Notes: generated from the sequence alone by a model not told the origin. Counted from the stretch's first letter, positions 1-64,000 are shown. The stretch: DNA of 64,000 nt from Bacteroidota bacterium (GCA_020832235.1 JAFIEZ010000003.1:256450-320449), one strand, 5' to 3'. Numbers and translations are program-made.

Positions 1-2300
1 AATTCTGCTTGCGCAGCAATCACGTCTGCGGTGAGTGCTGCTCTCGGAACTTCAATCATGGTACCTACTTTATAAGGTACCTCGCTGCTGTAGTTTGCAA
101 ATACCTCTTTGGCTACTTCATGAATGATTGTTGCCTGATGATGAAATTCTTCATGGGTTCCGATTAATGGAATCATGATTTCCGGATAAACACGCACTCC
201 ATTAGCATGAAGTTCAGCAGCGGCTTCCAGGATAGCGGTAGCCTGCATACGTGTAATTTCTGGGTGAGTAATACCTAGACGGCAGCCTCGGTGGCCGAGC
301 ATAGGGTTGAACTCTTTGAGGTTCATCACCTTATTACGCATTACTTTGGCAGGAACCTGAAGTTCATGTGCAACATGAATGATTTCTTCATCGGTATGAG
401 GAAGGAATTCATGCAACGGCGGATCCAGCAGCCTGATGGTAACCGGTAAGCCCTCCATAGCTTCAAAAATTCCCTTGAAATCATCTCGCTGATAAGGAAG
501 CAATTCATTGAGTGCTTCTTGTCGCTCTTCAGCAGACTCGGCCAGAATCATTCGGCGTATAGCTGATATGCGGTTATCTGCGAAGAACATGTGTTCGGTA
601 CGGCATAAACCAATACCAGTTGCGCCATGACCACGAGATTTCAGGGCATCTTCAGGTGTGTCTGCATTGGCACGGACTCCCATGTGCTGAAATTCTTCAA
701 CCCAGGTCATAAAGGTATGGTAGTCTTCGTTAAAGGAGGGTTCAACCAACTCTTTCTCGCCTAGTAAGATAACACCGAGTGTACCATCCAGAGATATCCA
801 CTCACCTTCTTTAACCGTTACGTTACCGTTCGTGAAGGTTCGTTTTTTATAGTTAATGATAATATCTGAGCAACCTGCAACGCATGGTTTACCCCATCCG
901 CGTGCAACTACGGCCGCATGCGAAGTCATACCACCTCTGGAGGTCAAAATCCCTTGAGAAGCGGCCATTCCACCTACATCTTCAGGCGATGTTTCGATTC
1001 GAACAAGAATCACCTTTTCACCTTTTGCACTCAACTTCTCTGCTTCATCAGAATTTAATACAACTTTGCCCACCGCTGCACCGGGTGAAGCCGGCAGACC
1101 TCGACCAATAATCTCATTGTCATCAAAGTTTTCGTCCTTGAGTTGAGGATGGAGTAACTGATCAAGGTGAAGAGGATCAACTAGCTTCAAGACGGCATCT
1201 TCCCGGCTAACAATTCCTTCATTGACAAGGTCAACAGCTATTTTGATAGCAGCATGCCCTGTACGTTTACCACCGCGTGTCTGAAGGATATACATTGTAC
1301 CCTGCTGGATAGTAAACTCTATATCCTGCATGTTTTTGTAGTGCATTTCCAATTTGCGTGTCAGCATGTCGAGCTCCTCGTAGGAGTCAGGCATAATCTT
1401 TTTGAGTTCGTCTATTGGTAACGGCGTACGAATTCCGGCTACGACGTCTTCACCCTGTGCATTCACCAGGAATTCACCATAGAGAAGGTGCTCTCCGGTC
1501 GATGGGTTTCTGGTAAAGCAAACTCCGGTAGCACTGTCGTCTCCGGCATTACCAAATACCATAGCCTGAATATTTACAGCAGTACCAATAAGACCAAATA
1601 TCTTATTTATGGCTCTGTATTTATTCGCACGTGGACTATTCCAGGATTTGAATACCGCATTAATGGCAAATTCCAGCTGCTCTTTGGGGTTCTCCGGGAA
1701 CATGTAACCCGTTTCCTTTCGGTATACTGCTTTATATCTGTCAACCAGCTCGCGCAGATTTTCAGCAGTGAGGTCACTATCCTGTTCAATACTGAGCTCT
1801 TTTTTAAGGGCTTCCATTGTTTCTTCGAAGTGCTCATGAGGAACACCCATAACCACATCGCCAAACATATCAATAAATCGACGGTAACTGTCGAAAGCAA
1901 AACGCTCATTTCCGGTCACCTTGGCAAGACCTTCAACTACGGCATCGTTCATACCAAGATTCAAAACAGTATCCATCATTCCGGGCATAGAGTCTGCAGC
2001 ACCGGATCGTACAGAAACCAACAGCGGCCGGTCGGGATCGCCAAAGCCGGTTTTCATCTGTTTTTCTATAAATGCAATACCATCCTTAACCTGTTGCTTA
2101 AGCTCCTCAGGCCAAACTTTATCGTTATCGTTATAATACTTACAGGTCTCCGTTGTAATAGTAAATCCGGGAGGAACCGGCAGACCTATCGTACACATTT
2201 CGGCAAGGTTTGCACCTTTACCACCTAATAATTCTTTCATGCTGCGGTTACCTTCGGCACTTCCTCCGCCAAAGGTGTACACCCACTTTTTATCGCTCAT
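1..2300 (-). CDS. ppdK: pyruvate, phosphate dikinase (C-terminal end cut by window edge)
   Basis: Absent from the ORF track because it runs off the left edge. Reverse-strand translation from ATG (cat at 2298-2300) reads MSDKKWVYTFGGGSAEGNRSMKELLGGKGANLAEMCTIGLPVPPGFTITTE. The phosphohistidine loop TSRGGMTSHAAVVARGWGKP is encoded near 900-960, and MIEVPRAALTADVIAAQAEF at bases 60-1. The + strand ORFs 884-2228 are antisense shadows. Confidence 0.95.
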   Translation of the reverse strand, partial: MSDKKWVYTFGGGSAEGNRSMKELLGGKGANLAEMCTIGLPVPPGFTITTETCKYYNDNDKVWPEELKQQVKDGIAFIEKQMKTGFGDPDRPLLVSVRSGAADSMPGMMDTVLNLGMNDAVVEGLAKVTGNERFAFDSYRRFIDMFGDVVMGVPHEHFEETMEALKKELSIEQDSDLTAENLRELVDRYKAVYRKETGYMFPENPKEQLEFAINAVFKSWNSPRANKYRAINKIFGLIGTAVNIQAMVFGNAGDDSATGVCFTRNPSTGEHLLYGEFLVNAQGEDVVAGIRTPLPIDELKKIMPDSYEELDMLTRKLEMHYKNMQDIEFTIQQGTMYILQTRGGKRTGHAAIKIAVDLVNEGIVSREDAVLKLVDPLHLDQLLHPQLKDENFDDNEIIGRGLPASPGAAVGKVVLNSDEAEKLSAKGEKVILVRIETSPEDVGGMAASQGILTSRGGMTSHAAVVARGWGKPCVAGCSDIIINYKKRTFTNGNVTVKEGEWISLDGTLGVILLGEKELVEPSFNEDYHTFMTWVEEFQHMGVRANADTPEDALKSRGHGATGIGLCRTEHMFFADNRISAIRRMILAESAEERQEALNELLPYQRDDFKGIFEAMEGLPVTIRLLDPPLHEFLPHTDEEIIHVAHELQVPAKVMRNKVMNLKEFNPMLGHRGCRLGITHPEITRMQATAILEAAAELHANGVRVYPEIMIPLIGTHEEFHHQATIIHEVAKEVFANYSSEVPYKVGTMIEVPRAALTADVIAAQAE

Positions 2301-2441
2301 AACGGCAAATATTAATTAGTGAATAGGAGAGGTTAAATACACTCTATAATTACGCACTATTTTTTGAACAATATTTGCCTGATCATTACCAAATATTGCC
2401 TTGATGACATATGAAACGGGATCTATACAGGTTTTAACAGA

Positions 2442-4493
2442 CTATTCCGGCTTAGATACCGGTACGAATAATGTGATACTCTTGGGCGGATTTTGTTTCT
2501 TGTCAATGGTTACGGTACCACCCATAAGGTCGATTAATGTTTTTGTAATGGTAAGACTTAGACCAAACTGTGCAAATTCTATGTCATTTAACGGGTTCGG
2601 CTTTGTGGTGAGGAAATTTTGCAGCAACTGATTGGAAGTAACCGACCCTGTATTGTTAAAGTCAAATCTTAAATAGTAGTCGGAATATGTTTGTGGACTA
2701 AGCAATCGCCGTTGATTTCTTTTGGCACTCATTCGCAGCTCTACATAACCCTCTTTTGTAAATGAAATTATATGACTAATTAAACTATTTAAGATCTGTC
2801 TGAGTCTTGATTCGTCTGATTTAAACAGGAGAGGAGCGTTATCGTCTAGTACAAGCCGAAATGAAATCCCTTTCCTATCAGCCTTTTCGCCGAATATATC
2901 CTGTAGGTCCGTTGCTAGAACACGTATGGAAAAATTATTCATCAATAAGGTTAAGGAGCCTGATTCGTGCTTAGAATAGTCCGTTATATTGTTGAAAATT
3001 GACATGAGTAGTCGTGTATTTCGTTGCAGTATCTTAAGTTGGGCAGGTTCTACGGGTTCGCCTGACTCTTTAAGCGACTGCGTAATGCCGATTACTGAAT
3101 TTAATGGCGGACGGACCTCCATACTGAGATTTTTGAGAAATGTGCTTTTTGCCTGAGAAATCGCTTCAAACTTGCCACGTATGAGTCGCTCCTCAATCGC
3201 ATTTTTTCTGTCGGTAATGTCGATTCCAATTGTACAAACGCCTGTTAAATTGCCCCGGGCATCGTTAATCGGGAAAGAAGTACACAGATAGTACACTATT
3301 TTTCCGGTGCTTTCCAGAACGATTTCATGCTCCTGTGTTCGGCCTGAATCTACGACGGAAAGGTGGCTCTTCCCGAGTTGTTTACTGATATGTGCCGGAA
3401 ACACATCCGTGTCTTTTTTTCCTGAAATCTGGTCTTGCGTGAAACCGAATACGGTTTCCCACATTTCATTTACCAACTGATACTCCCCGGATTTATTTTT
3501 TACCATTATAACTGAGGCGCTTTTATTAACCAGATCGCTCAAAAAGTATTCACGCTCCAGCAATAAGTTTTGTGTGGTTTTCCGGTTACGGATATTCACC
3601 AGCAATTGGGCAAATAAACGCAGTAATTGTTCCTCGAATGTTCCAAATGTCCTTTTTGTTTCTACGTAATCGAGGCCAACAAAACCCAAACAGGTTTCTG
3701 CATCCATTAATGGTACTGTAAGTAAACTCTTGATGCCCTGCGGTTCCAGTAACTTTCTGTTAAAAGATGCTTCTGGTAGCTCGTTTACATCGTCAATTTG
3801 TAAAGTATTTCCAGCTGAATGACTGCTAACCCATTCTCCCAAATCATCAAGTGGTACTTGCTGAAGATTATTGATTTGAGAGTTTATACCATTTCTACAC
3901 CATTCATTGGTGTTGCTTACGTAGTTGTCATGAAAATTATATTCGAATATATAGACCCTGTCAGCTGAACAAAACTCCCCAATTTCATTCAAAGACTGAC
4001 CAATGTTCTTATCCAGTTCATCAAGAGGAATGTTTATGTATGTAACGGATATACTGAAGATGAGTTTCTGTAGGCTTGTTTGCAGGTCACGTTGTTGTTC
4101 GGCTAAGATTTGTTCAGTTATATTTCTACCTGTTGACTGAATTTCGATTACCCGCTTTTGATCATCGAGTATTGCTATGTCGGTCCACTGTTGCCACGCC
4201 TTGGCCTCGCCCGGTATAATGACCTTGTGAGTGTATGTTTGCTTTGTTTTTTGCGCATCTAACGATTGAATGGATGTAAGTACGGCTTCATGCTCACTTT
4301 CTGGTATAAATTCAGTGAATTTGCGACCAATAAGCTGATCTTTAGGTATACCAAACGCTTTGCTGTAAGCATCATTTACATATGTGAGCGTACAATCTGG
4401 TAAGAAACGGCATACCAGCTCCGTTTGAAGGTCCATTATAGACTCAAGGTATAACTCCCTTGAACCATAGGGATCACAATTCATCGTACTCAT
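2442..4493 (-). CDS. PAS-GAF-PAS sensor protein with degenerate histidine-kinase core (pseudo-kinase candidate)
   Basis: 683-aa ORF. PAS-like N-terminus, GAF-like middle (LLTVPLMDAETCLGFVGLDY) and second PAS (GNLTGVCTIGIDITDRK). The DHp-like helix reads STFLKNLSMEVRPPLNSVIG and the CA-like region reads LRQILNSLISHIISFT ... NNTGSV ... AQFGLSL. Confidence 0.85.
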   Translation of the reverse strand: MSTMNCDPYGSRELYLESIMDLQTELVCRFLPDCTLTYVNDAYSKAFGIPKDQLIGRKFTEFIPESEHEAVLTSIQSLDAQKTKQTYTHKVIIPGEAKAWQQWTDIAILDDQKRVIEIQSTGRNITEQILAEQQRDLQTSLQKLIFSISVTYINIPLDELDKNIGQSLNEIGEFCSADRVYIFEYNFHDNYVSNTNEWCRNGINSQINNLQQVPLDDLGEWVSSHSAGNTLQIDDVNELPEASFNRKLLEPQGIKSLLTVPLMDAETCLGFVGLDYVETKRTFGTFEEQLLRLFAQLLVNIRNRKTTQNLLLEREYFLSDLVNKSASVIMVKNKSGEYQLVNEMWETVFGFTQDQISGKKDTDVFPAHISKQLGKSHLSVVDSGRTQEHEIVLESTGKIVYYLCTSFPINDARGNLTGVCTIGIDITDRKNAIEERLIRGKFEAISQAKSTFLKNLSMEVRPPLNSVIGITQSLKESGEPVEPAQLKILQRNTRLLMSIFNNITDYSKHESGSLTLLMNNFSIRVLATDLQDIFGEKADRKGISFRLVLDDNAPLLFKSDESRLRQILNSLISHIISFTKEGYVELRMSAKRNQRRLLSPQTYSDYYLRFDFNNTGSVTSNQLLQNFLTTKPNPLNDIEFAQFGLSLTITKTLIDLMGGTVTIDKKQNPPKSITLFVPVSKPE

Positions 4494-4572
4494 AACTCAG
4501 CCGATTTAAGTAAATCTCAAACTACATAGTAAAGTAATACATCACATAATATAGGTGTTTTGACAGGTGATG

Positions 4573-4612
4573 AAAAAATAAAAAAGGCCGGAAACGGTAA
4601 CGTAACCGGCCT
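4573..4612 (-). terminator. rho-independent terminator downstream of icd
   Basis: Stem AGGCCGG (4585-4591) pairs with CCGGCCT (4606-4612). On the minus strand the hairpin is followed by a T-run (A-run 4573-4585 on +). Confidence 0.7.
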
Positions 4613-4630
4613 CTAAAGAAAGCTCTCGCA

Positions 4631-6943
<2,313 letters not shown>

Positions 6944-7125
6944 TCAGCCACGTACGCTATGGTGTTATCGTCATGCTGCATTTTGCAATTCATTACAATA
7001 CAACGTTAAAAGTTGTTCAACGTTAAAAACTCCCGCACGTCTAAGGCGTCGTACGTGTTGCTTGTTTCTTTACAGCACTCAGCTATTGTTTCTCATCAAC
7101 CAAATTCATTTCATATTATCCGCCC

Positions 7126-10048
7126 ATGTTTTCAAGCAAACTGAGGTTCGGTCTTTGGCTAGTTGCCATTACACTTTTGTCTGATGTACATTTATCATAC
7201 GCCCAACAAACTACAGAGAATCGTTTTCGTATCTCTGGTATCATCTTGGAAGTGAATGATGAAACCTCAACCCGCCAGCCCTCCGCTGAATCGCAGGCTC
7301 GCAGAGGGGGCCAACGCGAAGGGCAGGGGAGCGGAATGAACCGCTTACCAGGGGTACCAATGCCCGGAGTAAATGTTTCGCTGCTCTCATCAGCTGACAG
7401 TTCACTTGTCACAGGTACCGCCACGAATGAAATGGGATTGTTCGCGCTGGAGCGCGTCTCCAACGGAGAGTATCTGTTGGCCGCAACCTTTGTTGGGTTT
7501 ACCACTCAACTCATACCAGTGCAAGTTAGTGGAAGCGATATTACCCGCCTGGTTATTCGTATGACAGAAGGCCCTCAGATGCTTGATGAGCTTCAAATAT
7601 CGGCTCTCACTCCAAGGGTTGAAATAAGAGGCGATACCACGGCTTTCAATGCCGATGCTTTTCAAGTTAACCCCGATGCAAGCGCCGAAGATCTCGTTCG
7701 AAGAATGCCTGGCTTTGTTGTGCAAGACGGTCAGCTGCAGGCTCAGGGAGAAGCTGTTAGAAGAGTACTGCTGGATGGAGAAGAGTTTTTTGGTGATGAT
7801 GCAACAATAGCACTCCGTAATCTGCCTGCCGACATCGTTGGCTCAATTGAGCTGTTTGACCGACGAAGCGATCAAGCTCGGTTTACAGGATTTGATGATG
7901 GCAATGAAGAACGGACTATCAACATAGTAACGCGTACGGGCAGATTAAACGGTCAATTCGGAAGGGGGACCCTCAGCGCCGGTAACGACGAGCGCTACAT
8001 GGCCAGCGGGAACGTGAATTATTTCAGCGGACCAAGACGAATTAGCGTACTGGGTATGTCTAACAATGTAAATCAACAAAACTTCACCGGAGCTGACCTC
8101 GAAGGCGTTGCTGCTGCGTCACAGAATCAGGGCGGCGGCGGCGGTCGAAGGTGGGGTGGAAATCCAGCGACACGAAATTTTATGACAGGCTCGCAAAGCG
8201 GCATTAATACTACCCACTCATTAGGTGCAAACTACATAGACCGAATCGGGAAATTCAGAATCAATAGCAGTTATTTTTTTACTGCCGGTGATAATACTAC
8301 AAACCAGACAACAAATCGACAGTTTATTAGTGAGGTTGAATCTGGCCAGACCTACAACGATAGGCTGCTTTCGGAAAGAAGCAGCTTGAATCATCGGTTC
8401 AATGCCCGCGTTGAATACAATATGAACGATCGAAATTCATTCGTATTTACCCCGTCTGCTAACTTGTTTCGCGCAAATTCTGAGCAGTTTCAGGATGGTG
8501 TTACCCTGCTCAATGGTTCAAATCTTAATTCCTTGCTCAATGCCCAGGAATCTGAAGATCTCGCATTTAATTCCAATAGCAGTTTACTTTGGAGGAGAAG
8601 TTTCGAGCAAAGAGGACGCACATTGTCTGTGAACCAGCGAAACAACATAAGTAATAGAACCGGAGACGTTATCCAAAATACTACCAGTACATTTTTTGGA
8701 GATAACACGGAACTAGCTACTGCTATACAACGAGTTACAGATCAATCAACAGAGGCTGAAACCCGGTCATTCAGTACATCAACCGATATCCAGTTTACAG
8801 AACCCCTTAGAGATAATGTTCAGGTTCTCGTTCGATTCAGACCCTCTTATGATGAAACGGATTCGGAGAGGTTGATATTCGATTTAAATCCATCAGGACC
8901 GGCTGGGCCTATTTTAAATACGAATTTGACGAATCAATTTATAAGCAAAACCTGGGCGCATCAAGCAGGTACAGGGCTTCGCGTACGTAGAGAGAGATTC
9001 AATATCAATGCGGATCTGAACTACGAGTATACATTATTAAAGGGTGATCAGACGCTTCCAACGGGGACCGAAATACGTAATGTGTACAATAACCTTGTAG
9101 GGTCTATGAACATAAGATATCAATTTTCGCGTACAGCAAATCTGAATATTAATTACCGCACGAACACTCAAAATCCTAGTATTTCACAGCTTCAAGAAGT
9201 AATAGATAACAGCAATCCATTGGTATTGAGAGGTGGCAATCCCGATTTGGATCAGCAATACGCTCAAACTATTTCTGCGCGGTATCGTACTGCCAATATT
9301 GATGCCGGGACATCCTGGTTTGGTGTAATCGCCTACACGCTTACAAATAACACGATTGGAAATACCACGCTGATTGCAACATCCGATACACTATTGGCAC
9401 CTGGTGTAATTCTTGGTCCCGGGGCCAGGTTTACCCGACCAGAAAACATCGGAGCATCACACCGCATACGATCATTTTTTAACCACTCCAGAGCGGTTCC
9501 TCTCATCCAAAGTAATGCGAATTTCATATGGAGGAGTAACTTATGCACTACAACCCACCGTAAATAATGAAGAAAGAACAGTTGCCAGAAATATCGGATT
9601 AAATGCTGGAACTTCACTTAGCAGTAATATTGGACCGAATGTAGACATCAATATGTCGTACAGAGGCAATTATAACATTGTTGAAAATGCCAATGCAGTT
9701 GGTATTAACGATAACTTTTATACAGGCAGTGCGTCGCTGCGTTTGAACTTGCTTCCCTGGGGACGACTCGTAATAGCATCAGATTTGAATCTAACACACT
9801 ATGAAGGTTTGGACGAGACGTTTGCTGAAACAGCAATGTACTGGAATGCGGCGCTGGGATATAAGTTCGGACGTAATCAGGCAGCTGAATTAAGGGTTAC
9901 TGTGTTCGATATTCTGGCCCAGAATAATAGCATTAACCGATCTGTTAGTGATGCTTTTATTGATGATGTGAGGTCCAATGTAATTACCCGTTTCGCTTTG
10001 ATGTCGTTCAGCTATAATTTCAGAAATGTCGAGGGCGGTCGCAGATAA
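7126..10048 (+). pseudogene. outer-membrane beta-barrel / TonB-dependent-receptor-like protein interrupted by a frame change near 9480-9530
   Basis: ORF 7126-9567 (frame 1) has a signal peptide, a CarboxypepD_reg-like N-terminus and a plug-like segment (RVEIRGDTTAFNADAF...LLDGEEF). ORF 9413-10048 (frame 2) carries the rest of the barrel, ending LMSFSYNF. The two overlap and together give one protein of about 973 aa. Removing one T of TTT at 9522-9524 gives ...LIQSNANSYGGVTYALQPTVNNEE... Confidence 0.6.
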
Positions 10049-10057
10049 GCTAAAAGT

Positions 10058-10105
10058 AAAAAAAGTCCGAGCAGTTGTTTTTTCTGTTCGGACTTTTTAA
10101 AAAAA
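10058..10105. terminator. bidirectional rho-independent terminator between convergent genes
   Basis: AGTCCGAGCAG (10064-10074) pairs with CTGTTCGGACT (10084-10094, one G-U). An A-run lies on the left and a T-run on the right. Confidence 0.75.
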
Positions 10106-10129
10106 TGTTCATCTATGTGATTTAGTTCA

Positions 10130-10525
10130 TCAGTCTGATTCAGCGAGATATTTAATGAAATCAGACTTAGACAATGGCTTTACAAGGTAGTCGGCTACAT
10201 TGTCATATGTTTTGGCCTTCTCGAAATCAGATTTGTCAATTGATGAACTTACGATGTAAATTTTTGCCGTTACTTTTTCTTTAATCTGCTTTTCTACCAG
10301 CGAGTCTAAAAACTCCCAACCATTCATTACGGGCATGTTTATGTCCAAAAATATAACATCCGGGAATTCATCTGCATCCTTGTCTTCAACAATTTTTAAG
10401 AGTGTGTCTTGAGCCAGTTTTCCGTTTAAAAAAGACGCGACAAGCGTGTTCGGGTAGGCTTTTTCTACCATACGCTTGGTGAGCATCTGGTAAATACTAT
10501 CATCATCAATAACCCAAAGTTTCAT
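10130..10525 (-). CDS. single-domain response regulator (CheY-like receiver)
   Basis: 131 aa. Acidic pocket MKLWVIDDD, phospho-Asp context VIFLDINMPVMNG, then IYIVSSS and DYLVKPL. Confidence 0.9.
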   Translation of the reverse strand: MKLWVIDDDSIYQMLTKRMVEKAYPNTLVASFLNGKLAQDTLLKIVEDKDADEFPDVIFLDINMPVMNGWEFLDSLVEKQIKEKVTAKIYIVSSSIDKSDFEKAKTYDNVADYLVKPLSKSDFIKYLAESD

Positions 10526-10752
10526 GTCAAATATGCTAAAAATAATGTGATTAAGTTCTTTCCCCAGACGGCATTATACCGGGCCAGGCTCCTTCACTTT
10601 CTTTAAATCTAAAGAATGTATTTCATTTTTTAGCCCCAAAATGAAAAAACCTGTTCGTCAACAGCTAACTTATTATCGGTATAAATTGGAATTAGTGAAG
10701 TACTTTTTAATTTGTTCAGATAGCAGTGGGTTATATCGTGTGTAGTGCTATA

Positions 10753-11400
10753 TCAATTCTTCAGCAAATGCGAAAAATCACGCATGAATTTACGCACCTT
10801 AGGCGCTATTACTACAGAACAGTACCCGGCGTTGGGATTGTCGTTGAAATAGTTCTGGTGATAGTCTTCAGCACGATAGTAGTTGATCAGAGGAGACACT
10901 TCGGTTACAATAGGATCTTGCCATAAGTCAGACGCATCAGTTTTTGATTTAGAGGCCAGTGCAATATCTCGCTGCTCCTCGTTGTGGTAGAAGATTACGG
11001 ACCTGTACTGTGTTCCAACGTCGGCCCCCTGGCGATTCAGTGTTGTAGGATCGTGGGTATGCCAGAATACCTCAAGTAAATCTTCAAAACGCACTTTATC
11101 CGGGTTATAGTCAAATCGAATAACTTCAGCATGTCCCGTTCTGCCGGATGTAACCTGTTGATACGTTGGGTTCTCTATATGTCCTCCTGAATAGCCTGAT
11201 TCTACATTGTATACTCCCTCGATGCGTTGGAAAATTGCCTCAACACACCAGAAGCAACCCGCCCCGAACGTCGCTTGCTCTAGCTTACTGCTCATTTCTT
11301 CAGTTATTAAATTATTTTGGTTCATGGCACTTGTTGTGGTAATTCTAAAAAAAATGGCCACAGAGAAAGCAACAAATAGTACCCATACATAGTTTCGCAT
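10753..11400 (-). CDS. msrA: peptide-methionine (S)-S-oxide reductase MsrA with N-terminal signal/anchor
   Basis: GAGCFWCVEAIF catalytic motif, then GYSGG, GHAEV and EDYHQNYF. The start is probably MRNYVWVLFVAFSVAIFF (cat 11398-11400) rather than the ORF-track start at 11469. Confidence 0.9.
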   Translation of the reverse strand: MRNYVWVLFVAFSVAIFFRITTTSAMNQNNLITEEMSSKLEQATFGAGCFWCVEAIFQRIEGVYNVESGYSGGHIENPTYQQVTSGRTGHAEVIRFDYNPDKVRFEDLLEVFWHTHDPTTLNRQGADVGTQYRSVIFYHNEEQRDIALASKSKTDASDLWQDPIVTEVSPLINYYRAEDYHQNYFNDNPNAGYCSVVIAPKVRKFMRDFSHLLKN

Positions 11401-11686
11401 CGAAAAGCACCTTTTTCTGTTGGTATAGTTACACGAGAGATAAGCTCCTGGCTTATACTGATTGGCCAATTATAAACAGAATTAAATTATGAATAGCAGT
11501 TTTACAGATATGCAGATTATTTTGCTAAATTAAAAATAGATAAAGCCGTGTTGACGGTAATCAAACACGGCTTTATCGCATGAGAAAATCCAAAGTAGAA
11601 CTGTTGACGCTGAACTCTTTGGATCAACCTTTAATAAAATATCACAAATTGTGAATACTGACAATAAAAAGTCACATCATGTGAAT

Positions 11687-11992
11687 ATGGTATTGGACCG
11701 TGTTAAACAGTACTACAATCTCAAAACAGACGCAAAATTGGCCGAGTTTCTTGATATTCAACCGAATACTCTGGCAATGCAAAGGTCCAGGGGGACCTTA
11801 CCCTTGAATCAGATACTCCAGAAGTGTCGTAACGTAAATATGAACTGGTTGCTAAGTAAAGAAGATATGGGTAAGCCTCTTCACACCCAGGACCAGTCCG
11901 TCTCTTACGATGCAGCAGAATCACTTCGAAATGAGGAGCTTCAACGTAAGATTGCAGAACTCGAAAGGAAACTCGGGCCGGAGCGCAACTAA
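11687..11992 (+). CDS. phage CI-repressor-type helix-turn-helix protein
   Basis: MVLDRVKQYYNLKTDAKLAEFLDIQPNTLAMQRSRGTLPLNQILQ is an HTH of the CI-repressor N-terminal type, with a coiled-coil-like tail EELQRKIAELERKL. The ORF-track start is GTG at 11651; ATG at 11687 is preferred. Confidence 0.65.
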   Translation: MVLDRVKQYYNLKTDAKLAEFLDIQPNTLAMQRSRGTLPLNQILQKCRNVNMNWLLSKEDMGKPLHTQDQSVSYDAAESLRNEELQRKIAELERKLGPERN

Positions 11993-12014
11993 TCAATATA
12001 TATAAACACATTTC

Positions 12015-13544
12015 ATGTTTCAAAAATCTGTACTTAAACCCCTTTTGTTTCTTGCCATCCTTTCAATTTCCTGGTCAGCCTGTACACAATCGGCCGCTTC
12101 CGAGAATGATAAAACCTGGAAGCTCGTAGTATATAATGTTGAAAATCTCTTCGATGCCGATGGTGTCGCTGTCTTCTCCGATTATCAGCCAGCTGTGTAC
12201 ACTCCTGCTCATATTTTCAATAAAATTGATAATATGGCGCGACTTATGGCCAGGTATAATAACGGTCTGGGACCAGACATACTCGTTCTATCGGAGGTAG
12301 AAAGTGATTTCACCAATCCCCGGCCAGGAACTACACGTGATGTAGATGCTTTTCTACAGCGATGGGGCCATACTACATTACAAGATATGCTGCTGGTTCA
12401 CTTCGATGATGAAATAGCCGACCTCCCGTCTGAACTGTTATTAATTAAAGGATTGCACGACCGCGGACTAACTGGCTATGATGTCTCTGTTGCATACGGT
12501 CCGCTTAATGAAGATGGGACACCTACTCACGTTCAAAAAAATGTAACGCTTTCCCGTTTACCAATAATGCATGAGAAAACGCGTGTTCACCCAATCGAGA
12601 CTGCCCGACCCATTCTGGAGACCTGGATTGATGTAGAAGGATACCCTCTAGTCGTATTTGGCAATCATTGGCGTGCTCGAGCATCCGATCCCGATTTTGA
12701 GCTCATCAGAATACAAAATGCAACTGTTTTGAGGCAACGTCTTGACGAGCTGCGAGCCGAAAATCCAAGAGTCGATTTCATACTAGGTGGAGATTTCAAC
12801 AGCGACTACAATCAGTCTTATCGTTATACCTATATGGAAAAAACTGCGGTGAATGACGTTCTTCAATCAACCGGGAACGAGTTGGCTGTAGCTGGAGGAC
12901 ATCCCGAAAAAGTTTACAACCTTTGGCATGAAATCCCGGTCGATGAACGCGGATCCGATACTTTTAGGGGTTATTGGGGTACCCTGATGCAGATAATGAT
13001 AAGTCCCGGGCTTTATGATTTCTACGGAGTTCAATATGTTGATAACTCGTTTGAAGTTGGTCGCTTTATAGGTAAAAACGTGTATCCTACCAGCATGACC
13101 CCCGTCAGGTGGAATGGATTTGGCGAGGGAAGAGGCTATTCTGATCACTTGCCAATCAGTATGCGTTTCAGAGTTGTGAGTGATAAGGATACTTCACGGG
13201 TAAAAGACCTGACGAATCCTGGATTCACAGATAATGCGTATTGGTCGCCTATTCCTGTACAAACCCGAATGCCTGAGGAAGGCGAATATTTCATTGCTTC
13301 TGAAATAGATGGTTCAATCAGAACCACAGACTATTTCGACGAATTGTTTTTGGTTGAAGCGGTGATCGATAACCGTGCTCGAGTCACGGTTAATGGAGAA
13401 CGATACGACCTTTTTGCGCCGGCATTCAATGTTCGTGAGTATTTCGCAGATAAAGCTGGTGAAACCGTTCGGTTCTATGGTCGACTGGGCATGTTCAGAG
13501 GCAACTGGCAGTTTGTTATAGAATCTGAAGACTACATCCTCTAG
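12015..13544 (+). CDS. endonuclease/exonuclease/phosphatase (EEP) family lipoprotein with C-terminal OB-fold-like domain
   Basis: Lipobox LSISWSAC. EEP motifs YNVENLFD, LVLSEVES, GGDFNSDYN and GYSDHLPISMRF. The C-terminus reads ETVRFYGRLGMFRGNWQFVIES. Confidence 0.85.
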   Translation: MFQKSVLKPLLFLAILSISWSACTQSAASENDKTWKLVVYNVENLFDADGVAVFSDYQPAVYTPAHIFNKIDNMARLMARYNNGLGPDILVLSEVESDFTNPRPGTTRDVDAFLQRWGHTTLQDMLLVHFDDEIADLPSELLLIKGLHDRGLTGYDVSVAYGPLNEDGTPTHVQKNVTLSRLPIMHEKTRVHPIETARPILETWIDVEGYPLVVFGNHWRARASDPDFELIRIQNATVLRQRLDELRAENPRVDFILGGDFNSDYNQSYRYTYMEKTAVNDVLQSTGNELAVAGGHPEKVYNLWHEIPVDERGSDTFRGYWGTLMQIMISPGLYDFYGVQYVDNSFEVGRFIGKNVYPTSMTPVRWNGFGEGRGYSDHLPISMRFRVVSDKDTSRVKDLTNPGFTDNAYWSPIPVQTRMPEEGEYFIASEIDGSIRTTDYFDELFLVEAVIDNRARVTVNGERYDLFAPAFNVREYFADKAGETVRFYGRLGMFRGNWQFVIESEDYIL

Positions 13545-14767
13545 ATGTCTTGCTGAATCAGAAGATCTCTGTCGCGAACACCAATCAGATAAAGAATTCC
13601 ATCCAGCCCGAGATTTGAAATAGAATGTCGGGCTGTCTTTTTTACCACTGGCTTGGCATGAAACGCGATTCCTAAACCAGCAATACTGAGCATAGGTAAG
13701 TCATTCGCACCATCACCAACGGCTATCACCTGATCGAGACTTATACGCTCTTTGGCAGCGAGTTCCCGAAGTATTTCGGCTTTGCGCTCAGCATTGACCA
13801 CTTGACCACAAATCTTACCGGTTACTTTGCCCTCAACGACCTCAAGTTGATTGGCAAATACGTAATCGATACCCAGCTTTTGCTGTAAATGTTTACCAAA
13901 GTATTCAAAACCTCCGGAGATAATTGCTGTCTTATAGCCGATTTTCCTCAAGGTTGATATCAGTTTTTCAGCGCCTTGCGTAATGGGTAAATTATCGGCT
14001 ATTTCCTGCAATACAGACTCATCCAGGCCTTTCAATAGTCCCAAACGTTGTCGAAAACTCTCCGTGAAATCGATGTTTCCTTGCATAGCTTGTTCCGTAA
14101 TGGCCGCAACCTTGTCACCAACACCGGCCGCCTTAGCTAACTCATCGATAACCTCTGCCTGGATGAGGGTTGAATCCATGTCGAAAGCTACCATTCTTCT
14201 GTTTCTTCTATACATATTGTCAACTTGAAAGCTGATATCGATGCCGAAATCACGTGATATGTCTAAAAATTTCGCACGCATAGATGCTATATCATCAGGT
14301 TCGCCTCGAACCGTCAGTTCAACGCATGCTCTTAGATTGTCGTGAGGGTTGTGGAGGGATTTTCTGCCCGATAAACGAATGATACTGTCGATATTCAATG
14401 CATTTGCGGTGATAATTTCGCTGATTTCATACATGTGCCGTGCAGTTATCTGTTTGCCTAATATGGTAATGATATAGCGGGGCTTGCCCTGTGCATTTAC
14501 CCAAATTTCATACTCATCTACAGGGATGGGTTTGAATTTAACATTTAACCCAAGTTCGTGTGCTTTAAAGAGTATGTCGCGTAATACAGGAGAACTCTCC
14601 GACTCTTTGGGTATTTCAACCAGTATGCCGAGGGAAAGGGTGTCGTGAATTACTGCCTGACCTACGTCCAGAATGTTGATTTTATAATCAGATAGTACGC
14701 GTGTAAGATTATTGGTTAGGCCGGGTTTATCGGTACCGGACACTGAAATAAGAATAATTTCTTGCAT
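13541..14767 (-). CDS. serB: phosphoserine phosphatase with N-terminal ACT-like domains
   Basis: HAD motifs AFDMDSTLI, IISGGF and VGDGANDLPML. The N-terminus is ACT-like (ILISVSGTDKPGLTNNLTRVL). 408 aa. Confidence 0.9.
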   Translation of the reverse strand: MQEIILISVSGTDKPGLTNNLTRVLSDYKINILDVGQAVIHDTLSLGILVEIPKESESSPVLRDILFKAHELGLNVKFKPIPVDEYEIWVNAQGKPRYIITILGKQITARHMYEISEIITANALNIDSIIRLSGRKSLHNPHDNLRACVELTVRGEPDDIASMRAKFLDISRDFGIDISFQVDNMYRRNRRMVAFDMDSTLIQAEVIDELAKAAGVGDKVAAITEQAMQGNIDFTESFRQRLGLLKGLDESVLQEIADNLPITQGAEKLISTLRKIGYKTAIISGGFEYFGKHLQQKLGIDYVFANQLEVVEGKVTGKICGQVVNAERKAEILRELAAKERISLDQVIAVGDGANDLPMLSIAGLGIAFHAKPVVKKTARHSISNLGLDGILYLIGVRDRDLLIQQDI

Positions 14768-14918
14768 GAATCTTCGTATTTATTGAGTTAGAGAGCAAAG
14801 TTAGTCAAATAAGCGATAATGTGTACCTGCACATGGCATTTTCCACGAAAAAGCTTCAAATAGCGTATATTGTGTATTACAGTATTTAACCAATCCCCAA
14901 CTCCGAATAATATTCAGC

Positions 14919-15566
14919 ATGACTACAGATAATATTCAAGATATTCGTCGCGACTATATGTTAGAGTCGCTTGATGTGAGTGATTTGTTGCCTGATGCCA
15001 TCGAAATGTTTAATAAATGGTTCTCTGAGGCTATGAAATCGCAGGTTGCCGATGTAACGGCGATGTCGTTAGCTACCGTTGATGTAAATCTGCAGCCAAC
15101 CTCCCGAATTGTATTGCTCAAGGGGGTCGAAAAAGGCAAATTCATTTTCTACACCAACTACGAAAGTGCCAAAGGTAAGGAGATCGCGCAGAATAATAGA
15201 GTTGGCTTGTGTTTCTACTGGCCAGAGCTGGAGCGCCAAATTCGCATAGAGGGCAAAGCCGTCAAACTCGATAAGGAAGCCAACGAATCTTATTTTAACA
15301 GCAGACCTTATGAAAGCAGACTGGGAGCGTGGGCTTCTCACCAAAGTTCTCCTGTACAAAGCCGTGAACAACTGGAAGCGCAATATTCCGATATGAAAGA
15401 GGAGTATCCGGATGAAAACAATGTGCCATTGCCTCCTTACTGGGGCGGTTATGCCGTTAAAGCTCATAGAATTGAGTTTTGGCAGGGTAGGGCTAGCCGG
15501 CTTCACGACCGCTTTCAGTACGAATGGGTTGAGGGCAGCTGGAAGATTACCCGCCTTTCACCATAA
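14919..15566 (+). CDS. pdxH: pyridoxamine 5'-phosphate oxidase
   Basis: SRIVLLKG, FYTNYESAKGKE, ERQIRIEG, YFNSRPYESRLGAWASHQS and WGGY..IEFWQGRASRLHDR. Confidence 0.95.
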   Translation: MTTDNIQDIRRDYMLESLDVSDLLPDAIEMFNKWFSEAMKSQVADVTAMSLATVDVNLQPTSRIVLLKGVEKGKFIFYTNYESAKGKEIAQNNRVGLCFYWPELERQIRIEGKAVKLDKEANESYFNSRPYESRLGAWASHQSSPVQSREQLEAQYSDMKEEYPDENNVPLPPYWGGYAVKAHRIEFWQGRASRLHDRFQYEWVEGSWKITRLSP

Positions 15567-15593
15567 ACCGTTCAACAAAACTGGGCTTTGTGG

Positions 15594-15625
15594 ATAAGCC
15601 GGCAGTGTCGGCTTTATTATCTATT
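15594..15625 (+). terminator. possible rho-independent terminator after pdxH
   Basis: AAGCCG (15596-15601) pairs with CGGCTT (15609-15614) and is followed by TTATTATCTATTTATC. The stem is short. Confidence 0.4.
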
Positions 15626-15641
15626 TATCTGAATCAACATC

Positions 15642-16304
15642 GTGGCAAAACGAAAACTACAGCGCTATAGTGAGCTGGCCGATCTTGAAAATGTAATTGA
15701 GCTGGAAGATTATAGCCCAACTACTATATCTCCGCTTAAAGGGCGTTGGTGCGAACGAATTTTTGGCAACGAAAATCCTCTGGTGCTTGAACTTGCCTGT
15801 GGGAAAGGTGATTATACACTGAGTCTGGCAAAACGATATCCGAATAAAAACTTTATCGGAATCGACATCAAAGGAGATCGAATATGGCGAGGTGCGGTAG
15901 CCGCACATCATGATCAACTAGATAACGTGCGATTTTTAAGGATATATATTGATTATGTAACCAACTATTTCGCGGCAGATGAAGTAGATGAAATATGGAT
16001 TACCTTTCCCGATCCGTACCTCGGTACCAAAAAAATCAACAAACGACTCACCTCTCCTTTTTTTCTTAAAAAATATCGTGAAGTGTTAAAGAGAGGAGCT
16101 TTTGTTCACCTCAAAACAGATTCTCCTGAGTTATTTGAGTATACCACGGAGGTTATCGAGCAAGAGCAACTAGAAGTTGATTTCTTGGTTGAGGATGTAC
16201 ATAACCACTATCACGAACAACCCGATTTGGATATCCTCACGTATTACGAACGAATGCACCTCGCCGACAATCGGGTGATTCGTTATGTGCGTTTCAGACC
16301 ATAA
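15642..16304 (+). CDS. trmB: tRNA (guanine-N7)-methyltransferase
   Basis: LELACGKGDYTLSLAKRYPNKNFIGIDIKG and DEIWITFPDPY. GTG start. Confidence 0.9.
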   Translation: MAKRKLQRYSELADLENVIELEDYSPTTISPLKGRWCERIFGNENPLVLELACGKGDYTLSLAKRYPNKNFIGIDIKGDRIWRGAVAAHHDQLDNVRFLRIYIDYVTNYFAADEVDEIWITFPDPYLGTKKINKRLTSPFFLKKYREVLKRGAFVHLKTDSPELFEYTTEVIEQEQLEVDFLVEDVHNHYHEQPDLDILTYYERMHLADNRVIRYVRFRP

Positions 16305-16377
16305 AGTAACATATAGCACTGACAGTATCTGGGTATCTTCCAAACAGTTGTCCTATGTATGGCATAAATGGGTGCAA

Positions 16378-18384
16378 CTAGAACGTTACGGCAACACCAA
16401 AACTCAGTGATCTTGGCAGAGAAGGCTCAAAATAACGTCCTCCAAAGGCATTAATTACCACCGAGCTGTTATACCGCTCGTCCAGTACATTTGAAATTTG
16501 GACAAACGGTTGAATTTCAGTGCCGTATGATGCAATCCGGTATCGATAAGAATTCCTGATGTCCAGGGTTGTCCAGGAGTCATTCTCAACTGTATTAGCG
16601 TTATTCGTGTACATCATACCCTGATTCCGAACAAGCCCGCTTATTTCAATGCTGTCGTTCTCATAACCTATGCGAGTGTTCATGATACGTGATGGGATTC
16701 CGGGAATTTTGTTACCCTGCAGACCGCCTTCATTTGAACGTATGGTTACGTCTTGCAAGCTGATGGATGCTCGTGCAAAGAACCCCATCTCGTTACGCCA
16801 AGAAAGGGCTGATTCGATGCCTCGATGTCGCGCTCTGCCTGCGTTAACGAAGAAATTACGATCACCTCCCAAATCCGTCTGAAATGCCAGCAAACGGCTT
16901 CTGACGTTGATATGATATGCTGCTAACTCATAACGAAGTCTTAAAGAGGGCAGGAAACCCCGCACACCAAGTTCGTATCCGGTAGATTCCTCAGGTTCAA
17001 GAAATGGATTAAGACCCGGTTCCTCAGTCGGACTCACTGCAAGTTCCGTGAGGGTAGGGGTTTCAAAAGATGTGTTTATACTTCCAAAAAATGTAGCGGT
17101 GAACTTGGTTTCGTATGTAAAACCAAGCTGAGGACTAAAGGCCGAAAGACTCCTGGTGCTGCTCGGGTCAGAAGAGAATCGATTGTTGGCACGAAATTCA
17201 ATCCAATCTTGACGTAATCCTCCGTTGATAGAAAGGGCACCGAAATCGGCCTGTATGATACCCGCTAACCCGATAGTTTGAGCGTTTTCGAATTGTCTGA
17301 CAGTTTGATTACCCTTAGAACCTTCCTGATTAGACCAGTTTTGGCGAATATCATGTTGTCTGGACCAATCGGAGGCTACTAAAACACTGAATTGACCAAG
17401 TGTTCGTTCATAGTTGATTCGGGCACCTCCCGAAAGCCTGTTGATTTCAATAATCACGGGTTGAATGGGGTTACTCAAATCACGTATAGTACCGTGTAAG
17501 ACGGCTTCAAAACGATCATTATCACGCTCCTGCACAAACTGGATTCCCTGCATAATGTGCGTATATGCTTTGCCCGCGTCTTGACTTACGGATCTGGGAT
17601 TTGCCAATGTGCGATTTGTGCTCAGCTCGCCTGCTGTTAGTGAACCTGGATTTTGTGACTCAGGTGCCACGGCGGCAAAGCCGGTGTACCGCAGGTATCG
17701 GCTGGATCCTAAATGCTGCTGAGCAGTCAGTGAAAAACGGTTTAAAGTGGCGCTGCTATGCTCACGATATCCTGAGGTTGTAAATCGCGAAACATCCGCC
17801 TGAATCCGTGTATTCTGCAAAGAAGTTGCCACTGATACGTCTTGTCCGTTGGTTCCAAAACTACCTCCATATGCTCTCAAAGAGACACCATCTGTCTGGC
17901 TCATTGTATTCATGTATAGTGTGCCACCACTGCCATTTCCCCAATAAATGGCGTTTGGACCACGAATAAATTCTGCCTGACGAATAAGATTTGGGTCTAC
18001 AACTTCCAAAATAGTTTGACCGTCAGGTGAGGTGAGGGGTATTCCGTTGAGTAAGACTTGTATGCCTCGTACCCCAAAAGAAGCTCTCCAGCCCATGCCC
18101 CTGATGCTGAGTCGTTCACCTAGGCTGAAATTATCTCTGTTTCCGAAATAAATCCCGGGGATGCCTTCAAATGTTGATGCAAAGGAGGGTTGTGGTGAGC
18201 CTAATCGCTGCGATTCCGTTCGCTGCCATGAGCTTACAGAGAAGGGGATATCGTTAAGAGGAGTCTGACCTCGGCTTGCTTCTATGCGTATCTCGTTAAG
18301 GTCTGCACGAAGGGTATCAGGACTCTGGGCCCAGGCTGTACCGGTAAGTACAGCGAAAATGTAAAGTAATATATATTTTTTCAT
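16378..18384 (-). CDS. TonB-dependent receptor (about 668 aa)
   Basis: Signal peptide MKKYILLYIFAVLTGTAWAQ, plug motifs (IRGMGWRASFGVRGIQVLLNGIPLT) and a barrel ending SLSFGVAVTF. The ORF-track start at 18390 is TTG; ATG at 18384 is preferred. Confidence 0.9.
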   Translation of the reverse strand: MKKYILLYIFAVLTGTAWAQSPDTLRADLNEIRIEASRGQTPLNDIPFSVSSWQRTESQRLGSPQPSFASTFEGIPGIYFGNRDNFSLGERLSIRGMGWRASFGVRGIQVLLNGIPLTSPDGQTILEVVDPNLIRQAEFIRGPNAIYWGNGSGGTLYMNTMSQTDGVSLRAYGGSFGTNGQDVSVATSLQNTRIQADVSRFTTSGYREHSSATLNRFSLTAQQHLGSSRYLRYTGFAAVAPESQNPGSLTAGELSTNRTLANPRSVSQDAGKAYTHIMQGIQFVQERDNDRFEAVLHGTIRDLSNPIQPVIIEINRLSGGARINYERTLGQFSVLVASDWSRQHDIRQNWSNQEGSKGNQTVRQFENAQTIGLAGIIQADFGALSINGGLRQDWIEFRANNRFSSDPSSTRSLSAFSPQLGFTYETKFTATFFGSINTSFETPTLTELAVSPTEEPGLNPFLEPEESTGYELGVRGFLPSLRLRYELAAYHINVRSRLLAFQTDLGGDRNFFVNAGRARHRGIESALSWRNEMGFFARASISLQDVTIRSNEGGLQGNKIPGIPSRIMNTRIGYENDSIEISGLVRNQGMMYTNNANTVENDSWTTLDIRNSYRYRIASYGTEIQPFVQISNVLDERYNSSVVINAFGGRYFEPSLPRSLSFGVAVTF

Positions 18385-18444
18385 ACCCAATCAAACCAAG
18401 CTGAAAGGTTGTGAAGTTCCTGAAAGCGTGATGTTTACAAGCTA

Positions 18445-19257
18445 TTACCAACCTCCGGATGCCCCACCGCCACCAGAACCAAATCCGCCTCCGCCCCCGA
18501 AACCACCGAATCCGCCTCCGCCGCCAAACCCGCCACGGGATCCACCTCCAAACCCACCGCCATAGCCGTAACCTCGGCGTCCGTAACCACCGCCTAGTAC
18601 AACAACACCGCCCGAGCCAATGCGATGTCCCCGCATACCGCTCGCACCTCCCAATTTACTGATGAGGAAGAAAACGGAAATTAATAATACGAATAATATG
18701 AGGAGGGCAAACGGATTCACCTGTTCCGATTGAACGGCGCGATCAACAGCGTCGAATTCTCCGGCTGCCAGCTGCATCATAATTTCGCTGGCCCGATCGA
18801 AGGCTCCGTAAAAGTCGCCTTGCTGAAAACCGGGTGTGAGCACTTCTCGAAGAATTCTTCCTGCAAGAATATCAGGAACAGCACCTTCTAGTCCATACCC
18901 TACTTCAATTCGCAATGCGCGCTCCTGCCTCGATGCTAAAATGAGAATACCGTTCTGCCGTTCACCTTCCCACATTCTCCAGGTGTTGAACATACGCTCT
19001 GCAGTCTCCTCGATGGCGTTTCCGTCCAGACTTGGCAGGGTTGCAATAACAATTACATTGCTGGTTGTGTCGCGGTAGGTGCGCAGTTTCATTTCCAGCG
19101 AACGAACCTGCTGAGCGGTCAAAAACCCGCCGAAGTCATTCACGTGCCCAGTGGGCCTGTCGGGGAAGGACTGTCCGTGCAATCCTGAAAGAGTAGTCAA
19201 TACAATAATTAAGCTCAAAAATACCGATCTAACTGCCGCTGCCATAGGTAACCTCAT
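18445..19257 (-). CDS. TPM-domain protein (YgcG-like) with TM segment and Gly-rich C-terminal tail
   Basis: HVNDFGGFLTAQQVRSLEMKL...NGILILASRQERALRIEVGYGLEGAVPD, then a TM helix, then GGGYGRRGYGYGGGFGGG.... The start is ambiguous: ATGs at 19269, 19257 and 19245 all overlap the upstream gene's end at 19229. Confidence 0.8.
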   Translation of the reverse strand: MRLPMAAAVRSVFLSLIIVLTTLSGLHGQSFPDRPTGHVNDFGGFLTAQQVRSLEMKLRTYRDTTSNVIVIATLPSLDGNAIEETAERMFNTWRMWEGERQNGILILASRQERALRIEVGYGLEGAVPDILAGRILREVLTPGFQQGDFYGAFDRASEIMMQLAAGEFDAVDRAVQSEQVNPFALLILFVLLISVFFLISKLGGASGMRGHRIGSGGVVVLGGGYGRRGYGYGGGFGGGSRGGFGGGGGFGGFGGGGGFGSGGGGASGGW

Positions 19258-19675
19258 TATCGAGTTCATTGGTGTCGCCTTTTTGATCGAAGGGGAAGTT
19301 AGTGCGTAATTTCTCCCCAATTTGTGCAATGACCTCCGTCAATCCCCGCTGATACTCACCTTTCTTGAAATACGAAACCATCAGATCGATTTCCTGTTGC
19401 CAGAAGGTGTCGCCAACACAACTGTGAATACCTTCATCACCGAACACAGCCAATTTATGATCATCGGTGGCAACGTAAATCAGCACACCGTTTCTAAATT
19501 GTGTTTTGTGCATGTTCATTTCACCGAACAGGGTTTTAGCACGCTCCAGGGCATCACCGGAGCATTTCAGGTCGATGTGAACCTTGATTTCTCCACTGGT
19601 CTGTCGCTCGGCCTCAGCTATAGCTGAGGCAATGGCCTCTTCTTGTTCGTTGGTTAAAAACGTTTCTATATCCAT
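19229..19675 (-). CDS. TPM-domain protein (cytoplasmic-type, 148 aa)
   Basis: EEAIASAIAEAERQTSGEIKVHI...NGVLIYVATDDHKLAVFGDEGI. Confidence 0.8.
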   Translation of the reverse strand: MDIETFLTNEQEEAIASAIAEAERQTSGEIKVHIDLKCSGDALERAKTLFGEMNMHKTQFRNGVLIYVATDDHKLAVFGDEGIHSCVGDTFWQQEIDLMVSYFKKGEYQRGLTEVIAQIGEKLRTNFPFDQKGDTNELDNEVTYGSGS

Positions 19676-19687
19676 TGGCGTATCAGG

Positions 19688-20272
19688 TTAAAATTCAACT
19701 GTTGGTGCTCTTTCTGCGCCCGCAGTAGCCTCGAAATATGCCACCTGCTGAAACCCTAGCATACCAGCCAGCAGACTTCCAGGAAACAGACGGATTGCTG
19801 TATTGTACTCGCGAACAGCCGTATTAAAACGATTTCGCTCGGTTGATATGCGATTTTCCGTTCCTTCAAGTTGGGTTTGCAGGTCGCGGAAATTCTGATT
19901 CGCTCTTAATTCGGGGTAGCGCTCCACGGTAACGAGCAGACGAGACAAAGCCCCACTAAGTTGATTCTGAGCTGCCTGAAAGTTCTCCATAGCCTGTGGA
20001 TCGTTCAGCGCATCGGCGCTCAACTGCATGGATGTAGCCCGTGCACGTGCATCTACCACCGCCTCCAGGGTTTCTCGTTCAAAATCAGCGGCCCCGCGAA
20101 CGGTTGCCACAAGATTGGGGATAAGGTCGGCACGGCGTTCATACTGAGACTGAACAAACCCCCATGCCTCCTGAACCCGTTCTTCCTTTTGTACCAGTCC
20201 GCGCTGCACGGAGATAGCCCAGAGTACAAGCACCGCAGCAATGCCAATTCCAATCCAATGTTTTGTGGTCAT
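19688..20272 (-). CDS. lemA: LemA family protein
   Basis: N-terminal TM helix, then QYERRADLIPNLVATV, ERYPELRANQNFRDLQ and RNRFNTAVREYNTAIRLFP. Confidence 0.9.
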   Translation of the reverse strand: MTTKHWIGIGIAAVLVLWAISVQRGLVQKEERVQEAWGFVQSQYERRADLIPNLVATVRGAADFERETLEAVVDARARATSMQLSADALNDPQAMENFQAAQNQLSGALSRLLVTVERYPELRANQNFRDLQTQLEGTENRISTERNRFNTAVREYNTAIRLFPGSLLAGMLGFQQVAYFEATAGAERAPTVEF

Positions 20273-20434
20273 AGTCTTTAAATCAATTTAGATGGTGAGT
20301 TTTGTAACATTCTACATTAACGATGATGAGCTTCCTAAAGTACGAAAACGCAGAGAATTAACGCATCTGTCTGTTATGCTTTTTGGCTAAAGCTATCTTG
20401 CGTATCTTCGCACTTTAACACAAAAACACATTTT

Positions 20435-21148
20435 ATGAGCCCTCGCAGTACCATCGAATTTATATTCTTCGACATCGACGATACCATTCTTGACCATAAA
20501 GCCGCAGAACGTGCCGCTCTTCGTGATACGCAATCTCAACTGAAATGTTTTACAGAAGTTGGTATAAGCGAATTACAGGATGTGTACCATCGTATCAATG
20601 CCGGACTATGGAAAGAGTATGGCGCCGGCAGAATTGACCGTGCTTTTCTGGAAGAATCGCGCTTTTCGTGGACACTCAGAGACCTGGGTATAGATCAAAT
20701 CCACAGTCCAACATTTCGCCAGACCTATATGCAGCTTTATGAGCATCATTGGCAGTGGGTGCCGGGTGCCCGCGAGGCCCTCTCCGAAATCCACAAACAT
20801 TTTCCCATCGGTTTTCTTACCAACGGTTTTACCGAAATTCAGCAAAAAAAAGGGGAGCGATTCGATCTCTACGCGCTGACCGATGCCTATATTATTTCCG
20901 AGGAAGTAGGTTTTATGAAACCCATGCCCGGAATTTTCGAGTTCGCTACTCGTCAAGTAGGTTTTGCACCCGAGCAAATTTTATACGTAGGCGACAGCTT
21001 TATATCTGATATACAGGGAGGAGCTTCGTTCGGATGGGAAACGGCTTGGTTTACCCGAGAAAACGACGCTGCGAAGCTTAAAAAAGCATCATTTTATTTC
21101 AACGACTACAAAAGCCTGCTCAATTACCTGAATATACAAGGATATTAA
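20435..21148 (+). CDS. HAD-family hydrolase (subfamily IA, YjjG-like)
   Basis: [12 protein letters not shown] (DxDxT), LTNG and [13 protein letters not shown]. Confidence 0.85.
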
Positions 21149-21210
21149 CTCGGGAAGTTCGTAACTTCGGCGCGGTAACAGAAAACGAAAGCCAATCCAA
21201 TTTCCCACCC

Positions 21211-23463
21211 ATGAACGCTTCTGCACCCAAAGAGCCTAATGTTAATCTAGACTTGGCCAAAGAACACGGATTAACCGAACAGGAATATCAAAAAATCTGT
21301 GATTATCTCGGTAGAATTCCCACCTTTACAGAACTCGGAGTGTACTCCGTTATGTGGAGTGAGCATTGCTCCTACAAAAACTCCATTGCCGTTCTGAAAA
21401 CCCTGCCACGTTCAGGTCCGCAATTGCTGGTAGATGCCGGAGAAGAAAATGCCGGACTGGTTGATATAGGTGATGGACTCGCCTGTGCGTTTAAAATTGA
21501 GAGCCACAATCACCCATCGGCTGTTGAACCTTATCAGGGTGCAGCAACGGGTGTTGGGGGTATCCACCGCGATATTTTTACAATGGGTGCCCGTCCAATA
21601 GCCTCATTGAACTCACTGCGCTTTGGGTCGCTGGAGAATCCGCGGGTTCGTTACCTTTTAGATGGTGTTGTGCGTGGTATCGCCGATTATGGCAATGCCT
21701 TTGGTGTGCCTACGGTGGCCGGGGAGGTTTGCTTCGATGAAAGTTATGAGGGTAATCCGCTGGTAAATGCTATGAGCGTGGGAATTGTGAAGGTTGGAGA
21801 AACCGCCTCTGCCATCGCTAAAGGACTCGGAAATCCAGTTATTATAGTGGGTTCCAGCACGGGAAGAGATGGTATTCACGGGGCAACTTTCGCCAGTGAG
21901 GAAATATCAGAAGAAAGCGAGTCCAAACGCCCGAGTGTTCAGGTAGGTGATCCGTTTATGGAAAAGCTACTGCTTGAGGCTTCTTTAGAAGCACTTAAAA
22001 CCGGCGCCGTAGTGGGCATGCAAGACATGGGTGCAGCGGGTATCGCTTGTTCAACCTCTGAAATGAGTGCAAAAGGTGAGGCTGGAATGCACATCGATCT
22101 CGATAAAGTCCCGGCCCGTGAAGAGGGTATGACGGCCTATGAGCTTCTCCTTTCTGAAAGTCAGGAGCGGATGTTGGTTGTAGCCCAGAAGGGGCGTGAA
22201 CAGGAAATTATTGATGTGTATAAAAAGTGGGACCTCCACGCTGTAGTTATTGGCCACGTAACCGATACAGGCCGGGTTCAGTATCACAAAGAAGGCGAAC
22301 TGAAAGCCGACATCCCAGCCGATTCGCTCGTACTTGGTGGAGGCGCTCCTGTTTACATTCGTGAAACCAAACGTCCGGCTTATCTAAATGAGACCATGGC
22401 GTTTGATGCATCCCGTATTTCAGAGAAACGATCATTCACAGATCTTATCTATACCTTGCTTAAGTCACCAAATATCGCATCTAAGCGCTGGGTTTACGAG
22501 CAGTACGACACCATGGTGCGAACCAACACCGTAATAGGACCGGGGCCGTCGGATGCAGCTGTAATCCGACTGAAAGATTCGCGCAAAGGTTTGGCCGTAA
22601 AAACCGATTGTAACGGCCGTTATGTGTACTTGAATCCGCGCAAAGGTGGACAAATTGCAGTTGTAGAAGCTGCCAGAAATGTGGTTTGTGCCGGCGGGAA
22701 ACCAGTGGCAATCACAAACTGTCTTAATTTTGGCAACCCCTATAAACCAGAGTTATACTGGGTATTTAAAGAGGCCGTAGGTGGCATGGGCGATGCCTGT
22801 AATGCTCTTGGTACACCGGTTACCGGCGGCAATGTCAGTTTTTATAACGAAAACCCCAAAGGTGCCGTATTCCCGACCCCTACTATTGGTATGCTCGGTA
22901 TCGTTGAGGATGTTGAAAAGCACGCAACTACTGCGTCATTTAAGCATGTGGGCGACACATTGCTTTACGTAGGTGCACCACGCCGCGGTCTGGGTGCCAG
23001 TGAATACCTTAGCTGGTGTCATAAAATCACAGCTGGAGACGCACCTGAACTCGATTTAACATTCGAGAAGAGCTTACAGAAGGCTACTTTGGAAGTCATA
23101 CAAAAAGAGCTGATTGGAGCCGCGCACGATCTCTCTGATGGCGGACTGGCTATTGCTATTACAGAAATGGCTATTTTCGGTGATAAAGGGGTTCATCTGG
23201 ATCTCTCACCGCTAGGTGGTTCAACATTGGAAACCTATTTCAGCGAAGCACAAAGTGGAATTTTGGTGACTTGCCGACCAGCGGATGTTCCATCTATCAA
23301 GGAAGTCTATCATCGCGCGGGCATCCCCGTACATGAAATCGGACGGGTAGATGATGGAATGGAGCTTCATTTTGATGAAGAAACCATTATTTCATTGACC
23401 GAGGCGAAACGGCTCTACGAAGGTACGCTTCCTGAAGCCGTTGGAGGTAAAACGCTAGTGTAG
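21211..23463 (+). CDS. purL: phosphoribosylformylglycinamidine synthase subunit PurL
   Basis: [44 protein letters not shown] and CLNFGNP. 750 aa. Confidence 0.95.
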
Positions 23464-23473
23464 CTCCGTTGAT

Positions 23474-25000
23474 TTACCCGGATTTACCAAAAGCAGGAAT
23501 GGTAATTTCAAGTTGTTTATCGAGGATGGGGGCAGGCCTTGATGCTTGCACCCATTGCAGCATCTCGTCTGCATCCTCCTGATCCAGATTTGGAATAATA
23601 AACTCAGCACCCGTATTGGATGAGGCAATATTCATACGTAAGTCTGCCAGGGTATTGAACAGCTGAAATGGATTTTGCACGGTTTTCGCGCTCTGAATAC
23701 GATATGCGGGTATTATTACCGTAGTTCGTGCCAGGTTTCTATATCGACCAGTAAAGAAGTTAGTCGAACTTATTCCCCCGCCCGTTTCCTGATACCGCAA
23801 AATTCCTAGAACAACTCCGAAGGGTATAATTATCGGTGCCAGATACCAAAGTCCAGAAAAGTAACCCAGAGCTAAACCGATGATAACGGGTAAACGAATG
23901 GCTTTGAGCACGAAGCGGAACAGTGAACGTTTTGGTGGACGTACTGCAGTGCCAACTACGTTAAACTCATCTGCAAATGTTTTCAAAAAGTCAGATACCT
24001 GCGTCGATGGGATAAGCGGAACCAGCTCGGTGGTAGTGCCACTTTTTTCCCCGAATCCTGCACTGTCAACCATGATAGTGGCGTAACCGAAGGGCTGACG
24101 AAGAACGCCCTCCACAACGCGAATGGCCTGGATTCGCCGAAATGGGATGGTTACCTGCTTACGCTCCAGAAGCCCCTTTGAAATAACGAGCTCCCGGTCG
24201 AGTTTCCGAATGCGAAAATTGGCAAAACGCAGAATAAAACTCGACACCGACATGAGCCAGGCTACAAGTACGAGTAAGATGGTGAAAATGACTACAGAAT
24301 TTGTATCGCCCAGTGGTAGATTAGAAAACCATCCCAGAATTCGGTCTTCATCAATGGAGGAGCTGATTTGAGAGTAAATTGTAGCTAGTACAGAAAGAAA
24401 TACACCAAAACCTCCGCTTGTTGCCGCACCAATCAGTAAATGATCTCCACTGAGTTTGTATTCGGCCTGGGGTTTCAGGAAGGGATTTGAAATTGGATCT
24501 TCCGTACCGCTGTTCTGATTTTCCTCTTCCGTAGGTACTTGTTGGTCTTCTTTGCGGAGTTTGGCTCGAATTGCCAGCGCTTCTTCCATACGAATCGCAG
24601 AAATGGTTACCCCGGGAGTATCACCTCCCGCCGTCTGTACGTTAAGACTAACCAGACCAAACATGCGCTGAATAATTCCCGATGATATATCGATAACCTG
24701 AATCCTATGACGGGGGATGAATTGCTGCTTTCGTACAATGAGACCTTGTTTTACTCGAAATTCATCTCCCTCAAGCCAGTAATAAAATCGAAACCATTGT
24801 ATGAATCCACCGCCGAGTGTTACAAAAAATACCATCAGAATGGGTAAAATACGCAAGAGATATTCCCATTGACTCTCTGTTTGAACGTTTCCTGTACCTA
24901 CGACAATACCGATTACAATAGGTAGAAAAAAGTTGCGAACTACCGCTAGTGTATTCGTAATAATGGCAACAGGATGCTGACGTTTTGGTACATCAAACAT
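23474..25000 (-). CDS. YdbT-like membrane protein with three bacterial PH (bPH_2) repeats
   Basis: 508 aa. TM pairs alternate with repeated segments (FIPRHRIQVIDISSGIIQRMFGLVSLNVQTAG; IPFRRIQAIRVVEGVLRQPFGYATIMVDSAG; IPAYRIQSAKTVQNPFQLFNTLADLRMNIAS). Confidence 0.8.
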   Translation of the reverse strand: MFDVPKRQHPVAIITNTLAVVRNFFLPIVIGIVVGTGNVQTESQWEYLLRILPILMVFFVTLGGGFIQWFRFYYWLEGDEFRVKQGLIVRKQQFIPRHRIQVIDISSGIIQRMFGLVSLNVQTAGGDTPGVTISAIRMEEALAIRAKLRKEDQQVPTEEENQNSGTEDPISNPFLKPQAEYKLSGDHLLIGAATSGGFGVFLSVLATIYSQISSSIDEDRILGWFSNLPLGDTNSVVIFTILLVLVAWLMSVSSFILRFANFRIRKLDRELVISKGLLERKQVTIPFRRIQAIRVVEGVLRQPFGYATIMVDSAGFGEKSGTTTELVPLIPSTQVSDFLKTFADEFNVVGTAVRPPKRSLFRFVLKAIRLPVIIGLALGYFSGLWYLAPIIIPFGVVLGILRYQETGGGISSTNFFTGRYRNLARTTVIIPAYRIQSAKTVQNPFQLFNTLADLRMNIASSNTGAEFIIPNLDQEDADEMLQWVQASRPAPILDKQLEITIPAFGKSG

Positions 25001-25472
25001 CCTGATCAGCCTCCCTTGCTAATACAGATATGGTGTTTCGCACCGCGTCGGCTGTTTCATCATCGAGTGCGGGGATTTCATGGGTGGTAGCTGCCGTGGT
25101 AATGGTAACGCTCGACAATCCGAAATGGCGGAAAATCGGACCCTGAGCCGTATCCACATTCTGAATACGCGAAGCTGGAATCAGAACCTTTCTGATGACG
25201 ATGATGCCGTACTTCAAGTAAATTTCATGTCCGTTAATTTCATATCGCCATCTTTTCCATCGAATAACAGGAACGATGGTCATCATAAAAATGGTATTTA
25301 CGACGCACAAGCCGGCGAGCACAAAAGTCGGCCACAACGGAATAGCACCAGTGTACCAAAAAGTAAACGTTAGAATAGGCAAGAAATACCAGGTGAGGGA
25401 AGAGGCTCCGTCACTTAATCTCCATGCCGGTATTGCATTTGGGTGTATTTTGTGATGCGGATCCGGTCGCAT
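24993..25472 (-). CDS. YdbS-like membrane protein with one bPH_2 domain
   Basis: 159 aa, two TM helices, then VLIPASRIQNVDTAQGPIFRHFGLSSVTITTA. It overlaps the downstream ydbT-like gene by 8 nt. Confidence 0.8.
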   Translation of the reverse strand: MRPDPHHKIHPNAIPAWRLSDGASSLTWYFLPILTFTFWYTGAIPLWPTFVLAGLCVVNTIFMMTIVPVIRWKRWRYEINGHEIYLKYGIIVIRKVLIPASRIQNVDTAQGPIFRHFGLSSVTITTAATTHEIPALDDETADAVRNTISVLAREADQDV

Positions 25473-25540
25473 TGGTAGTGTATTATGGTGTTTAAACTGC
25501 GAAAGATACCATCATTATTACAGAAAATATTACGATGGTA

Positions 25541-27337
25541 CTATTTCAGGAGCATCATTTTCTGACTTAGCCGAAGTCCCGATCCCGTTGTGAGCACATA
25601 TAGATACATCCCACTGGATAGCGAACCGGCATTGAAGTAGACCTGATGGTTACCTGCACTTCGTGCCTCATTGGAAATAAGGGTGGAAACCAGTCGTCCA
25701 GTAATATCATACACACTGAGTGTTACCGTATCGCTGCTGTTTAAGCTGTATCGGATGGTGGTTGTAGGGTTAAACGGATTGGGGAAGTTCTGATACAGCG
25801 ATACGTGTGAAGGTATTTCTGTATCAAATTCGGGTGCACTGGTTGTGGTTGGGAAATAAAAGCGCGTAATCACAGGGAAATGATCGGAAGTGGTTCCCAG
25901 ATAATTGCTTACGTAGGGAGAGGGATCGAATACATGCTGGGCGCGGTCGAGGTGATAATCAAATAGCTTCTCATTTATCATGATATGGTCTATCATACTT
26001 CGATCGCGGAACGAGGTAAATCCCGCAAGGCTAAGTGCCCGGGTAACAATAAGATATATTGGGTCATCATTGAAGATTTGGTAGGGCGAAACCCGGCCTT
26101 GAAATGTAGCCACAGTTACATCGTCGTTGTAATCACCCAAGATTATGAGCTTGTTATCTCGGTTGGTTGCGTCGGCATACTGTTTTAAAATATTCGCATC
26201 AAATACTCGTGTGTTGTAGTCTTCTATGTTTGAAAATGCTTTGGCATGCAGATTGGTAGCCTTAATGCGTCGGGTTTCATCCGAGCCGACTGGTGTGAAA
26301 TCGAAGGTGAACTCGAGTGGATTTCGGCCTCCCCAACCGCCGCCCGTGGCTACATTTGCAGACGCAATGGAATCGATGGTATTGGTATTGAAAAAGAATG
26401 CAATGCGTTGGTTTTGCGATGGAAAAGCTCTGGGTGAAATAAATCCACGATAACCGTCCAATTCATTAATCAGGCGCTGAAACATGGCATCGTCTGCAAT
26501 TTCCTGCATGGCGATAATGTCCATCTGGGTCTCTTCGATGATGCGTTTCACATTCTGAAATTGGAGTTCCAGATTGGATGGACCATTGGTTGGGTGACCA
26601 AACCATTCAATATTCCAGGTCATGACATCAAGGGTTCGTGATGCATCCGGAAAGGTGAACGGGTTTTCAACGATATCATCGACCGATCGCGGAGCGAGTC
26701 GATAGTTGCCTCTAAAGGTGGTTACAATACCTGTTATATCTACCTCAGTCTGGGGGGCTGGCGTACCGGATATGCCCGAATCATTCGTAACAAAAAGTCT
26801 TCCGGTATCCTCCAGAATACGTAGTGTGTACTCACTGCCTCCCTGAAGATTTCCTGAAACAAAGTTATTTGATCCGGATGAAAAGATGGGTGATTGTGAA
26901 AGTGTAACCAATCTGCTTTCGAACTCACCGCTGTTGATATCGGCTATGCCAACAGGTATAGATTCCTGAAGCCGTCGCCCATCGGTATATATGCTGAATG
27001 TAACTGTTCCTGCCAGGCGTTGAAACCCGTCTGTCTGCCCGGCCGGAAAGGGGGTCTGACCGAATATTCCAAGTGTACCAGTTACAACAACCGAGTCGCC
27101 CACCTCACTCGCATTGGCAAGATCGGCAGAAAAAATAGCGATGCCAGCCGATTCGTCTTGAATGTACACATGACCATTCAGTACGCCTTCAGTAGTAATC
27201 CAGCCCGTGGTGGTAACTACTGTACCCGCAGACTGGTTTTTTGCTTCAGATATCGTGACGGGCTCACTCTGCGCTAAAAGCAGCGTAGGGGCGAATATCA
27301 GAAAAATTAAATAGAAGAAGATTCGATTTGCATTCAT
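25541..27337 (-). CDS. secreted EEP-family nuclease/phosphatase with N-terminal OB-fold-like module and T9SS C-terminal sorting tail
   Basis: EEP motifs MTWNIEWFG, IIAMQEI, LGDYNDD and SDHFPVITRF. N-terminal module GHVYIQDESAGIAIF..VGDSVVVTGTLGIFGQ. Tail LYQNFPNPFNPTTTIRYSL...GMYLYVL...KMMLLK. The start is probably MNANRIFFYLIFLIF (27337) rather than 27382. Confidence 0.85.
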   Translation of the reverse strand: MNANRIFFYLIFLIFAPTLLLAQSEPVTISEAKNQSAGTVVTTTGWITTEGVLNGHVYIQDESAGIAIFSADLANASEVGDSVVVTGTLGIFGQTPFPAGQTDGFQRLAGTVTFSIYTDGRRLQESIPVGIADINSGEFESRLVTLSQSPIFSSGSNNFVSGNLQGGSEYTLRILEDTGRLFVTNDSGISGTPAPQTEVDITGIVTTFRGNYRLAPRSVDDIVENPFTFPDASRTLDVMTWNIEWFGHPTNGPSNLELQFQNVKRIIEETQMDIIAMQEIADDAMFQRLINELDGYRGFISPRAFPSQNQRIAFFFNTNTIDSIASANVATGGGWGGRNPLEFTFDFTPVGSDETRRIKATNLHAKAFSNIEDYNTRVFDANILKQYADATNRDNKLIILGDYNDDVTVATFQGRVSPYQIFNDDPIYLIVTRALSLAGFTSFRDRSMIDHIMINEKLFDYHLDRAQHVFDPSPYVSNYLGTTSDHFPVITRFYFPTTTSAPEFDTEIPSHVSLYQNFPNPFNPTTTIRYSLNSSDTVTLSVYDITGRLVSTLISNEARSAGNHQVYFNAGSLSSGMYLYVLTTGSGLRLSQKMMLLK

Positions 27338-27552
27338 TATAAATAGAGCGGATTGCATGGATTGGTAATAGCGATCAAACATAATAGAGCAACCAGTATA
27401 TAAAAGTACAAATCTGGTGGTCTACAGATAGTTTATTTTACAAGATAAAAAATCTTGCTGTAATCAGCCGTGATAAAGACTTTTACGTGTTAACTTACTG
27501 TTAACCTCTTCAACAATTGCACGCAAAGTTTTCTTTTCCATCAAAATTGGGT

Positions 27553-27560
27553 TAACTTTG
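27553..27560 (+). promoter_or_regulatory. candidate Bacteroidetes-type -7 box (TAACTTTG) for the 27626 cluster
   Basis: Exact TAnnTTTG match 66 nt upstream of the ATG. No convincing -33 TTTG at the expected spacing. Confidence 0.25.
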
Positions 27561-27625
27561 AGCATGTTTTGAGAGTGGCAATAGCAATCACGTATCACTC
27601 TATTAGTAGTTTCAAAAAATAATTA

Positions 27626-29740
27626 ATGAGATATTCTTTCTTTAAGAAGCTGTTTATACTTGCTTCTGTTGGACTATTATCCAGCTCAACCCTCACCGCA
27701 CAGCAGGTATTTGAGCGTACAGCTGTAGAGGTAAGTAACCTGGGCATATCATTCACAAACGTCGGAACCATCGGCAGGCCCAATGTAAGAACGGTACCTG
27801 TAGGCCCTCCAAGCATGGAATTCCCACGTGGCTCAGGTACAGAACATTTGTTTGAAGCCGGCATTTGGCTAGGTGCCCAGATTGGACTGGAGACAAGAGT
27901 TACAACCGCCACTATTACTACAAGTGGAGGGTACTCGCAAGGGGCTCCGGGCTTCGAAATTACCAATAATGGCGAATTTTTTGTCGAGCGGTCGTCACTT
28001 GAGAATAACCCAAATTTTTCTCCCGAAGCCATTTCTCATCAGGATTTAATCGCACAGTTCACGGATCGTAACGTTACTATTGGTAATCAGGTGATTTCGG
28101 GTCACGTACCACTTGGCGCAGATATCAGATTTGAATCGTATAACTGGAATTTTGGCTTTACAGAAGGCCTCACCGTAATTCGTTACGATATCACCAACAA
28201 CGGCAGCGATGTCTGGAGTAACTTTTATTTTGGGATGTACTCCGATTTGGTAACCCGAAATATAAACGCACCTAATGTTGAAACGGGATCGGCCTTCTTT
28301 AATAAGGGTGGAGTAGGCTGGCTTGATTCGCTTCACGCCCTCTATGTTTTTGATCGTGGCTCGTTTGATAATCCCAGAATTAATACGCATGCAGCAAGCG
28401 TTATCATAGGTACCGATTATCGAGGTGTAGATATCCACCCGCGGAACAGAGAAATTTTAGAACAGACCGGTCAGCCGGTAGCCTCTGTTCATCCCTCATT
28501 TTGGTTGTTTGGTGGCGGGGCTGGAGAGTTTGCTAGACCTGGGGGAGATGACCTTCGGTATGAAAGACTTCAAAGACCCTTTCCACTGGATTCGCCATTG
28601 CCCACAAACCCATCGCAGACCTATAGAGATGCGCTTAGAAACGATGGATTAAGCGCAAATGGAAATTATATACAGTTAAACTCCATCGGTCCATTTCCTG
28701 TAGTAGAACCCGGTGAAACGATCACGATTTACGTTTCATTTGTGGCCGCATTGATGCCAAGCGAATTTCAAGGATTGGTTCCCGGTAACGTTCCTAATGT
28801 AGATGACCTTGATAATGAAAACTCTCGGTCCAATTTGGTTGAAAGTATTGGCTGGGCTTACAGATTATTCGACGGGTCAGAAAATGAAGATGGATCCAGA
28901 ACGCGCTTCTTGGTACCGGAACCCCCCACTACACCCAACATGAGAGTTGAACTGGATGCAGGTATTGCCAGCATCTATTGGGACGATATAGCTGAATTCT
29001 CTGTGGATCCGGTTACAGGTGAAGAAGATTTTGCCGGCTATCGGTTGTACAGAACTCAGCTCGGTGATGACTTGCGCGGGACGATTACCACGAGTGCACA
29101 AATGCTACGTGAATGGGATGTAGAAGGTAAGAATGTGGGTTTTAACACCGGTTTTGATGAAATCAGATTGCCTGAACCTGTTACCTTCCCGGGAGACCCT
29201 ATTCAATATACCTACCGTTTTGATGTCCCCAATCTACTCAGCGGATGGCAGTACCTTTTTTCCGTAACAGCTTTCGACGAAGGCGATGAGCGCACTCCGC
29301 CTCTTGAAACCAGTATCATCGCCAATGCGGTACGGGTATTCCCCGGAACACCGGTGAATGAAAACTTCAGCAGTAACGATCCGGAGTTTCAGGTAGGTGT
29401 GTATCCTAATCCATACAGAGTAAATGCAGCATGGGATGGCAGCAGTCCATTTTCACGTAAGCTGGTTTTCTATAATCTCCCCTCCAGAGCCCAGGTTCGA
29501 ATCTACACACTTTCAGGTGAAATAGTGGCCACTCTCGATCATGAGTCGGCCACGTACACCGGTGATACGCGGTGGTTCCGTGATTTCGGCGGGTCAAACC
29601 GACTGATGTCGGGAGGAGAGCATGCCTGGGATCTCCTTTCGGCAGCTAACCAAAATCTTACTACAGGTTTATACCTGTATACTGTAAGAGACCTCGATTC
29701 AGGAAACATACAACGTGGCAGGTTTGCCATAATCAAGTAA
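27626..29740 (+). CDS. secreted protein of unknown function with atypical T9SS/FlgD-Ig-like C-terminal tail (cluster gene 1)
   Basis: Signal peptide MRYSFFKKLFILASVGLLSSSTLTAQQ. The body has no motif I recognise. The C-terminus reads VGVYPNPYRV...VRIYTLSGEIVATL...GLYLYTVRDLDSGNIQRGRFAIIK. Confidence 0.8.
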   Translation: MRYSFFKKLFILASVGLLSSSTLTAQQVFERTAVEVSNLGISFTNVGTIGRPNVRTVPVGPPSMEFPRGSGTEHLFEAGIWLGAQIGLETRVTTATITTSGGYSQGAPGFEITNNGEFFVERSSLENNPNFSPEAISHQDLIAQFTDRNVTIGNQVISGHVPLGADIRFESYNWNFGFTEGLTVIRYDITNNGSDVWSNFYFGMYSDLVTRNINAPNVETGSAFFNKGGVGWLDSLHALYVFDRGSFDNPRINTHAASVIIGTDYRGVDIHPRNREILEQTGQPVASVHPSFWLFGGGAGEFARPGGDDLRYERLQRPFPLDSPLPTNPSQTYRDALRNDGLSANGNYIQLNSIGPFPVVEPGETITIYVSFVAALMPSEFQGLVPGNVPNVDDLDNENSRSNLVESIGWAYRLFDGSENEDGSRTRFLVPEPPTTPNMRVELDAGIASIYWDDIAEFSVDPVTGEEDFAGYRLYRTQLGDDLRGTITTSAQMLREWDVEGKNVGFNTGFDEIRLPEPVTFPGDPIQYTYRFDVPNLLSGWQYLFSVTAFDEGDERTPPLETSIIANAVRVFPGTPVNENFSSNDPEFQVGVYPNPYRVNAAWDGSSPFSRKLVFYNLPSRAQVRIYTLSGEIVATLDHESATYTGDTRWFRDFGGSNRLMSGGEHAWDLLSAANQNLTTGLYLYTVRDLDSGNIQRGRFAIIK

Positions 29741-29764
29741 AAAAACACACACAAGCAATACGCT

Positions 29765-32230
29765 ATGAAACACTTCTACAAAATTTGTGTCGCTGCGCTT
29801 CTGACTCTGGCTTTCGGAGCGGAAACACTGCTGGCACAAACAACACCAACTCCGGTAATGATACGCGATCTGCATGCGTACGATGTGCTCCCGACATCAC
29901 AGGCAGACCTGCCAAACCATCCACTCGTGGGTGAGTTGGTAACGTTTGATGCCGTTGTGGTATCTTACCCAAAAAACTCAGGGCTGGCATCAATCACCAA
30001 TGAAGGACTTCCGGGTCGTATTCACGTCTTTGTCGCAGATGTAAACGCCATTGAAGAAGGTCGTGATGGGAACTATCTGCAGTTTGTACACGGTGGTGCC
30101 TTACGAGGGGTCCTGCAAGATTACCTCCCAGGTGATGTTATCAGAGTTGAGGGTCGACTCACATTTTTCAATAATGTATCGCAATTTAACCCATCTGATG
30201 TTTCATTACTAGGGAACATGACAACTGATGCTCAGTATGCCGATCTCGCGCCACTTTTACAACCGCAGGTTGTAGAACTTGGTGACATTAACATTCCTTC
30301 TCCGGTCGTTGATGGTGCACATCGATGGAACGCAGAAGCATATTCCAAGTATAATCACCAATATGTGAAAATTGAAGGCCTTGAGGTTATTGGTCGCTCA
30401 GAAGCCCCAACGGGTAGACCATGGGTTGCTTTAACAGATGGTACCTCTATCATTTATACCACTGATACCTCACTTCGTTTCCGTAATGATCGTGGTAGCA
30501 GCTATGGTAATAATCTATCGTATAACTACCGTCGATTAGCAGAAGACCTGGATGGGCCCTATACCCCGCCACCAGCCGGAGCTATCGTTGATATTGCGGG
30601 TTATATTGTAGTTAATACATTTAACCCTGCAGGATTTGATGAGACAGGTGTACAATCTACACTTAAAATTGCTCCATGGGATGATGGCATTGTTTGGTTG
30701 CAAGATGGTACCGATACAGAGTTTCGGGTAACTGAGGGAATCAATAATGACCTTGTTATTCAGGGTTTTCCCGCTTTAGTTGAGCTTAATACAGCAACAA
30801 CACAAGACACGGTGACATCGAGCCAGCAAGCTGTAGTATCGGCCAATATTGCTCTGCCAGAAGCTACATATACGCTTGGTGAAGTACGTATCCGTTATAC
30901 CGCACTAGGCTTTAACGATGATACGGCCACTGAAGTGACCGAAGTACTCACGGGATCTGGAAATGAATACTCCTTTACTTTCCCACAGTTTCCTGACTTT
31001 ACACGAGTGAGTTACACGATTGAAGCTGTTGCTACAACTCCGGAAAATGTGGAAACAATTGGACGTTTGAACGGTGTTGTATTTGTAGATAACGCGAATA
31101 TAACTGTCCCTCCATCATTCTCTCAGCCGTCTGGTACCTATCAAAATAGTGTTACTGTTGCGCTTAGTACTCCGATTACCGGTGCAACTATATATTACAC
31201 GCTTGACGGATCTGCTCCAACTACATCTTCTGCGATTTATGCTGGTTCTCCGATAACGCTTACGAGCTCTGCTACGATAAACGCATTTGCGACGAGTACT
31301 GGCAGAGAGCCTAGCCCGGTTGCAAGCCGTACCTATACTGTAGAGGTGGATGTGCAGGATGTTAATACCCTGGCTGGACTTAGAGATGTACCACAGGATG
31401 GTACTGTTTTCAGATATACTGGCGAGGCAGTTGTTACTTTTACTAGAAATAGTAGAAACCAACGATACATCATGGATGAGTCAGGAGGTATCTTAATTGA
31501 TGATGCTCCCGGAATTATAACATCCCCGTACACAGTAGGTACTGTAATTACAGATTTACTTGTAACAGTGGGTACTTTTCAGGGATCAGTACAAATTGTT
31601 CCTCAAGCTGACCCAGGGACACCTTCTGAAACTCGTGATGTTGTTCCTAAGCGTATCCTTTTGAGTGATCTTGATTTGATACACGAATCTTCTTTGGTTG
31701 TTGTTGCAGACGTTGAGTTTGTTGGAGCATCAGGGGATTTTGCCAATGCTACGAATTATACAATCACAGATCCTTCATTGGGCGAAGGTGAAACACGCCC
31801 ATTCCGAACAGCTTTCAATGAAGCTGATTACATTGGTACACCAATACCAACTGGAAAGGTTAACCTCGTGGGTATCGCTCAGAACTTCAATGGTACAATG
31901 AGAATAGTACCTCGCTCTTTAGACGATTTCGGTGTAGAAGTATCTGCAGATCGTGGAGAAATGGTTTATGAGTTCAACCTGAACCAAAACTTCCCGAACC
32001 CATTTAACCCTGTTACCACGATCAACTATACTATTGGCGAAACAGCTAATGTTAACCTGGTAGTGTATGATGTATTGGGCCGACGAGTGGCTACACTCGT
32101 AAATGAAGTTCAGTCTGCCGGATTTCATCAAATCAACTTCGATGCTTCCAGACTTTCAAGCGGTACCTACATCTACCGTCTCGAAACCAATGGTCAGGTT
32201 GCTATCAAAAAAATGATGCTCATAAAATAA
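29765..32230 (+). CDS. T9SS-tailed surface protein with OB-fold-like modules and a chitobiase/hexosaminidase-C-like Ig domain (cluster gene 2)
   Basis: Signal peptide ends AETLLAQ. PSGTYQNSVTVALSTPITGATIYYTLDGSAPTTSSAIYAGSPITL is CHB_HEX_C-like. Modules GRIHVFVADV..GDVIRVEGRLTFFNNVSQF and RYIMDESGGILID..VGTFQGSVQI. Tail LNQNFPNPFNPVTTINYTI...GTYIYRL...KKMMLIK. Confidence 0.85.
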   Translation: MKHFYKICVAALLTLAFGAETLLAQTTPTPVMIRDLHAYDVLPTSQADLPNHPLVGELVTFDAVVVSYPKNSGLASITNEGLPGRIHVFVADVNAIEEGRDGNYLQFVHGGALRGVLQDYLPGDVIRVEGRLTFFNNVSQFNPSDVSLLGNMTTDAQYADLAPLLQPQVVELGDINIPSPVVDGAHRWNAEAYSKYNHQYVKIEGLEVIGRSEAPTGRPWVALTDGTSIIYTTDTSLRFRNDRGSSYGNNLSYNYRRLAEDLDGPYTPPPAGAIVDIAGYIVVNTFNPAGFDETGVQSTLKIAPWDDGIVWLQDGTDTEFRVTEGINNDLVIQGFPALVELNTATTQDTVTSSQQAVVSANIALPEATYTLGEVRIRYTALGFNDDTATEVTEVLTGSGNEYSFTFPQFPDFTRVSYTIEAVATTPENVETIGRLNGVVFVDNANITVPPSFSQPSGTYQNSVTVALSTPITGATIYYTLDGSAPTTSSAIYAGSPITLTSSATINAFATSTGREPSPVASRTYTVEVDVQDVNTLAGLRDVPQDGTVFRYTGEAVVTFTRNSRNQRYIMDESGGILIDDAPGIITSPYTVGTVITDLLVTVGTFQGSVQIVPQADPGTPSETRDVVPKRILLSDLDLIHESSLVVVADVEFVGASGDFANATNYTITDPSLGEGETRPFRTAFNEADYIGTPIPTGKVNLVGIAQNFNGTMRIVPRSLDDFGVEVSADRGEMVYEFNLNQNFPNPFNPVTTINYTIGETANVNLVVYDVLGRRVATLVNEVQSAGFHQINFDASRLSSGTYIYRLETNGQVAIKKMMLIK

Positions 32231-32252
32231 GTGTCATGGCAGTTTCCTAAAC

Positions 32253-32297
32253 AGCTGGGTGTGCACATTGCACACCCAGCTTTCTTTTTTATTTTTT
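32253..32297 (+). terminator. strong rho-independent terminator between cluster genes 2 and 3
   Basis: Perfect 13-bp stem AGCTGGGTGTGCA (32253-32265) / TGCACACCCAGCT (32269-32281) with a 3-nt loop, followed by TTCTTTTTTATTTTTT. The next ATG is at 32305. Confidence 0.8.
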
Positions 32298-32304
32298 CAT
32301 ACCC

Positions 32305-33873
32305 ATGTCGAAACGAATTTATTATCTGTTCTTATTTGCTGTTTTGGCTGTTTCTTGTGATGCTGGTCTGACCGGAACGGCTACTGAAAATCAGCCACCA
32401 TCTACCAGTTTTACGGTTAATTCTATTAACCTACCAGAAGGGCAAAGACTTACAAGCCAAATAAATATTTCCTGGTGGGGCGACGACCCCGATGGTTATG
32501 TTGTTGGATATGAATTCTACATCGGAGATGATGTTTCGGCAGACGTTGAATGGGTATTCACATCTAAAACAGATAGTACATTTGTACTGCCAATTGAAGA
32601 GGGAAACCTTGACGCAGATGTTCGTTTTACAGTAAGAGCCGTAGATAATGAAGGAGCTGTTGACCCAGATCCACCAAGCTTAGTTTTTCCTATACGTAAT
32701 TCACCGCCTTCTGTCAGATTTTTAGCAACTGAAATACCACCCGATACGACTTATCGCGTTTTTTCGTTTGGATTTCGAGCAACTGACCCGGATGGAGAAG
32801 CAAATTTAAATCGCGTTGAATTTGCAATTAATGATACAACATCAGCTGATGCCTGGACAGTTTTAGACCCTTCTATACAGCTGCTTACATTCCGAATTGA
32901 CGATACACAACCCGGTAATCCAACTGAAATGTTCACCGGAAGGGGTGCGACACGTACAAATACGGTTTTAAACACGATTCGCACCGATGGCGATAATACT
33001 TTTTTTCTACGAGCTATCGATAATGCCGGTGCAGTAAGTAGTATTCAGCAGTTTAGCTGGTATGTGAAAAGGCAACAATCAAACATATTGGTACTCAATG
33101 ATTTTCCACTTTCCGATCGCATCAATCTTCATTTAGACCTATTAGCACAAATTGGTATTGATAATGTAGATTTGATGAATATTACTGATGGCAACGCATC
33201 CGGTGGCCGTAGGGTTGTACTTTCATCTCAGTTCCCAAACCGGGCTCTTGTCGTACCTACTACAAATATGATGCTAGCAGAATGGGATCATATTTACTGG
33301 CTATCTAATGATTTAGACAGAAATATTAGTTATGCCATTGAAATGACTATAGACTTTTTTGCCAACGGCGGAACAATGTTTGTAAACATCCCAACAAAAA
33401 ACGATGTACCCGCAGATAGTCCCGTATTCGAATTTTTGCCCTTTGACAGAATTCAATCTCCGCCAGCTGCCAGACGTTTTTTTATTGCAAATAACTCTGA
33501 ACTTACAGCTACTGAAGACGCGGTAAACCTCATAAATTCAGGTCAAACATCAATTACTGAAGTTCCATACTTGAGATTTACAAGGAACCAGGTAAGCAAT
33601 CTTTTTCCAGTAGTACCATTTGGTGAGACCATACAGCTTTTTGAAGCAAACTTTCAGGTTCAAACCCTATTTCCCGTAACCACATCACCTTATGAAGGTC
33701 CAAAGGGTATAGCTTCAGTGAGTCCTACCAATTCTGTTCTCTATTTCGGTGTAGATCTTAATGAATTCGATCAAAACGAGCGCGTTGTAGGGGACGAAAC
33801 GCTACCAGCCAGCGATCTAGCCGGACTTCTCAGGTTACTTGTACTTGATATTCTAAACTTTGAGCAACGATGA
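32305..33873 (+). CDS. lipoprotein of unknown function with repeated Ig-like segments (cluster gene 3)
   Basis: Lipobox LAVSC. Repeated pattern ISWWGDDPDGYVVGYEFY...FTVRAVDNEGAVDPDP and GFRATDPDGEANLNRVEFAIND...RAIDNAGAVS. Confidence 0.8.
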   Translation: MSKRIYYLFLFAVLAVSCDAGLTGTATENQPPSTSFTVNSINLPEGQRLTSQINISWWGDDPDGYVVGYEFYIGDDVSADVEWVFTSKTDSTFVLPIEEGNLDADVRFTVRAVDNEGAVDPDPPSLVFPIRNSPPSVRFLATEIPPDTTYRVFSFGFRATDPDGEANLNRVEFAINDTTSADAWTVLDPSIQLLTFRIDDTQPGNPTEMFTGRGATRTNTVLNTIRTDGDNTFFLRAIDNAGAVSSIQQFSWYVKRQQSNILVLNDFPLSDRINLHLDLLAQIGIDNVDLMNITDGNASGGRRVVLSSQFPNRALVVPTTNMMLAEWDHIYWLSNDLDRNISYAIEMTIDFFANGGTMFVNIPTKNDVPADSPVFEFLPFDRIQSPPAARRFFIANNSELTATEDAVNLINSGQTSITEVPYLRFTRNQVSNLFPVVPFGETIQLFEANFQVQTLFPVTTSPYEGPKGIASVSPTNSVLYFGVDLNEFDQNERVVGDETLPASDLAGLLRLLVLDILNFEQR

Positions 33874-36818
33874 ACCAATTTAAACAACTTCTGCTACTCG
33901 CCGTAATATTGGTGGGAATCTCCTTAACGGCTATGGCTCAGACCAATGGAACTATCCGCGGTACTGTAATCGACCGTGAAGATCGTGAGCCTTTGATTGG
34001 TGTAAACATCATTATTCGCGGTACATCCTTTGGTACAGTCACCAACTTTGATGGCGAATATGAAATTCGAAACATCCGACCGGGGGAGTATTCTGTGGAG
34101 TTTCGTTACATAGGCTACGAGTCAATGCTGTTCACAGGTATTCGCGTTGACGCTGGTGAAGCTACCGTCATTAACGTTGAAATGAACCCACAAGCCATAT
34201 CCGCTGGCGAAGATATTGTTATCGTTGGTGAACGTCCCATTTTTGACGTAGAACAGTCTAGTACTACTACCTCATTTTCTTCCGATCAGATTGCCGTAGC
34301 TCCTGTACGCAGAGTTGATGAAGTAGTTGGTATGACAGCCGGTGTTGTTCGCGATCCTACCGGATTATACATCCGTGGTGGTCGAGCAAATGAAACAGGC
34401 TTTATAGTCGACGGTGTTTCTGCTCAAGATCCACTATCCGGTACAGGTTTTGGTCTTGATCTTGGAACCAGCGCATTTGCCAACGTTGAGGTAACAACCG
34501 GTGGGGTAGACGTAGAGCATGGTAATCTTACGTCTGGAGTGGTTAGCGTTCGAACACAGGATGGTGGCGATGCATATGCCGGATTTGTAGCGCATAAACG
34601 TGATAATCCAGGTAGAATGACATCTACAACATCTAACTTTTTCACGGATATTTATGAGTTTAATTTTGGCGGACCCGAACCCATAACCACAAGTCTGTTG
34701 CCTGCTTTAGGCGTTCAGATACCCGGGAAACTATATTTCTTTTCTGCCGGTCAGGTGAATTTCACCAATGAATTCATGCGAAATGCTGCCAGTCAGGTTC
34801 AATCCTCGCTCGTTGATAATACCTTCTTTTCGCCACGCCAGGATAACCGCTGGAGCGGTATGCTGAAATTAACTTACCGAATACGACCAGGTCAGCGTAT
34901 TGAAGCAGCCTACCAGCGCTCACTCACAGTGAATCAAAATACACGTATGCTTCAAATCGTTGGCGATGACGTTCAGATTCGTCCCGGTTACCAGTTCTTC
35001 TTCTCAGAAAACCTCGATAACGCCAATACATACGCACACGATAGTAAGCTATCTTACGTCAAATGGACCCACGCGCTTAATGCCCGAACTTTTTATGACG
35101 TACAGGTAAGCCGACTCTTTACTCGTTTACGTGCCGATGCCAACGGTCGCTTCTGGAGGCCAACAGCCGTCGATGGGGAGTTTGATGCCGGCTCAATTGT
35201 GGTTTTTCCGGTAACACCTTTTCCGGCTGGTGATGACTTTACATATGTACTGCCCGGTCCAGGTTTTGCCAATAATGGCGGTCTTGCTTCTTTGTGGCAC
35301 GACCATTATGCTGAAGAGTACACCATCCGAACAAACTTCACGCGTAACATGATGAATAACACCCATCGGTTACGATTCGGGATGGAAATGAAGTTTAAAG
35401 AATATCAATGGATTAGTATAAATCGTCCATGGGTTGGTGCACCAATTCAAATTGACGAAGATACGTTTTCAGAAACCAATCGCCTTGGATCAACTTCCGA
35501 TATCTGGAATGTGAATCCCGCAAGAGGTGCATTTTATGTATCCGATCAGATTCGATATCAGGGACTGATTGCCAACATCGGAATGAGATTGGAATACTGG
35601 TTCCCCGGAGCCTACGTAGATAACTTCGTTGATGACCCGCTTTCTCCAATTCCAGACGCTATCAGAGAAGCGTACAGAAACGATACGTATTCTTTGTTCG
35701 GTAACCGTTTCAAAATGAGACTGCTTCCGCGTGTGAATGTATCATTCCCGGTTCGAGAGAATATGGTGATGTACTTTAACTACGCGCACAAAAGTAAGTT
35801 GCCTCACCCGACATTTATCTATGCCGGTCTGGATCCGTTTTATCAAGATCGTTCATTCCTTTCTAACCTGGGTAATCCGAACCTGGATCCGGAGATTGAC
35901 ATTTCCTATGAAATTGGATTCCGTTACCAGCTAACTTCCAATGACGCCCTGAATTTCACGGCTTTCTGGAGCGATAAGTACGATTTCATTACATCAGAAC
36001 GTATTATTGTTCGAGATGCTACCGGCAGAGATACAGAGCGTTCTTTCCGAGTAAACGGTGATTTCGCAAGAGTACGTGGCCTGGAGGCTTCTTACATCAA
36101 ACGTTATAGCCACTTCCTTACAGGTAGTATTAATGCTACTTACTCACGCGCTGAAGGACTAAGTTCTACCAGTAATGATGCTCTCAGAAATATCATCACT
36201 GGCGGACAGGATGTGGGTAACAACATTGAAACACCACTTGCATGGGACAGACCTTTTGATGTGAAAGGAAGCTTAATATTCCGATGGGACCGAAATAACG
36301 ATCCACTTTTCGGATTGGCACCTTTGAATCACTTCGCCATATTTTTCTCAGGCACCTATCGTAGTGGTATTCGATACACACCGATGATTTTCCGTGGTAA
36401 CGAACGTAACCCAATTACAGGGGCAGAAGATTGGAGGCCAATTTATGAGCGTGATCCGGACCCAACACGCCGCTTTGCAAGCGTTGGCGAACCGTGGCTC
36501 ATGTTCGATATGAATATTCAGCGTTGGTTCAACATCGGTGGCACCCGTCTCATGGCCACACTTGAAATCACCAACTTGTTTAATTCGAAGAACGCAGCCA
36601 TTATCAATCCGGTTACTGGCAAAGCATACCGAACCGATTATCCTACCTCACAGTCTGAACTGATTGCTTTGCGAAACGATCGTTCTTTTGATGTTCCCTC
36701 AAACGTGCGTGACCCTCGCTATCAAGATCCACGCGATAACAATGTACCATCTTACCTGAATCCCGCCAATTTCCTCGAACAGCGCCATATCATGTTCGGT
36801 ATAGGTATTAATTTCTGA
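33870..36818 (+). CDS. TonB-dependent receptor with CarboxypepD_reg N-terminal domain (cluster gene 4)
   Basis: GTIRGTVIDREDREPLIGVNIIIRGTSFGTVTNFDGEYEIRNIRPGEYSVEFRYIGY, plug TTGGVDVEHGNLTSGVVSV, barrel ending IMFGIGINF. The start overlaps the upstream stop (ATGA). Confidence 0.9.
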   Translation: MNQFKQLLLLAVILVGISLTAMAQTNGTIRGTVIDREDREPLIGVNIIIRGTSFGTVTNFDGEYEIRNIRPGEYSVEFRYIGYESMLFTGIRVDAGEATVINVEMNPQAISAGEDIVIVGERPIFDVEQSSTTTSFSSDQIAVAPVRRVDEVVGMTAGVVRDPTGLYIRGGRANETGFIVDGVSAQDPLSGTGFGLDLGTSAFANVEVTTGGVDVEHGNLTSGVVSVRTQDGGDAYAGFVAHKRDNPGRMTSTTSNFFTDIYEFNFGGPEPITTSLLPALGVQIPGKLYFFSAGQVNFTNEFMRNAASQVQSSLVDNTFFSPRQDNRWSGMLKLTYRIRPGQRIEAAYQRSLTVNQNTRMLQIVGDDVQIRPGYQFFFSENLDNANTYAHDSKLSYVKWTHALNARTFYDVQVSRLFTRLRADANGRFWRPTAVDGEFDAGSIVVFPVTPFPAGDDFTYVLPGPGFANNGGLASLWHDHYAEEYTIRTNFTRNMMNNTHRLRFGMEMKFKEYQWISINRPWVGAPIQIDEDTFSETNRLGSTSDIWNVNPARGAFYVSDQIRYQGLIANIGMRLEYWFPGAYVDNFVDDPLSPIPDAIREAYRNDTYSLFGNRFKMRLLPRVNVSFPVRENMVMYFNYAHKSKLPHPTFIYAGLDPFYQDRSFLSNLGNPNLDPEIDISYEIGFRYQLTSNDALNFTAFWSDKYDFITSERIIVRDATGRDTERSFRVNGDFARVRGLEASYIKRYSHFLTGSINATYSRAEGLSSTSNDALRNIITGGQDVGNNIETPLAWDRPFDVKGSLIFRWDRNNDPLFGLAPLNHFAIFFSGTYRSGIRYTPMIFRGNERNPITGAEDWRPIYERDPDPTRRFASVGEPWLMFDMNIQRWFNIGGTRLMATLEITNLFNSKNAAIINPVTGKAYRTDYPTSQSELIALRNDRSFDVPSNVRDPRYQDPRDNNVPSYLNPANFLEQRHIMFGIGINF

Positions 36819-36828
36819 TCGAATACAA

Positions 36829-37854
36829 ATGCAATTCAAACAACTTTCTCTAAACCTGGCTAAAGTAGGGCTCATTCTGTTCATGGCTTTAGTGGTAAGC
36901 GCCGAGCCGCTGCTGGCCCAGAGGTCTTTAATACCAAGCCTGGGCAACTCCCGTTCCGGTACCTCAGGATTTCAGTATCTCAAGATTAATGTTGATGCGC
37001 GTTCTGCAGCCATGGCAGGTTCCAACATAGCCGATGCATCAGACGTATCTGCACTGTATTTGAATCCCGCTCTGGCCGTACAGCGACAGGGTAACCAATT
37101 CTATCTGGCACATACCGCATATTTTGCTGATATATCTATGAATTATATCGGCTACGTTCATCGGCACAGAAATTTTGCCTTTGGTGGAGCGATAACCTAC
37201 CTGGACTCCGGCTCTATGGAAGAAACCACGGAGTTTAATCCATTCGGCACCGGTCGAACCTTCCGTACCATTCATATGGCGGCACAGTTAACTATGGCTC
37301 AGGAGCTTACCAACCTGTTCAGCTATGGTGTCAGCATCAAGTATCTGGATGAACGAGTGGAAGAAATTCAGTCTCAGACAACGGTTGTTGATATCGGCTT
37401 CTTTTACCGTGTTGGTGACACCGGTCTCCGATTTGCCATAGGACTAAATAACTTTGGTATAGACGCCACCCCATCCGGTGAAACCGAACGCCAGACGCTG
37501 GATGGACGCGTAATTGAAACCGAATTTGAAGATGTAGGGGCTCCCACCACGTTTTCTATCGGAGCGGCCTTTGATGCCTATCGAACCGATAATTTGTCGG
37601 TTCTTGTTACCGGTGCTGTCATTAATCCCAGTGATAACGCTGAACGATTTAGCGTAGGAACGGAACTTGGCTATATGAACATGTTTTATACCCGTTTGGG
37701 TTACGAATTTGGAGTAGATGAGGCCAGTCTGCCCAGCTTTGGCGTAGGCTTTAAGCTACCCGTCTTAAACTATGGACTCGGAGTTGACTACGGGTTCTCT
37801 ACACGCGATCGTCTCGGTTCTCTGCACCGAATAGCTTTGAAATTTAATTTCTGA
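36829..37854 (+). CDS. PorV/PorQ-family-like outer-membrane beta-barrel (cluster gene 5)
   Basis: Signal peptide, then GTSGFQYLKINVDARSAAMAGSNIADASDVSALYLNPALA (as I recall the PorV/PorQ N-terminal signature). Ends HRIALKFNF. 341 aa. Confidence 0.7.
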   Translation: MQFKQLSLNLAKVGLILFMALVVSAEPLLAQRSLIPSLGNSRSGTSGFQYLKINVDARSAAMAGSNIADASDVSALYLNPALAVQRQGNQFYLAHTAYFADISMNYIGYVHRHRNFAFGGAITYLDSGSMEETTEFNPFGTGRTFRTIHMAAQLTMAQELTNLFSYGVSIKYLDERVEEIQSQTTVVDIGFFYRVGDTGLRFAIGLNNFGIDATPSGETERQTLDGRVIETEFEDVGAPTTFSIGAAFDAYRTDNLSVLVTGAVINPSDNAERFSVGTELGYMNMFYTRLGYEFGVDEASLPSFGVGFKLPVLNYGLGVDYGFSTRDRLGSLHRIALKFNF

Positions 37855-37862
37855 TTATACTC

Positions 37863-39155
37863 ATGAGAAATCTATTAACCACAACACTTTTCGTATCAAC
37901 GGTCTTATTTAGCTACGGTTGTGCTGAAATGTTTGGCACGAAAAGTGATTCTATAACCGATGATATATTCGATCAGGGTCGTCAAGATCCTACTCTGATT
38001 ATTGAGGAAGTAGGATACGCAGCTTTGCTTCCCTTCTGGACTGGCTTTGACCAGCCTACAGACGTCTTCGTAGGCTACGATGAAATGGTCTATGTTACCG
38101 ATGCTAATGGTCTGCATGTACTTGACAGGGCTGGTCGCCGCGCTAGTGACGTTATTCCACTAAATGGCGCTGTTGCCGTTGTTCAAGACCGCCTTTTGAA
38201 TGTTTATGTTGCAGCCAGAAAAGACACGATTATATCTGCTGTTGACCCTAACATTACCTGGAACCTGCCTGCTGTTTACAAAATTCGCAATGCCAACGGT
38301 GCCGGACCAGTACAATTTGTACAAACCATGGTTCATCCGTTTATGGACGCCTCAAGGGCCGTATCAACAACAAACCTACGTTTTCGATTAGATAGAAATC
38401 GAGCAGATAACGACGAACTTGTTGAAATTACAGGTCTTACCATATTGGCCAATAATCAGTTACTTGTGTCCCGCCGCGGTCCCAGAAATGTGACAGGAGC
38501 GGGTATGGCAGCCGACAATACCGTTCTGGTTTATGACGCCATTCGAAATACCCAGGGTCAACGTACCGGTCAGATGCGTAACCTCACGCAGATTAGAAAC
38601 TTGAATCCAAATAACCCGACACTCCTTAGTGCCGTTGGTCTGTCTGATATTGTTTCTTTTGTGGCTCCACCTCAACGAGAAAACATGACCACTAGTCAGA
38701 GTTTTTTGGTATCGCAAGGGGCGCAAAATACCAGTATTCCTTTCCGCGTTTTGTGGGTTGAGGCCGTTGAGACTCCCGATGGTCTCGAGTACCGTTCAAA
38801 TGGGCAGTTGTTAAATCGAGACACTACTCGGGCCGATTCATTCCTCTATAGCGAATTTCGATTTGAAAATCCTACCGGTATGGCTTTTTCAGCCGATGCA
38901 AGAGGTCATATTTTTGTTGTTGATGCAGCTAAAGACAGCCTGTTTTTGTTTCAATCGAATGGTCACGAAGGTGTTAACCCACCACCGGGTTCTACCTTGA
39001 CCAAGGCTGTAAATGTATCATTCGGGGGAACAGGAAGCGGACCTCGTCAATTTAATAATCCCAATGGCGTAGCCTATTTCAGACAGGTAGTTTACGTTGC
39101 CGATACCGGTAATAACCGTATTTCCAGATTTAAACTGAATACAGATTTCGAATAA
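37863..39155 (+). CDS. NHL-repeat beta-propeller lipoprotein (cluster gene 6)
   Basis: Lipobox LFSYGC. NHL-like repeats include GSGPRQFNNPNGVAYFRQVVYVADTGNNRISRF and PTGMAFSADARGHIFVVDAAKDSLFLF. Confidence 0.75.
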   Translation: MRNLLTTTLFVSTVLFSYGCAEMFGTKSDSITDDIFDQGRQDPTLIIEEVGYAALLPFWTGFDQPTDVFVGYDEMVYVTDANGLHVLDRAGRRASDVIPLNGAVAVVQDRLLNVYVAARKDTIISAVDPNITWNLPAVYKIRNANGAGPVQFVQTMVHPFMDASRAVSTTNLRFRLDRNRADNDELVEITGLTILANNQLLVSRRGPRNVTGAGMAADNTVLVYDAIRNTQGQRTGQMRNLTQIRNLNPNNPTLLSAVGLSDIVSFVAPPQRENMTTSQSFLVSQGAQNTSIPFRVLWVEAVETPDGLEYRSNGQLLNRDTTRADSFLYSEFRFENPTGMAFSADARGHIFVVDAAKDSLFLFQSNGHEGVNPPPGSTLTKAVNVSFGGTGSGPRQFNNPNGVAYFRQVVYVADTGNNRISRFKLNTDFE

Positions 39156-39175
39156 GCTGCATTTTACCAGCTGTA

Positions 39176-39218
39176 ATAAAAAAGGCACAGAGCATGAAGC
39201 TTAACTGTGCCTTTTTTG
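39176..39218. terminator. bidirectional rho-independent terminator
   Basis: AGGCACAG (39183-39190) pairs with CTGTGCCT (39205-39212), flanked by an A-run and a T-run between convergent genes. Confidence 0.7.
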
Positions 39219-39232
39219 TAATAAGTACCGAT

Positions 39233-40714
39233 TTAACGGGGAATCTTCAATAGAGTACCCGCTGCAATGGTTTCATTCAGTTCAACATGGTTGATAATAG
39301 CCAGATCTTCCGGGTCCATTCCATCAGGCAAGTTGTCCGGTATGAAGCTCGAGAAAGGCGCCGAACGGTCAGCTGTAACTATTTGAATACGCGCTGGCTG
39401 TATATCAAGTATCGCAGAATCAGTTACATTACTAAATCCAGTAGCCGTTCGTCTGAATACAGGACTGTATTCAGATGCATTAGCTTCAGGTGCATAAGAA
39501 AGGAAGCGATATACCCGATTTTGATGCTCTACTCCGGTAACCTCAACTCTGTAGGTCGTATTGCCATCCATCATATTTCCAACAACGCGTGCACCACTAA
39601 GTCCGTTGATCTGGATGCTTTCTCTCTCCAATGAAGTAATTTGCTCTAAGTTACCTATCTCATCAACAGCCTCAGCGGCAGTAGCCTTGTCTGATATCGT
39701 GAATATTGTAACAGCCTGTTGACTGGAGTTCACCAGTATGACTTCATTACGCTCATTGATTACATTCCAGTTAGATGGAACCGGAAAGCTGAATGCAAGC
39801 TCAGGATGGTAGAATACATCGTTTCGGGTGAAACCATGTCGCGGATTCTCACCCATGGTCATGCCATCAATCGCAGTGTAAAATTCCCTTTGACGTACTA
39901 TTTCCTGCGGAAAACCACGCTCTCGCCACATTTCTGCCCGGCGTACGATATCTACTTCACGCTCTCCGGGATCTGGGTGGGACGATAAATGTGAGGGTAT
40001 GCTGTGACCGGCTTTTTCTGAAATTCTTCTAAGTGTGGTAAAAAATGCGGCACCCTCAGCCGCAGCATAACCAGCTTTTGCAGCATATTCTACTCCCAAT
40101 CGGTCTGCCTCTCTTTCGGCATCCCTGCTGTAACTCAGAAACAATAACTGGGCCGCTGATCCTCCTAAACCGATTATTTCCTGACCGGGAATACCTAGTA
40201 ACTCCTGACCCAATACCGCAGTACCAATCAATAAAATCTGACCAGCTTGTTGCCTGAGTGCCTGCTGTGAGGCATGTCGGGCTGCAACATGTGCTATTTC
40301 ATGACCAATGACCATTGCGAGCTGAGCCTCACTGGTCATATGTGTCAGCAATCCTCGCGTCACGTAATTGAAACCACCAGGCAATGCAAATGCATTAACA
40401 ACAGGACTGTCTAATATTCGAAAAGTAAACGCTGTTTCTCGAAATTGCGTCCGTGTGGATTCTCTTCGCATATGACTTTCAGCAAGTACCTTTTTCCCGA
40501 TGGCGGTAATGTACGCTGTTAGTTCAGGGTCATCATAAAGACCGTAATACTCAATTATTTGGTCATCAGCCTCTCTACCCAGGTTTATTTCCTGCTGCCA
40601 GGTGAAGGCGTAGGCCCTGCGCGAATCAGTTACCGGACTTCGCTCGAACGTCATGCATGAAGCAGTAAAAAAAACAACAACGGCAAGAAGTCCGGATTTT
40701 ATTCGAAATGACAT
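39233..40714 (-). CDS. M48-family zinc metallopeptidase lipoprotein with C-terminal LysM-like segment
   Basis: Lipobox FFTASC. HEIAHVAARH (HExxH) and EREADRLG. The C-terminus reads LAIINHVELNETIAAGTLLKIP. Confidence 0.85.
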   Translation of the reverse strand: MSFRIKSGLLAVVVFFTASCMTFERSPVTDSRRAYAFTWQQEINLGREADDQIIEYYGLYDDPELTAYITAIGKKVLAESHMRRESTRTQFRETAFTFRILDSPVVNAFALPGGFNYVTRGLLTHMTSEAQLAMVIGHEIAHVAARHASQQALRQQAGQILLIGTAVLGQELLGIPGQEIIGLGGSAAQLLFLSYSRDAEREADRLGVEYAAKAGYAAAEGAAFFTTLRRISEKAGHSIPSHLSSHPDPGEREVDIVRRAEMWRERGFPQEIVRQREFYTAIDGMTMGENPRHGFTRNDVFYHPELAFSFPVPSNWNVINERNEVILVNSSQQAVTIFTISDKATAAEAVDEIGNLEQITSLERESIQINGLSGARVVGNMMDGNTTYRVEVTGVEHQNRVYRFLSYAPEANASEYSPVFRRTATGFSNVTDSAILDIQPARIQIVTADRSAPFSSFIPDNLPDGMDPEDLAIINHVELNETIAAGTLLKIPR

Positions 40715-40836
40715 GGTGAATTGTTTATGAATAATGTTTATGTAGCTTAAAATACCATTATGTAGGCATCACGACAACGAAAGAAAAAAAGAAGATCACA
40801 AAAGCCTCATTCGTGGATAACTGGTGGAAAAGAAAA

Positions 40837-40869
40837 TTTGGAAGCAGCTCATTATTCATGTAATATTTG
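40837..40869 (+). promoter_or_regulatory. candidate promoter for the riboswitch-btuB transcript
   Basis: TTTG at 40837-40840, then a 20-nt spacer, then TAATATTTG at 40861-69 (near-match to TAnnTTTG). It lies about 15 nt upstream of the riboswitch P1. Confidence 0.35.
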
Positions 40870-40883
40870 GCTGTACTTAAAAC

Positions 40884-41056
40884 TATAAGTTACGGTTCCT
40901 CGAGAAGAGGATTAATAGGGAACCTTGTGAAAATCAAGGACTGTACCCGCAACTGTAAGTTCTTTAATGCTGAAATCCCACCTTAGCCACTGCCATTAAT
41001 CGGCGGGAAGGCCGGTTTCAGTAAGAACAAGTCAGGAGACCTGCCGATAACTTACA
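40884..41056 (+). promoter_or_regulatory. cobalamin (B12) riboswitch
   Basis: Conserved blocks read directly: AATAGGGAACCTTGTGAAAATCAAGG, CTGTACCCGCAACTGTAA, AGCCACTG...GGGAAGGC, and the B12 box AGTCAGGAGACCTGCC. P1 pairs TAAGTTACGG (about 40886-95) with CCGATAACTTA (41044-54). It lies 43 nt upstream of a TonB-dependent receptor gene. Confidence 0.9.
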
Positions 41057-41098
41057 CCATCGAACTTTCGGGAATAAAGGTTCAAACGGATTCTAAAG

Positions 41099-42994
41099 AT
41101 GACCATTCTACTGGTTTTCCTGGCCCTGGTAGCCATGGCTGAAATTGAACTATCTGAGTTATCGGGTGAACTCTCTCCCGCCGACACGCTCATACTTCCG
41201 GGTATAACTGTAACAGCTGATAGGTTCGACATCCGCGCATCCTATTTCCCTGTTCGTTCAATTAGTATTCACACAGATAGTATTCATGCATTTGCCGCTC
41301 AAACAGCTGGGGATATGCTCAGTCGCCTGACTATTGCAAATGTTCGCTCTTACGGTCCCGGACTTGCACAAACAGTCTCTCTGCACGGATTTAGCGGATC
41401 TCAGATGACTGTGCTTTGGGATGATATACCTTTAAACAATCCAATGCTTGGATTAACTGACCTTTCGTTATATCCCGCTGTGATGATAGATCAGATGGAT
41501 GTTAACGCTCATCAGGGTAGTGCCGAGTATGGTGCACATGCCATAGGAGGTGTCATCCAGCTACGCCAGCATCGTTCGCAAAATCCAATGCAAACCATCA
41601 TAATTCAGGGAAATTCGATAGCCTCGCGCTCGATTCAAGGTCGTGTTATGCAGCCACTTGGAAAGTGGTATTTAGACGTAGGTGGTGTATATCAGCTATC
41701 TCCAAACCGATTTACGTATCAGGATATTACCCGCAACCCTGTAGAAGAAAGAAAAAGAGAAAACGCTCAGAAGGAGCTCGCTTCAATTTTTGCGCAGGTT
41801 TCCTATACCGGAACACAATTGCAGCACACATTTAGATTATGGGCTACTGATGTGCATTCAGGAATCCCCGGGTCAATTGTAGGTCCGTCGCCGAGTGCGA
41901 GTCAGCACGATGGCATGCTGCGATTGAGCAACCGAACCAACATGATTATTTCACAAAGATCAGTAATCACCACGGCACTATCTTTTAGTCATCATAAGCT
42001 TGATTTCCGTGATCCGGATACAAATATAAACAGTTTGAGTACGTCGCGTACCAGCTCTGGAAGAATGGCTCTGCGGGTTACACCGTCTGTTAATCAGCAG
42101 CTCAGACTACAAGGTGGGTACAGTATTAGTAACATCGAATTCACCGAATACGACGCTCCCCAAAGAAATCATGGGTTTTTTCAGTTAAATGCGTATTCCA
42201 ATGTATTCGACTGGCATATCCATCCATCTGTCCGATACGATATGTTCAATCAGTTTGGAAATGCCTTGACCGCCAGCTTAGGTATTGTCAGAGAGTATGA
42301 CTTGTTGGATAGCCGGGTTTTTGCCAATGCCAGCCGGAATTTTGCCCCGCCAACATTCAATGATTTATACTGGCCCGGATCCGGAAATACGGCTCTGGTA
42401 CCTGAAACGTCTATAAAGCTTGATTTTGGATTTGAAACAACTGTTGCTGAAGCAAAAATTCACGTACAATTTTTTGATAACCATATCGAAAATGGTATAC
42501 AGTGGCTGCCATCTTCCGTAGATGGTCGGTTCCGACCCCGAAATATCAGAGCGGTTCGATCTAGTGGTGTCAGTGCCGGTTTAAACCGTCGGTTTCGTAC
42601 CGGGGGATTCACACATTTTGCTTCGGGAGAGTTTACCATTCTGGACGCCCGCTATACCAGGCAACGTTTTACCGGCGACGATGCAAAGGGTAATCAACTT
42701 GTATATCAGCCAAGGTACCGCTCAATGCTTTCGCTAACGAGCGACATGCATGTTGCGTCAATATCATTCAGCTATAATTTTACTGGCAGTCGTTCTATTA
42801 CGGAAGACAACGCACTTCAGCTGCCATCAAATCACATAGTTAATGCCGGTTTACATAAAGATGTTGTTTTAGGTAACCAGAAATTAACTATTGCCGCACT
42901 GATTGAAAACGTTCTTGACGCACGCTATGAGCTTATTCGATTTTATCCCATGCCCGGCAGACATATTCATCTAAGCCTAAAAATAACCCGCTAA
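41099..42994 (+). CDS. btuB: TonB-dependent vitamin B12 receptor
   Basis: 631 aa behind the B12 riboswitch. Plug motifs ITVTADRF, SLHGFSGSQMTVLWDDIPLNNP and GSAEYGAHAIGGVIQL, followed by a barrel. Confidence 0.85.
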   Translation: MTILLVFLALVAMAEIELSELSGELSPADTLILPGITVTADRFDIRASYFPVRSISIHTDSIHAFAAQTAGDMLSRLTIANVRSYGPGLAQTVSLHGFSGSQMTVLWDDIPLNNPMLGLTDLSLYPAVMIDQMDVNAHQGSAEYGAHAIGGVIQLRQHRSQNPMQTIIIQGNSIASRSIQGRVMQPLGKWYLDVGGVYQLSPNRFTYQDITRNPVEERKRENAQKELASIFAQVSYTGTQLQHTFRLWATDVHSGIPGSIVGPSPSASQHDGMLRLSNRTNMIISQRSVITTALSFSHHKLDFRDPDTNINSLSTSRTSSGRMALRVTPSVNQQLRLQGGYSISNIEFTEYDAPQRNHGFFQLNAYSNVFDWHIHPSVRYDMFNQFGNALTASLGIVREYDLLDSRVFANASRNFAPPTFNDLYWPGSGNTALVPETSIKLDFGFETTVAEAKIHVQFFDNHIENGIQWLPSSVDGRFRPRNIRAVRSSGVSAGLNRRFRTGGFTHFASGEFTILDARYTRQRFTGDDAKGNQLVYQPRYRSMLSLTSDMHVASISFSYNFTGSRSITEDNALQLPSNHIVNAGLHKDVVLGNQKLTIAALIENVLDARYELIRFYPMPGRHIHLSLKITR

Positions 42995-43004
42995 ATTAAA
43001 AAAT

Positions 43005-44030
43005 ATGAAACAACTCTTAATAATCTCTTTGACAGCTTTGTGGCTATTCTCTTGTACAGATAACTCTGGTAATACGAGTGAACCTACTGACGGGAACCTT
43101 TTGATTCTGAATGAAGGCGCATTCGGACAAGGAAACGCGAGTATATCTTTATGGAATCCAGAGACTCGTGAACTAAGTCATAACGTGTTTGCATCCAGAA
43201 ACGCACCCCGGGTTTTGGGCGATGTGCTGCAAAGTGCCGTACATCATAATGATGAAATATACCTGGTGGTTAATAATAGTCGTAGAATTGAAGTAATAGA
43301 TGTAGAGACATTTGTGTCAAAACGTACCATTACATTTTCAGGTCAGGCCAGCCCTCGTTATTTGGCAATAACACAGGAGGGTAAAGGCTATGTGAGCAGT
43401 CTTTTTACAGACTATGTATACGTGGTTGACCTGGCAGATGCTATTGTTACAGATAGCGTATTTGTTGGCTCAGGTACCGAAGGAATCATCTATAGTAACA
43501 ACCATATTTTTGTTGCAAAAAATCTAAATAGTGACTTCTCTACAGCATCGGGTATAGCGGTAATCCGAACAAGTGATCAAGTGCTTTTAGATGTGCTCGA
43601 AACTGGCCCCGGTCCGCAGGCGATTGTAAAGAACTCCGGTACACTTTGGGTGAACCTCGCAGGTACCTGGGGTGGTGATAATGGTGGACTGGTTCAAATC
43701 AACCCTGCTGAACGTACGATAATGCAAGAGATTAACTTAGATAGAAATACAAGCGGTCTGGCATCAAGTAACTCGTCATCATTTATATATCTTCTAAGTA
43801 ATGGTATTAACAAAATAAATACAATAAATACTAGTGATGTTATTACGATTTCAGAAAATAGATATTATGCTATTTCTGTAGGAATAAATGATGACATTGT
43901 TTATGCATTTGATGCCAGAAATTTTGCGCAAGCCGGTATGATGTATGTCTATGAAAACCCGCTTCAAATAGCTGATAGTGTCAGAACAGGGTTTGTTCCA
44001 CGAGGCATATTGTCTTTGCAAAACCAGTGA
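43005..44030 (+). CDS. YncE/DUF5074-like beta-propeller lipoprotein co-transcribed with btuB
   Basis: Lipobox LWLFSC. LLILNEGAFGQGNASISLWNPETRELS is typical (from memory) of DUF5074-type propellers found next to TonB receptors. 10-nt gap after btuB. Confidence 0.7.
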   Translation: MKQLLIISLTALWLFSCTDNSGNTSEPTDGNLLILNEGAFGQGNASISLWNPETRELSHNVFASRNAPRVLGDVLQSAVHHNDEIYLVVNNSRRIEVIDVETFVSKRTITFSGQASPRYLAITQEGKGYVSSLFTDYVYVVDLADAIVTDSVFVGSGTEGIIYSNNHIFVAKNLNSDFSTASGIAVIRTSDQVLLDVLETGPGPQAIVKNSGTLWVNLAGTWGGDNGGLVQINPAERTIMQEINLDRNTSGLASSNSSSFIYLLSNGINKINTINTSDVITISENRYYAISVGINDDIVYAFDARNFAQAGMMYVYENPLQIADSVRTGFVPRGILSLQNQ

Positions 44031-44187
44031 AAAATACATGCCCTATAAGTAATATATAATCAGGTCTTTACAGCTATCTACTGTGGAGGCCTAGTTATCA
44101 ACATACTGTCCACACATATAGCAAAATTTTTATCTGATGTTTATAGTTAGCTTTGTGTTTTGTGGAAAAGATGTTGAAAAAAAAGTG

Positions 44188-44195
44188 TAATTTTG
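44188..44195 (+). promoter_or_regulatory. candidate -7 box (TAATTTTG) upstream of nrdJ
   Basis: Exact TAnnTTTG match 98 nt upstream of the nrdJ ATG. The -33 element is not convincing. Confidence 0.25.
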
Positions 44196-44292
44196 TTTGC
44201 ACTTAACCAAGAATGTGTCATCTTTAGTAACTGTATAAAAATCTCATTTAAGAGCCTACAGTTCGTCATAATCAGTGAAAAATTAGCAAGTC

Positions 44293-47200
44293 ATGAAATT
44301 TAACAGACATTTTACTCAAGAATCCTGGAATACCCCCTACGACGCGATCGTATTCGAGTCTCGCAAATCAGAAATTAAAAACCCGGATGGGTCAAGCGTA
44401 TTTCTGATGGAAAATGTGCAAGTGCCTGCGTCTTGGTCACAGGTCGCTACCGATATCATAGCACAGAAGTACTTCCGTAAGGCAGGTGTGCCTGCGGTAC
44501 TCAAAAAGGCTGTAGAGAAAGGAGTTCCTAAGTGGTTACAAGCATCGGTTGAAGACACCAAGGAGCTTGATAAGCTTCCTGAAGAGGAGCGATATACCCA
44601 CGAAGTAGATTCCCGACAAGTTTTCAGCCGTCTGGCCGGGTGCTGGACGTACTGGGGGTACAAAAATAATTATTTCGACAGTGAGAAAGATGCTAAGGTA
44701 TTCTATGATGAGCTTTGCTATATGCTGGCCATGCAAATGGTCGCTCCCAATTCACCGCAATGGTTTAACACCGGTTTGCATTGGGCTTATGGTATCAACG
44801 GTCCTGCACAAGGCCACTACTTTGTAGACGCTAAAACGGGCAAACTCCAACGCAGTGCAGATGCTTATACCCATCCTCAGCCACATGCATGTTTTATCCA
44901 ATCAATCAGCGATGATTTGGTGAATGACGGTGGCATTATGGATCTTTGGGTGCGAGAAGCCCGACTCTTCAAATACGGTTCCGGAACAGGAACCAATTTC
45001 TCTGATTTGCGCGGTGAAGGGGAACATCTGAGCGGTGGAGGTAAGTCTTCCGGACTTATGTCGTTTCTACGAATCGGTGACCGTGCTGCTGGTGCTATCA
45101 AATCGGGTGGTACCACCAGACGTGCCGCAAAAATGGTAACGCTCGATCTTGACCACCCAGATATTGAATCCTACATAAATTGGAAAGTACGCGAAGAAGA
45201 GAAAGTAGCGGCTATTGTTGCTGGTTCTCAGATTTGTAATATGCACCTCAAGAAAATAATGCAGTTGTGCCACAAGCCTGTTGAAATTGAAGGCCGATTG
45301 TACAATGGCAGCGTGTCGCGTGATCCTAAGAAAAACAGACACCTGGCTCAGGCCATTCGCGAGGCCCGTCGCGACCAGGTACCACTGAATTATGTTGAGC
45401 GTGTGATGCAGCTAGCCGCACAAGGTTATACCGATATTGAGTTCGACACGTACGATACAGACTGGAACTCAGAGGCTTATGCCACTGTCAGCGGTCAAAA
45501 CTCCAATAACTCCGTACGTGTACCCAATGCGTTTATGGACGCTGTAGCAAATGATACTGACTGGAACCTATATGGTCGTATCGAGAAACGAAAAGCGGCA
45601 GCAGAAGGGCGTGATCCAAAACCCATGAAGACGCTCAAGGCTAGCGAACTTTGGGACCAGATTGCCTATGCGGCATGGGCCTGCGCTGATCCGGGAACCC
45701 AATATCACGACACTATCAACGAATGGCACACCTGTCCTGCCGACGGGCCTATCAAAGCAAGTAACCCTTGTTCAGAGTACATGTTCCTTGATAATACAGC
45801 GTGTAACCTGGCTTCACTTAATTTGATTAAGTTCTACAATAAAGAGGATGGAAGCTTCGATGTTGATGGATTTAGGTACGGAACCAGATTATGGACTGTA
45901 GTACTGGAAATATCCGTTCTGATGGCTCAGTTCCCTTCAAAAGAAATAGCTGAACTATCATACGAATTCAGAACGCTCGGACTTGGATATGCCAATATTG
46001 GTACTTTACTAATGGTTCAGGGGATTCCATACGATAGTAAGGAAGCTATGGCACAGACTGGTGCTATCACCTCTATTATGCATATGGCATCTTATGCCGC
46101 TTCAGCTGAAATGGCTAAAGAGTTAGGCTCATTCCCCGGATATGATCGTAATCGTGAGCATATGTTGCGGGTAATTCGCAATCACAGACGTGCCGCGTAT
46201 AATGTTGACCCTTCTGAATATGAAGGGCTTACCGTAAAACCTGTTGGTATTGATGCCTCCGTATGCCCTGATTACCTGCTTAAAGCAGCTCGTGAGGACA
46301 GTGATCGAGCATTGAAACTAGGGGAGAAGTACGGGTATAGAAATGCACAGGTTACTGTAATCGCTCCCACCGGAACAATTGGTCTGGTAATGGATTGTGA
46401 TACAACTGGTATCGAACCTGATTTCGCACTGGTTAAATTTAAAAAACTTGCCGGAGGCGGTTATTTCAAAATAATTAATCAAAGTGTTCCCCTGGCATTA
46501 AAGAATCTCGGTTATACCGATTCCCAGATTGATGACATTGTTAAATATGCTAAAGGCCATGGCACGCTCGAAGGATGTGCACATATCAACCATGAAAAAC
46601 TGGAATCTCTTGGTTTTACACCAGAGAAAATACAAGCAATAGAGGCTGCCCTTCCCACCGCTTTTGAAATTAAATTTGCCTTCAACCAATGGACACTCGG
46701 TGAAGAGTTCTGCAAAGAAGTGCTTGGTATAACCGATGCCCAGCTTGCTGATTGGAACTTCGATTTTCTAAAGCATCTTGGTTTCTCCCGAAAGGAAATT
46801 GATGAAACCAACGATTTTGTATGTGGTACCATGACAGTTGAAGGTGCACCGCATCTGAAAGAGGAACACCTAGCCGTTTTTGATTGTGCGAATAAATGCG
46901 GCAAAAGAGGAACACGCTTCATTTCAGCTGCCGGACACATACGTATGATGGCTGCCGCCCAACCATTTATCTCGGGTGCAATCTCAAAAACGATCAACTT
47001 ACCTAATGAAGCTACGGTTGAAGATTTCAAGGAGGCTTACCAGCTAAGTTGGGAGCTTATGACCAAAGCCAATGCCTTATATCGTGATGGATCAAAGTTG
47101 AGTCAGCCTCTTAACAGCACGTCAAGTGTTTTGGAAGTAATTGAAGATGAAGAGGTCTCAGACGCGGATCCTCAGATGCAGGCGGCTCAGGATGCCGTGG

Positions 47201-47940
47201 TAAAAACCGCTGAGCGAATTATTCACAAGTATGTCGCCGAACGCCAGAAACTTCCTGCACGAAGGGGAGGGTACACACAAAAAGCCAAAATTGGCGGACA
47301 AAGTGTTTACTTGAGAACTGGCGAATATAATAACGGACAAATCGGTGAAATTTTCATTGATATGCACCGTGAGGGAGCTGCATTCAGAAGCCTGATGAAC
47401 TGTTTCGCAATTTCAATATCGCTCGGTCTTCAACATGGTGTACCACTCGATGAATTTGTAGACGCTTTCGTGTTTACGAAATTTGAACCAAGTGGAATGG
47501 TCAGCGGCAATCCACATATCAAGATGACAACCTCAGTTATTGATTATATTTTCCGCGAACTGGCTGTAACTTATATGGGACGTCATGATCTAGCCCATGT
47601 AGGGCCGGAGGAGATTCTTCAAAGAACGTTGCGACCAACAGATAATGATCAGAACGATTTAAAGGAAACAACATCCGTTAAACCAATTGCGTCTTTTCCC
47701 GTCGTTGTACCAACGTCTACTCATGTACAAACTGCTGCAACTGCAAGCGTTGGCTCAAGCATTTCTGAAGCCGATGTTAAAGCAGATGAACAAGTAGGTT
47801 CTTTCGAGCAGAAATACACACAGGCAAGACAAATGGGTTATACCGGAGATATATGCAGCGACTGTGGGAGCATGACACTGGTAAGAAATGGGACTTGCCT
47901 TAAGTGTAATACCTGTGGTGCTACAAGCGGTTGCTCTTGA
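44293..47940 (+). CDS. nrdJ: adenosylcobalamin-dependent ribonucleoside-diphosphate reductase (class II), long form with C-terminal Cys-rich tail
   Basis: [22 protein letters not shown] (thiyl-Cys loop), [23 protein letters not shown] and [10 protein letters not shown]-terminal [28 protein letters not shown]. Motifs are contiguous, so no intein. Confidence 0.95.
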
Positions 47941-48040
47941 TTTCTGAGACCAAGATATGGGTGTTATAGCTGGAGAAATCTGCTAGACACCCGTATTCTA
48001 TTTTATATTAAGTACACATCATTGAAGTGTATGTCGACAT

Positions 48041-48080
48041 AAAAAAAGGGCTATTATCAAAGATAATAGCCCTTTTTTTT
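48041..48080. terminator. bidirectional rho-independent terminator
   Basis: GGGCTATTATC (48048-58) pairs with GATAATAGCCC (48062-72). A7 upstream and T8 downstream, between convergent nrdJ and the M23 peptidase gene. Confidence 0.85.
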
Positions 48081-48090
48081 ATGAATGAAA

Positions 48091-49056
48091 TTAGTCCATC
48101 GACCGATCGTTACTATCTGCAATTCTTCTGAATGCTATATATTCTTCAGGGCTCAAATCTGCAAACATGTAATTTATGGGGTCTACAGGAACACCATCTC
48201 TTATAATTTCATAGTGTAGGTGAGGACCTTCTACTACACCGGTATCACCAGTGAATCCAATAAGATCGCCACGGCTAACACTACGACCAACACGCAACCC
48301 TGTTTCTACTCGAGATAAATGGGCATAAAGTGATTCGTATCCGAAACCATGATCAATTTTGATAGTGATACCATAGGTTCCGTTCATTCCTGCCATTGTT
48401 ATTATTCCGTCTCCTGTTGCATAAATGGGTGTACCTATTCTCGCCCGGAAATCTACACCCTCGTGTGGTCGTCGAAACCTGTAAACAGGATGCATTCTCG
48501 GACCAAATCCACTAGTAATAATACTATTTATTGGTCTAATTGCAGGAATATGACGCATCTTATCCTGATTTTGATTGTAGAAATATTTGATTTCATCAAA
48601 ACTCAGTTGCTGGATATTTACTCGTCTTTCCAAGCTCTCAATATTGGATAATGTCCATCTGAGTAAATCGGATGTCTGGGCCTGATAAACATCAAGTCGC
48701 GACATCATATCAAATCCTCCGGTTCCAGCAAGGCGTTCATCATAACTTAATGGTTCCAGACCAAGCATAGTTCGATAAATCTCATTATCGGTATAAGCCA
48801 TTCTGGCTAATTGTTCATCAAGACGTACTATTGTTGTTTTGGTATGTCGTAGCTGAGATTGCAATTCTCTGTTTTCAGCTTTTAGTGCAATTTCTGCTGG
48901 AGTTCCTGCAAATGAGACAATCAGGGAAATCATAATCCCTGTAATCACGATACCATAAAGTAACAGTTGAGAGGCCGTATGAATTAACCTGTCAACGGTA
49001 CTATATTCTATCGGTACAAATTTGCACTCGTCGTTATCGTAATAGTAGAAACTCAA
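48091..49056 (-). CDS. M23-family peptidoglycan metalloendopeptidase with N-terminal TM and coiled coil
   Basis: HEGVDFRARIGTPIYATGDG, DHGFGYESLYAHLS and TGDTGVVEGPHLHYEI. The only in-frame start is TTG at 49056. Confidence 0.85.
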   Translation of the reverse strand: MSFYYYDNDECKFVPIEYSTVDRLIHTASQLLLYGIVITGIMISLIVSFAGTPAEIALKAENRELQSQLRHTKTTIVRLDEQLARMAYTDNEIYRTMLGLEPLSYDERLAGTGGFDMMSRLDVYQAQTSDLLRWTLSNIESLERRVNIQQLSFDEIKYFYNQNQDKMRHIPAIRPINSIITSGFGPRMHPVYRFRRPHEGVDFRARIGTPIYATGDGIITMAGMNGTYGITIKIDHGFGYESLYAHLSRVETGLRVGRSVSRGDLIGFTGDTGVVEGPHLHYEIIRDGVPVDPINYMFADLSPEEYIAFRRIADSNDRSMD

Positions 49057-49137
49057 AGCGTGACGTTAAAGGGAAGATGTGTTTAAACCGCTAACTATAC
49101 AAAATAGAAAATAAAAACAATATTTAAAATATGTTGA

Positions 49138-50166
49138 TTATTCGAAATCGCCTTCGAAATAATCTACTGCACGCCCAATGTTACCTTTTGTAGATTTCTT
49201 TTGAGAAATTCGCTGATTAATTTTTTCCTGCAATGCTTTGGCTGCATCGTAACCGTAATGCTGTAGTAAATGATTCATGGCAATTACCTCCGCAATAACG
49301 GTGATATTTTTCCCCGGTGATATAGGAAGACGGATAAGCGGTATGTTTACATCGAGTACAGAAACAAACTCCTTATCGAGACCGGTACGATCGACCTTTA
49401 TGTTCTTGTCCCACAAAAACAGCTCTACAACAACCTCCAATCGTTTTTGATATCGTACCGACCGAATTCCAAACATAGACATCACATCAACTATTCCCAA
49501 CCCCCTGATTTCCATGAAGTGTTTGTTCAAATCGGTTGAGGCAGATAATAGAATATTATTTTTCTTGGTTAAAACAACAACATCATCGGCTACCAGCCTG
49601 TGTCCTCGCTCTATAAGATCAAGTGCCACTTCACTTTTACCAATACCAGATTTGCCGGTAATCAAAATCCCGATTCCATATACATCAACCATTGAACCGT
49701 GAACAATGGTTTGTGCAGCGAACTGATCTTCCAGGAAGTCTCTTAAAAGAAACATGAACTTGGTAGTCTCCACCGGAGTTCTGAAAATAGGGATATTTTT
49801 TTCACGAGCCTGATTCAACAGGTTATCAGGTAACAGATTGTTACTGGTGAGAAATATTACAGGAACATCGTACTCCAATAGCTTGGAGAAGCGTTCAACC
49901 TTTTCATTATCAGCTAAGTTTGAAAGATACTCACACTCCGTATTCCCCAGAATTTGTATCCGGTGAAATGAAAATAATTTCAGGTATCCAGCAAGGGCTA
50001 GCCCCGGTCGATGAAGCTCTCTGTCTTCAACAAATCGTTGAGAACATGCCTCTGGAGCTGCGCAGGAATGCATTTCAATTTGAACAGCTTTTCGCAGGCT
50101 ATCTATCAGGAATTCAACCGAAATTCGTTCTTTTCTGGGAACAGGAGTGTGTGTAGTTAACGGCAT
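49138..50166 (-). CDS. hprK: HPr kinase/phosphorylase
   Basis: HGSMVDVYGIGILITGKSGIGKSEVALDLIERGHRLVADD (P-loop) and FMEIRGLGIVDVMSMFG. Confidence 0.9.
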   Translation of the reverse strand: MPLTTHTPVPRKERISVEFLIDSLRKAVQIEMHSCAAPEACSQRFVEDRELHRPGLALAGYLKLFSFHRIQILGNTECEYLSNLADNEKVERFSKLLEYDVPVIFLTSNNLLPDNLLNQAREKNIPIFRTPVETTKFMFLLRDFLEDQFAAQTIVHGSMVDVYGIGILITGKSGIGKSEVALDLIERGHRLVADDVVVLTKKNNILLSASTDLNKHFMEIRGLGIVDVMSMFGIRSVRYQKRLEVVVELFLWDKNIKVDRTGLDKEFVSVLDVNIPLIRLPISPGKNITVIAEVIAMNHLLQHYGYDAAKALQEKINQRISQKKSTKGNIGRAVDYFEGDFE

Positions 50167-50169
50167 ATG

Positions 50170-50466
50170 CTATTTTGCAGAACGCTTTTCTTTGTACTTA
50201 ATTAATTGTCGCTTCATGTTGTCAATTGATTTAAGCATCGCCTGCTCGTACGTAGCGGCATTGTCAGTTGCATTCAATGTTGTTTTTGCAACCTTAACAG
50301 TAAGTTCAACCTGTTGTGGCGCGTCAAGGTCAGGATGTGGACTTACAACAATGTCGCAGTCGATAATGCCATCATAAAATTTTTCGAGTTTTGCTGCGGC
50401 GTCTACGCAATATTCCTGAAGACGATCACTGGCGTTAAAATGTCTGGCGGTGAAACTGATATTCAT
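50170..50466 (-). CDS. hpf: ribosome hibernation-promoting factor (short HPF/RaiA family)
   Basis: 98 aa, MNISFTARHFNASDRLQEYCVDAAAKLEKFYDGIIDCDIVVS. Sits 3 nt upstream of hprK. Confidence 0.85.
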   Translation of the reverse strand: MNISFTARHFNASDRLQEYCVDAAAKLEKFYDGIIDCDIVVSPHPDLDAPQQVELTVKVAKTTLNATDNAATYEQAMLKSIDNMKRQLIKYKEKRSAK

Positions 50467-50501
50467 ATATACTCCTGTTTAAATATTTTTTAGGTATGTT
50501 G

Positions 50502-51416
50502 TTACTCAGCTCTTGGATGAGCCTGTTTGTATATTTCTTTGAGTCTATGCGAACTCACATTGGTGTAGACTTGTGTTGATTTAAGGCTGCTGTGACCTAA
50601 CAGTTCTTTAATAACCCGTATGTCTGCTCCATTATCCAATAAGTGCGTCGCAAAGCTGTGACGGAGAGCATGTGGTGATGCCTGCTGCGCTTCAACTTTA
50701 TCCAGTTCCGACTTAACCATGCGCTGTACTGCCCTGGAATAGAGCCTTTTACCTCTAACGGTGAGAAATACAGCATCGGTATATTGGGTTGATTTTTTAG
50801 ACAAAATTTCTCTGGTTTCAAGATGCCGGGTTAATGCCTCTCTCGCTGCAGTACCAAACGGTACAATCCTTTCTTTGCTGCCCTTCCCCAAAACCTTAAT
50901 TTGATTTAGTTTCAAGTCAACACGGTCTGTATTCAGCCCCGTCAGCTCGCTTAACCGAATACCAGTCGCATAAAATAGCTCTAAAATGGCTCTTTTCTGA
51001 TTTTGAAGTGCTGTCTCCTCGTTACTTGTATGTTCGGAAGATTCTTCGTTGAGCATTCTGGAAATATCTGCGACAGGAACAGTTTTAGGCAATCTCCCGT
51101 TATGTTTAGGCGAAACAAGATGCTGAGCTGAATTTTGTGAAACATAACCACGTTTGTATGCAAATCTGAAGAAAGATTTCAAACTTGCTACTTTACGTTG
51201 TAATGTGGCTTTGGAACTGTTTTGTGAAGATAATTCGGCAAGCCATGAACGTAAATGAGTCCTGTCTATACTATCAATTTGAAAGTCACTCCCAATTAAT
51301 TCAGACAGGTAGTCGCACAGCTGTTCTAAATCGGTATTATAAGCCGTTTTGGTATGTTCTGATGCGTTTTTTTCCACGCTCAGATATCGAATGTATAAAC
51401 TGATTACTTCCTTCAT
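50502..51416 (-). CDS. tyrosine recombinase, XerC/XerD family
   Basis: N-terminal SAM-like domain (YIRYLSVEKNASEHTKTAY). Catalytic motifs ATGIRLSEL, HALRHSFATHLLDNGADIRVIKELLGHSSLKSTQVYT. No flanking repeats or cargo were seen. Confidence 0.85.
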   Translation of the reverse strand: MKEVISLYIRYLSVEKNASEHTKTAYNTDLEQLCDYLSELIGSDFQIDSIDRTHLRSWLAELSSQNSSKATLQRKVASLKSFFRFAYKRGYVSQNSAQHLVSPKHNGRLPKTVPVADISRMLNEESSEHTSNEETALQNQKRAILELFYATGIRLSELTGLNTDRVDLKLNQIKVLGKGSKERIVPFGTAAREALTRHLETREILSKKSTQYTDAVFLTVRGKRLYSRAVQRMVKSELDKVEAQQASPHALRHSFATHLLDNGADIRVIKELLGHSSLKSTQVYTNVSSHRLKEIYKQAHPRAE

Positions 51417-51466
51417 CTTATACTAATATGAGGCTTTGAAGTATAAAAGGAAACTGCTTTATTAAA

Positions 51467-52654
51467 CTATTTTCCTTGTATTGGCCGGCCTTTCCATAAA
51501 ACTGTTCGTCTGGTAAAATGGTCTGCCAGCACGGTGAGACCAAGCCGCTGAAACCACAGCACACCACGAATATGCAGTAACCCATACCAGGGGTTCCATT
51601 TATTTCGCTTGTCAACCAGAACGCGTTGTAGGTGTATTAATACAATGGCAAAGAATGAAAGCAAAACCACGAAAAGTTCTCCAATTATCAGACCTATTAT
51701 GACTAACAGATAAGGCAAAATAAAAACGATCATATGCAATAGAGCAGCAGCCAGAAAAAAGAGAACATTACGACCAAAACCCGCAAAGAAGTTTTTTCTG
51801 AATCCTTCCAGAATATCTTCATCACGCGTATACATCCTGCAATGTATCTTATGAATACCAAGGTGCATTGAAATGGTACGACCGTTTCTCTTAAGAGCTT
51901 TTGCCAATTCTACATCTTCAACTATTTCTTCACGAACACACGCATGACCACCAATCGAGTTGTAAGCGCTGCGAGTGAAGGCAAGGCACTGACCACAAGC
52001 CGCAGCAAATGCCGTTCTGAAATAAGGTCGGATGAAAGAAGGCATCCATTTCGGGTCCCTTCTCACATAAATAGCCGGCAACATCGTCATTAAGGTGAAA
52101 TAAACCAACGGTAAAACAATGCGTTCTTTTTGGCTGCCCAAATGCTGCTGTGGCCAAACGGTGATGGCGTCGCTCTGAGTTTCCTTAAACGAGTGTACTA
52201 CACTTCGAACTGCATCCGGTTCAAGCCATACGTCTGCATCTATGAACATCAATATTTCGCCTGTTGCTTTATCTGCGAGTCTCTGACACGCCCAGGGCTT
52301 CCCCAGCCAGCCTTCTCTGGGTCCGGCACCTTCTAGTACATGTAATTTTTTAGTGGTTGCTTGAAGCTCATAAAGTAAATCACCGGTACGATCTTCAGAC
52401 TGGTCATTGAGAATTATGATCTCCAGGTTATCATAGTCCTGATTTATACACGATTTCACGCAGCGTTCAATCACTGATTCTTCATTTCGGGCAGGAATCA
52501 GTAAACTGACTTTCACGTTGCCTTTGTTTTGGTCAGAGTCTGAGGCCCCAACAATTGAGAATGAAAACAAATTCCTTACCAGAACTATGCTGGTGTATGC
52601 AAGAAAGAACAGAGTTATCCACTGTATTGCAATTATAAACGCAGTTATTGTCAA
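51467..52654 (-). CDS. membrane glycosyltransferase family 2 (CrtQ/CruC-like by recollection)
   Basis: N-terminal TM, SLLIPARNEESVIERCV, IIILNDQSEDRT and MFIDADVWL, multiple C-terminal TM helices, end RRTVLWKGRPIQ. TTG start at 52654. Confidence 0.75.
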   Translation of the reverse strand: MTITAFIIAIQWITLFFLAYTSIVLVRNLFSFSIVGASDSDQNKGNVKVSLLIPARNEESVIERCVKSCINQDYDNLEIIILNDQSEDRTGDLLYELQATTKKLHVLEGAGPREGWLGKPWACQRLADKATGEILMFIDADVWLEPDAVRSVVHSFKETQSDAITVWPQQHLGSQKERIVLPLVYFTLMTMLPAIYVRRDPKWMPSFIRPYFRTAFAAACGQCLAFTRSAYNSIGGHACVREEIVEDVELAKALKRNGRTISMHLGIHKIHCRMYTRDEDILEGFRKNFFAGFGRNVLFFLAAALLHMIVFILPYLLVIIGLIIGELFVVLLSFFAIVLIHLQRVLVDKRNKWNPWYGLLHIRGVLWFQRLGLTVLADHFTRRTVLWKGRPIQGK

Positions 52655-52786
52655 GGTCTAAGCTAATGTAATTATTTAGGTTTAGGTGTGGTGTCTTGAG
52701 GTTGCGAATTAATTTACCAACCAATTCAAACAATATACCCTCTAAAAACGTTACAACCAGACTTCATATCATCGTATATTTTGCCC

Positions 52787-53890
52787 ATGAAAATTACTTC
52801 ATCGTTACAAGAAGACATCTCAGTAAAAAAAACCGATACAGGCAGTTATGAGTGGTGGTATTTTGATGCCAGAGATCATAAAGGCGAGTATCAGATTGTA
52901 GTCATTTTTTATGAGGGGTGTCCTTTTTCAAGCAAGTATATCCGAAATCAGGATAAACAGCCAGATCAACCAGCTGCTAAAGCAGACCGATATCCCGCCA
53001 TCAGCATTTCCGTGTACAAAAATGGGAAAACTATTTACTATTCCATGTCAGAATATGCTCCATCGGATGCCAGCTTTCACCGCGATATGGTTTCTGTTAA
53101 AATAGGCGAACATACGATGGAAGCATTAATTGATGAGAATGATCAATTGGTTTACTCCATACGACTGAATGAAGTGCTACCCGGAGGGGATAGGATATCG
53201 GCTATGCTTCGATTTAGCTCGCCCAAACCCAACCCCGACTTATGGAAAGAGGTGAGGGGTGAGCATTCTGCAAACAGCGCTCACAAGTGGAATCTCGTGC
53301 AACCTTTGGCGAATGTTAAGGGGGTTTTATCACTTAACCGAAACGACAACTTCGAAAAGCCCATTATTTTCGAAGGGGTAGGCTACCATGACCATAATAT
53401 TGGCAGTGAGCCCATGCGGAAGTCTTTTGACGATTGGTATTGGGGCAGAATACACTTTAATGAGTTTACCCTGGTTTATTATGTAATGAATAAGCATGAC
53501 GGCCAGGACTATGGTGCATGGCTCATTTCTATTGATAATCAAAAAATTACAGATGTAAGCGCTAATATTCGCATAGATGGTGAAAATGTAAATGCATTTG
53601 GGCTCTCCTCAGCCCGAAGACTAGTTTTTGAGTTTAGCAAATTGAGTATTACGGTACTTTGCAATCAGATCATTGATAACGGTCCTTTTTACATGCGATT
53701 TAAATCGGAAGCGCGGCTAAGGTATCACGGAAAAGATGAAGAGATTAGTTTTGGATTATCGGAGTATATAAAGCCTCGAAGAATTCATTACCGCATATTC
53801 TGGCCAATGGTACACATGCGATATCGGTATGCAGCAGATAAACCGCACTGGGTTCAGCGTTCGGCTATGCTATACCGGTGGACCTGGTAA
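52787..53890 (+). CDS. CrtC (hydroxyneurosporene synthase / carotenoid 1,2-hydratase)-like protein
   Basis: GSYEWWYFDARDHKGEYQIVVIFYEGCPFSSKY resembles the WWY.DA N-terminal motif of the CrtC/AttH family, from memory. ATG at 52787 is preferred over the ORF-track TTG at 52781. Confidence 0.6.
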   Translation: MKITSSLQEDISVKKTDTGSYEWWYFDARDHKGEYQIVVIFYEGCPFSSKYIRNQDKQPDQPAAKADRYPAISISVYKNGKTIYYSMSEYAPSDASFHRDMVSVKIGEHTMEALIDENDQLVYSIRLNEVLPGGDRISAMLRFSSPKPNPDLWKEVRGEHSANSAHKWNLVQPLANVKGVLSLNRNDNFEKPIIFEGVGYHDHNIGSEPMRKSFDDWYWGRIHFNEFTLVYYVMNKHDGQDYGAWLISIDNQKITDVSANIRIDGENVNAFGLSSARRLVFEFSKLSITVLCNQIIDNGPFYMRFKSEARLRYHGKDEEISFGLSEYIKPRRIHYRIFWPMVHMRYRYAADKPHWVQRSAMLYRWTW

Positions 53891-53896
53891 ATAGTT

Positions 53897-54586
53897 TTAA
53901 ATTAGCTTCTGAAACCCATGTTCTGGCTGCATGCTCTGTCTGCGTAAATCGTTAAGTTGAGCTTGCATCATAGCTTGTATGTCTTCCAGTTGTAGGGTCG
54001 CTGTATTCGTCAGAGGAGATTCCACAGAAACGAATAACTCGGGTTTGTCGCTTCTTTGAAAACTGAAATACAGCGATATGGGTACGAGAACACATCCAGG
54101 AGCCCCCTTCAAAATTCTCAAAACCCCGCCTTCCAGCTGTATCGGCTCTGCCGGATTTGTAATTTTTCCTTCCGGGAACAAAAACAATGATGTGCCATCT
54201 TCACGTAACCATTTTGAAGCCTCTTGCAGTGAATAAACTGCCGACCTGACGTTCTTTCTGTTGATGGACATAGCCCCAATTTTGGAAAAAAAAGAAAACT
54301 GCCGCATTTGTTTGTCTTCCATTAATGCTCGGGCTCTTTTGTGAAAAACAAACTCATTCAGAAGCAGAGGTACAAGCCCATCCCACCAGCTGTGGTGATT
54401 CACAACATACAGTACGGATGAATTATCGGGTACAGGTTCAGCGTGATGTATCCAAACATTTGCTAACCTGCGTTTGCACAGAAGATAGGTGTACCATTTA
54501 AAGAATGATATTACTGGTTTCGACTCCCTGGCAGGTATGAAGTCTGTTGGTACTTTTGAAGTCTGTATATTCTGTGTTGGTTTCAA
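53897..54586 (-). CDS. lysophospholipid (PlsC-type) acyltransferase family protein
   Basis: HX4D motif VVNHHSWWDG and LFLFPEGK. Confidence 0.8.
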   Translation of the reverse strand: MKPTQNIQTSKVPTDFIPARESKPVISFFKWYTYLLCKRRLANVWIHHAEPVPDNSSVLYVVNHHSWWDGLVPLLLNEFVFHKRARALMEDKQMRQFSFFSKIGAMSINRKNVRSAVYSLQEASKWLREDGTSLFLFPEGKITNPAEPIQLEGGVLRILKGAPGCVLVPISLYFSFQRSDKPELFVSVESPLTNTATLQLEDIQAMMQAQLNDLRRQSMQPEHGFQKLI

Positions 54587-54591
54587 AACGT

Positions 54592-55254
54592 ATGACCTAT
54601 TTACTAAATATGCGAAAAGTTACACTGATAAATCCTGAAATTGAAATATATGCTGAAAGCCATACAAGCTGGCCAAATGAGATTGCGGCAGGAATTATTA
54701 AAGATACAACGGAAGAATTAGCCTACGCTGATATGCTCAGTGGCAATCAGGTCACAGGATTATTACGAATGCTAATTAAGGTTTCTGGTGCGCGTACGAT
54801 TGCAGAAATTGGCATGTTTACTGGCTTGGCAACGCTAGCTATGATGGAGTCGTTGCCTGCAGATGGAAAGATATACGCTTTAGAAATGAACACCCGCTAC
54901 CGCGATATCGCACTACGGCATCTTATGAAATCAGCCCACTTTAACAAATTTGAGCTGATATTTGGTAGTGCACGCGAAACGGTAAATAACTTGCCAGAAG
55001 GTCTCGATCTGGTTTTCATTGATGCAGACAAAGACTATTATCCCACTTACTACGAAATATTGCTCAATAAACTCAAACAGGGTGGAATAATGGTTCTTGA
55101 TAATATGTTTTGGTATGGTGGTGTTCTATTGCCATCAAAAGACAGAAAGTCAAAGACGTTAAGTGAACTCAATGATTTAATACAAACCGACGATCGTGTA
55201 GAGAATGTGATGCTGACTGTGCGAGACGGTATAGTACTCCTTCGAAAAGTTTAA
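54592..55254 (+). CDS. class I SAM-dependent O-methyltransferase (caffeoyl-CoA OMT / YrrM-like)
   Basis: IAEIGMFTGLATLAM, LVFIDADKDYYPTYYE and GGIMVLDNMFWYG. The start is ATG at 54592 or 54610. The ORF-track start 54547 overlaps the divergent gene. Confidence 0.8.
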   Translation: MTYLLNMRKVTLINPEIEIYAESHTSWPNEIAAGIIKDTTEELAYADMLSGNQVTGLLRMLIKVSGARTIAEIGMFTGLATLAMMESLPADGKIYALEMNTRYRDIALRHLMKSAHFNKFELIFGSARETVNNLPEGLDLVFIDADKDYYPTYYEILLNKLKQGGIMVLDNMFWYGGVLLPSKDRKSKTLSELNDLIQTDDRVENVMLTVRDGIVLLRKV

Positions 55255-56354
55255 TTAATTTCAGAGTCAGTAGGTGTCTGGTAGCTCAATCTGTTGGTCG
55301 TTTCTTCGAAAACGTATGCAGTTTCTGGGTGGTGTATCATGCCAAATGTTCTGGCAAACAAATTTCGGAAGTCTTTCCATTGAACATCTACAGGCATTTG
55401 TACTTGCTCGAAGGCCACTTCTTCACCGGGTTCTTCGTCAATTCTAAATGCAAAAATAAAGCTTGTGTGATCACCCATCCAACTGTTATAAGAACCGAAT
55501 CGAAGGTCGTTAAAATATAGGTTTCCGTCTTGTTCATTGACATGATAATAACCTTTCGAAAACCATAGGAGCCTTTCAATGGCCCTGCTTGATTTAATAT
55601 GCTCTATTTTATGTTCGTTTCTGGGTACATAAGAAAACACTATAGGTTTTCTGCGCGAGTCCAGCAGAGAAAAAGTTCCTTGATAATATCCGGTTTCGGT
55701 CTCCACCAATGCTCGCCAAAGCAATGAATTGAAAGGACCCGGTATCGTCATCATTCTTTCATAGGAGATATTCTGGCGTTCGAGCTCAGACGTAAATGCA
55801 GGTATTGCAGCCCATTTGAAAGCCACAGTTAACAACAAATATGAAGTACTTACAAGTAAACCTATTTTTGCATACCGCGTTCTTCGGTGACTTTCCTTGG
55901 GTAAACGTAAAGCAAAAATTAAGCTGATAAGTAAGGGTAGTGTATATAGGGGATCTATTATAAAAATAGTATTGAACTCAAATGCATAGTCTGTAAAGGG
56001 ATATAAAAACTGGGTGCCATAGCCTGTAAACAGATCCAGAATTGGATGAGTTAATAACGCGAGATAAAATAGCGTAAACCATGTTTTGAAAGACATGCCT
56101 TGAGCCTTGCCATGTATTTTTCGAGCCAGTAGTGCCAGTAAGGGTGCAGCTAAAATCGAAAAGAAAACAGAGTGTGTAAATCCTCTGTGTATGTGTAAAT
56201 AATCTACAGGATCCAGAATCAAGCCAAAAAGAACATCAAGATCAGGTATAGTTCCAGCAATTCCACCCCATAATGCAGCTTTATAGCCAATTTTTCGGCC
56301 AGCTACCAGTTCACCAAAGGCAGCTCCAAGAGCAATTTGTGTCAGCGAATCCAT
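55251..56354 (-). CDS. membrane-bound metal-dependent hydrolase (YdjM/DUF457-like) with extra C-terminal domain
   Basis: MDSLTQIALGAAFGE..., HRGFTHS, several TM helices, and a C-terminal soluble region of about 170 aa. Confidence 0.7.
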   Translation of the reverse strand: MDSLTQIALGAAFGELVAGRKIGYKAALWGGIAGTIPDLDVLFGLILDPVDYLHIHRGFTHSVFFSILAAPLLALLARKIHGKAQGMSFKTWFTLFYLALLTHPILDLFTGYGTQFLYPFTDYAFEFNTIFIIDPLYTLPLLISLIFALRLPKESHRRTRYAKIGLLVSTSYLLLTVAFKWAAIPAFTSELERQNISYERMMTIPGPFNSLLWRALVETETGYYQGTFSLLDSRRKPIVFSYVPRNEHKIEHIKSSRAIERLLWFSKGYYHVNEQDGNLYFNDLRFGSYNSWMGDHTSFIFAFRIDEEPGEEVAFEQVQMPVDVQWKDFRNLFARTFGMIHHPETAYVFEETTNRLSYQTPTDSEIN

Positions 56355-56432
56355 GAATTGTTTGCGGTATTAGTCATATAGATGTTTGCACACATAACGC
56401 ATATATACCACAATACGTTCAACGAAACAGCA

Positions 56433-57146
56433 CTATCGTTTTGCAGCAGCAATGATTTTACTTTGCGGAATATCTTGAAGTCTTCCGTCGTGAATACGGA
56501 TGGTTCTGAATGGAAACTGCCTCACAAGGTCGTAATTATGAGTTACCATCAAAACGGCCATGCCCCTGTTGTTAATTTGCTGAAGCAGTTCCATTATACT
56601 GCTGGAAGCATCTGGGTCTAGGTTTCCTGTTGGTTCATCGGCTAACATTATACGTGGTTCATTTGCCAAAGCACGAGCAATAACAACACGCTGTTGTTCA
56701 CCACCTGACAGTTCACTTGGCTGCTGATTGCGTTTGTTGCTAAGCCCAACCATAGAAAGAACTTCCATAACGCGTTGTTTGATAAACTTTCGCGTATTAC
56801 CTGTTACTTCGAGGGCAAATGCTACATTTTCATATACCGAGCGATCGGGTAGAAGCTGAAAATCCTGAAATACGATACCCAACCGTCTGCGCAAAAAGGG
56901 AACCTGTCGTTCAGACATTCTGCCAAGATTGAATTCATCTACGCGAACGGTACCCTCAGCTGGTAAAACTTCGCGATATATAAGTTTTAGAAATGAGCTC
57001 TTACCGGCACCTGTTTGCCCTATTAGGTAAACGAACTCTCCATTACGCAAGCTGAAGTCTACCTGGTTAAGTACCAGACGGGACTCGTAAGTAACTGATA
57101 CGCCCTCAAACTGAATTACGGGTTGTTCGTCAGACTCTGTATTCAT
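56433..57146 (-). CDS. ftsE: cell-division ATP-binding protein FtsE
   Basis: Walker [10 protein letters not shown], signature LSGGEQQRV, Walker [13 protein letters not shown]. 237 aa. No adjacent ftsX. Confidence 0.85.
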
Positions 57147-57919
57147 TATTTTAAAACAAGGGTTATTCGATCACTTTGGTCGGTTGCTTCTACTAGATCC
57201 AGGTCGTCATACGCGGCAACCTCCAGTAAGCCAGCTGTAGCAGCAACCTGACGGATCTCTGCCAATGTAAAGGTTTTCTGAACGTGAACTTCACGGGTTC
57301 TTTCTAGTACTGTTTGCTTATCATCACTTAGCTTCTCGATGATAAACTCATTATAATGGTTGCCTTCCGCTTCCAAATAGTTTGAAATGCGAACAAACCG
57401 ATAGTTGTCTGGAGTTATGCCCTGGTCGTTCATCAGATCCGCATGTTTCGCAGAGTGCTGCGGTGTTGTGAAATCAACGATAAAAATTCCATCTTTTGAT
57501 AATACACCCTTTACCTGTTCAAATACCTGCTGAACACTTTTTACGTCCCTCACATAGTTTATGCTGTCGAACAGCATAATAATCACATCGTACGTATCGC
57601 TGTCTGGAATGTCGAAAAAATCAATACGTTTCCAGACAATTGAAGAACCTCTGAATTGCGCTTTAGTTCTGGCAATCTCAAGCATATGTTCGCTGAAATC
57701 AGATGCAGTGATGTCATAACAATCCAATTCTTCCATCGAAAGCGCGAGTGAACCGGTACCACATGCAAGTTCAAGCATTCTCTGAGCGTCCGGGTGGTGC
57801 TTCTGAATTACGGCATCAATATAATCGGCCCAGTCATCGTAATCGATTTCGCGCATTACATCGTCGTATATGACGGCTAAGTGTGTATAAATCTCCTGAT
57901 TTCCCTTCGTGAGAGGCAT
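57146..57919 (-). CDS. class I SAM-dependent methyltransferase
   Basis: MLELACGTGSLAL and VIIMLFDSINY. Its stop overlaps the ftsE start by 1 nt (TAATG). Confidence 0.8.
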   Translation of the reverse strand: MPLTKGNQEIYTHLAVIYDDVMREIDYDDWADYIDAVIQKHHPDAQRMLELACGTGSLALSMEELDCYDITASDFSEHMLEIARTKAQFRGSSIVWKRIDFFDIPDSDTYDVIIMLFDSINYVRDVKSVQQVFEQVKGVLSKDGIFIVDFTTPQHSAKHADLMNDQGITPDNYRFVRISNYLEAEGNHYNEFIIEKLSDDKQTVLERTREVHVQKTFTLAEIRQVAATAGLLEVAAYDDLDLVEATDQSDRITLVLK

Positions 57920-57924
57920 ATTTG

Positions 57925-58920
57925 CTAGCTTTTTGATAGGTTTACTTTTAAAGTGTTCGATGCCATGTCAATGGCAAGTTGTATCGCTTCCGACATAGAA
58001 CTGCTATCTGCGGTATCACTGCCCGCCAGGCTAAATGCGGTTCCATGATCTGGTGACGTTCGGATAATAGGCAATCCTGCTGTAAAATTTACACCACCAC
58101 CGAACGAAAGTGCTTTAAATGGTGCCAGGCCTTGGTCGTGGTACATGGCCAGTACGGCATCATAGCTATTCCTGTTTCTGGAACCAAACCAACCATCGGC
58201 AGGGAAGGGGCCATCGCACTCAATACCAGAGTTTTGTGCAATCGCTATAGCAGGAGCAATAATTTCATTCTCCTCGTTGCCCAATAGTCCACCGTCACCT
58301 GCATGTGGATTTAGTGCCAGTACGGCTATCTTGGGCTTTTCAATTGAAAAACGTTTCTTTAGGGCCGTATTCATTATTGTGAGCTTGTTTATAATCTTGT
58401 CGGGCGTAAGATGAGCAACCACGCTGCCCAAAGGGATATGTGTTGTAACAAGCCCAACCCTTAAACCTTTGTCAACAAGCATCATCGTATATTCTCTGAC
58501 ATTGGTTTTCTCAGCAAGAAACTCAGTGTGTCCGGGAAAATGAAATCCGCCTTTGAAGATAGCCTCTTTAGATATGGGGGCTGTTACCATAGCATCGGCT
58601 GTGCCGTTTAGGCACATATTAACGGCATGTTCTACACACATCATAGAGAGTTTACCCACTTCGCCACATACTTTGCCGAGCTGGATGTGAACATCAGGAG
58701 GAGTAATATTTTCTGGCCACCAGTGCCCCAGAAGTACGTCTTGTGAAAATCTATCCTGAAATAAGTTAGGTAACCTTGCTATATCTGAATATACCTCAAT
58801 CCAGTCGGGAGGACTAACCAAAACAAACCGCACATCTTTTTTTTCTTGTACGGCTTTTATCAATACTTCCGGTCCTATACTGTTGTAATCACCGGGGGTT
58901 AAGGCAATTGTGATTCTCAT
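57925..58920 (-). CDS. pdxA: 4-hydroxythreonine-4-phosphate dehydrogenase
   Basis: GDYNSIGPEV, FPGHTEFLAE, ALNPHAGDGG and RTSPDHGTAF. Confidence 0.95.
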   Translation of the reverse strand: MRITIALTPGDYNSIGPEVLIKAVQEKKDVRFVLVSPPDWIEVYSDIARLPNLFQDRFSQDVLLGHWWPENITPPDVHIQLGKVCGEVGKLSMMCVEHAVNMCLNGTADAMVTAPISKEAIFKGGFHFPGHTEFLAEKTNVREYTMMLVDKGLRVGLVTTHIPLGSVVAHLTPDKIINKLTIMNTALKKRFSIEKPKIAVLALNPHAGDGGLLGNEENEIIAPAIAIAQNSGIECDGPFPADGWFGSRNRNSYDAVLAMYHDQGLAPFKALSFGGGVNFTAGLPIIRTSPDHGTAFSLAGSDTADSSSMSEAIQLAIDMASNTLKVNLSKS

Positions 58921-58947
58921 GTGGTATTAATACCGGACTCTGATACA

Positions 58948-60417
58948 TCAATTAGTTGGGTTTACCAGTTGGAAGTCTCCGAAACCAGTTGTAGCACGAA
59001 ATATAATTGTTTGGTTTGGGTATGTCCATACTTCTGTGGCAACTCCGCCGGGTGGAAGTCTTCTCTCTATATTATCCGGTGGACCATTAACAATATACGT
59101 TCTGCCTTGGTCAGAGTCGAAACCAGCGCGCGATGGTGTACTGAATTCTCGGTATGCGAAGTCGATTCTTCGATAATATTCTGCCATCAGCTCATTAAAC
59201 TTAGTATCGGGGGTAGGGTTTCTTTGCTCCCAGAAATCTCTAAACCATTCTTCTCTTTCTTGTTGGCTGCTTCTGCGAACCTGCCTTAACTCATCACTGC
59301 TTACAATAAAGCGAAGCATATCTATGGCCACATCAAGGTTCAATAAACTGGTGGGCATATTAAACCATCTCGACTGCCAAGTAGTTTCCCCAATTTTTTC
59401 AGATTCACCGTCATTCCATTTGTAAACCTCAGCACGAAACCACGCATTTGCGAACCTATGATTGGGTATTTGAATGGTATGGTGTCGGAGTTCTGAACTA
59501 TCATTAAAATGGATTTCAATTTCAGAAGTGCTGCTAGAAGCGTGAAAACGAATATTTCCTTTGTTAGTGTTATAGTCTGGTTGAATAAAGGCATTCCAAA
59601 CGGTATTACCTCGATTTTCGGAGGAGGGGATGGCGCCAATTTCAAATAGTCGTATTTCAAGAGAGTCTTGCTGCATTTCTGAGGGTACGCTTAATAAAAC
59701 GCTAAAATCCTCACCAAATGATACATTTCTTCCATGGTTTCGTGCAACCAACGGCTCTTGATCTCGCTCAAGCAACGTGATTCTTGCAAAGCTTCCAGTG
59801 TTTAAATCAGGTATTTCAACCAATCCTCGTCGCTGTTGTGCTTCTCTTGCTTCCCTTGCTGCTCTTCTGCCTCTGGGCGTGGCTACAGGCTGCGAGGGTT
59901 GCCTGCCTTGCTGAATAGCGGCAGCCCTTGCACCGGTTACTTCCCTGCCATTAATCGAGATAGTAGGAATGAGTCGGTATGTGTCTGGCGGAAGTGTAAA
60001 TTTTGTAACACCAGACAAATATAACTCAGCGTTCTGTGTGTCTTCAAACTCGGCGACAGTTATAGTGGAACTCCAGGTTTCCCTTGCGATAAATGGTTCA
60101 GATGGTACAGGGTCAGAGTCTCCACTATAAAAATCGAACGTTATAGCCAGGTCAGATGTGAACTGCGTGGTTGTTCGCTCCTGACCTTGTATAAGCTGGC
60201 GTCTGAAATTTAAAAAAGGATGTTGAACTCTGTGTAATATGATTACTTCAGTATTTCCATCAGCTGCCGGTTGATATATGAAATCGAAATGTACATGGCT
60301 GTCTCTATTTTGATTCAACAGCATCTGGTACGTATAGCGGCTCTGAGACTGCAATGTTTGGGAAAAGCCCGTCAGCACTATAATGGTGATCAACCACACC
60401 GATTGGTATATTTTCAT
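58948..60417 (-). CDS. GWxTD-domain protein (secreted)
   Basis: Signal peptide. The C-terminus FWEQRNPTPDTKFNELMAEYYRRIDFAYREFS...GFDSDQGRTYIVNGPPDNIERR...EVWTY matches the GWxTD-domain pattern with a variant core (GFDSD). Confidence 0.75.
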   Translation of the reverse strand: MKIYQSVWLITIIVLTGFSQTLQSQSRYTYQMLLNQNRDSHVHFDFIYQPAADGNTEVIILHRVQHPFLNFRRQLIQGQERTTTQFTSDLAITFDFYSGDSDPVPSEPFIARETWSSTITVAEFEDTQNAELYLSGVTKFTLPPDTYRLIPTISINGREVTGARAAAIQQGRQPSQPVATPRGRRAAREAREAQQRRGLVEIPDLNTGSFARITLLERDQEPLVARNHGRNVSFGEDFSVLLSVPSEMQQDSLEIRLFEIGAIPSSENRGNTVWNAFIQPDYNTNKGNIRFHASSSTSEIEIHFNDSSELRHHTIQIPNHRFANAWFRAEVYKWNDGESEKIGETTWQSRWFNMPTSLLNLDVAIDMLRFIVSSDELRQVRRSSQQEREEWFRDFWEQRNPTPDTKFNELMAEYYRRIDFAYREFSTPSRAGFDSDQGRTYIVNGPPDNIERRLPPGGVATEVWTYPNQTIIFRATTGFGDFQLVNPTN

Positions 60418-60627
60418 GATGAGAGGTTAACGTTGTTTGTTACATATGACTCATATAACGTAGAAAACTACGGCATTATGTTATACAAATCCTATTTCAC
60501 ACAGAATCATTCATAATTTTGCAAATTACATTGCGTAACTAACAATGTCTTTGTCTATTTTTGGCCACGTATGGAAGCGGTTTTCTGCTTCTCCTGCACA
60601 TAATATTCATCGATAAATCGGACATTT

Positions 60628-62232
60628 ATGTCGTTAATGGAACAGCATTGGCAAAGACTGCAGCGTATTGCAGGCAGTATTAAACTCGGAGGCGGTCAGC
60701 GCCGTATTGACAACGAGCACGCTAAAGGCAAACTGACTGCAAGAGAACGGGTATCACTGCTGCTTGATGAGGGGGATGAGTTTGAGGAGTTTGGACTTTT
60801 TGCTGCATACGAAATGTATCAGGAACAAGGCGGGTGTCCAGGGGCTGGGGTAATTACCGGCATGGGCAAAATATCTGGAAGGCGCTGTGTAATTGTAGCA
60901 AATGACGCCACAGTAAAAGCAGGCGCCTGGTTTCCGATGACGGCTAAAAAAAATCTACGAGCTCAGGAAATAGCCATGGAGAACCGTTTGCCTGTTATAT
61001 ATCTGGTTGATTCTGCAGGTGTCTTCTTACCCATGCAAGATGAAATATTTCCGGATAAAGAGCATTTTGGCAGAATTTTCAGAAATAATGCCCAAATGAG
61101 CGCAATGGGTATACCTCAAATTGCTGCCATAATGGGCAGTTGCGTGGCTGGTGGTGCTTATTTACCTATCATGAGTGATGAATCATTGATTGTAGATGGA
61201 ACAGGCAGTGTATTTTTAGCGGGAAGTTATCTTGTTAAAGCCGCAATTGGTGAGCAAGTCGATAATGAAACACTGGGCGGAGCCACAACCCACACTGAAA
61301 TAAGTGGTGTTACCGACTATAAAATGCCAGACGATAAAACATGCCTCGCAACCATAAGAGATCTTGTGAGTAAGCTCGGACCATTTAGCACGGCTGGATT
61401 TAACCGAATCGAACCAAGTGAACCAGAATATGACGCAAAGAAGCTCGATGAAAGCTTTCCTTTTGACCGTAACAGTCCTTACGACGTGATGCACATTATC
61501 AAGTCTATAGTTGATTCACACAGTTTTACTGAATATAAAAAGGGGTATGGTCAGACAATCGTTACCGGCTATGCCAGGGTCGATGGCTGGAGCGTTGGGA
61601 TTGTAGCTAACCAACGGTTAATTGTGAAAAACAAGCAGGGTGAAATGCAAATAGGAGGCGTTATCTACTCAGACAGTGCCGACAAAGCCGCACGATTCAT
61701 CCTCAACTGCAACCAGAAAAAAGTGCCTATCGTATTTCTTCAAGACGTCACGGGTTTTATGGTAGGTAAGCGAAGTGAGCACGGTGGTATCATTAAAGAT
61801 GGTGCAAAAATGGTGAATGCAGTAGCAAACTCTGTCGTACCGAAAATAACAGTTATTACCGGTAACAGCTACGGTGCTGGTAATTACGCCATGTGCGGGA
61901 AGGCATACGATCCAAGGTTTATTTATGCATGGCCATCTGCCAGAATAGCCGTTATGGGTGGAGCGCAGGCTGCTAAAACATTACTTCAGATTGAAATCTC
62001 GAGTAGAGAGAAAAAAGGAGAAATTGTTTCGGAGGAAAAAAAGGAACAGTTTTTAGACGCTATAACTGAAAAGTATGACGTGCAAACCGATGTGAAATAT
62101 GCTGCCTCAAGATTGTGGGTAGATGAGATAATACATCCTGAACAAACTCGAAAAAGAATTTCAGATGCAATTGATGCAGCAAACCACCAACCAGAAATAC
62201 CAGTTTTTAAAACGGGTGTTCTGCAAGTTTAG
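60628..62232 (+). CDS. acyl-CoA carboxylase carboxyltransferase (beta) subunit, methylcrotonoyl/geranyl-CoA carboxylase type
   Basis: 534 aa. GKLTARERVSLLLDEG, VIVANDATVKAGAW, YLVDSAGVFLPMQ, GSCVAGGAYLP, FLQDVTGFMVG and NSYGAGNYAMCG. Confidence 0.9.
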   Translation: MSLMEQHWQRLQRIAGSIKLGGGQRRIDNEHAKGKLTARERVSLLLDEGDEFEEFGLFAAYEMYQEQGGCPGAGVITGMGKISGRRCVIVANDATVKAGAWFPMTAKKNLRAQEIAMENRLPVIYLVDSAGVFLPMQDEIFPDKEHFGRIFRNNAQMSAMGIPQIAAIMGSCVAGGAYLPIMSDESLIVDGTGSVFLAGSYLVKAAIGEQVDNETLGGATTHTEISGVTDYKMPDDKTCLATIRDLVSKLGPFSTAGFNRIEPSEPEYDAKKLDESFPFDRNSPYDVMHIIKSIVDSHSFTEYKKGYGQTIVTGYARVDGWSVGIVANQRLIVKNKQGEMQIGGVIYSDSADKAARFILNCNQKKVPIVFLQDVTGFMVGKRSEHGGIIKDGAKMVNAVANSVVPKITVITGNSYGAGNYAMCGKAYDPRFIYAWPSARIAVMGGAQAAKTLLQIEISSREKKGEIVSEEKKEQFLDAITEKYDVQTDVKYAASRLWVDEIIHPEQTRKRISDAIDAANHQPEIPVFKTGVLQV

Positions 62233-62711
62233 TGATGATGGTTTGGGTTGCTGCAAACATGGGTGTGCTTGTTATTGCGATAAGTTGCATATGCCAGTAT
62301 GGAAACGCCAGTAATCATGCTCGCTAGACGACCAATAAACGCTGCACCATCTGAAAAACTTGAAAATATCGCAGACATGGCGACGTCATGATGATGAGCT
62401 ATAACGAACTGACTCAAAAGAATAAGTAAAAGACCCGTAGTAAAAATACCCAGCAGTCTGAAATTTTTATGCTTCAGCCATGTTGGGATGAACGCTACCA
62501 AACTAACAGGTATAATAGACAGTATGAGTATCATTTCAACAGTCTCGCCCATAAATGCAGAAAGAGCAGGCAAAAGCACAATGACGAAAGGCATGGCCAG
62601 GCAATGTAACAGGCATACCGAGGACAATGTTAGACTGACTCTTGAGAGTAACGTATTTTTTGAGCTAAGCGAATTTTGCAAAACAGTTGGTTCTATTGGC
62701 ATGATGGACAT
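62229..62711 (-). CDS. MerC-like small membrane protein with His-rich segments
   Basis: Four predicted TM helices. LSSVCLLHCLAMPFVIVLLPAL (MerC-like), VIAHHHDV, C-terminal THVCSNPNHHH. Overlaps the upstream Fur-family gene's 3' end by 10-19 nt. Confidence 0.65.
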   Translation of the reverse strand: MSIMPIEPTVLQNSLSSKNTLLSRVSLTLSSVCLLHCLAMPFVIVLLPALSAFMGETVEMILILSIIPVSLVAFIPTWLKHKNFRLLGIFTTGLLLILLSQFVIAHHHDVAMSAIFSSFSDGAAFIGRLASMITGVSILAYATYRNNKHTHVCSNPNHHH

Positions 62712-63124
62712 ACACCATGAAGTCTGATTTCCAGCTCTTTAACCAGAAAACCTTTCTTCATGGACTTAACACTTTGGCCGGACCCTTCGTCTATTGGAAA
62801 GCAGAAAATTTTATCACAATCATCGCAAATAAAATGAGCATGCGTCTTATCTGTGGCAATATCTGCATTATTCTCCGCAAGTACTGCGTACAACCAGCTT
62901 CTGTCTTCTGTAGCTACTTTATGAACAATTCCTTTTTCAGTAAAATGACTTAACGTGCGATATAACGTTACCTTGTCGAAATGCTGGTCTGATAGTAATT
63001 GTGCAATGTCTGCATGTGACATGGCTGTATCTGAATCAATCAAAACACGCAACACTGCTATCCTGACAGGGGTCACTTTGAGTTTGTATTTCTTTAGTAT
63101 AGCGGGTATTGCTTCAGATTTCAT
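62693..63124 (-). CDS. Fur-family metalloregulator (Zur-like)
   Basis: KLKVTPVRIAVLRVLIDS, HADIAQLL, VTLYRTLSHFTEKGIVHKV, HAHFICDDCDKIFC and HGVCPSCQ (two CxxC pairs). ATG at 63124 is preferred over the ORF-track start at 63193. Confidence 0.85.
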   Translation of the reverse strand: MKSEAIPAILKKYKLKVTPVRIAVLRVLIDSDTAMSHADIAQLLSDQHFDKVTLYRTLSHFTEKGIVHKVATEDRSWLYAVLAENNADIATDKTHAHFICDDCDKIFCFPIDEGSGQSVKSMKKGFLVKELEIRLHGVCPSCQ

Positions 63125-63144
63125 ATTTCGAAATATACGCCAAA

Positions 63145-63159
63145 TGCAACTTAGTTGCA
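63145..63159. promoter_or_regulatory. perfect 7-1-7 palindrome, candidate Fur-family operator
   Basis: TGCAACT-T-AGTTGCA, 21-35 nt upstream of the Fur-family start codon. Confidence 0.4.
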
Positions 63160-63296
63160 ATAGAAAAGTGTATCTAAATATACGAAATAACAAAACAAAT
63201 AACGACGACTGGGAGTTCAGATAGCTATTGTTACAAATTCTATAAAGATTTATGTAATTAACTCCCGATATTCTTGCAAAATAAAATACTACTACG

Positions 63297-64000
63297 ATGG
63301 ATAAAACAATTAAAATTGCCTCAGGTCAAGGTTTTTGGGGAGATTTACCAGTTGCGCCTGTTGAGCAGGTAAGAAATGGTGATATAGATTATCTGATGAT
63401 GGATTATCTTGCTGAGGTAACGATGTCTATCATGCAAAAGCAGAAAATGAGAAACCCAGCATTGGGGTATGCAAGAGATTTTGTAGAAGTAGTAAAAGAG
63501 CTGCTTCCCGAAATAACGTCAAATAAGGTTAGAATAGTCAGCAATGCGGGCGGAGTAAACCCACAGGCCTGTGCTAAGGCAATACTTGAATTAGCAAAAC
63601 AAACCGGAAAGTCAATTCGGGTTGCAGTGGTTGATGGAGATGACATACTCGAACAAATTACCTCATTGCTTCATGCAGGCTACAAGCTGGACAATATGGA
63701 AACCGGTGAATCTGTCGAAACAGTTCAGGAAGCTTTATTAAGTGCCAATGTCTATTTCGGGGCTCAGCCAATTGTTGAAGCACTTGAAGGTGGCGCTCAG
63801 GTTGTGATTACAGGAAGAGTTACAGATACAGGCTTATGTCTCGCTCCTATGATTCACGAATTCGGTTGGTCATTTGATGATTTTGATAAAATGGCGGCAG
63901 GAACAGTTGCCGGTCACATATTGGAATGTGGCGCACAGAGCTCAGGTGGTAATTTTACCGACTGGCAGCATGTGCCTGATTTTGTTAATATCGGTTTCCC
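63297..64000 (+). CDS. DUF1446 / AtuA-like (acyclic terpene utilisation) protein, 3' end cut by window edge
   Basis: Absent from the ORF track (runs off the right edge). My translation from ATG 63297 reads MDKTIKIASGQGFWGDLPVAPVEQVRNGDIDYLMMDYLAEVTMSIMQKQKMRNPALGYARDF...RVAVVDGDDIL...VITGRVTDTGL. Confidence 0.8.
   Translation, partial: MDKTIKIASGQGFWGDLPVAPVEQVRNGDIDYLMMDYLAEVTMSIMQKQKMRNPALGYARDFVEVVKELLPEITSNKVRIVSNAGGVNPQACAKAILELAKQTGKSIRVAVVDGDDILEQITSLLHAGYKLDNMETGESVETVQEALLSANVYFGAQPIVEALEGGAQVVITGRVTDTGLCLAPMIHEFGWSFDDFDKMAAGTVAGHILECGAQSSGGNFTDWQHVPDFVNIGF

Follow-up and report, generated by a model that had tools for sequence, protein, structure and literature searches.

A conserved six-gene outer-membrane locus with T9SS cargo and neighbouring putative nucleases, possibly serving capture and import of extracellular nucleic acid

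Gene organization of the locus

The window, a stretch of 64,000 nucleotides of DNA from a Bacteroidota bacterium (GCA_020832235.1, JAFIEZ010000003.1:256450-320449), carries six same-strand genes, g1 to g6, that form a real outer-membrane module whose order is conserved across several phyla. The features of the locus are:

25541..27382, minus strand: putative secreted nuclease, DUF5689 + EEP + T9SS type-A CTD (Pfam, NCBIfam)
27383..27625, between the strands' divergent genes: promoter region common to the nuclease gene and g1
27626..29740, plus strand: g1, 704 aa
29765..32230, plus strand: g2, 821 aa
32253..32281, plus strand: hairpin in the g2-g3 gap, an intrinsic terminator or attenuator
32305..33873, plus strand: g3, 522 aa
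33870..36818, plus strand: g4, 982 aa
36829..37854, plus strand: g5, 341 aa
37863..39155, plus strand: g6, 430 aa
39176..39218, both strands: bidirectional intrinsic terminator common to the cluster and a convergent M48 peptidase gene

Re-reading of the ORFs reproduced exactly the six frames and the intergenic gaps (24, 74, -4, 10 and 8 nt in gene order) described in an earlier account made from the DNA alone (the sequence-only reading), and the overlap of the g3 stop with the g4 start is read directly in the sequence as ATGA. The terminator placed at 39176-39218 was recovered as well, with a dG of -22.8 on the plus strand and -20.3 on the minus strand (z -5.2 and -4.4), flanked by A- and T-runs. 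An upstream intergenic region of 288 nt is correct if the divergent neighbour starts at Met16 (27337), while its longest ORF leaves 243 nt; Met16 is likely the real start because it gives a clean signal peptide and agrees with a 598-aa orthologue. The same account overlooked the hairpin at 32253-32281, the DUF5689 domain of g2 and the adjacent DUF5689-EEP nuclease gene.

The hairpin at 32253-32281 consists of a 13-bp stem and then TTTCTTTTTTATTTTTT, the end lying 9 nt upstream of the g3 ATG (dG -24.6 kcal/mol, z -7.1). The corresponding g2-g3 gap (median z -4.6) shows significant structure in 43 of 50 loci, compared with 3 of 46 coding controls. It divides the cluster into the cargo pair g1-g2 and the transporter quartet g3-g6, and the pair is found without the quartet in MAGs labelled Bacteroidia/Chitinophagales; the view of the cluster as one simple unit has thus to be abandoned. 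The divergent promoter region holds three GTTAAC hexamers (27489-27494, 27500-27505 and 27551-27556), which means that 3 of the 13 GTTAAC sites of the window are packed into 68 nt upstream of g1, and a TAACTTTG box at 27553-27560 that matches TAnnTTTG. The GTTAAC block is kept in the close relatives L084 and L085, and these promoter elements may have a regulatory role.

Proteins encoded by g1 to g6

Protein g1 is predicted to be a secreted protein of a new family, with a signal peptide. It has no match in Pfam or among PDB sequences, and in NCBIfam only a sub-threshold one (14.5 bits) to the PorZ C-terminus. Its AF2 model (pLDDT 81) comprises a β-supersandwich N-domain of ~400 aa, an FN3-like part (430-578) and a divergent CTD-like part (585-704). 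Foldseek returned weak matches only, to GH/PL supersandwich domains and FN3, the N-domain aligning with the β-supersandwich of glycoside hydrolases, phosphorylases and lyases at E ~1e-6 with TM-scores of ~0.25. Residues E73, H74, E111, D140, D147, N191, D207, R211 and N212 are conserved at 97% or more in 83 sequences, and g1 has no invariant cysteine; the family counts 651 representative clusters worldwide. No CTD model matches its C-terminus in TIGR04183 and PF18962 searches, and hhalign relates this region to g2-type CTDs with 57% probability (E 1e-4). Among ten long proteins distantly paralogous in the N-domain, six carry Por_Secre_tail in Pfam, five of them reaching the cutoff and P0299 only 20.2 bits. 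The C-terminal domains are the most conserved parts of both g1 and g2. With its high conservation, β-supersandwich and acidic/His cluster, g1 could be an enzyme of a new kind or a binding module that depends on metal.

Protein g2 is a T9SS type-A CTD cargo (TIGR04183 48.8 bits, cutoff 23; PF18962 42.4 bits, cutoff 27). In addition to an Fn3_assoc domain found by Pfam, it has the following parts, all on the plus strand:

residues ~95-250: partial DUF5689-like domain
residues 455-520: Ig-like CHB_HEX_C_1 domain
residues 545-722, DNA 31397-31930: complete DUF5689 (Pfam)
residues 743-818: type-A CTD

The complete DUF5689 scores 53 bits in Pfam (cutoff 28.6), and an HMM built solely from nuclease-fused DUF5689 domains finds the same residues at 7e-21; hhalign gives 97.9% and 92.3% for the assignment. 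The protein is orthologous to the position-2 proteins of Ignavibacteriota/KSB1 (full-length hhalign 100%, E 2.6e-79), and position-2 proteins carry two DUF5689-like domains in all lineages (hhalign 98.8% and 98.5%). All DUF5689 domains at these loci are strongly acidic (pI ~4.1-4.3), as g1 to g6 are acidic too. Such acidity is unusual for direct DNA contact and counts against a nucleic-acid reading.

Protein g3 is a predicted lipoprotein of a new family (lipobox LAVSC, Cys18). It has no significant match in Pfam, NCBIfam or PDB sequences, the best being OmpL47 (17.2 bits) and ColH (E 0.63), and its 490 homologues are all unnamed. The AF2 model (pLDDT 87.5) shows three FN3/Ig-like domains (~30-255) and a C-terminal α/β domain (~258-522), FN3 being the sole find of Foldseek.

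A signal peptide, CarboxypepD_reg, Plug and a large putative barrel characterize g4 as a predicted TonB-dependent transporter (CarbopepD_reg_2 68.5 bits; Plug 30.4 bits, cutoff 23.9). A candidate TonB box, EDIVIVGERP, stands directly ahead of Plug, with G120, P123, D126 and E128 conserved, and the C-terminus reads ...GINF, with a terminal F. PF00593 does not match g4, and TIGR01785 and TIGR01786 match it in part and below threshold; orthologues carry PF14905 in precomputed annotation, the hit being unmarked in L001 and weak in L084. Assignment to SusC/RagA was rejected (TIGR04056 60.4 bits against a cutoff of 368, N-terminal part only), and so was that of the locus to SusC/SusD PULs, there being no SusC-grade transporter and no SusD family match in g3, g6 or the flanks.

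Protein g5 is assigned by profile to a FadL-like outer-membrane barrel of a distinct PorV/PorQ subfamily: NF033709 scores 156.9 bits (cutoff 90) over residues 45-341 and model positions 1-326, an N-terminal G39-R42-G44 motif is conserved, and the protein ends in F. It is neither PorQ nor PorV proper (NF033711 101.3 vs 220; NF033710 60.3 vs 250), nor PorV2 (37.3 bits vs 325). The orthologue in L001 has a weak Toluene_X match. Protein g6, which always closes the quartet, is a predicted lipoprotein, probably with an NHL-type β-propeller, to judge from its lipobox (FSYGC, C20, with acidic residues after the cysteine) and one NHL repeat (residues 397-423, 28.8 bits vs cutoff 20).

Most of these assignments had been made by the sequence-only reading and stand. 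The lipoboxes are borne out by C18 of g3 and C20 of g6, both conserved at 97% or more across lineages, and the profiles agree with its CarboxypepD_reg, Plug and terminal F in g4, PorV/PorQ-type barrel and NHL protein. It was also right that there is no SusD-like gene and that g1 and g3 lack a confident match to any characterised family, here in profile and PDB sequence searches. The two T9SS tails that it proposed fared differently, that of g2 being secure and that of g1 weaker than stated.

Conservation of the cluster and its nuclease-type neighbours

Of the 48 loci with enough sequence to be assessed, which come from Balneolales, Rhodothermales, Ignavibacteriota and KSB1, 46 have g1 to g6 in this order. 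Colinearity holds for 17/17 Balneolales-like loci, 9/9 that are Rhodothermales-like and 20/22 from Ignavibacteriota/KSB1, and the two that depart from it are truncated. Because the identical six-gene order is found in at least three phylum-level lineages, the adjacency of g1 to g6 is far above chance; the synteny asked for as a check reaches far past close relatives. Within the lineages sampled the cluster is nearly universal; its distribution is wide and single-copy, and g4 retains 36-78% identity across them.

The divergent gene at 25541-27382 codes for a protein with DUF5689 (40.4 bits), Exo_endo_phos (38.1) and Por_Secre_tail (PF18962, 41.2) in Pfam; its TIGR04183 score of 41.0 bits (cutoff 23) makes the tail a T9SS type-A CTD. 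Sub-threshold NCBIfam matches (MnuA, xth, ExeM/NucH) belong to the nuclease part of the EEP superfamily. The gene occupies the identical divergent place in relatives with 87% and 77% g1 identity. The statement that no recognisable hydrolase is present therefore holds inside the six ORFs and fails for this neighbour. The lack of assignable function is likewise tenable only within the six ORFs, given DUF5689 in g2 and the nuclease-type genes that adjoin the cluster.

A gene for DUF5689 fused to EEP or Nuc-type PLD adjoins the cluster in three lineage groups, at differing positions. DUF5689+EEP+CTD genes are divergently upstream in the window, L084, L085, L010 and L012, and DUF5689+PLD genes are upstream in L001, L008 and L011. 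Straight after g6 there is an EEP gene in Rhodothermales-like loci (L022, L024, L026, L027) and a DUF5689+FN3+PLD gene in Ignavibacteriota (L052, L058, L060, L061, L066). Next to the cluster, DUF5689 is thus found joined to nuclease domains of two folds that are unrelated to each other. For the PLD domains the resemblance is to Nuc, NucT and Zucchini, and for the EEP domains to MnuA, Xth and ExeM, with all matches well under family cutoffs. The PDB entry of Zucchini carries the title "mitochondrial cardiolipin hydrolase". Of 46 full clusters, 18 have an EEP or Nuc-type PLD neighbour within the flanks fetched, a count that is low partly because many loci have less than 600 bp of downstream flank; no nuclease gene was found in several Balneola-type loci whose upstream flank extends over 10 kb. 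Chance co-location is less tenable because the adjacency recurs in three lineage groups at differing positions.

Proposed function and comparison with known systems

The DUF5689 domains and the neighbouring secreted nucleases suggest capture, cutting and import of extracellular DNA or RNA. With a little more than even confidence, the locus is read as a PUL-like machine that depends on the T9SS and handles extracellular nucleic acid, akin in logic to the ddb loci. DUF5689 is the DdbD component of a Bacteroides DNA-utilization locus (PMC12478041), and DNA binding by this domain is a structural prediction only in the cited literature. The general proposal made earlier, a surface capture/import machine in which T9SS cargo works with a TonB-dependent channel, agrees with the synteny, the ATGA overlap, the lipoboxes and the PorV/PorQ-family barrel.

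What the sequence shows is the gene content, the domains, a division into two same-strand modules, the deep synteny and a nuclease-type neighbourhood that recurs; the nucleic-acid substrate, inward transport, a physical complex and a role for each protein are inferred. Module A (g1-g2) would supply two abundant surface proteins exported via the type IX system, g2 displaying DUF5689 domains for DNA binding or for docking on the transporter, as DdbD is predicted to dock onto DdbC (PMC12478041). The neighbouring T9SS-secreted DUF5689-nuclease, an EEP enzyme in the window and a Nuc-type PLD enzyme in other lineages, would cleave the polymer. Module B (g3-g6), possibly expressed at a lower level through read-through of the g2-g3 hairpin, would import the cleavage products. 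Two lipoproteins, the translationally coupled g3 and the propeller g6, may partner the g4 barrel as a utilisome-like cap, while the PorV/PorQ-like g5 may tether or receive CTD-bearing cargo beside the transporter.

A T9SS-coupled import machine for another polymer, glycan or protein, in which the nuclease genes are merely co-located T9SS cargo, is unlikely. The modelled likeness of the g1 N-domain (E ~1e-6) is to carbohydrate-enzyme supersandwich domains alone and would speak against nucleic acid, as would the acidic DUF5689 domains and the 28 of 46 fetched flanks in which no nuclease was seen; however, the TM-scores stay at ~0.25, the adjacency recurs in three groups and the nucleases are themselves fused to DUF5689. 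CHB_HEX_C_1 and Fn3_assoc in g2 and a weak CBM_56 match in a KSB1 orthologue point to glycans too, but CHB_HEX_C_1 is a generic Ig-like spacer and in no lineage do the cluster or its neighbours contain a glycoside hydrolase, lyase or peptidase domain.

It is rather improbable that the outer-membrane system takes up DNA for natural transformation, handing it intact to ComEC and not using it as food. Riemerella transformation requires a DUF5689 protein and a CarboxypepD_reg TonB-dependent transporter, both essential (PMC8459023), the PLD neighbour is similar to NucT, which NCBIfam names as a nuclease, and the cluster is wide in distribution and single-copy. Against this, the system comes with two sorts of degradative nuclease, ComEC, DprA and ComF were not found near the cluster in the window, and homologous logic in Bacteroides serves catabolism (PMC12478041). 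Nutrition (P, N or C scavenging) would be the more likely use of imported DNA.

A T9SS surface-attachment apparatus of non-Bacteroidia FCB phyla, anchoring or processing general cargo as a PorQ-PorZ analogue, is quite improbable. The known attachment complex has no place for a TonB-dependent transporter such as g4, which has a plug and a motif like a TonB box, and g1 is unlike a PorU-type sortase because it has no invariant cysteine. PorQ gives the best score of g5 (101 bits) and g6 is a propeller like PorZ, but g5 falls below both the PorQ and PorV equivalog cutoffs; the PorZ-like g1 C-terminus, the strong conservation of the g1 and g2 C-terminal domains and the near-universal cluster fit this reading, and the lone g1-g2 pairs of Bacteroidia-labelled MAGs do not. 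Scavenging of phosphodiester lipids, with EEP/PLD neighbours of sphingomyelinase/phospholipase-D types and a FadL-like g5 that takes hydrophobic products, is highly improbable: both superfamilies include phospholipid phosphodiesterases, and the PorV/PorQ family is FadL-like with a weak Toluene_X match in one orthologue, but the closest EEP/PLD matches are the nucleases listed above and the literature ties DUF5689 to DNA.

The nucleic-acid machine favoured here shares parts with several known systems. Its neighbours have the same catalytic folds as ExeM/NucH and MnuA (EEP) and Nuc/NucT (PLD), with an OB-like N-terminal module, and differ from them by their T9SS tails, DUF5689 and matches well under family cutoffs. 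In BtuB-BtuG of Bacteroides a TonB-dependent transporter has a β-propeller lipoprotein cap; here a propeller lipoprotein gene is also near the transporter gene, but g6 is NHL-type, the g5 barrel gene lies between them, and a capping role of g6 could be proposed by analogy. A riboswitch-controlled BtuB-like gene and DUF5074 propeller pair is present at 41099-44030 of the window.

As with PorV, PorQ-PorZ and PorP/SprF of the T9SS, g5 is a bona fide PorV/PorQ-family barrel beside CTD-bearing cargo genes; unlike PorV and PorQ, it shares an operon with a TonB-dependent transporter and is below both equivalog models. Cargo-specific PorP/SprF paralogues are encoded beside type-B CTD cargo, and we know of no cargo-specific PorV paralogue for type-A CTD cargo. 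SusC/SusD loci and utilisomes similarly co-encode a TonB-dependent transporter, surface lipoproteins and surface enzymes, with the lipoprotein gene translationally coupled to the transporter gene, whereas the locus described here has no SusD and no CAZyme and sends its surface enzymes and binders through the T9SS, not as lipoproteins.

Riemerella anatipestifer RA0C_RS04915/RS04920 likewise combines a CarboxypepD_reg-type outer-membrane transporter with a DUF5689 surface protein acting on DNA (PMC8459023). That pair is two genes, competence-linked, without T9SS tail, PorV-like barrel, g1 or g3, and nuclease fusion is not described for it (PMC8459023). A CarboxypepD_reg N-terminus is what the papers' descriptions show g4 to share with DdbC and RA0C_RS04915. 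The closest logic is that of the ddbABCDEF DNA-utilization loci of gut Bacteroidales (Sharan et al., PNAS 2025, PMC12478041), also six- to seven-gene outer-membrane systems of the FCB group, whose PUL-like loci combine a DUF5689 protein and a TonB-dependent transporter with secreted nucleases; here too a predicted DUF5689 protein is encoded with the transporter and putative secreted nucleases are in the locus. In ddb loci DUF5689 is the stand-alone DdbD encoded beside the transporter and the extracellular enzymes are SPII lipoproteins, whereas here DUF5689 is on T9SS cargo (g2 and the nucleases) and the enzymes would be T9SS-delivered. In addition, the genes around g4 code for an unrelated lipoprotein (g3), a barrel like PorV/PorQ and a lipoprotein of NHL type, and g1 is an extra conserved protein without ddb counterpart. 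The locus would thus be related in logic to the ddb loci, but with T9SS-dependent cargo, as a new variant.

Gene layout, boundaries and internal hairpin

The cluster (g1–g6) codes for proteins of 704, 821, 522, 982, 341 and 430 residues: two T9SS-type cargo proteins (g1 probably, and g2), a lipoprotein (g3), a TonB-dependent transporter (TBDT; g4), a PorV/PorQ-family barrel (g5) and a second lipoprotein (g6). Its features and its divergent neighbour are the following.

25541-27382, - strand: upstream candidate nuclease gene (DUF5689 + Exo_endo_phos + Por_Secre_tail)
27626-29740, + strand: g1 ORF
29765-32230, + strand: g2 ORF
32253-32281, + strand: internal hairpin between g2 and g3, 13-bp GC-rich stem, then TTTCTTTTTTATTTTTT
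32305-33873, + strand: g3 ORF
33870-36818, + strand: g4 ORF
36829-37854, + strand: g5 ORF
37863-39155, + strand: g6 ORF
39176-39218, both strands: terminal hairpin, -22.8 kcal/mol on + and -20.3 kcal/mol on -

The six ORF positions proposed by the sequence-only reading are exactly confirmed on the + strand, as are the gaps of 24, 74, -4, 10 and 8 nt. Sequence inspection places the overlap of the g3 stop with the g4 start at ...CAACGATGAACC.... Folding on both strands bears out the terminator claimed at 39176-39218, which is bidirectional since its hairpin is flanked by an A-run and a T-run. The 288-nt upstream intergenic region holds if the nuclease gene starts at Met16 (27337), while its longest ORF leaves 243 nt. 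Met16 is probably the start of this ORF (613 aa at annotated length) because only there is the signal peptide MNANRIFFYLIFLIFAPTLLLAQ found and because the orthologue in the relative locus L084 has 598 aa. Three of the 13 GTTAAC palindromes in the 64-kb window are packed into 68 nt (27489-27556) of the nuclease/g1 intergenic region. Relatives with 87% and 77% g1 identity retain the block GTGTTAACnnAnTGTTAAC ... GGGTTAACTTTG, and this GTTAAC-containing block is a candidate operator for joint control of the nuclease gene and g1. Scans for sigma-70-type promoters gave no information, with 27 sites where 27 were expected, and a negative Rfam scan ruled out a known regulatory RNA within the cluster.

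The internal hairpin (-24.6 kcal/mol, z -7.1) sits in the 74-nt g2-g3 gap with its end 9 nt before the g3 ATG. A promoter cannot fit between hairpin and g3, and g3-g6 are therefore transcribed by read-through of the hairpin or from within g2. A stable hairpin is found in this gap in nearly all loci though the gap sequence is unconserved: z <= -2 in 43 of 50 gaps (median -4.6) vs 3 of 46 coding controls. In MAGs labelled Bacteroidia/Chitinophagales a g2-family gene adjoins g1, downstream or divergent, and g3-g6 are absent after it. From the conserved hairpin and this g1-g2 pair lacking g3-g6, the cluster is read as module A (cargo pair g1-g2) and module B (transporter quartet g3-g6) split by an attenuating terminator. 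Note that the hairpin, the DUF5689 domain of g2 and the neighbour combining DUF5689 with an EEP nuclease-type fold were all overlooked by the sequence-only reading.

Elsewhere in the window, a cobalamin riboswitch (RF00174, 110 bits; 40876-41063) precedes a BtuB-like TBDT (41099-42994), a DUF5074 β-propeller protein (43005-44030) and a class II B12-dependent ribonucleotide reductase (44293-47940); 40876-47940 looks like a B12 capture unit beside a B12-dependent enzyme. A TBDT-like ORF with CarboxypepD_reg and OMP_b-brl_3 (7126-9567) overlaps a 211-aa ORF (9413-10048) resembling the rest of the barrel. Region 7126-10048 is probably one frameshift-split gene, a pseudogene or an assembly error, and its architecture matches that reported for the Riemerella transformation transporter. 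A GWxTD-domain protein (58948-60417, -) and a XerC/D-type tyrosine recombinase (50502-51416, -) show no obvious connection with the cluster.

Synteny across lineages and protein families

A scan of species-representative genomes gives at least 558 loci with a g1 relative, found in Balneolales, Rhodothermales (e.g. Rubrivirga sp. IMCC43871), Ignavibacteriota/Melioribacteraceae, KSB1 and Calditrichaceae. All ORFs of 83 fetched loci were compared by BLAST. The order g1-g2-g3-g4-g5-g6 on one strand recurs, with colinear clusters in 46 of the 48 loci that have enough sequence: Balneolales-like 17/17, Rhodothermales-like 9/9 and Ignavibacteriota/KSB1 20/22, the two exceptions running off the contig. 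The general interpretation of T9SS-delivered surface proteins acting with TonB-dependent capture and import holds, and the cluster stands on firmer ground than the sequence alone could give. The most conserved protein is g1 (54-87% identity inside Balneolales). Between the window and Ignavibacteriota, identity is 35-39% for g1, 36-41% for g4, 33-38% for g5, 24-31% for g6 and 25-31% for g3. Position-2 proteins appear unconserved in BLAST, yet hhalign (100%, E 2.6e-79) shows them to be orthologues across the lineages. For g3, a hypothetical protein from a 'Bacteroidetes bacterium' MAG matches at 100% identity, and the named relatives are exclusively Balneolales, Cyclonatronum or Gracilimonas. 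Five loci (L035, L040, L041 (Rubrivirga), L002 and L051) have an extra CarboxypepD_reg TBDT gene (~880-1060 aa) immediately upstream of the cluster, 24-29% identical to g4 in the N-terminal part.

The cluster contains two wholly uncharacterised conserved families, g1 and g3. As claimed, neither has a family match in Pfam or NCBIfam; PDB sequence-profile searches gave no match, and Foldseek of both models vs PDB returned mostly FN3 matches and no functional assignment. The g1 AF2 model (pLDDT 81) features a ~400-aa β-supersandwich, an FN3-like domain and a sandwich resembling the T9SS C-terminal sorting domain (CTD); its low-TM (~0.25) PDB matches are supersandwich domains of glycoside hydrolases, phosphorylases and lyases. 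Residues E73, H74, E111, D140, D147, N191, D207, R211 and N212 are >=97% conserved in 83 sequences from all lineages, a pattern suggestive of a catalytic or metal site. The g1 N-domain family has 651 representative clusters (E <= 1e-3); a Rosetta-stone search found only PKD, BNR and T9SS tails as its fusion partners. The claimed g1 sorting tail is only probable: no CTD model matches, and its hhalign probability against g2-type CTDs is 57%; canonical tails are present on distant paralogues of the N-domain. The ~115-aa CTD-like domain has a conserved insertion (H639, W650, G663, G664, W668, D669). Unique conservation of the g1 CTD, hence its retention, was rejected because conservation peaks in the C-terminal domain of both g1 (mean identity to the window residue 0.58 vs 0.39; 29378-29740) and g2 (0.51 vs 0.23; 31991-32230). 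The g3 lipoprotein model (pLDDT 87.5) has three FN3/Ig domains and an unplaced Rossmann-like α/β domain.

The other products agree with what had been read from their sequences: g2 has a Por_Secre_tail, together with CHB_HEX_C_1 and DUF5689 (Pfam, 53 bits), g4 has CarboxypepD_reg and plug domains, and g6 has one NHL repeat. The score of g5 exceeds the cutoff of the PorV/PorQ family model (156.9 bits vs 90) and falls short of those of the PorQ and PorV equivalog models. The lipobox cysteines of g3 and g6 never vary, and acidic residues come after them, which in Bacteroidota would favour surface exposure, going by the export signal quoted in PMC12478041. All cluster proteins are acidic (pI 4.1-5.3), DUF5689 domains included, which is a caveat for the mechanism proposed below.

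Nuclease neighbourhood and proposed substrate

The upstream candidate nuclease has weak NCBIfam matches to MnuA, Xth and ExeM/NucH nucleases. Genes coding for DUF5689 and for the nuclease-type folds EEP and PLD flank the cluster as follows.

Divergent upstream: DUF5689+EEP+CTD in the window, L084, L085, L010 and L012 (two copies)
Divergent upstream: DUF5689+PLD+CTD in L001, L008 and L011; L001 additionally has an EEP+CTD gene
Directly before g1: EEP in L049
Directly after g6: EEP in Rhodothermales-like L022, L024, L026 and L027
After g6: DUF5689+FN3+PLD in Ignavibacteriota L050, L052, L058, L060, L061 and L066
After g6: EEP in L067 and L080
After g6, at the cut end: at least DUF5689 in L056, L074 and L081

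An EEP or PLD gene is present in the fetched flanks of 18 of 46 full clusters, an undercount since most loci extend <600 bp after g6. The PLD domain has Zucchini/MitoPLD and the Nuc endonuclease as nearest solved sequences and NucT as nearest NCBIfam model. A profile built solely from nuclease-fused DUF5689 domains matches g2 residues 545-722 (7e-21) and, weakly, 122-209; g2-position proteins carry two such domains (hhalign 98.8% and 98.5% vs this profile). As a specificity control, g1, g3, g5 and g6 were rejected as hidden DUF5689 proteins (<1% each). Nucleic acid is proposed as substrate chiefly because DUF5689 is fused in this way to two unrelated nuclease folds and occurs twice in g2. Another polymer as substrate is rather unlikely; note that the nuclease association is not universal, none being found in Balneola-type loci whose upstream flank extends over 10 kb. 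A further protein of the EEP family (Exo_endo_phos_3; 12015-13544), 14 kb from the cluster, has a lipobox (SWSAC) and an OB-like segment at its C-terminus and is a candidate surface nuclease.

Proposed machine and known DNA-utilization systems

The earlier verdict of no assignable function is replaced, from DUF5689 and the nuclease neighbours, by a specific nucleic-acid hypothesis. Gene content and order, the domains, the hairpin, the synteny and the nuclease neighbours are observed, whereas the working steps are inferred: T9SS would export g1, g2 and the nuclease; DUF5689 would serve in putative DNA binding or in docking its carrier proteins on g4; the nuclease would cleave the polymer; g4 would import the products via TonB, capped at the surface by g3 and perhaps also by g6; and g5 would tether or pass on CTD-bearing cargo. 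In its fullest form, which is doubtful and put forward tentatively, this is a multi-phylum machine where g5, as cargo-specific PorV/PorQ paralogue, permanently tethers g1, g2 and nucleases (type-A CTD) onto a TBDT capped by two lipoproteins, physically coupling T9SS to TonB-dependent nucleic-acid uptake, g1 being a new phosphodiesterase or nucleic-acid-processing β-supersandwich fold. Such a T9SS-TonB outer-membrane machine would be previously undescribed.

DNA uptake for transformation is an unlikely purpose, even if in Riemerella natural transformation a DUF5689/DUF5017 protein and the adjacent CarboxypepD_reg outer-membrane protein are essential (PMC8459023). A T9SS attachment complex, to which cargo and a PorV/PorQ-family barrel could belong, is improbable for a cluster that also codes for a TBDT, and scavenging of lipid phosphodiesters is highly improbable.

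Extracellular DNA is a large P, N and C pool in sediments, soda lakes, sludge and soils. If true, nucleic-acid uptake by this machine extends the DNA-utilization idea, in another architecture, to Balneolales, Rhodothermales, Ignavibacteriota and KSB1, gives the large unannotated families of g1 (651 representative clusters) and g3 their first functional context, and provides the first conserved operon in which a TBDT is linked with a PorV-family barrel and T9SS cargo. How T9SS-delivered surface proteins stay beside an importer then becomes directly testable. The literature search found nothing relevant on PorV paralogues adjoining TBDTs or on T9SS in Balneolales, and among the papers searched DUF5689 is mentioned in just three.

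Loci dedicated to DNA utilization were not described before 2025, and the first ones come solely from gut Bacteroidales. B. thetaiotaomicron ddbABCDEF codes for three nucleases, the TBDT DdbC and DdbD (DUF5689); predictions place DdbD on DdbC and liken it to the p202 dsDNA-binding domain, and DNA depletion requires the locus (PMC12478041). T9SS and the phyla carrying the cluster are unmentioned in PMC12478041 and PMC8459023. Compared with PUL-like and ddb-like loci, the cluster appears to be a variant of the same kind to which two uncharacterised families are added.
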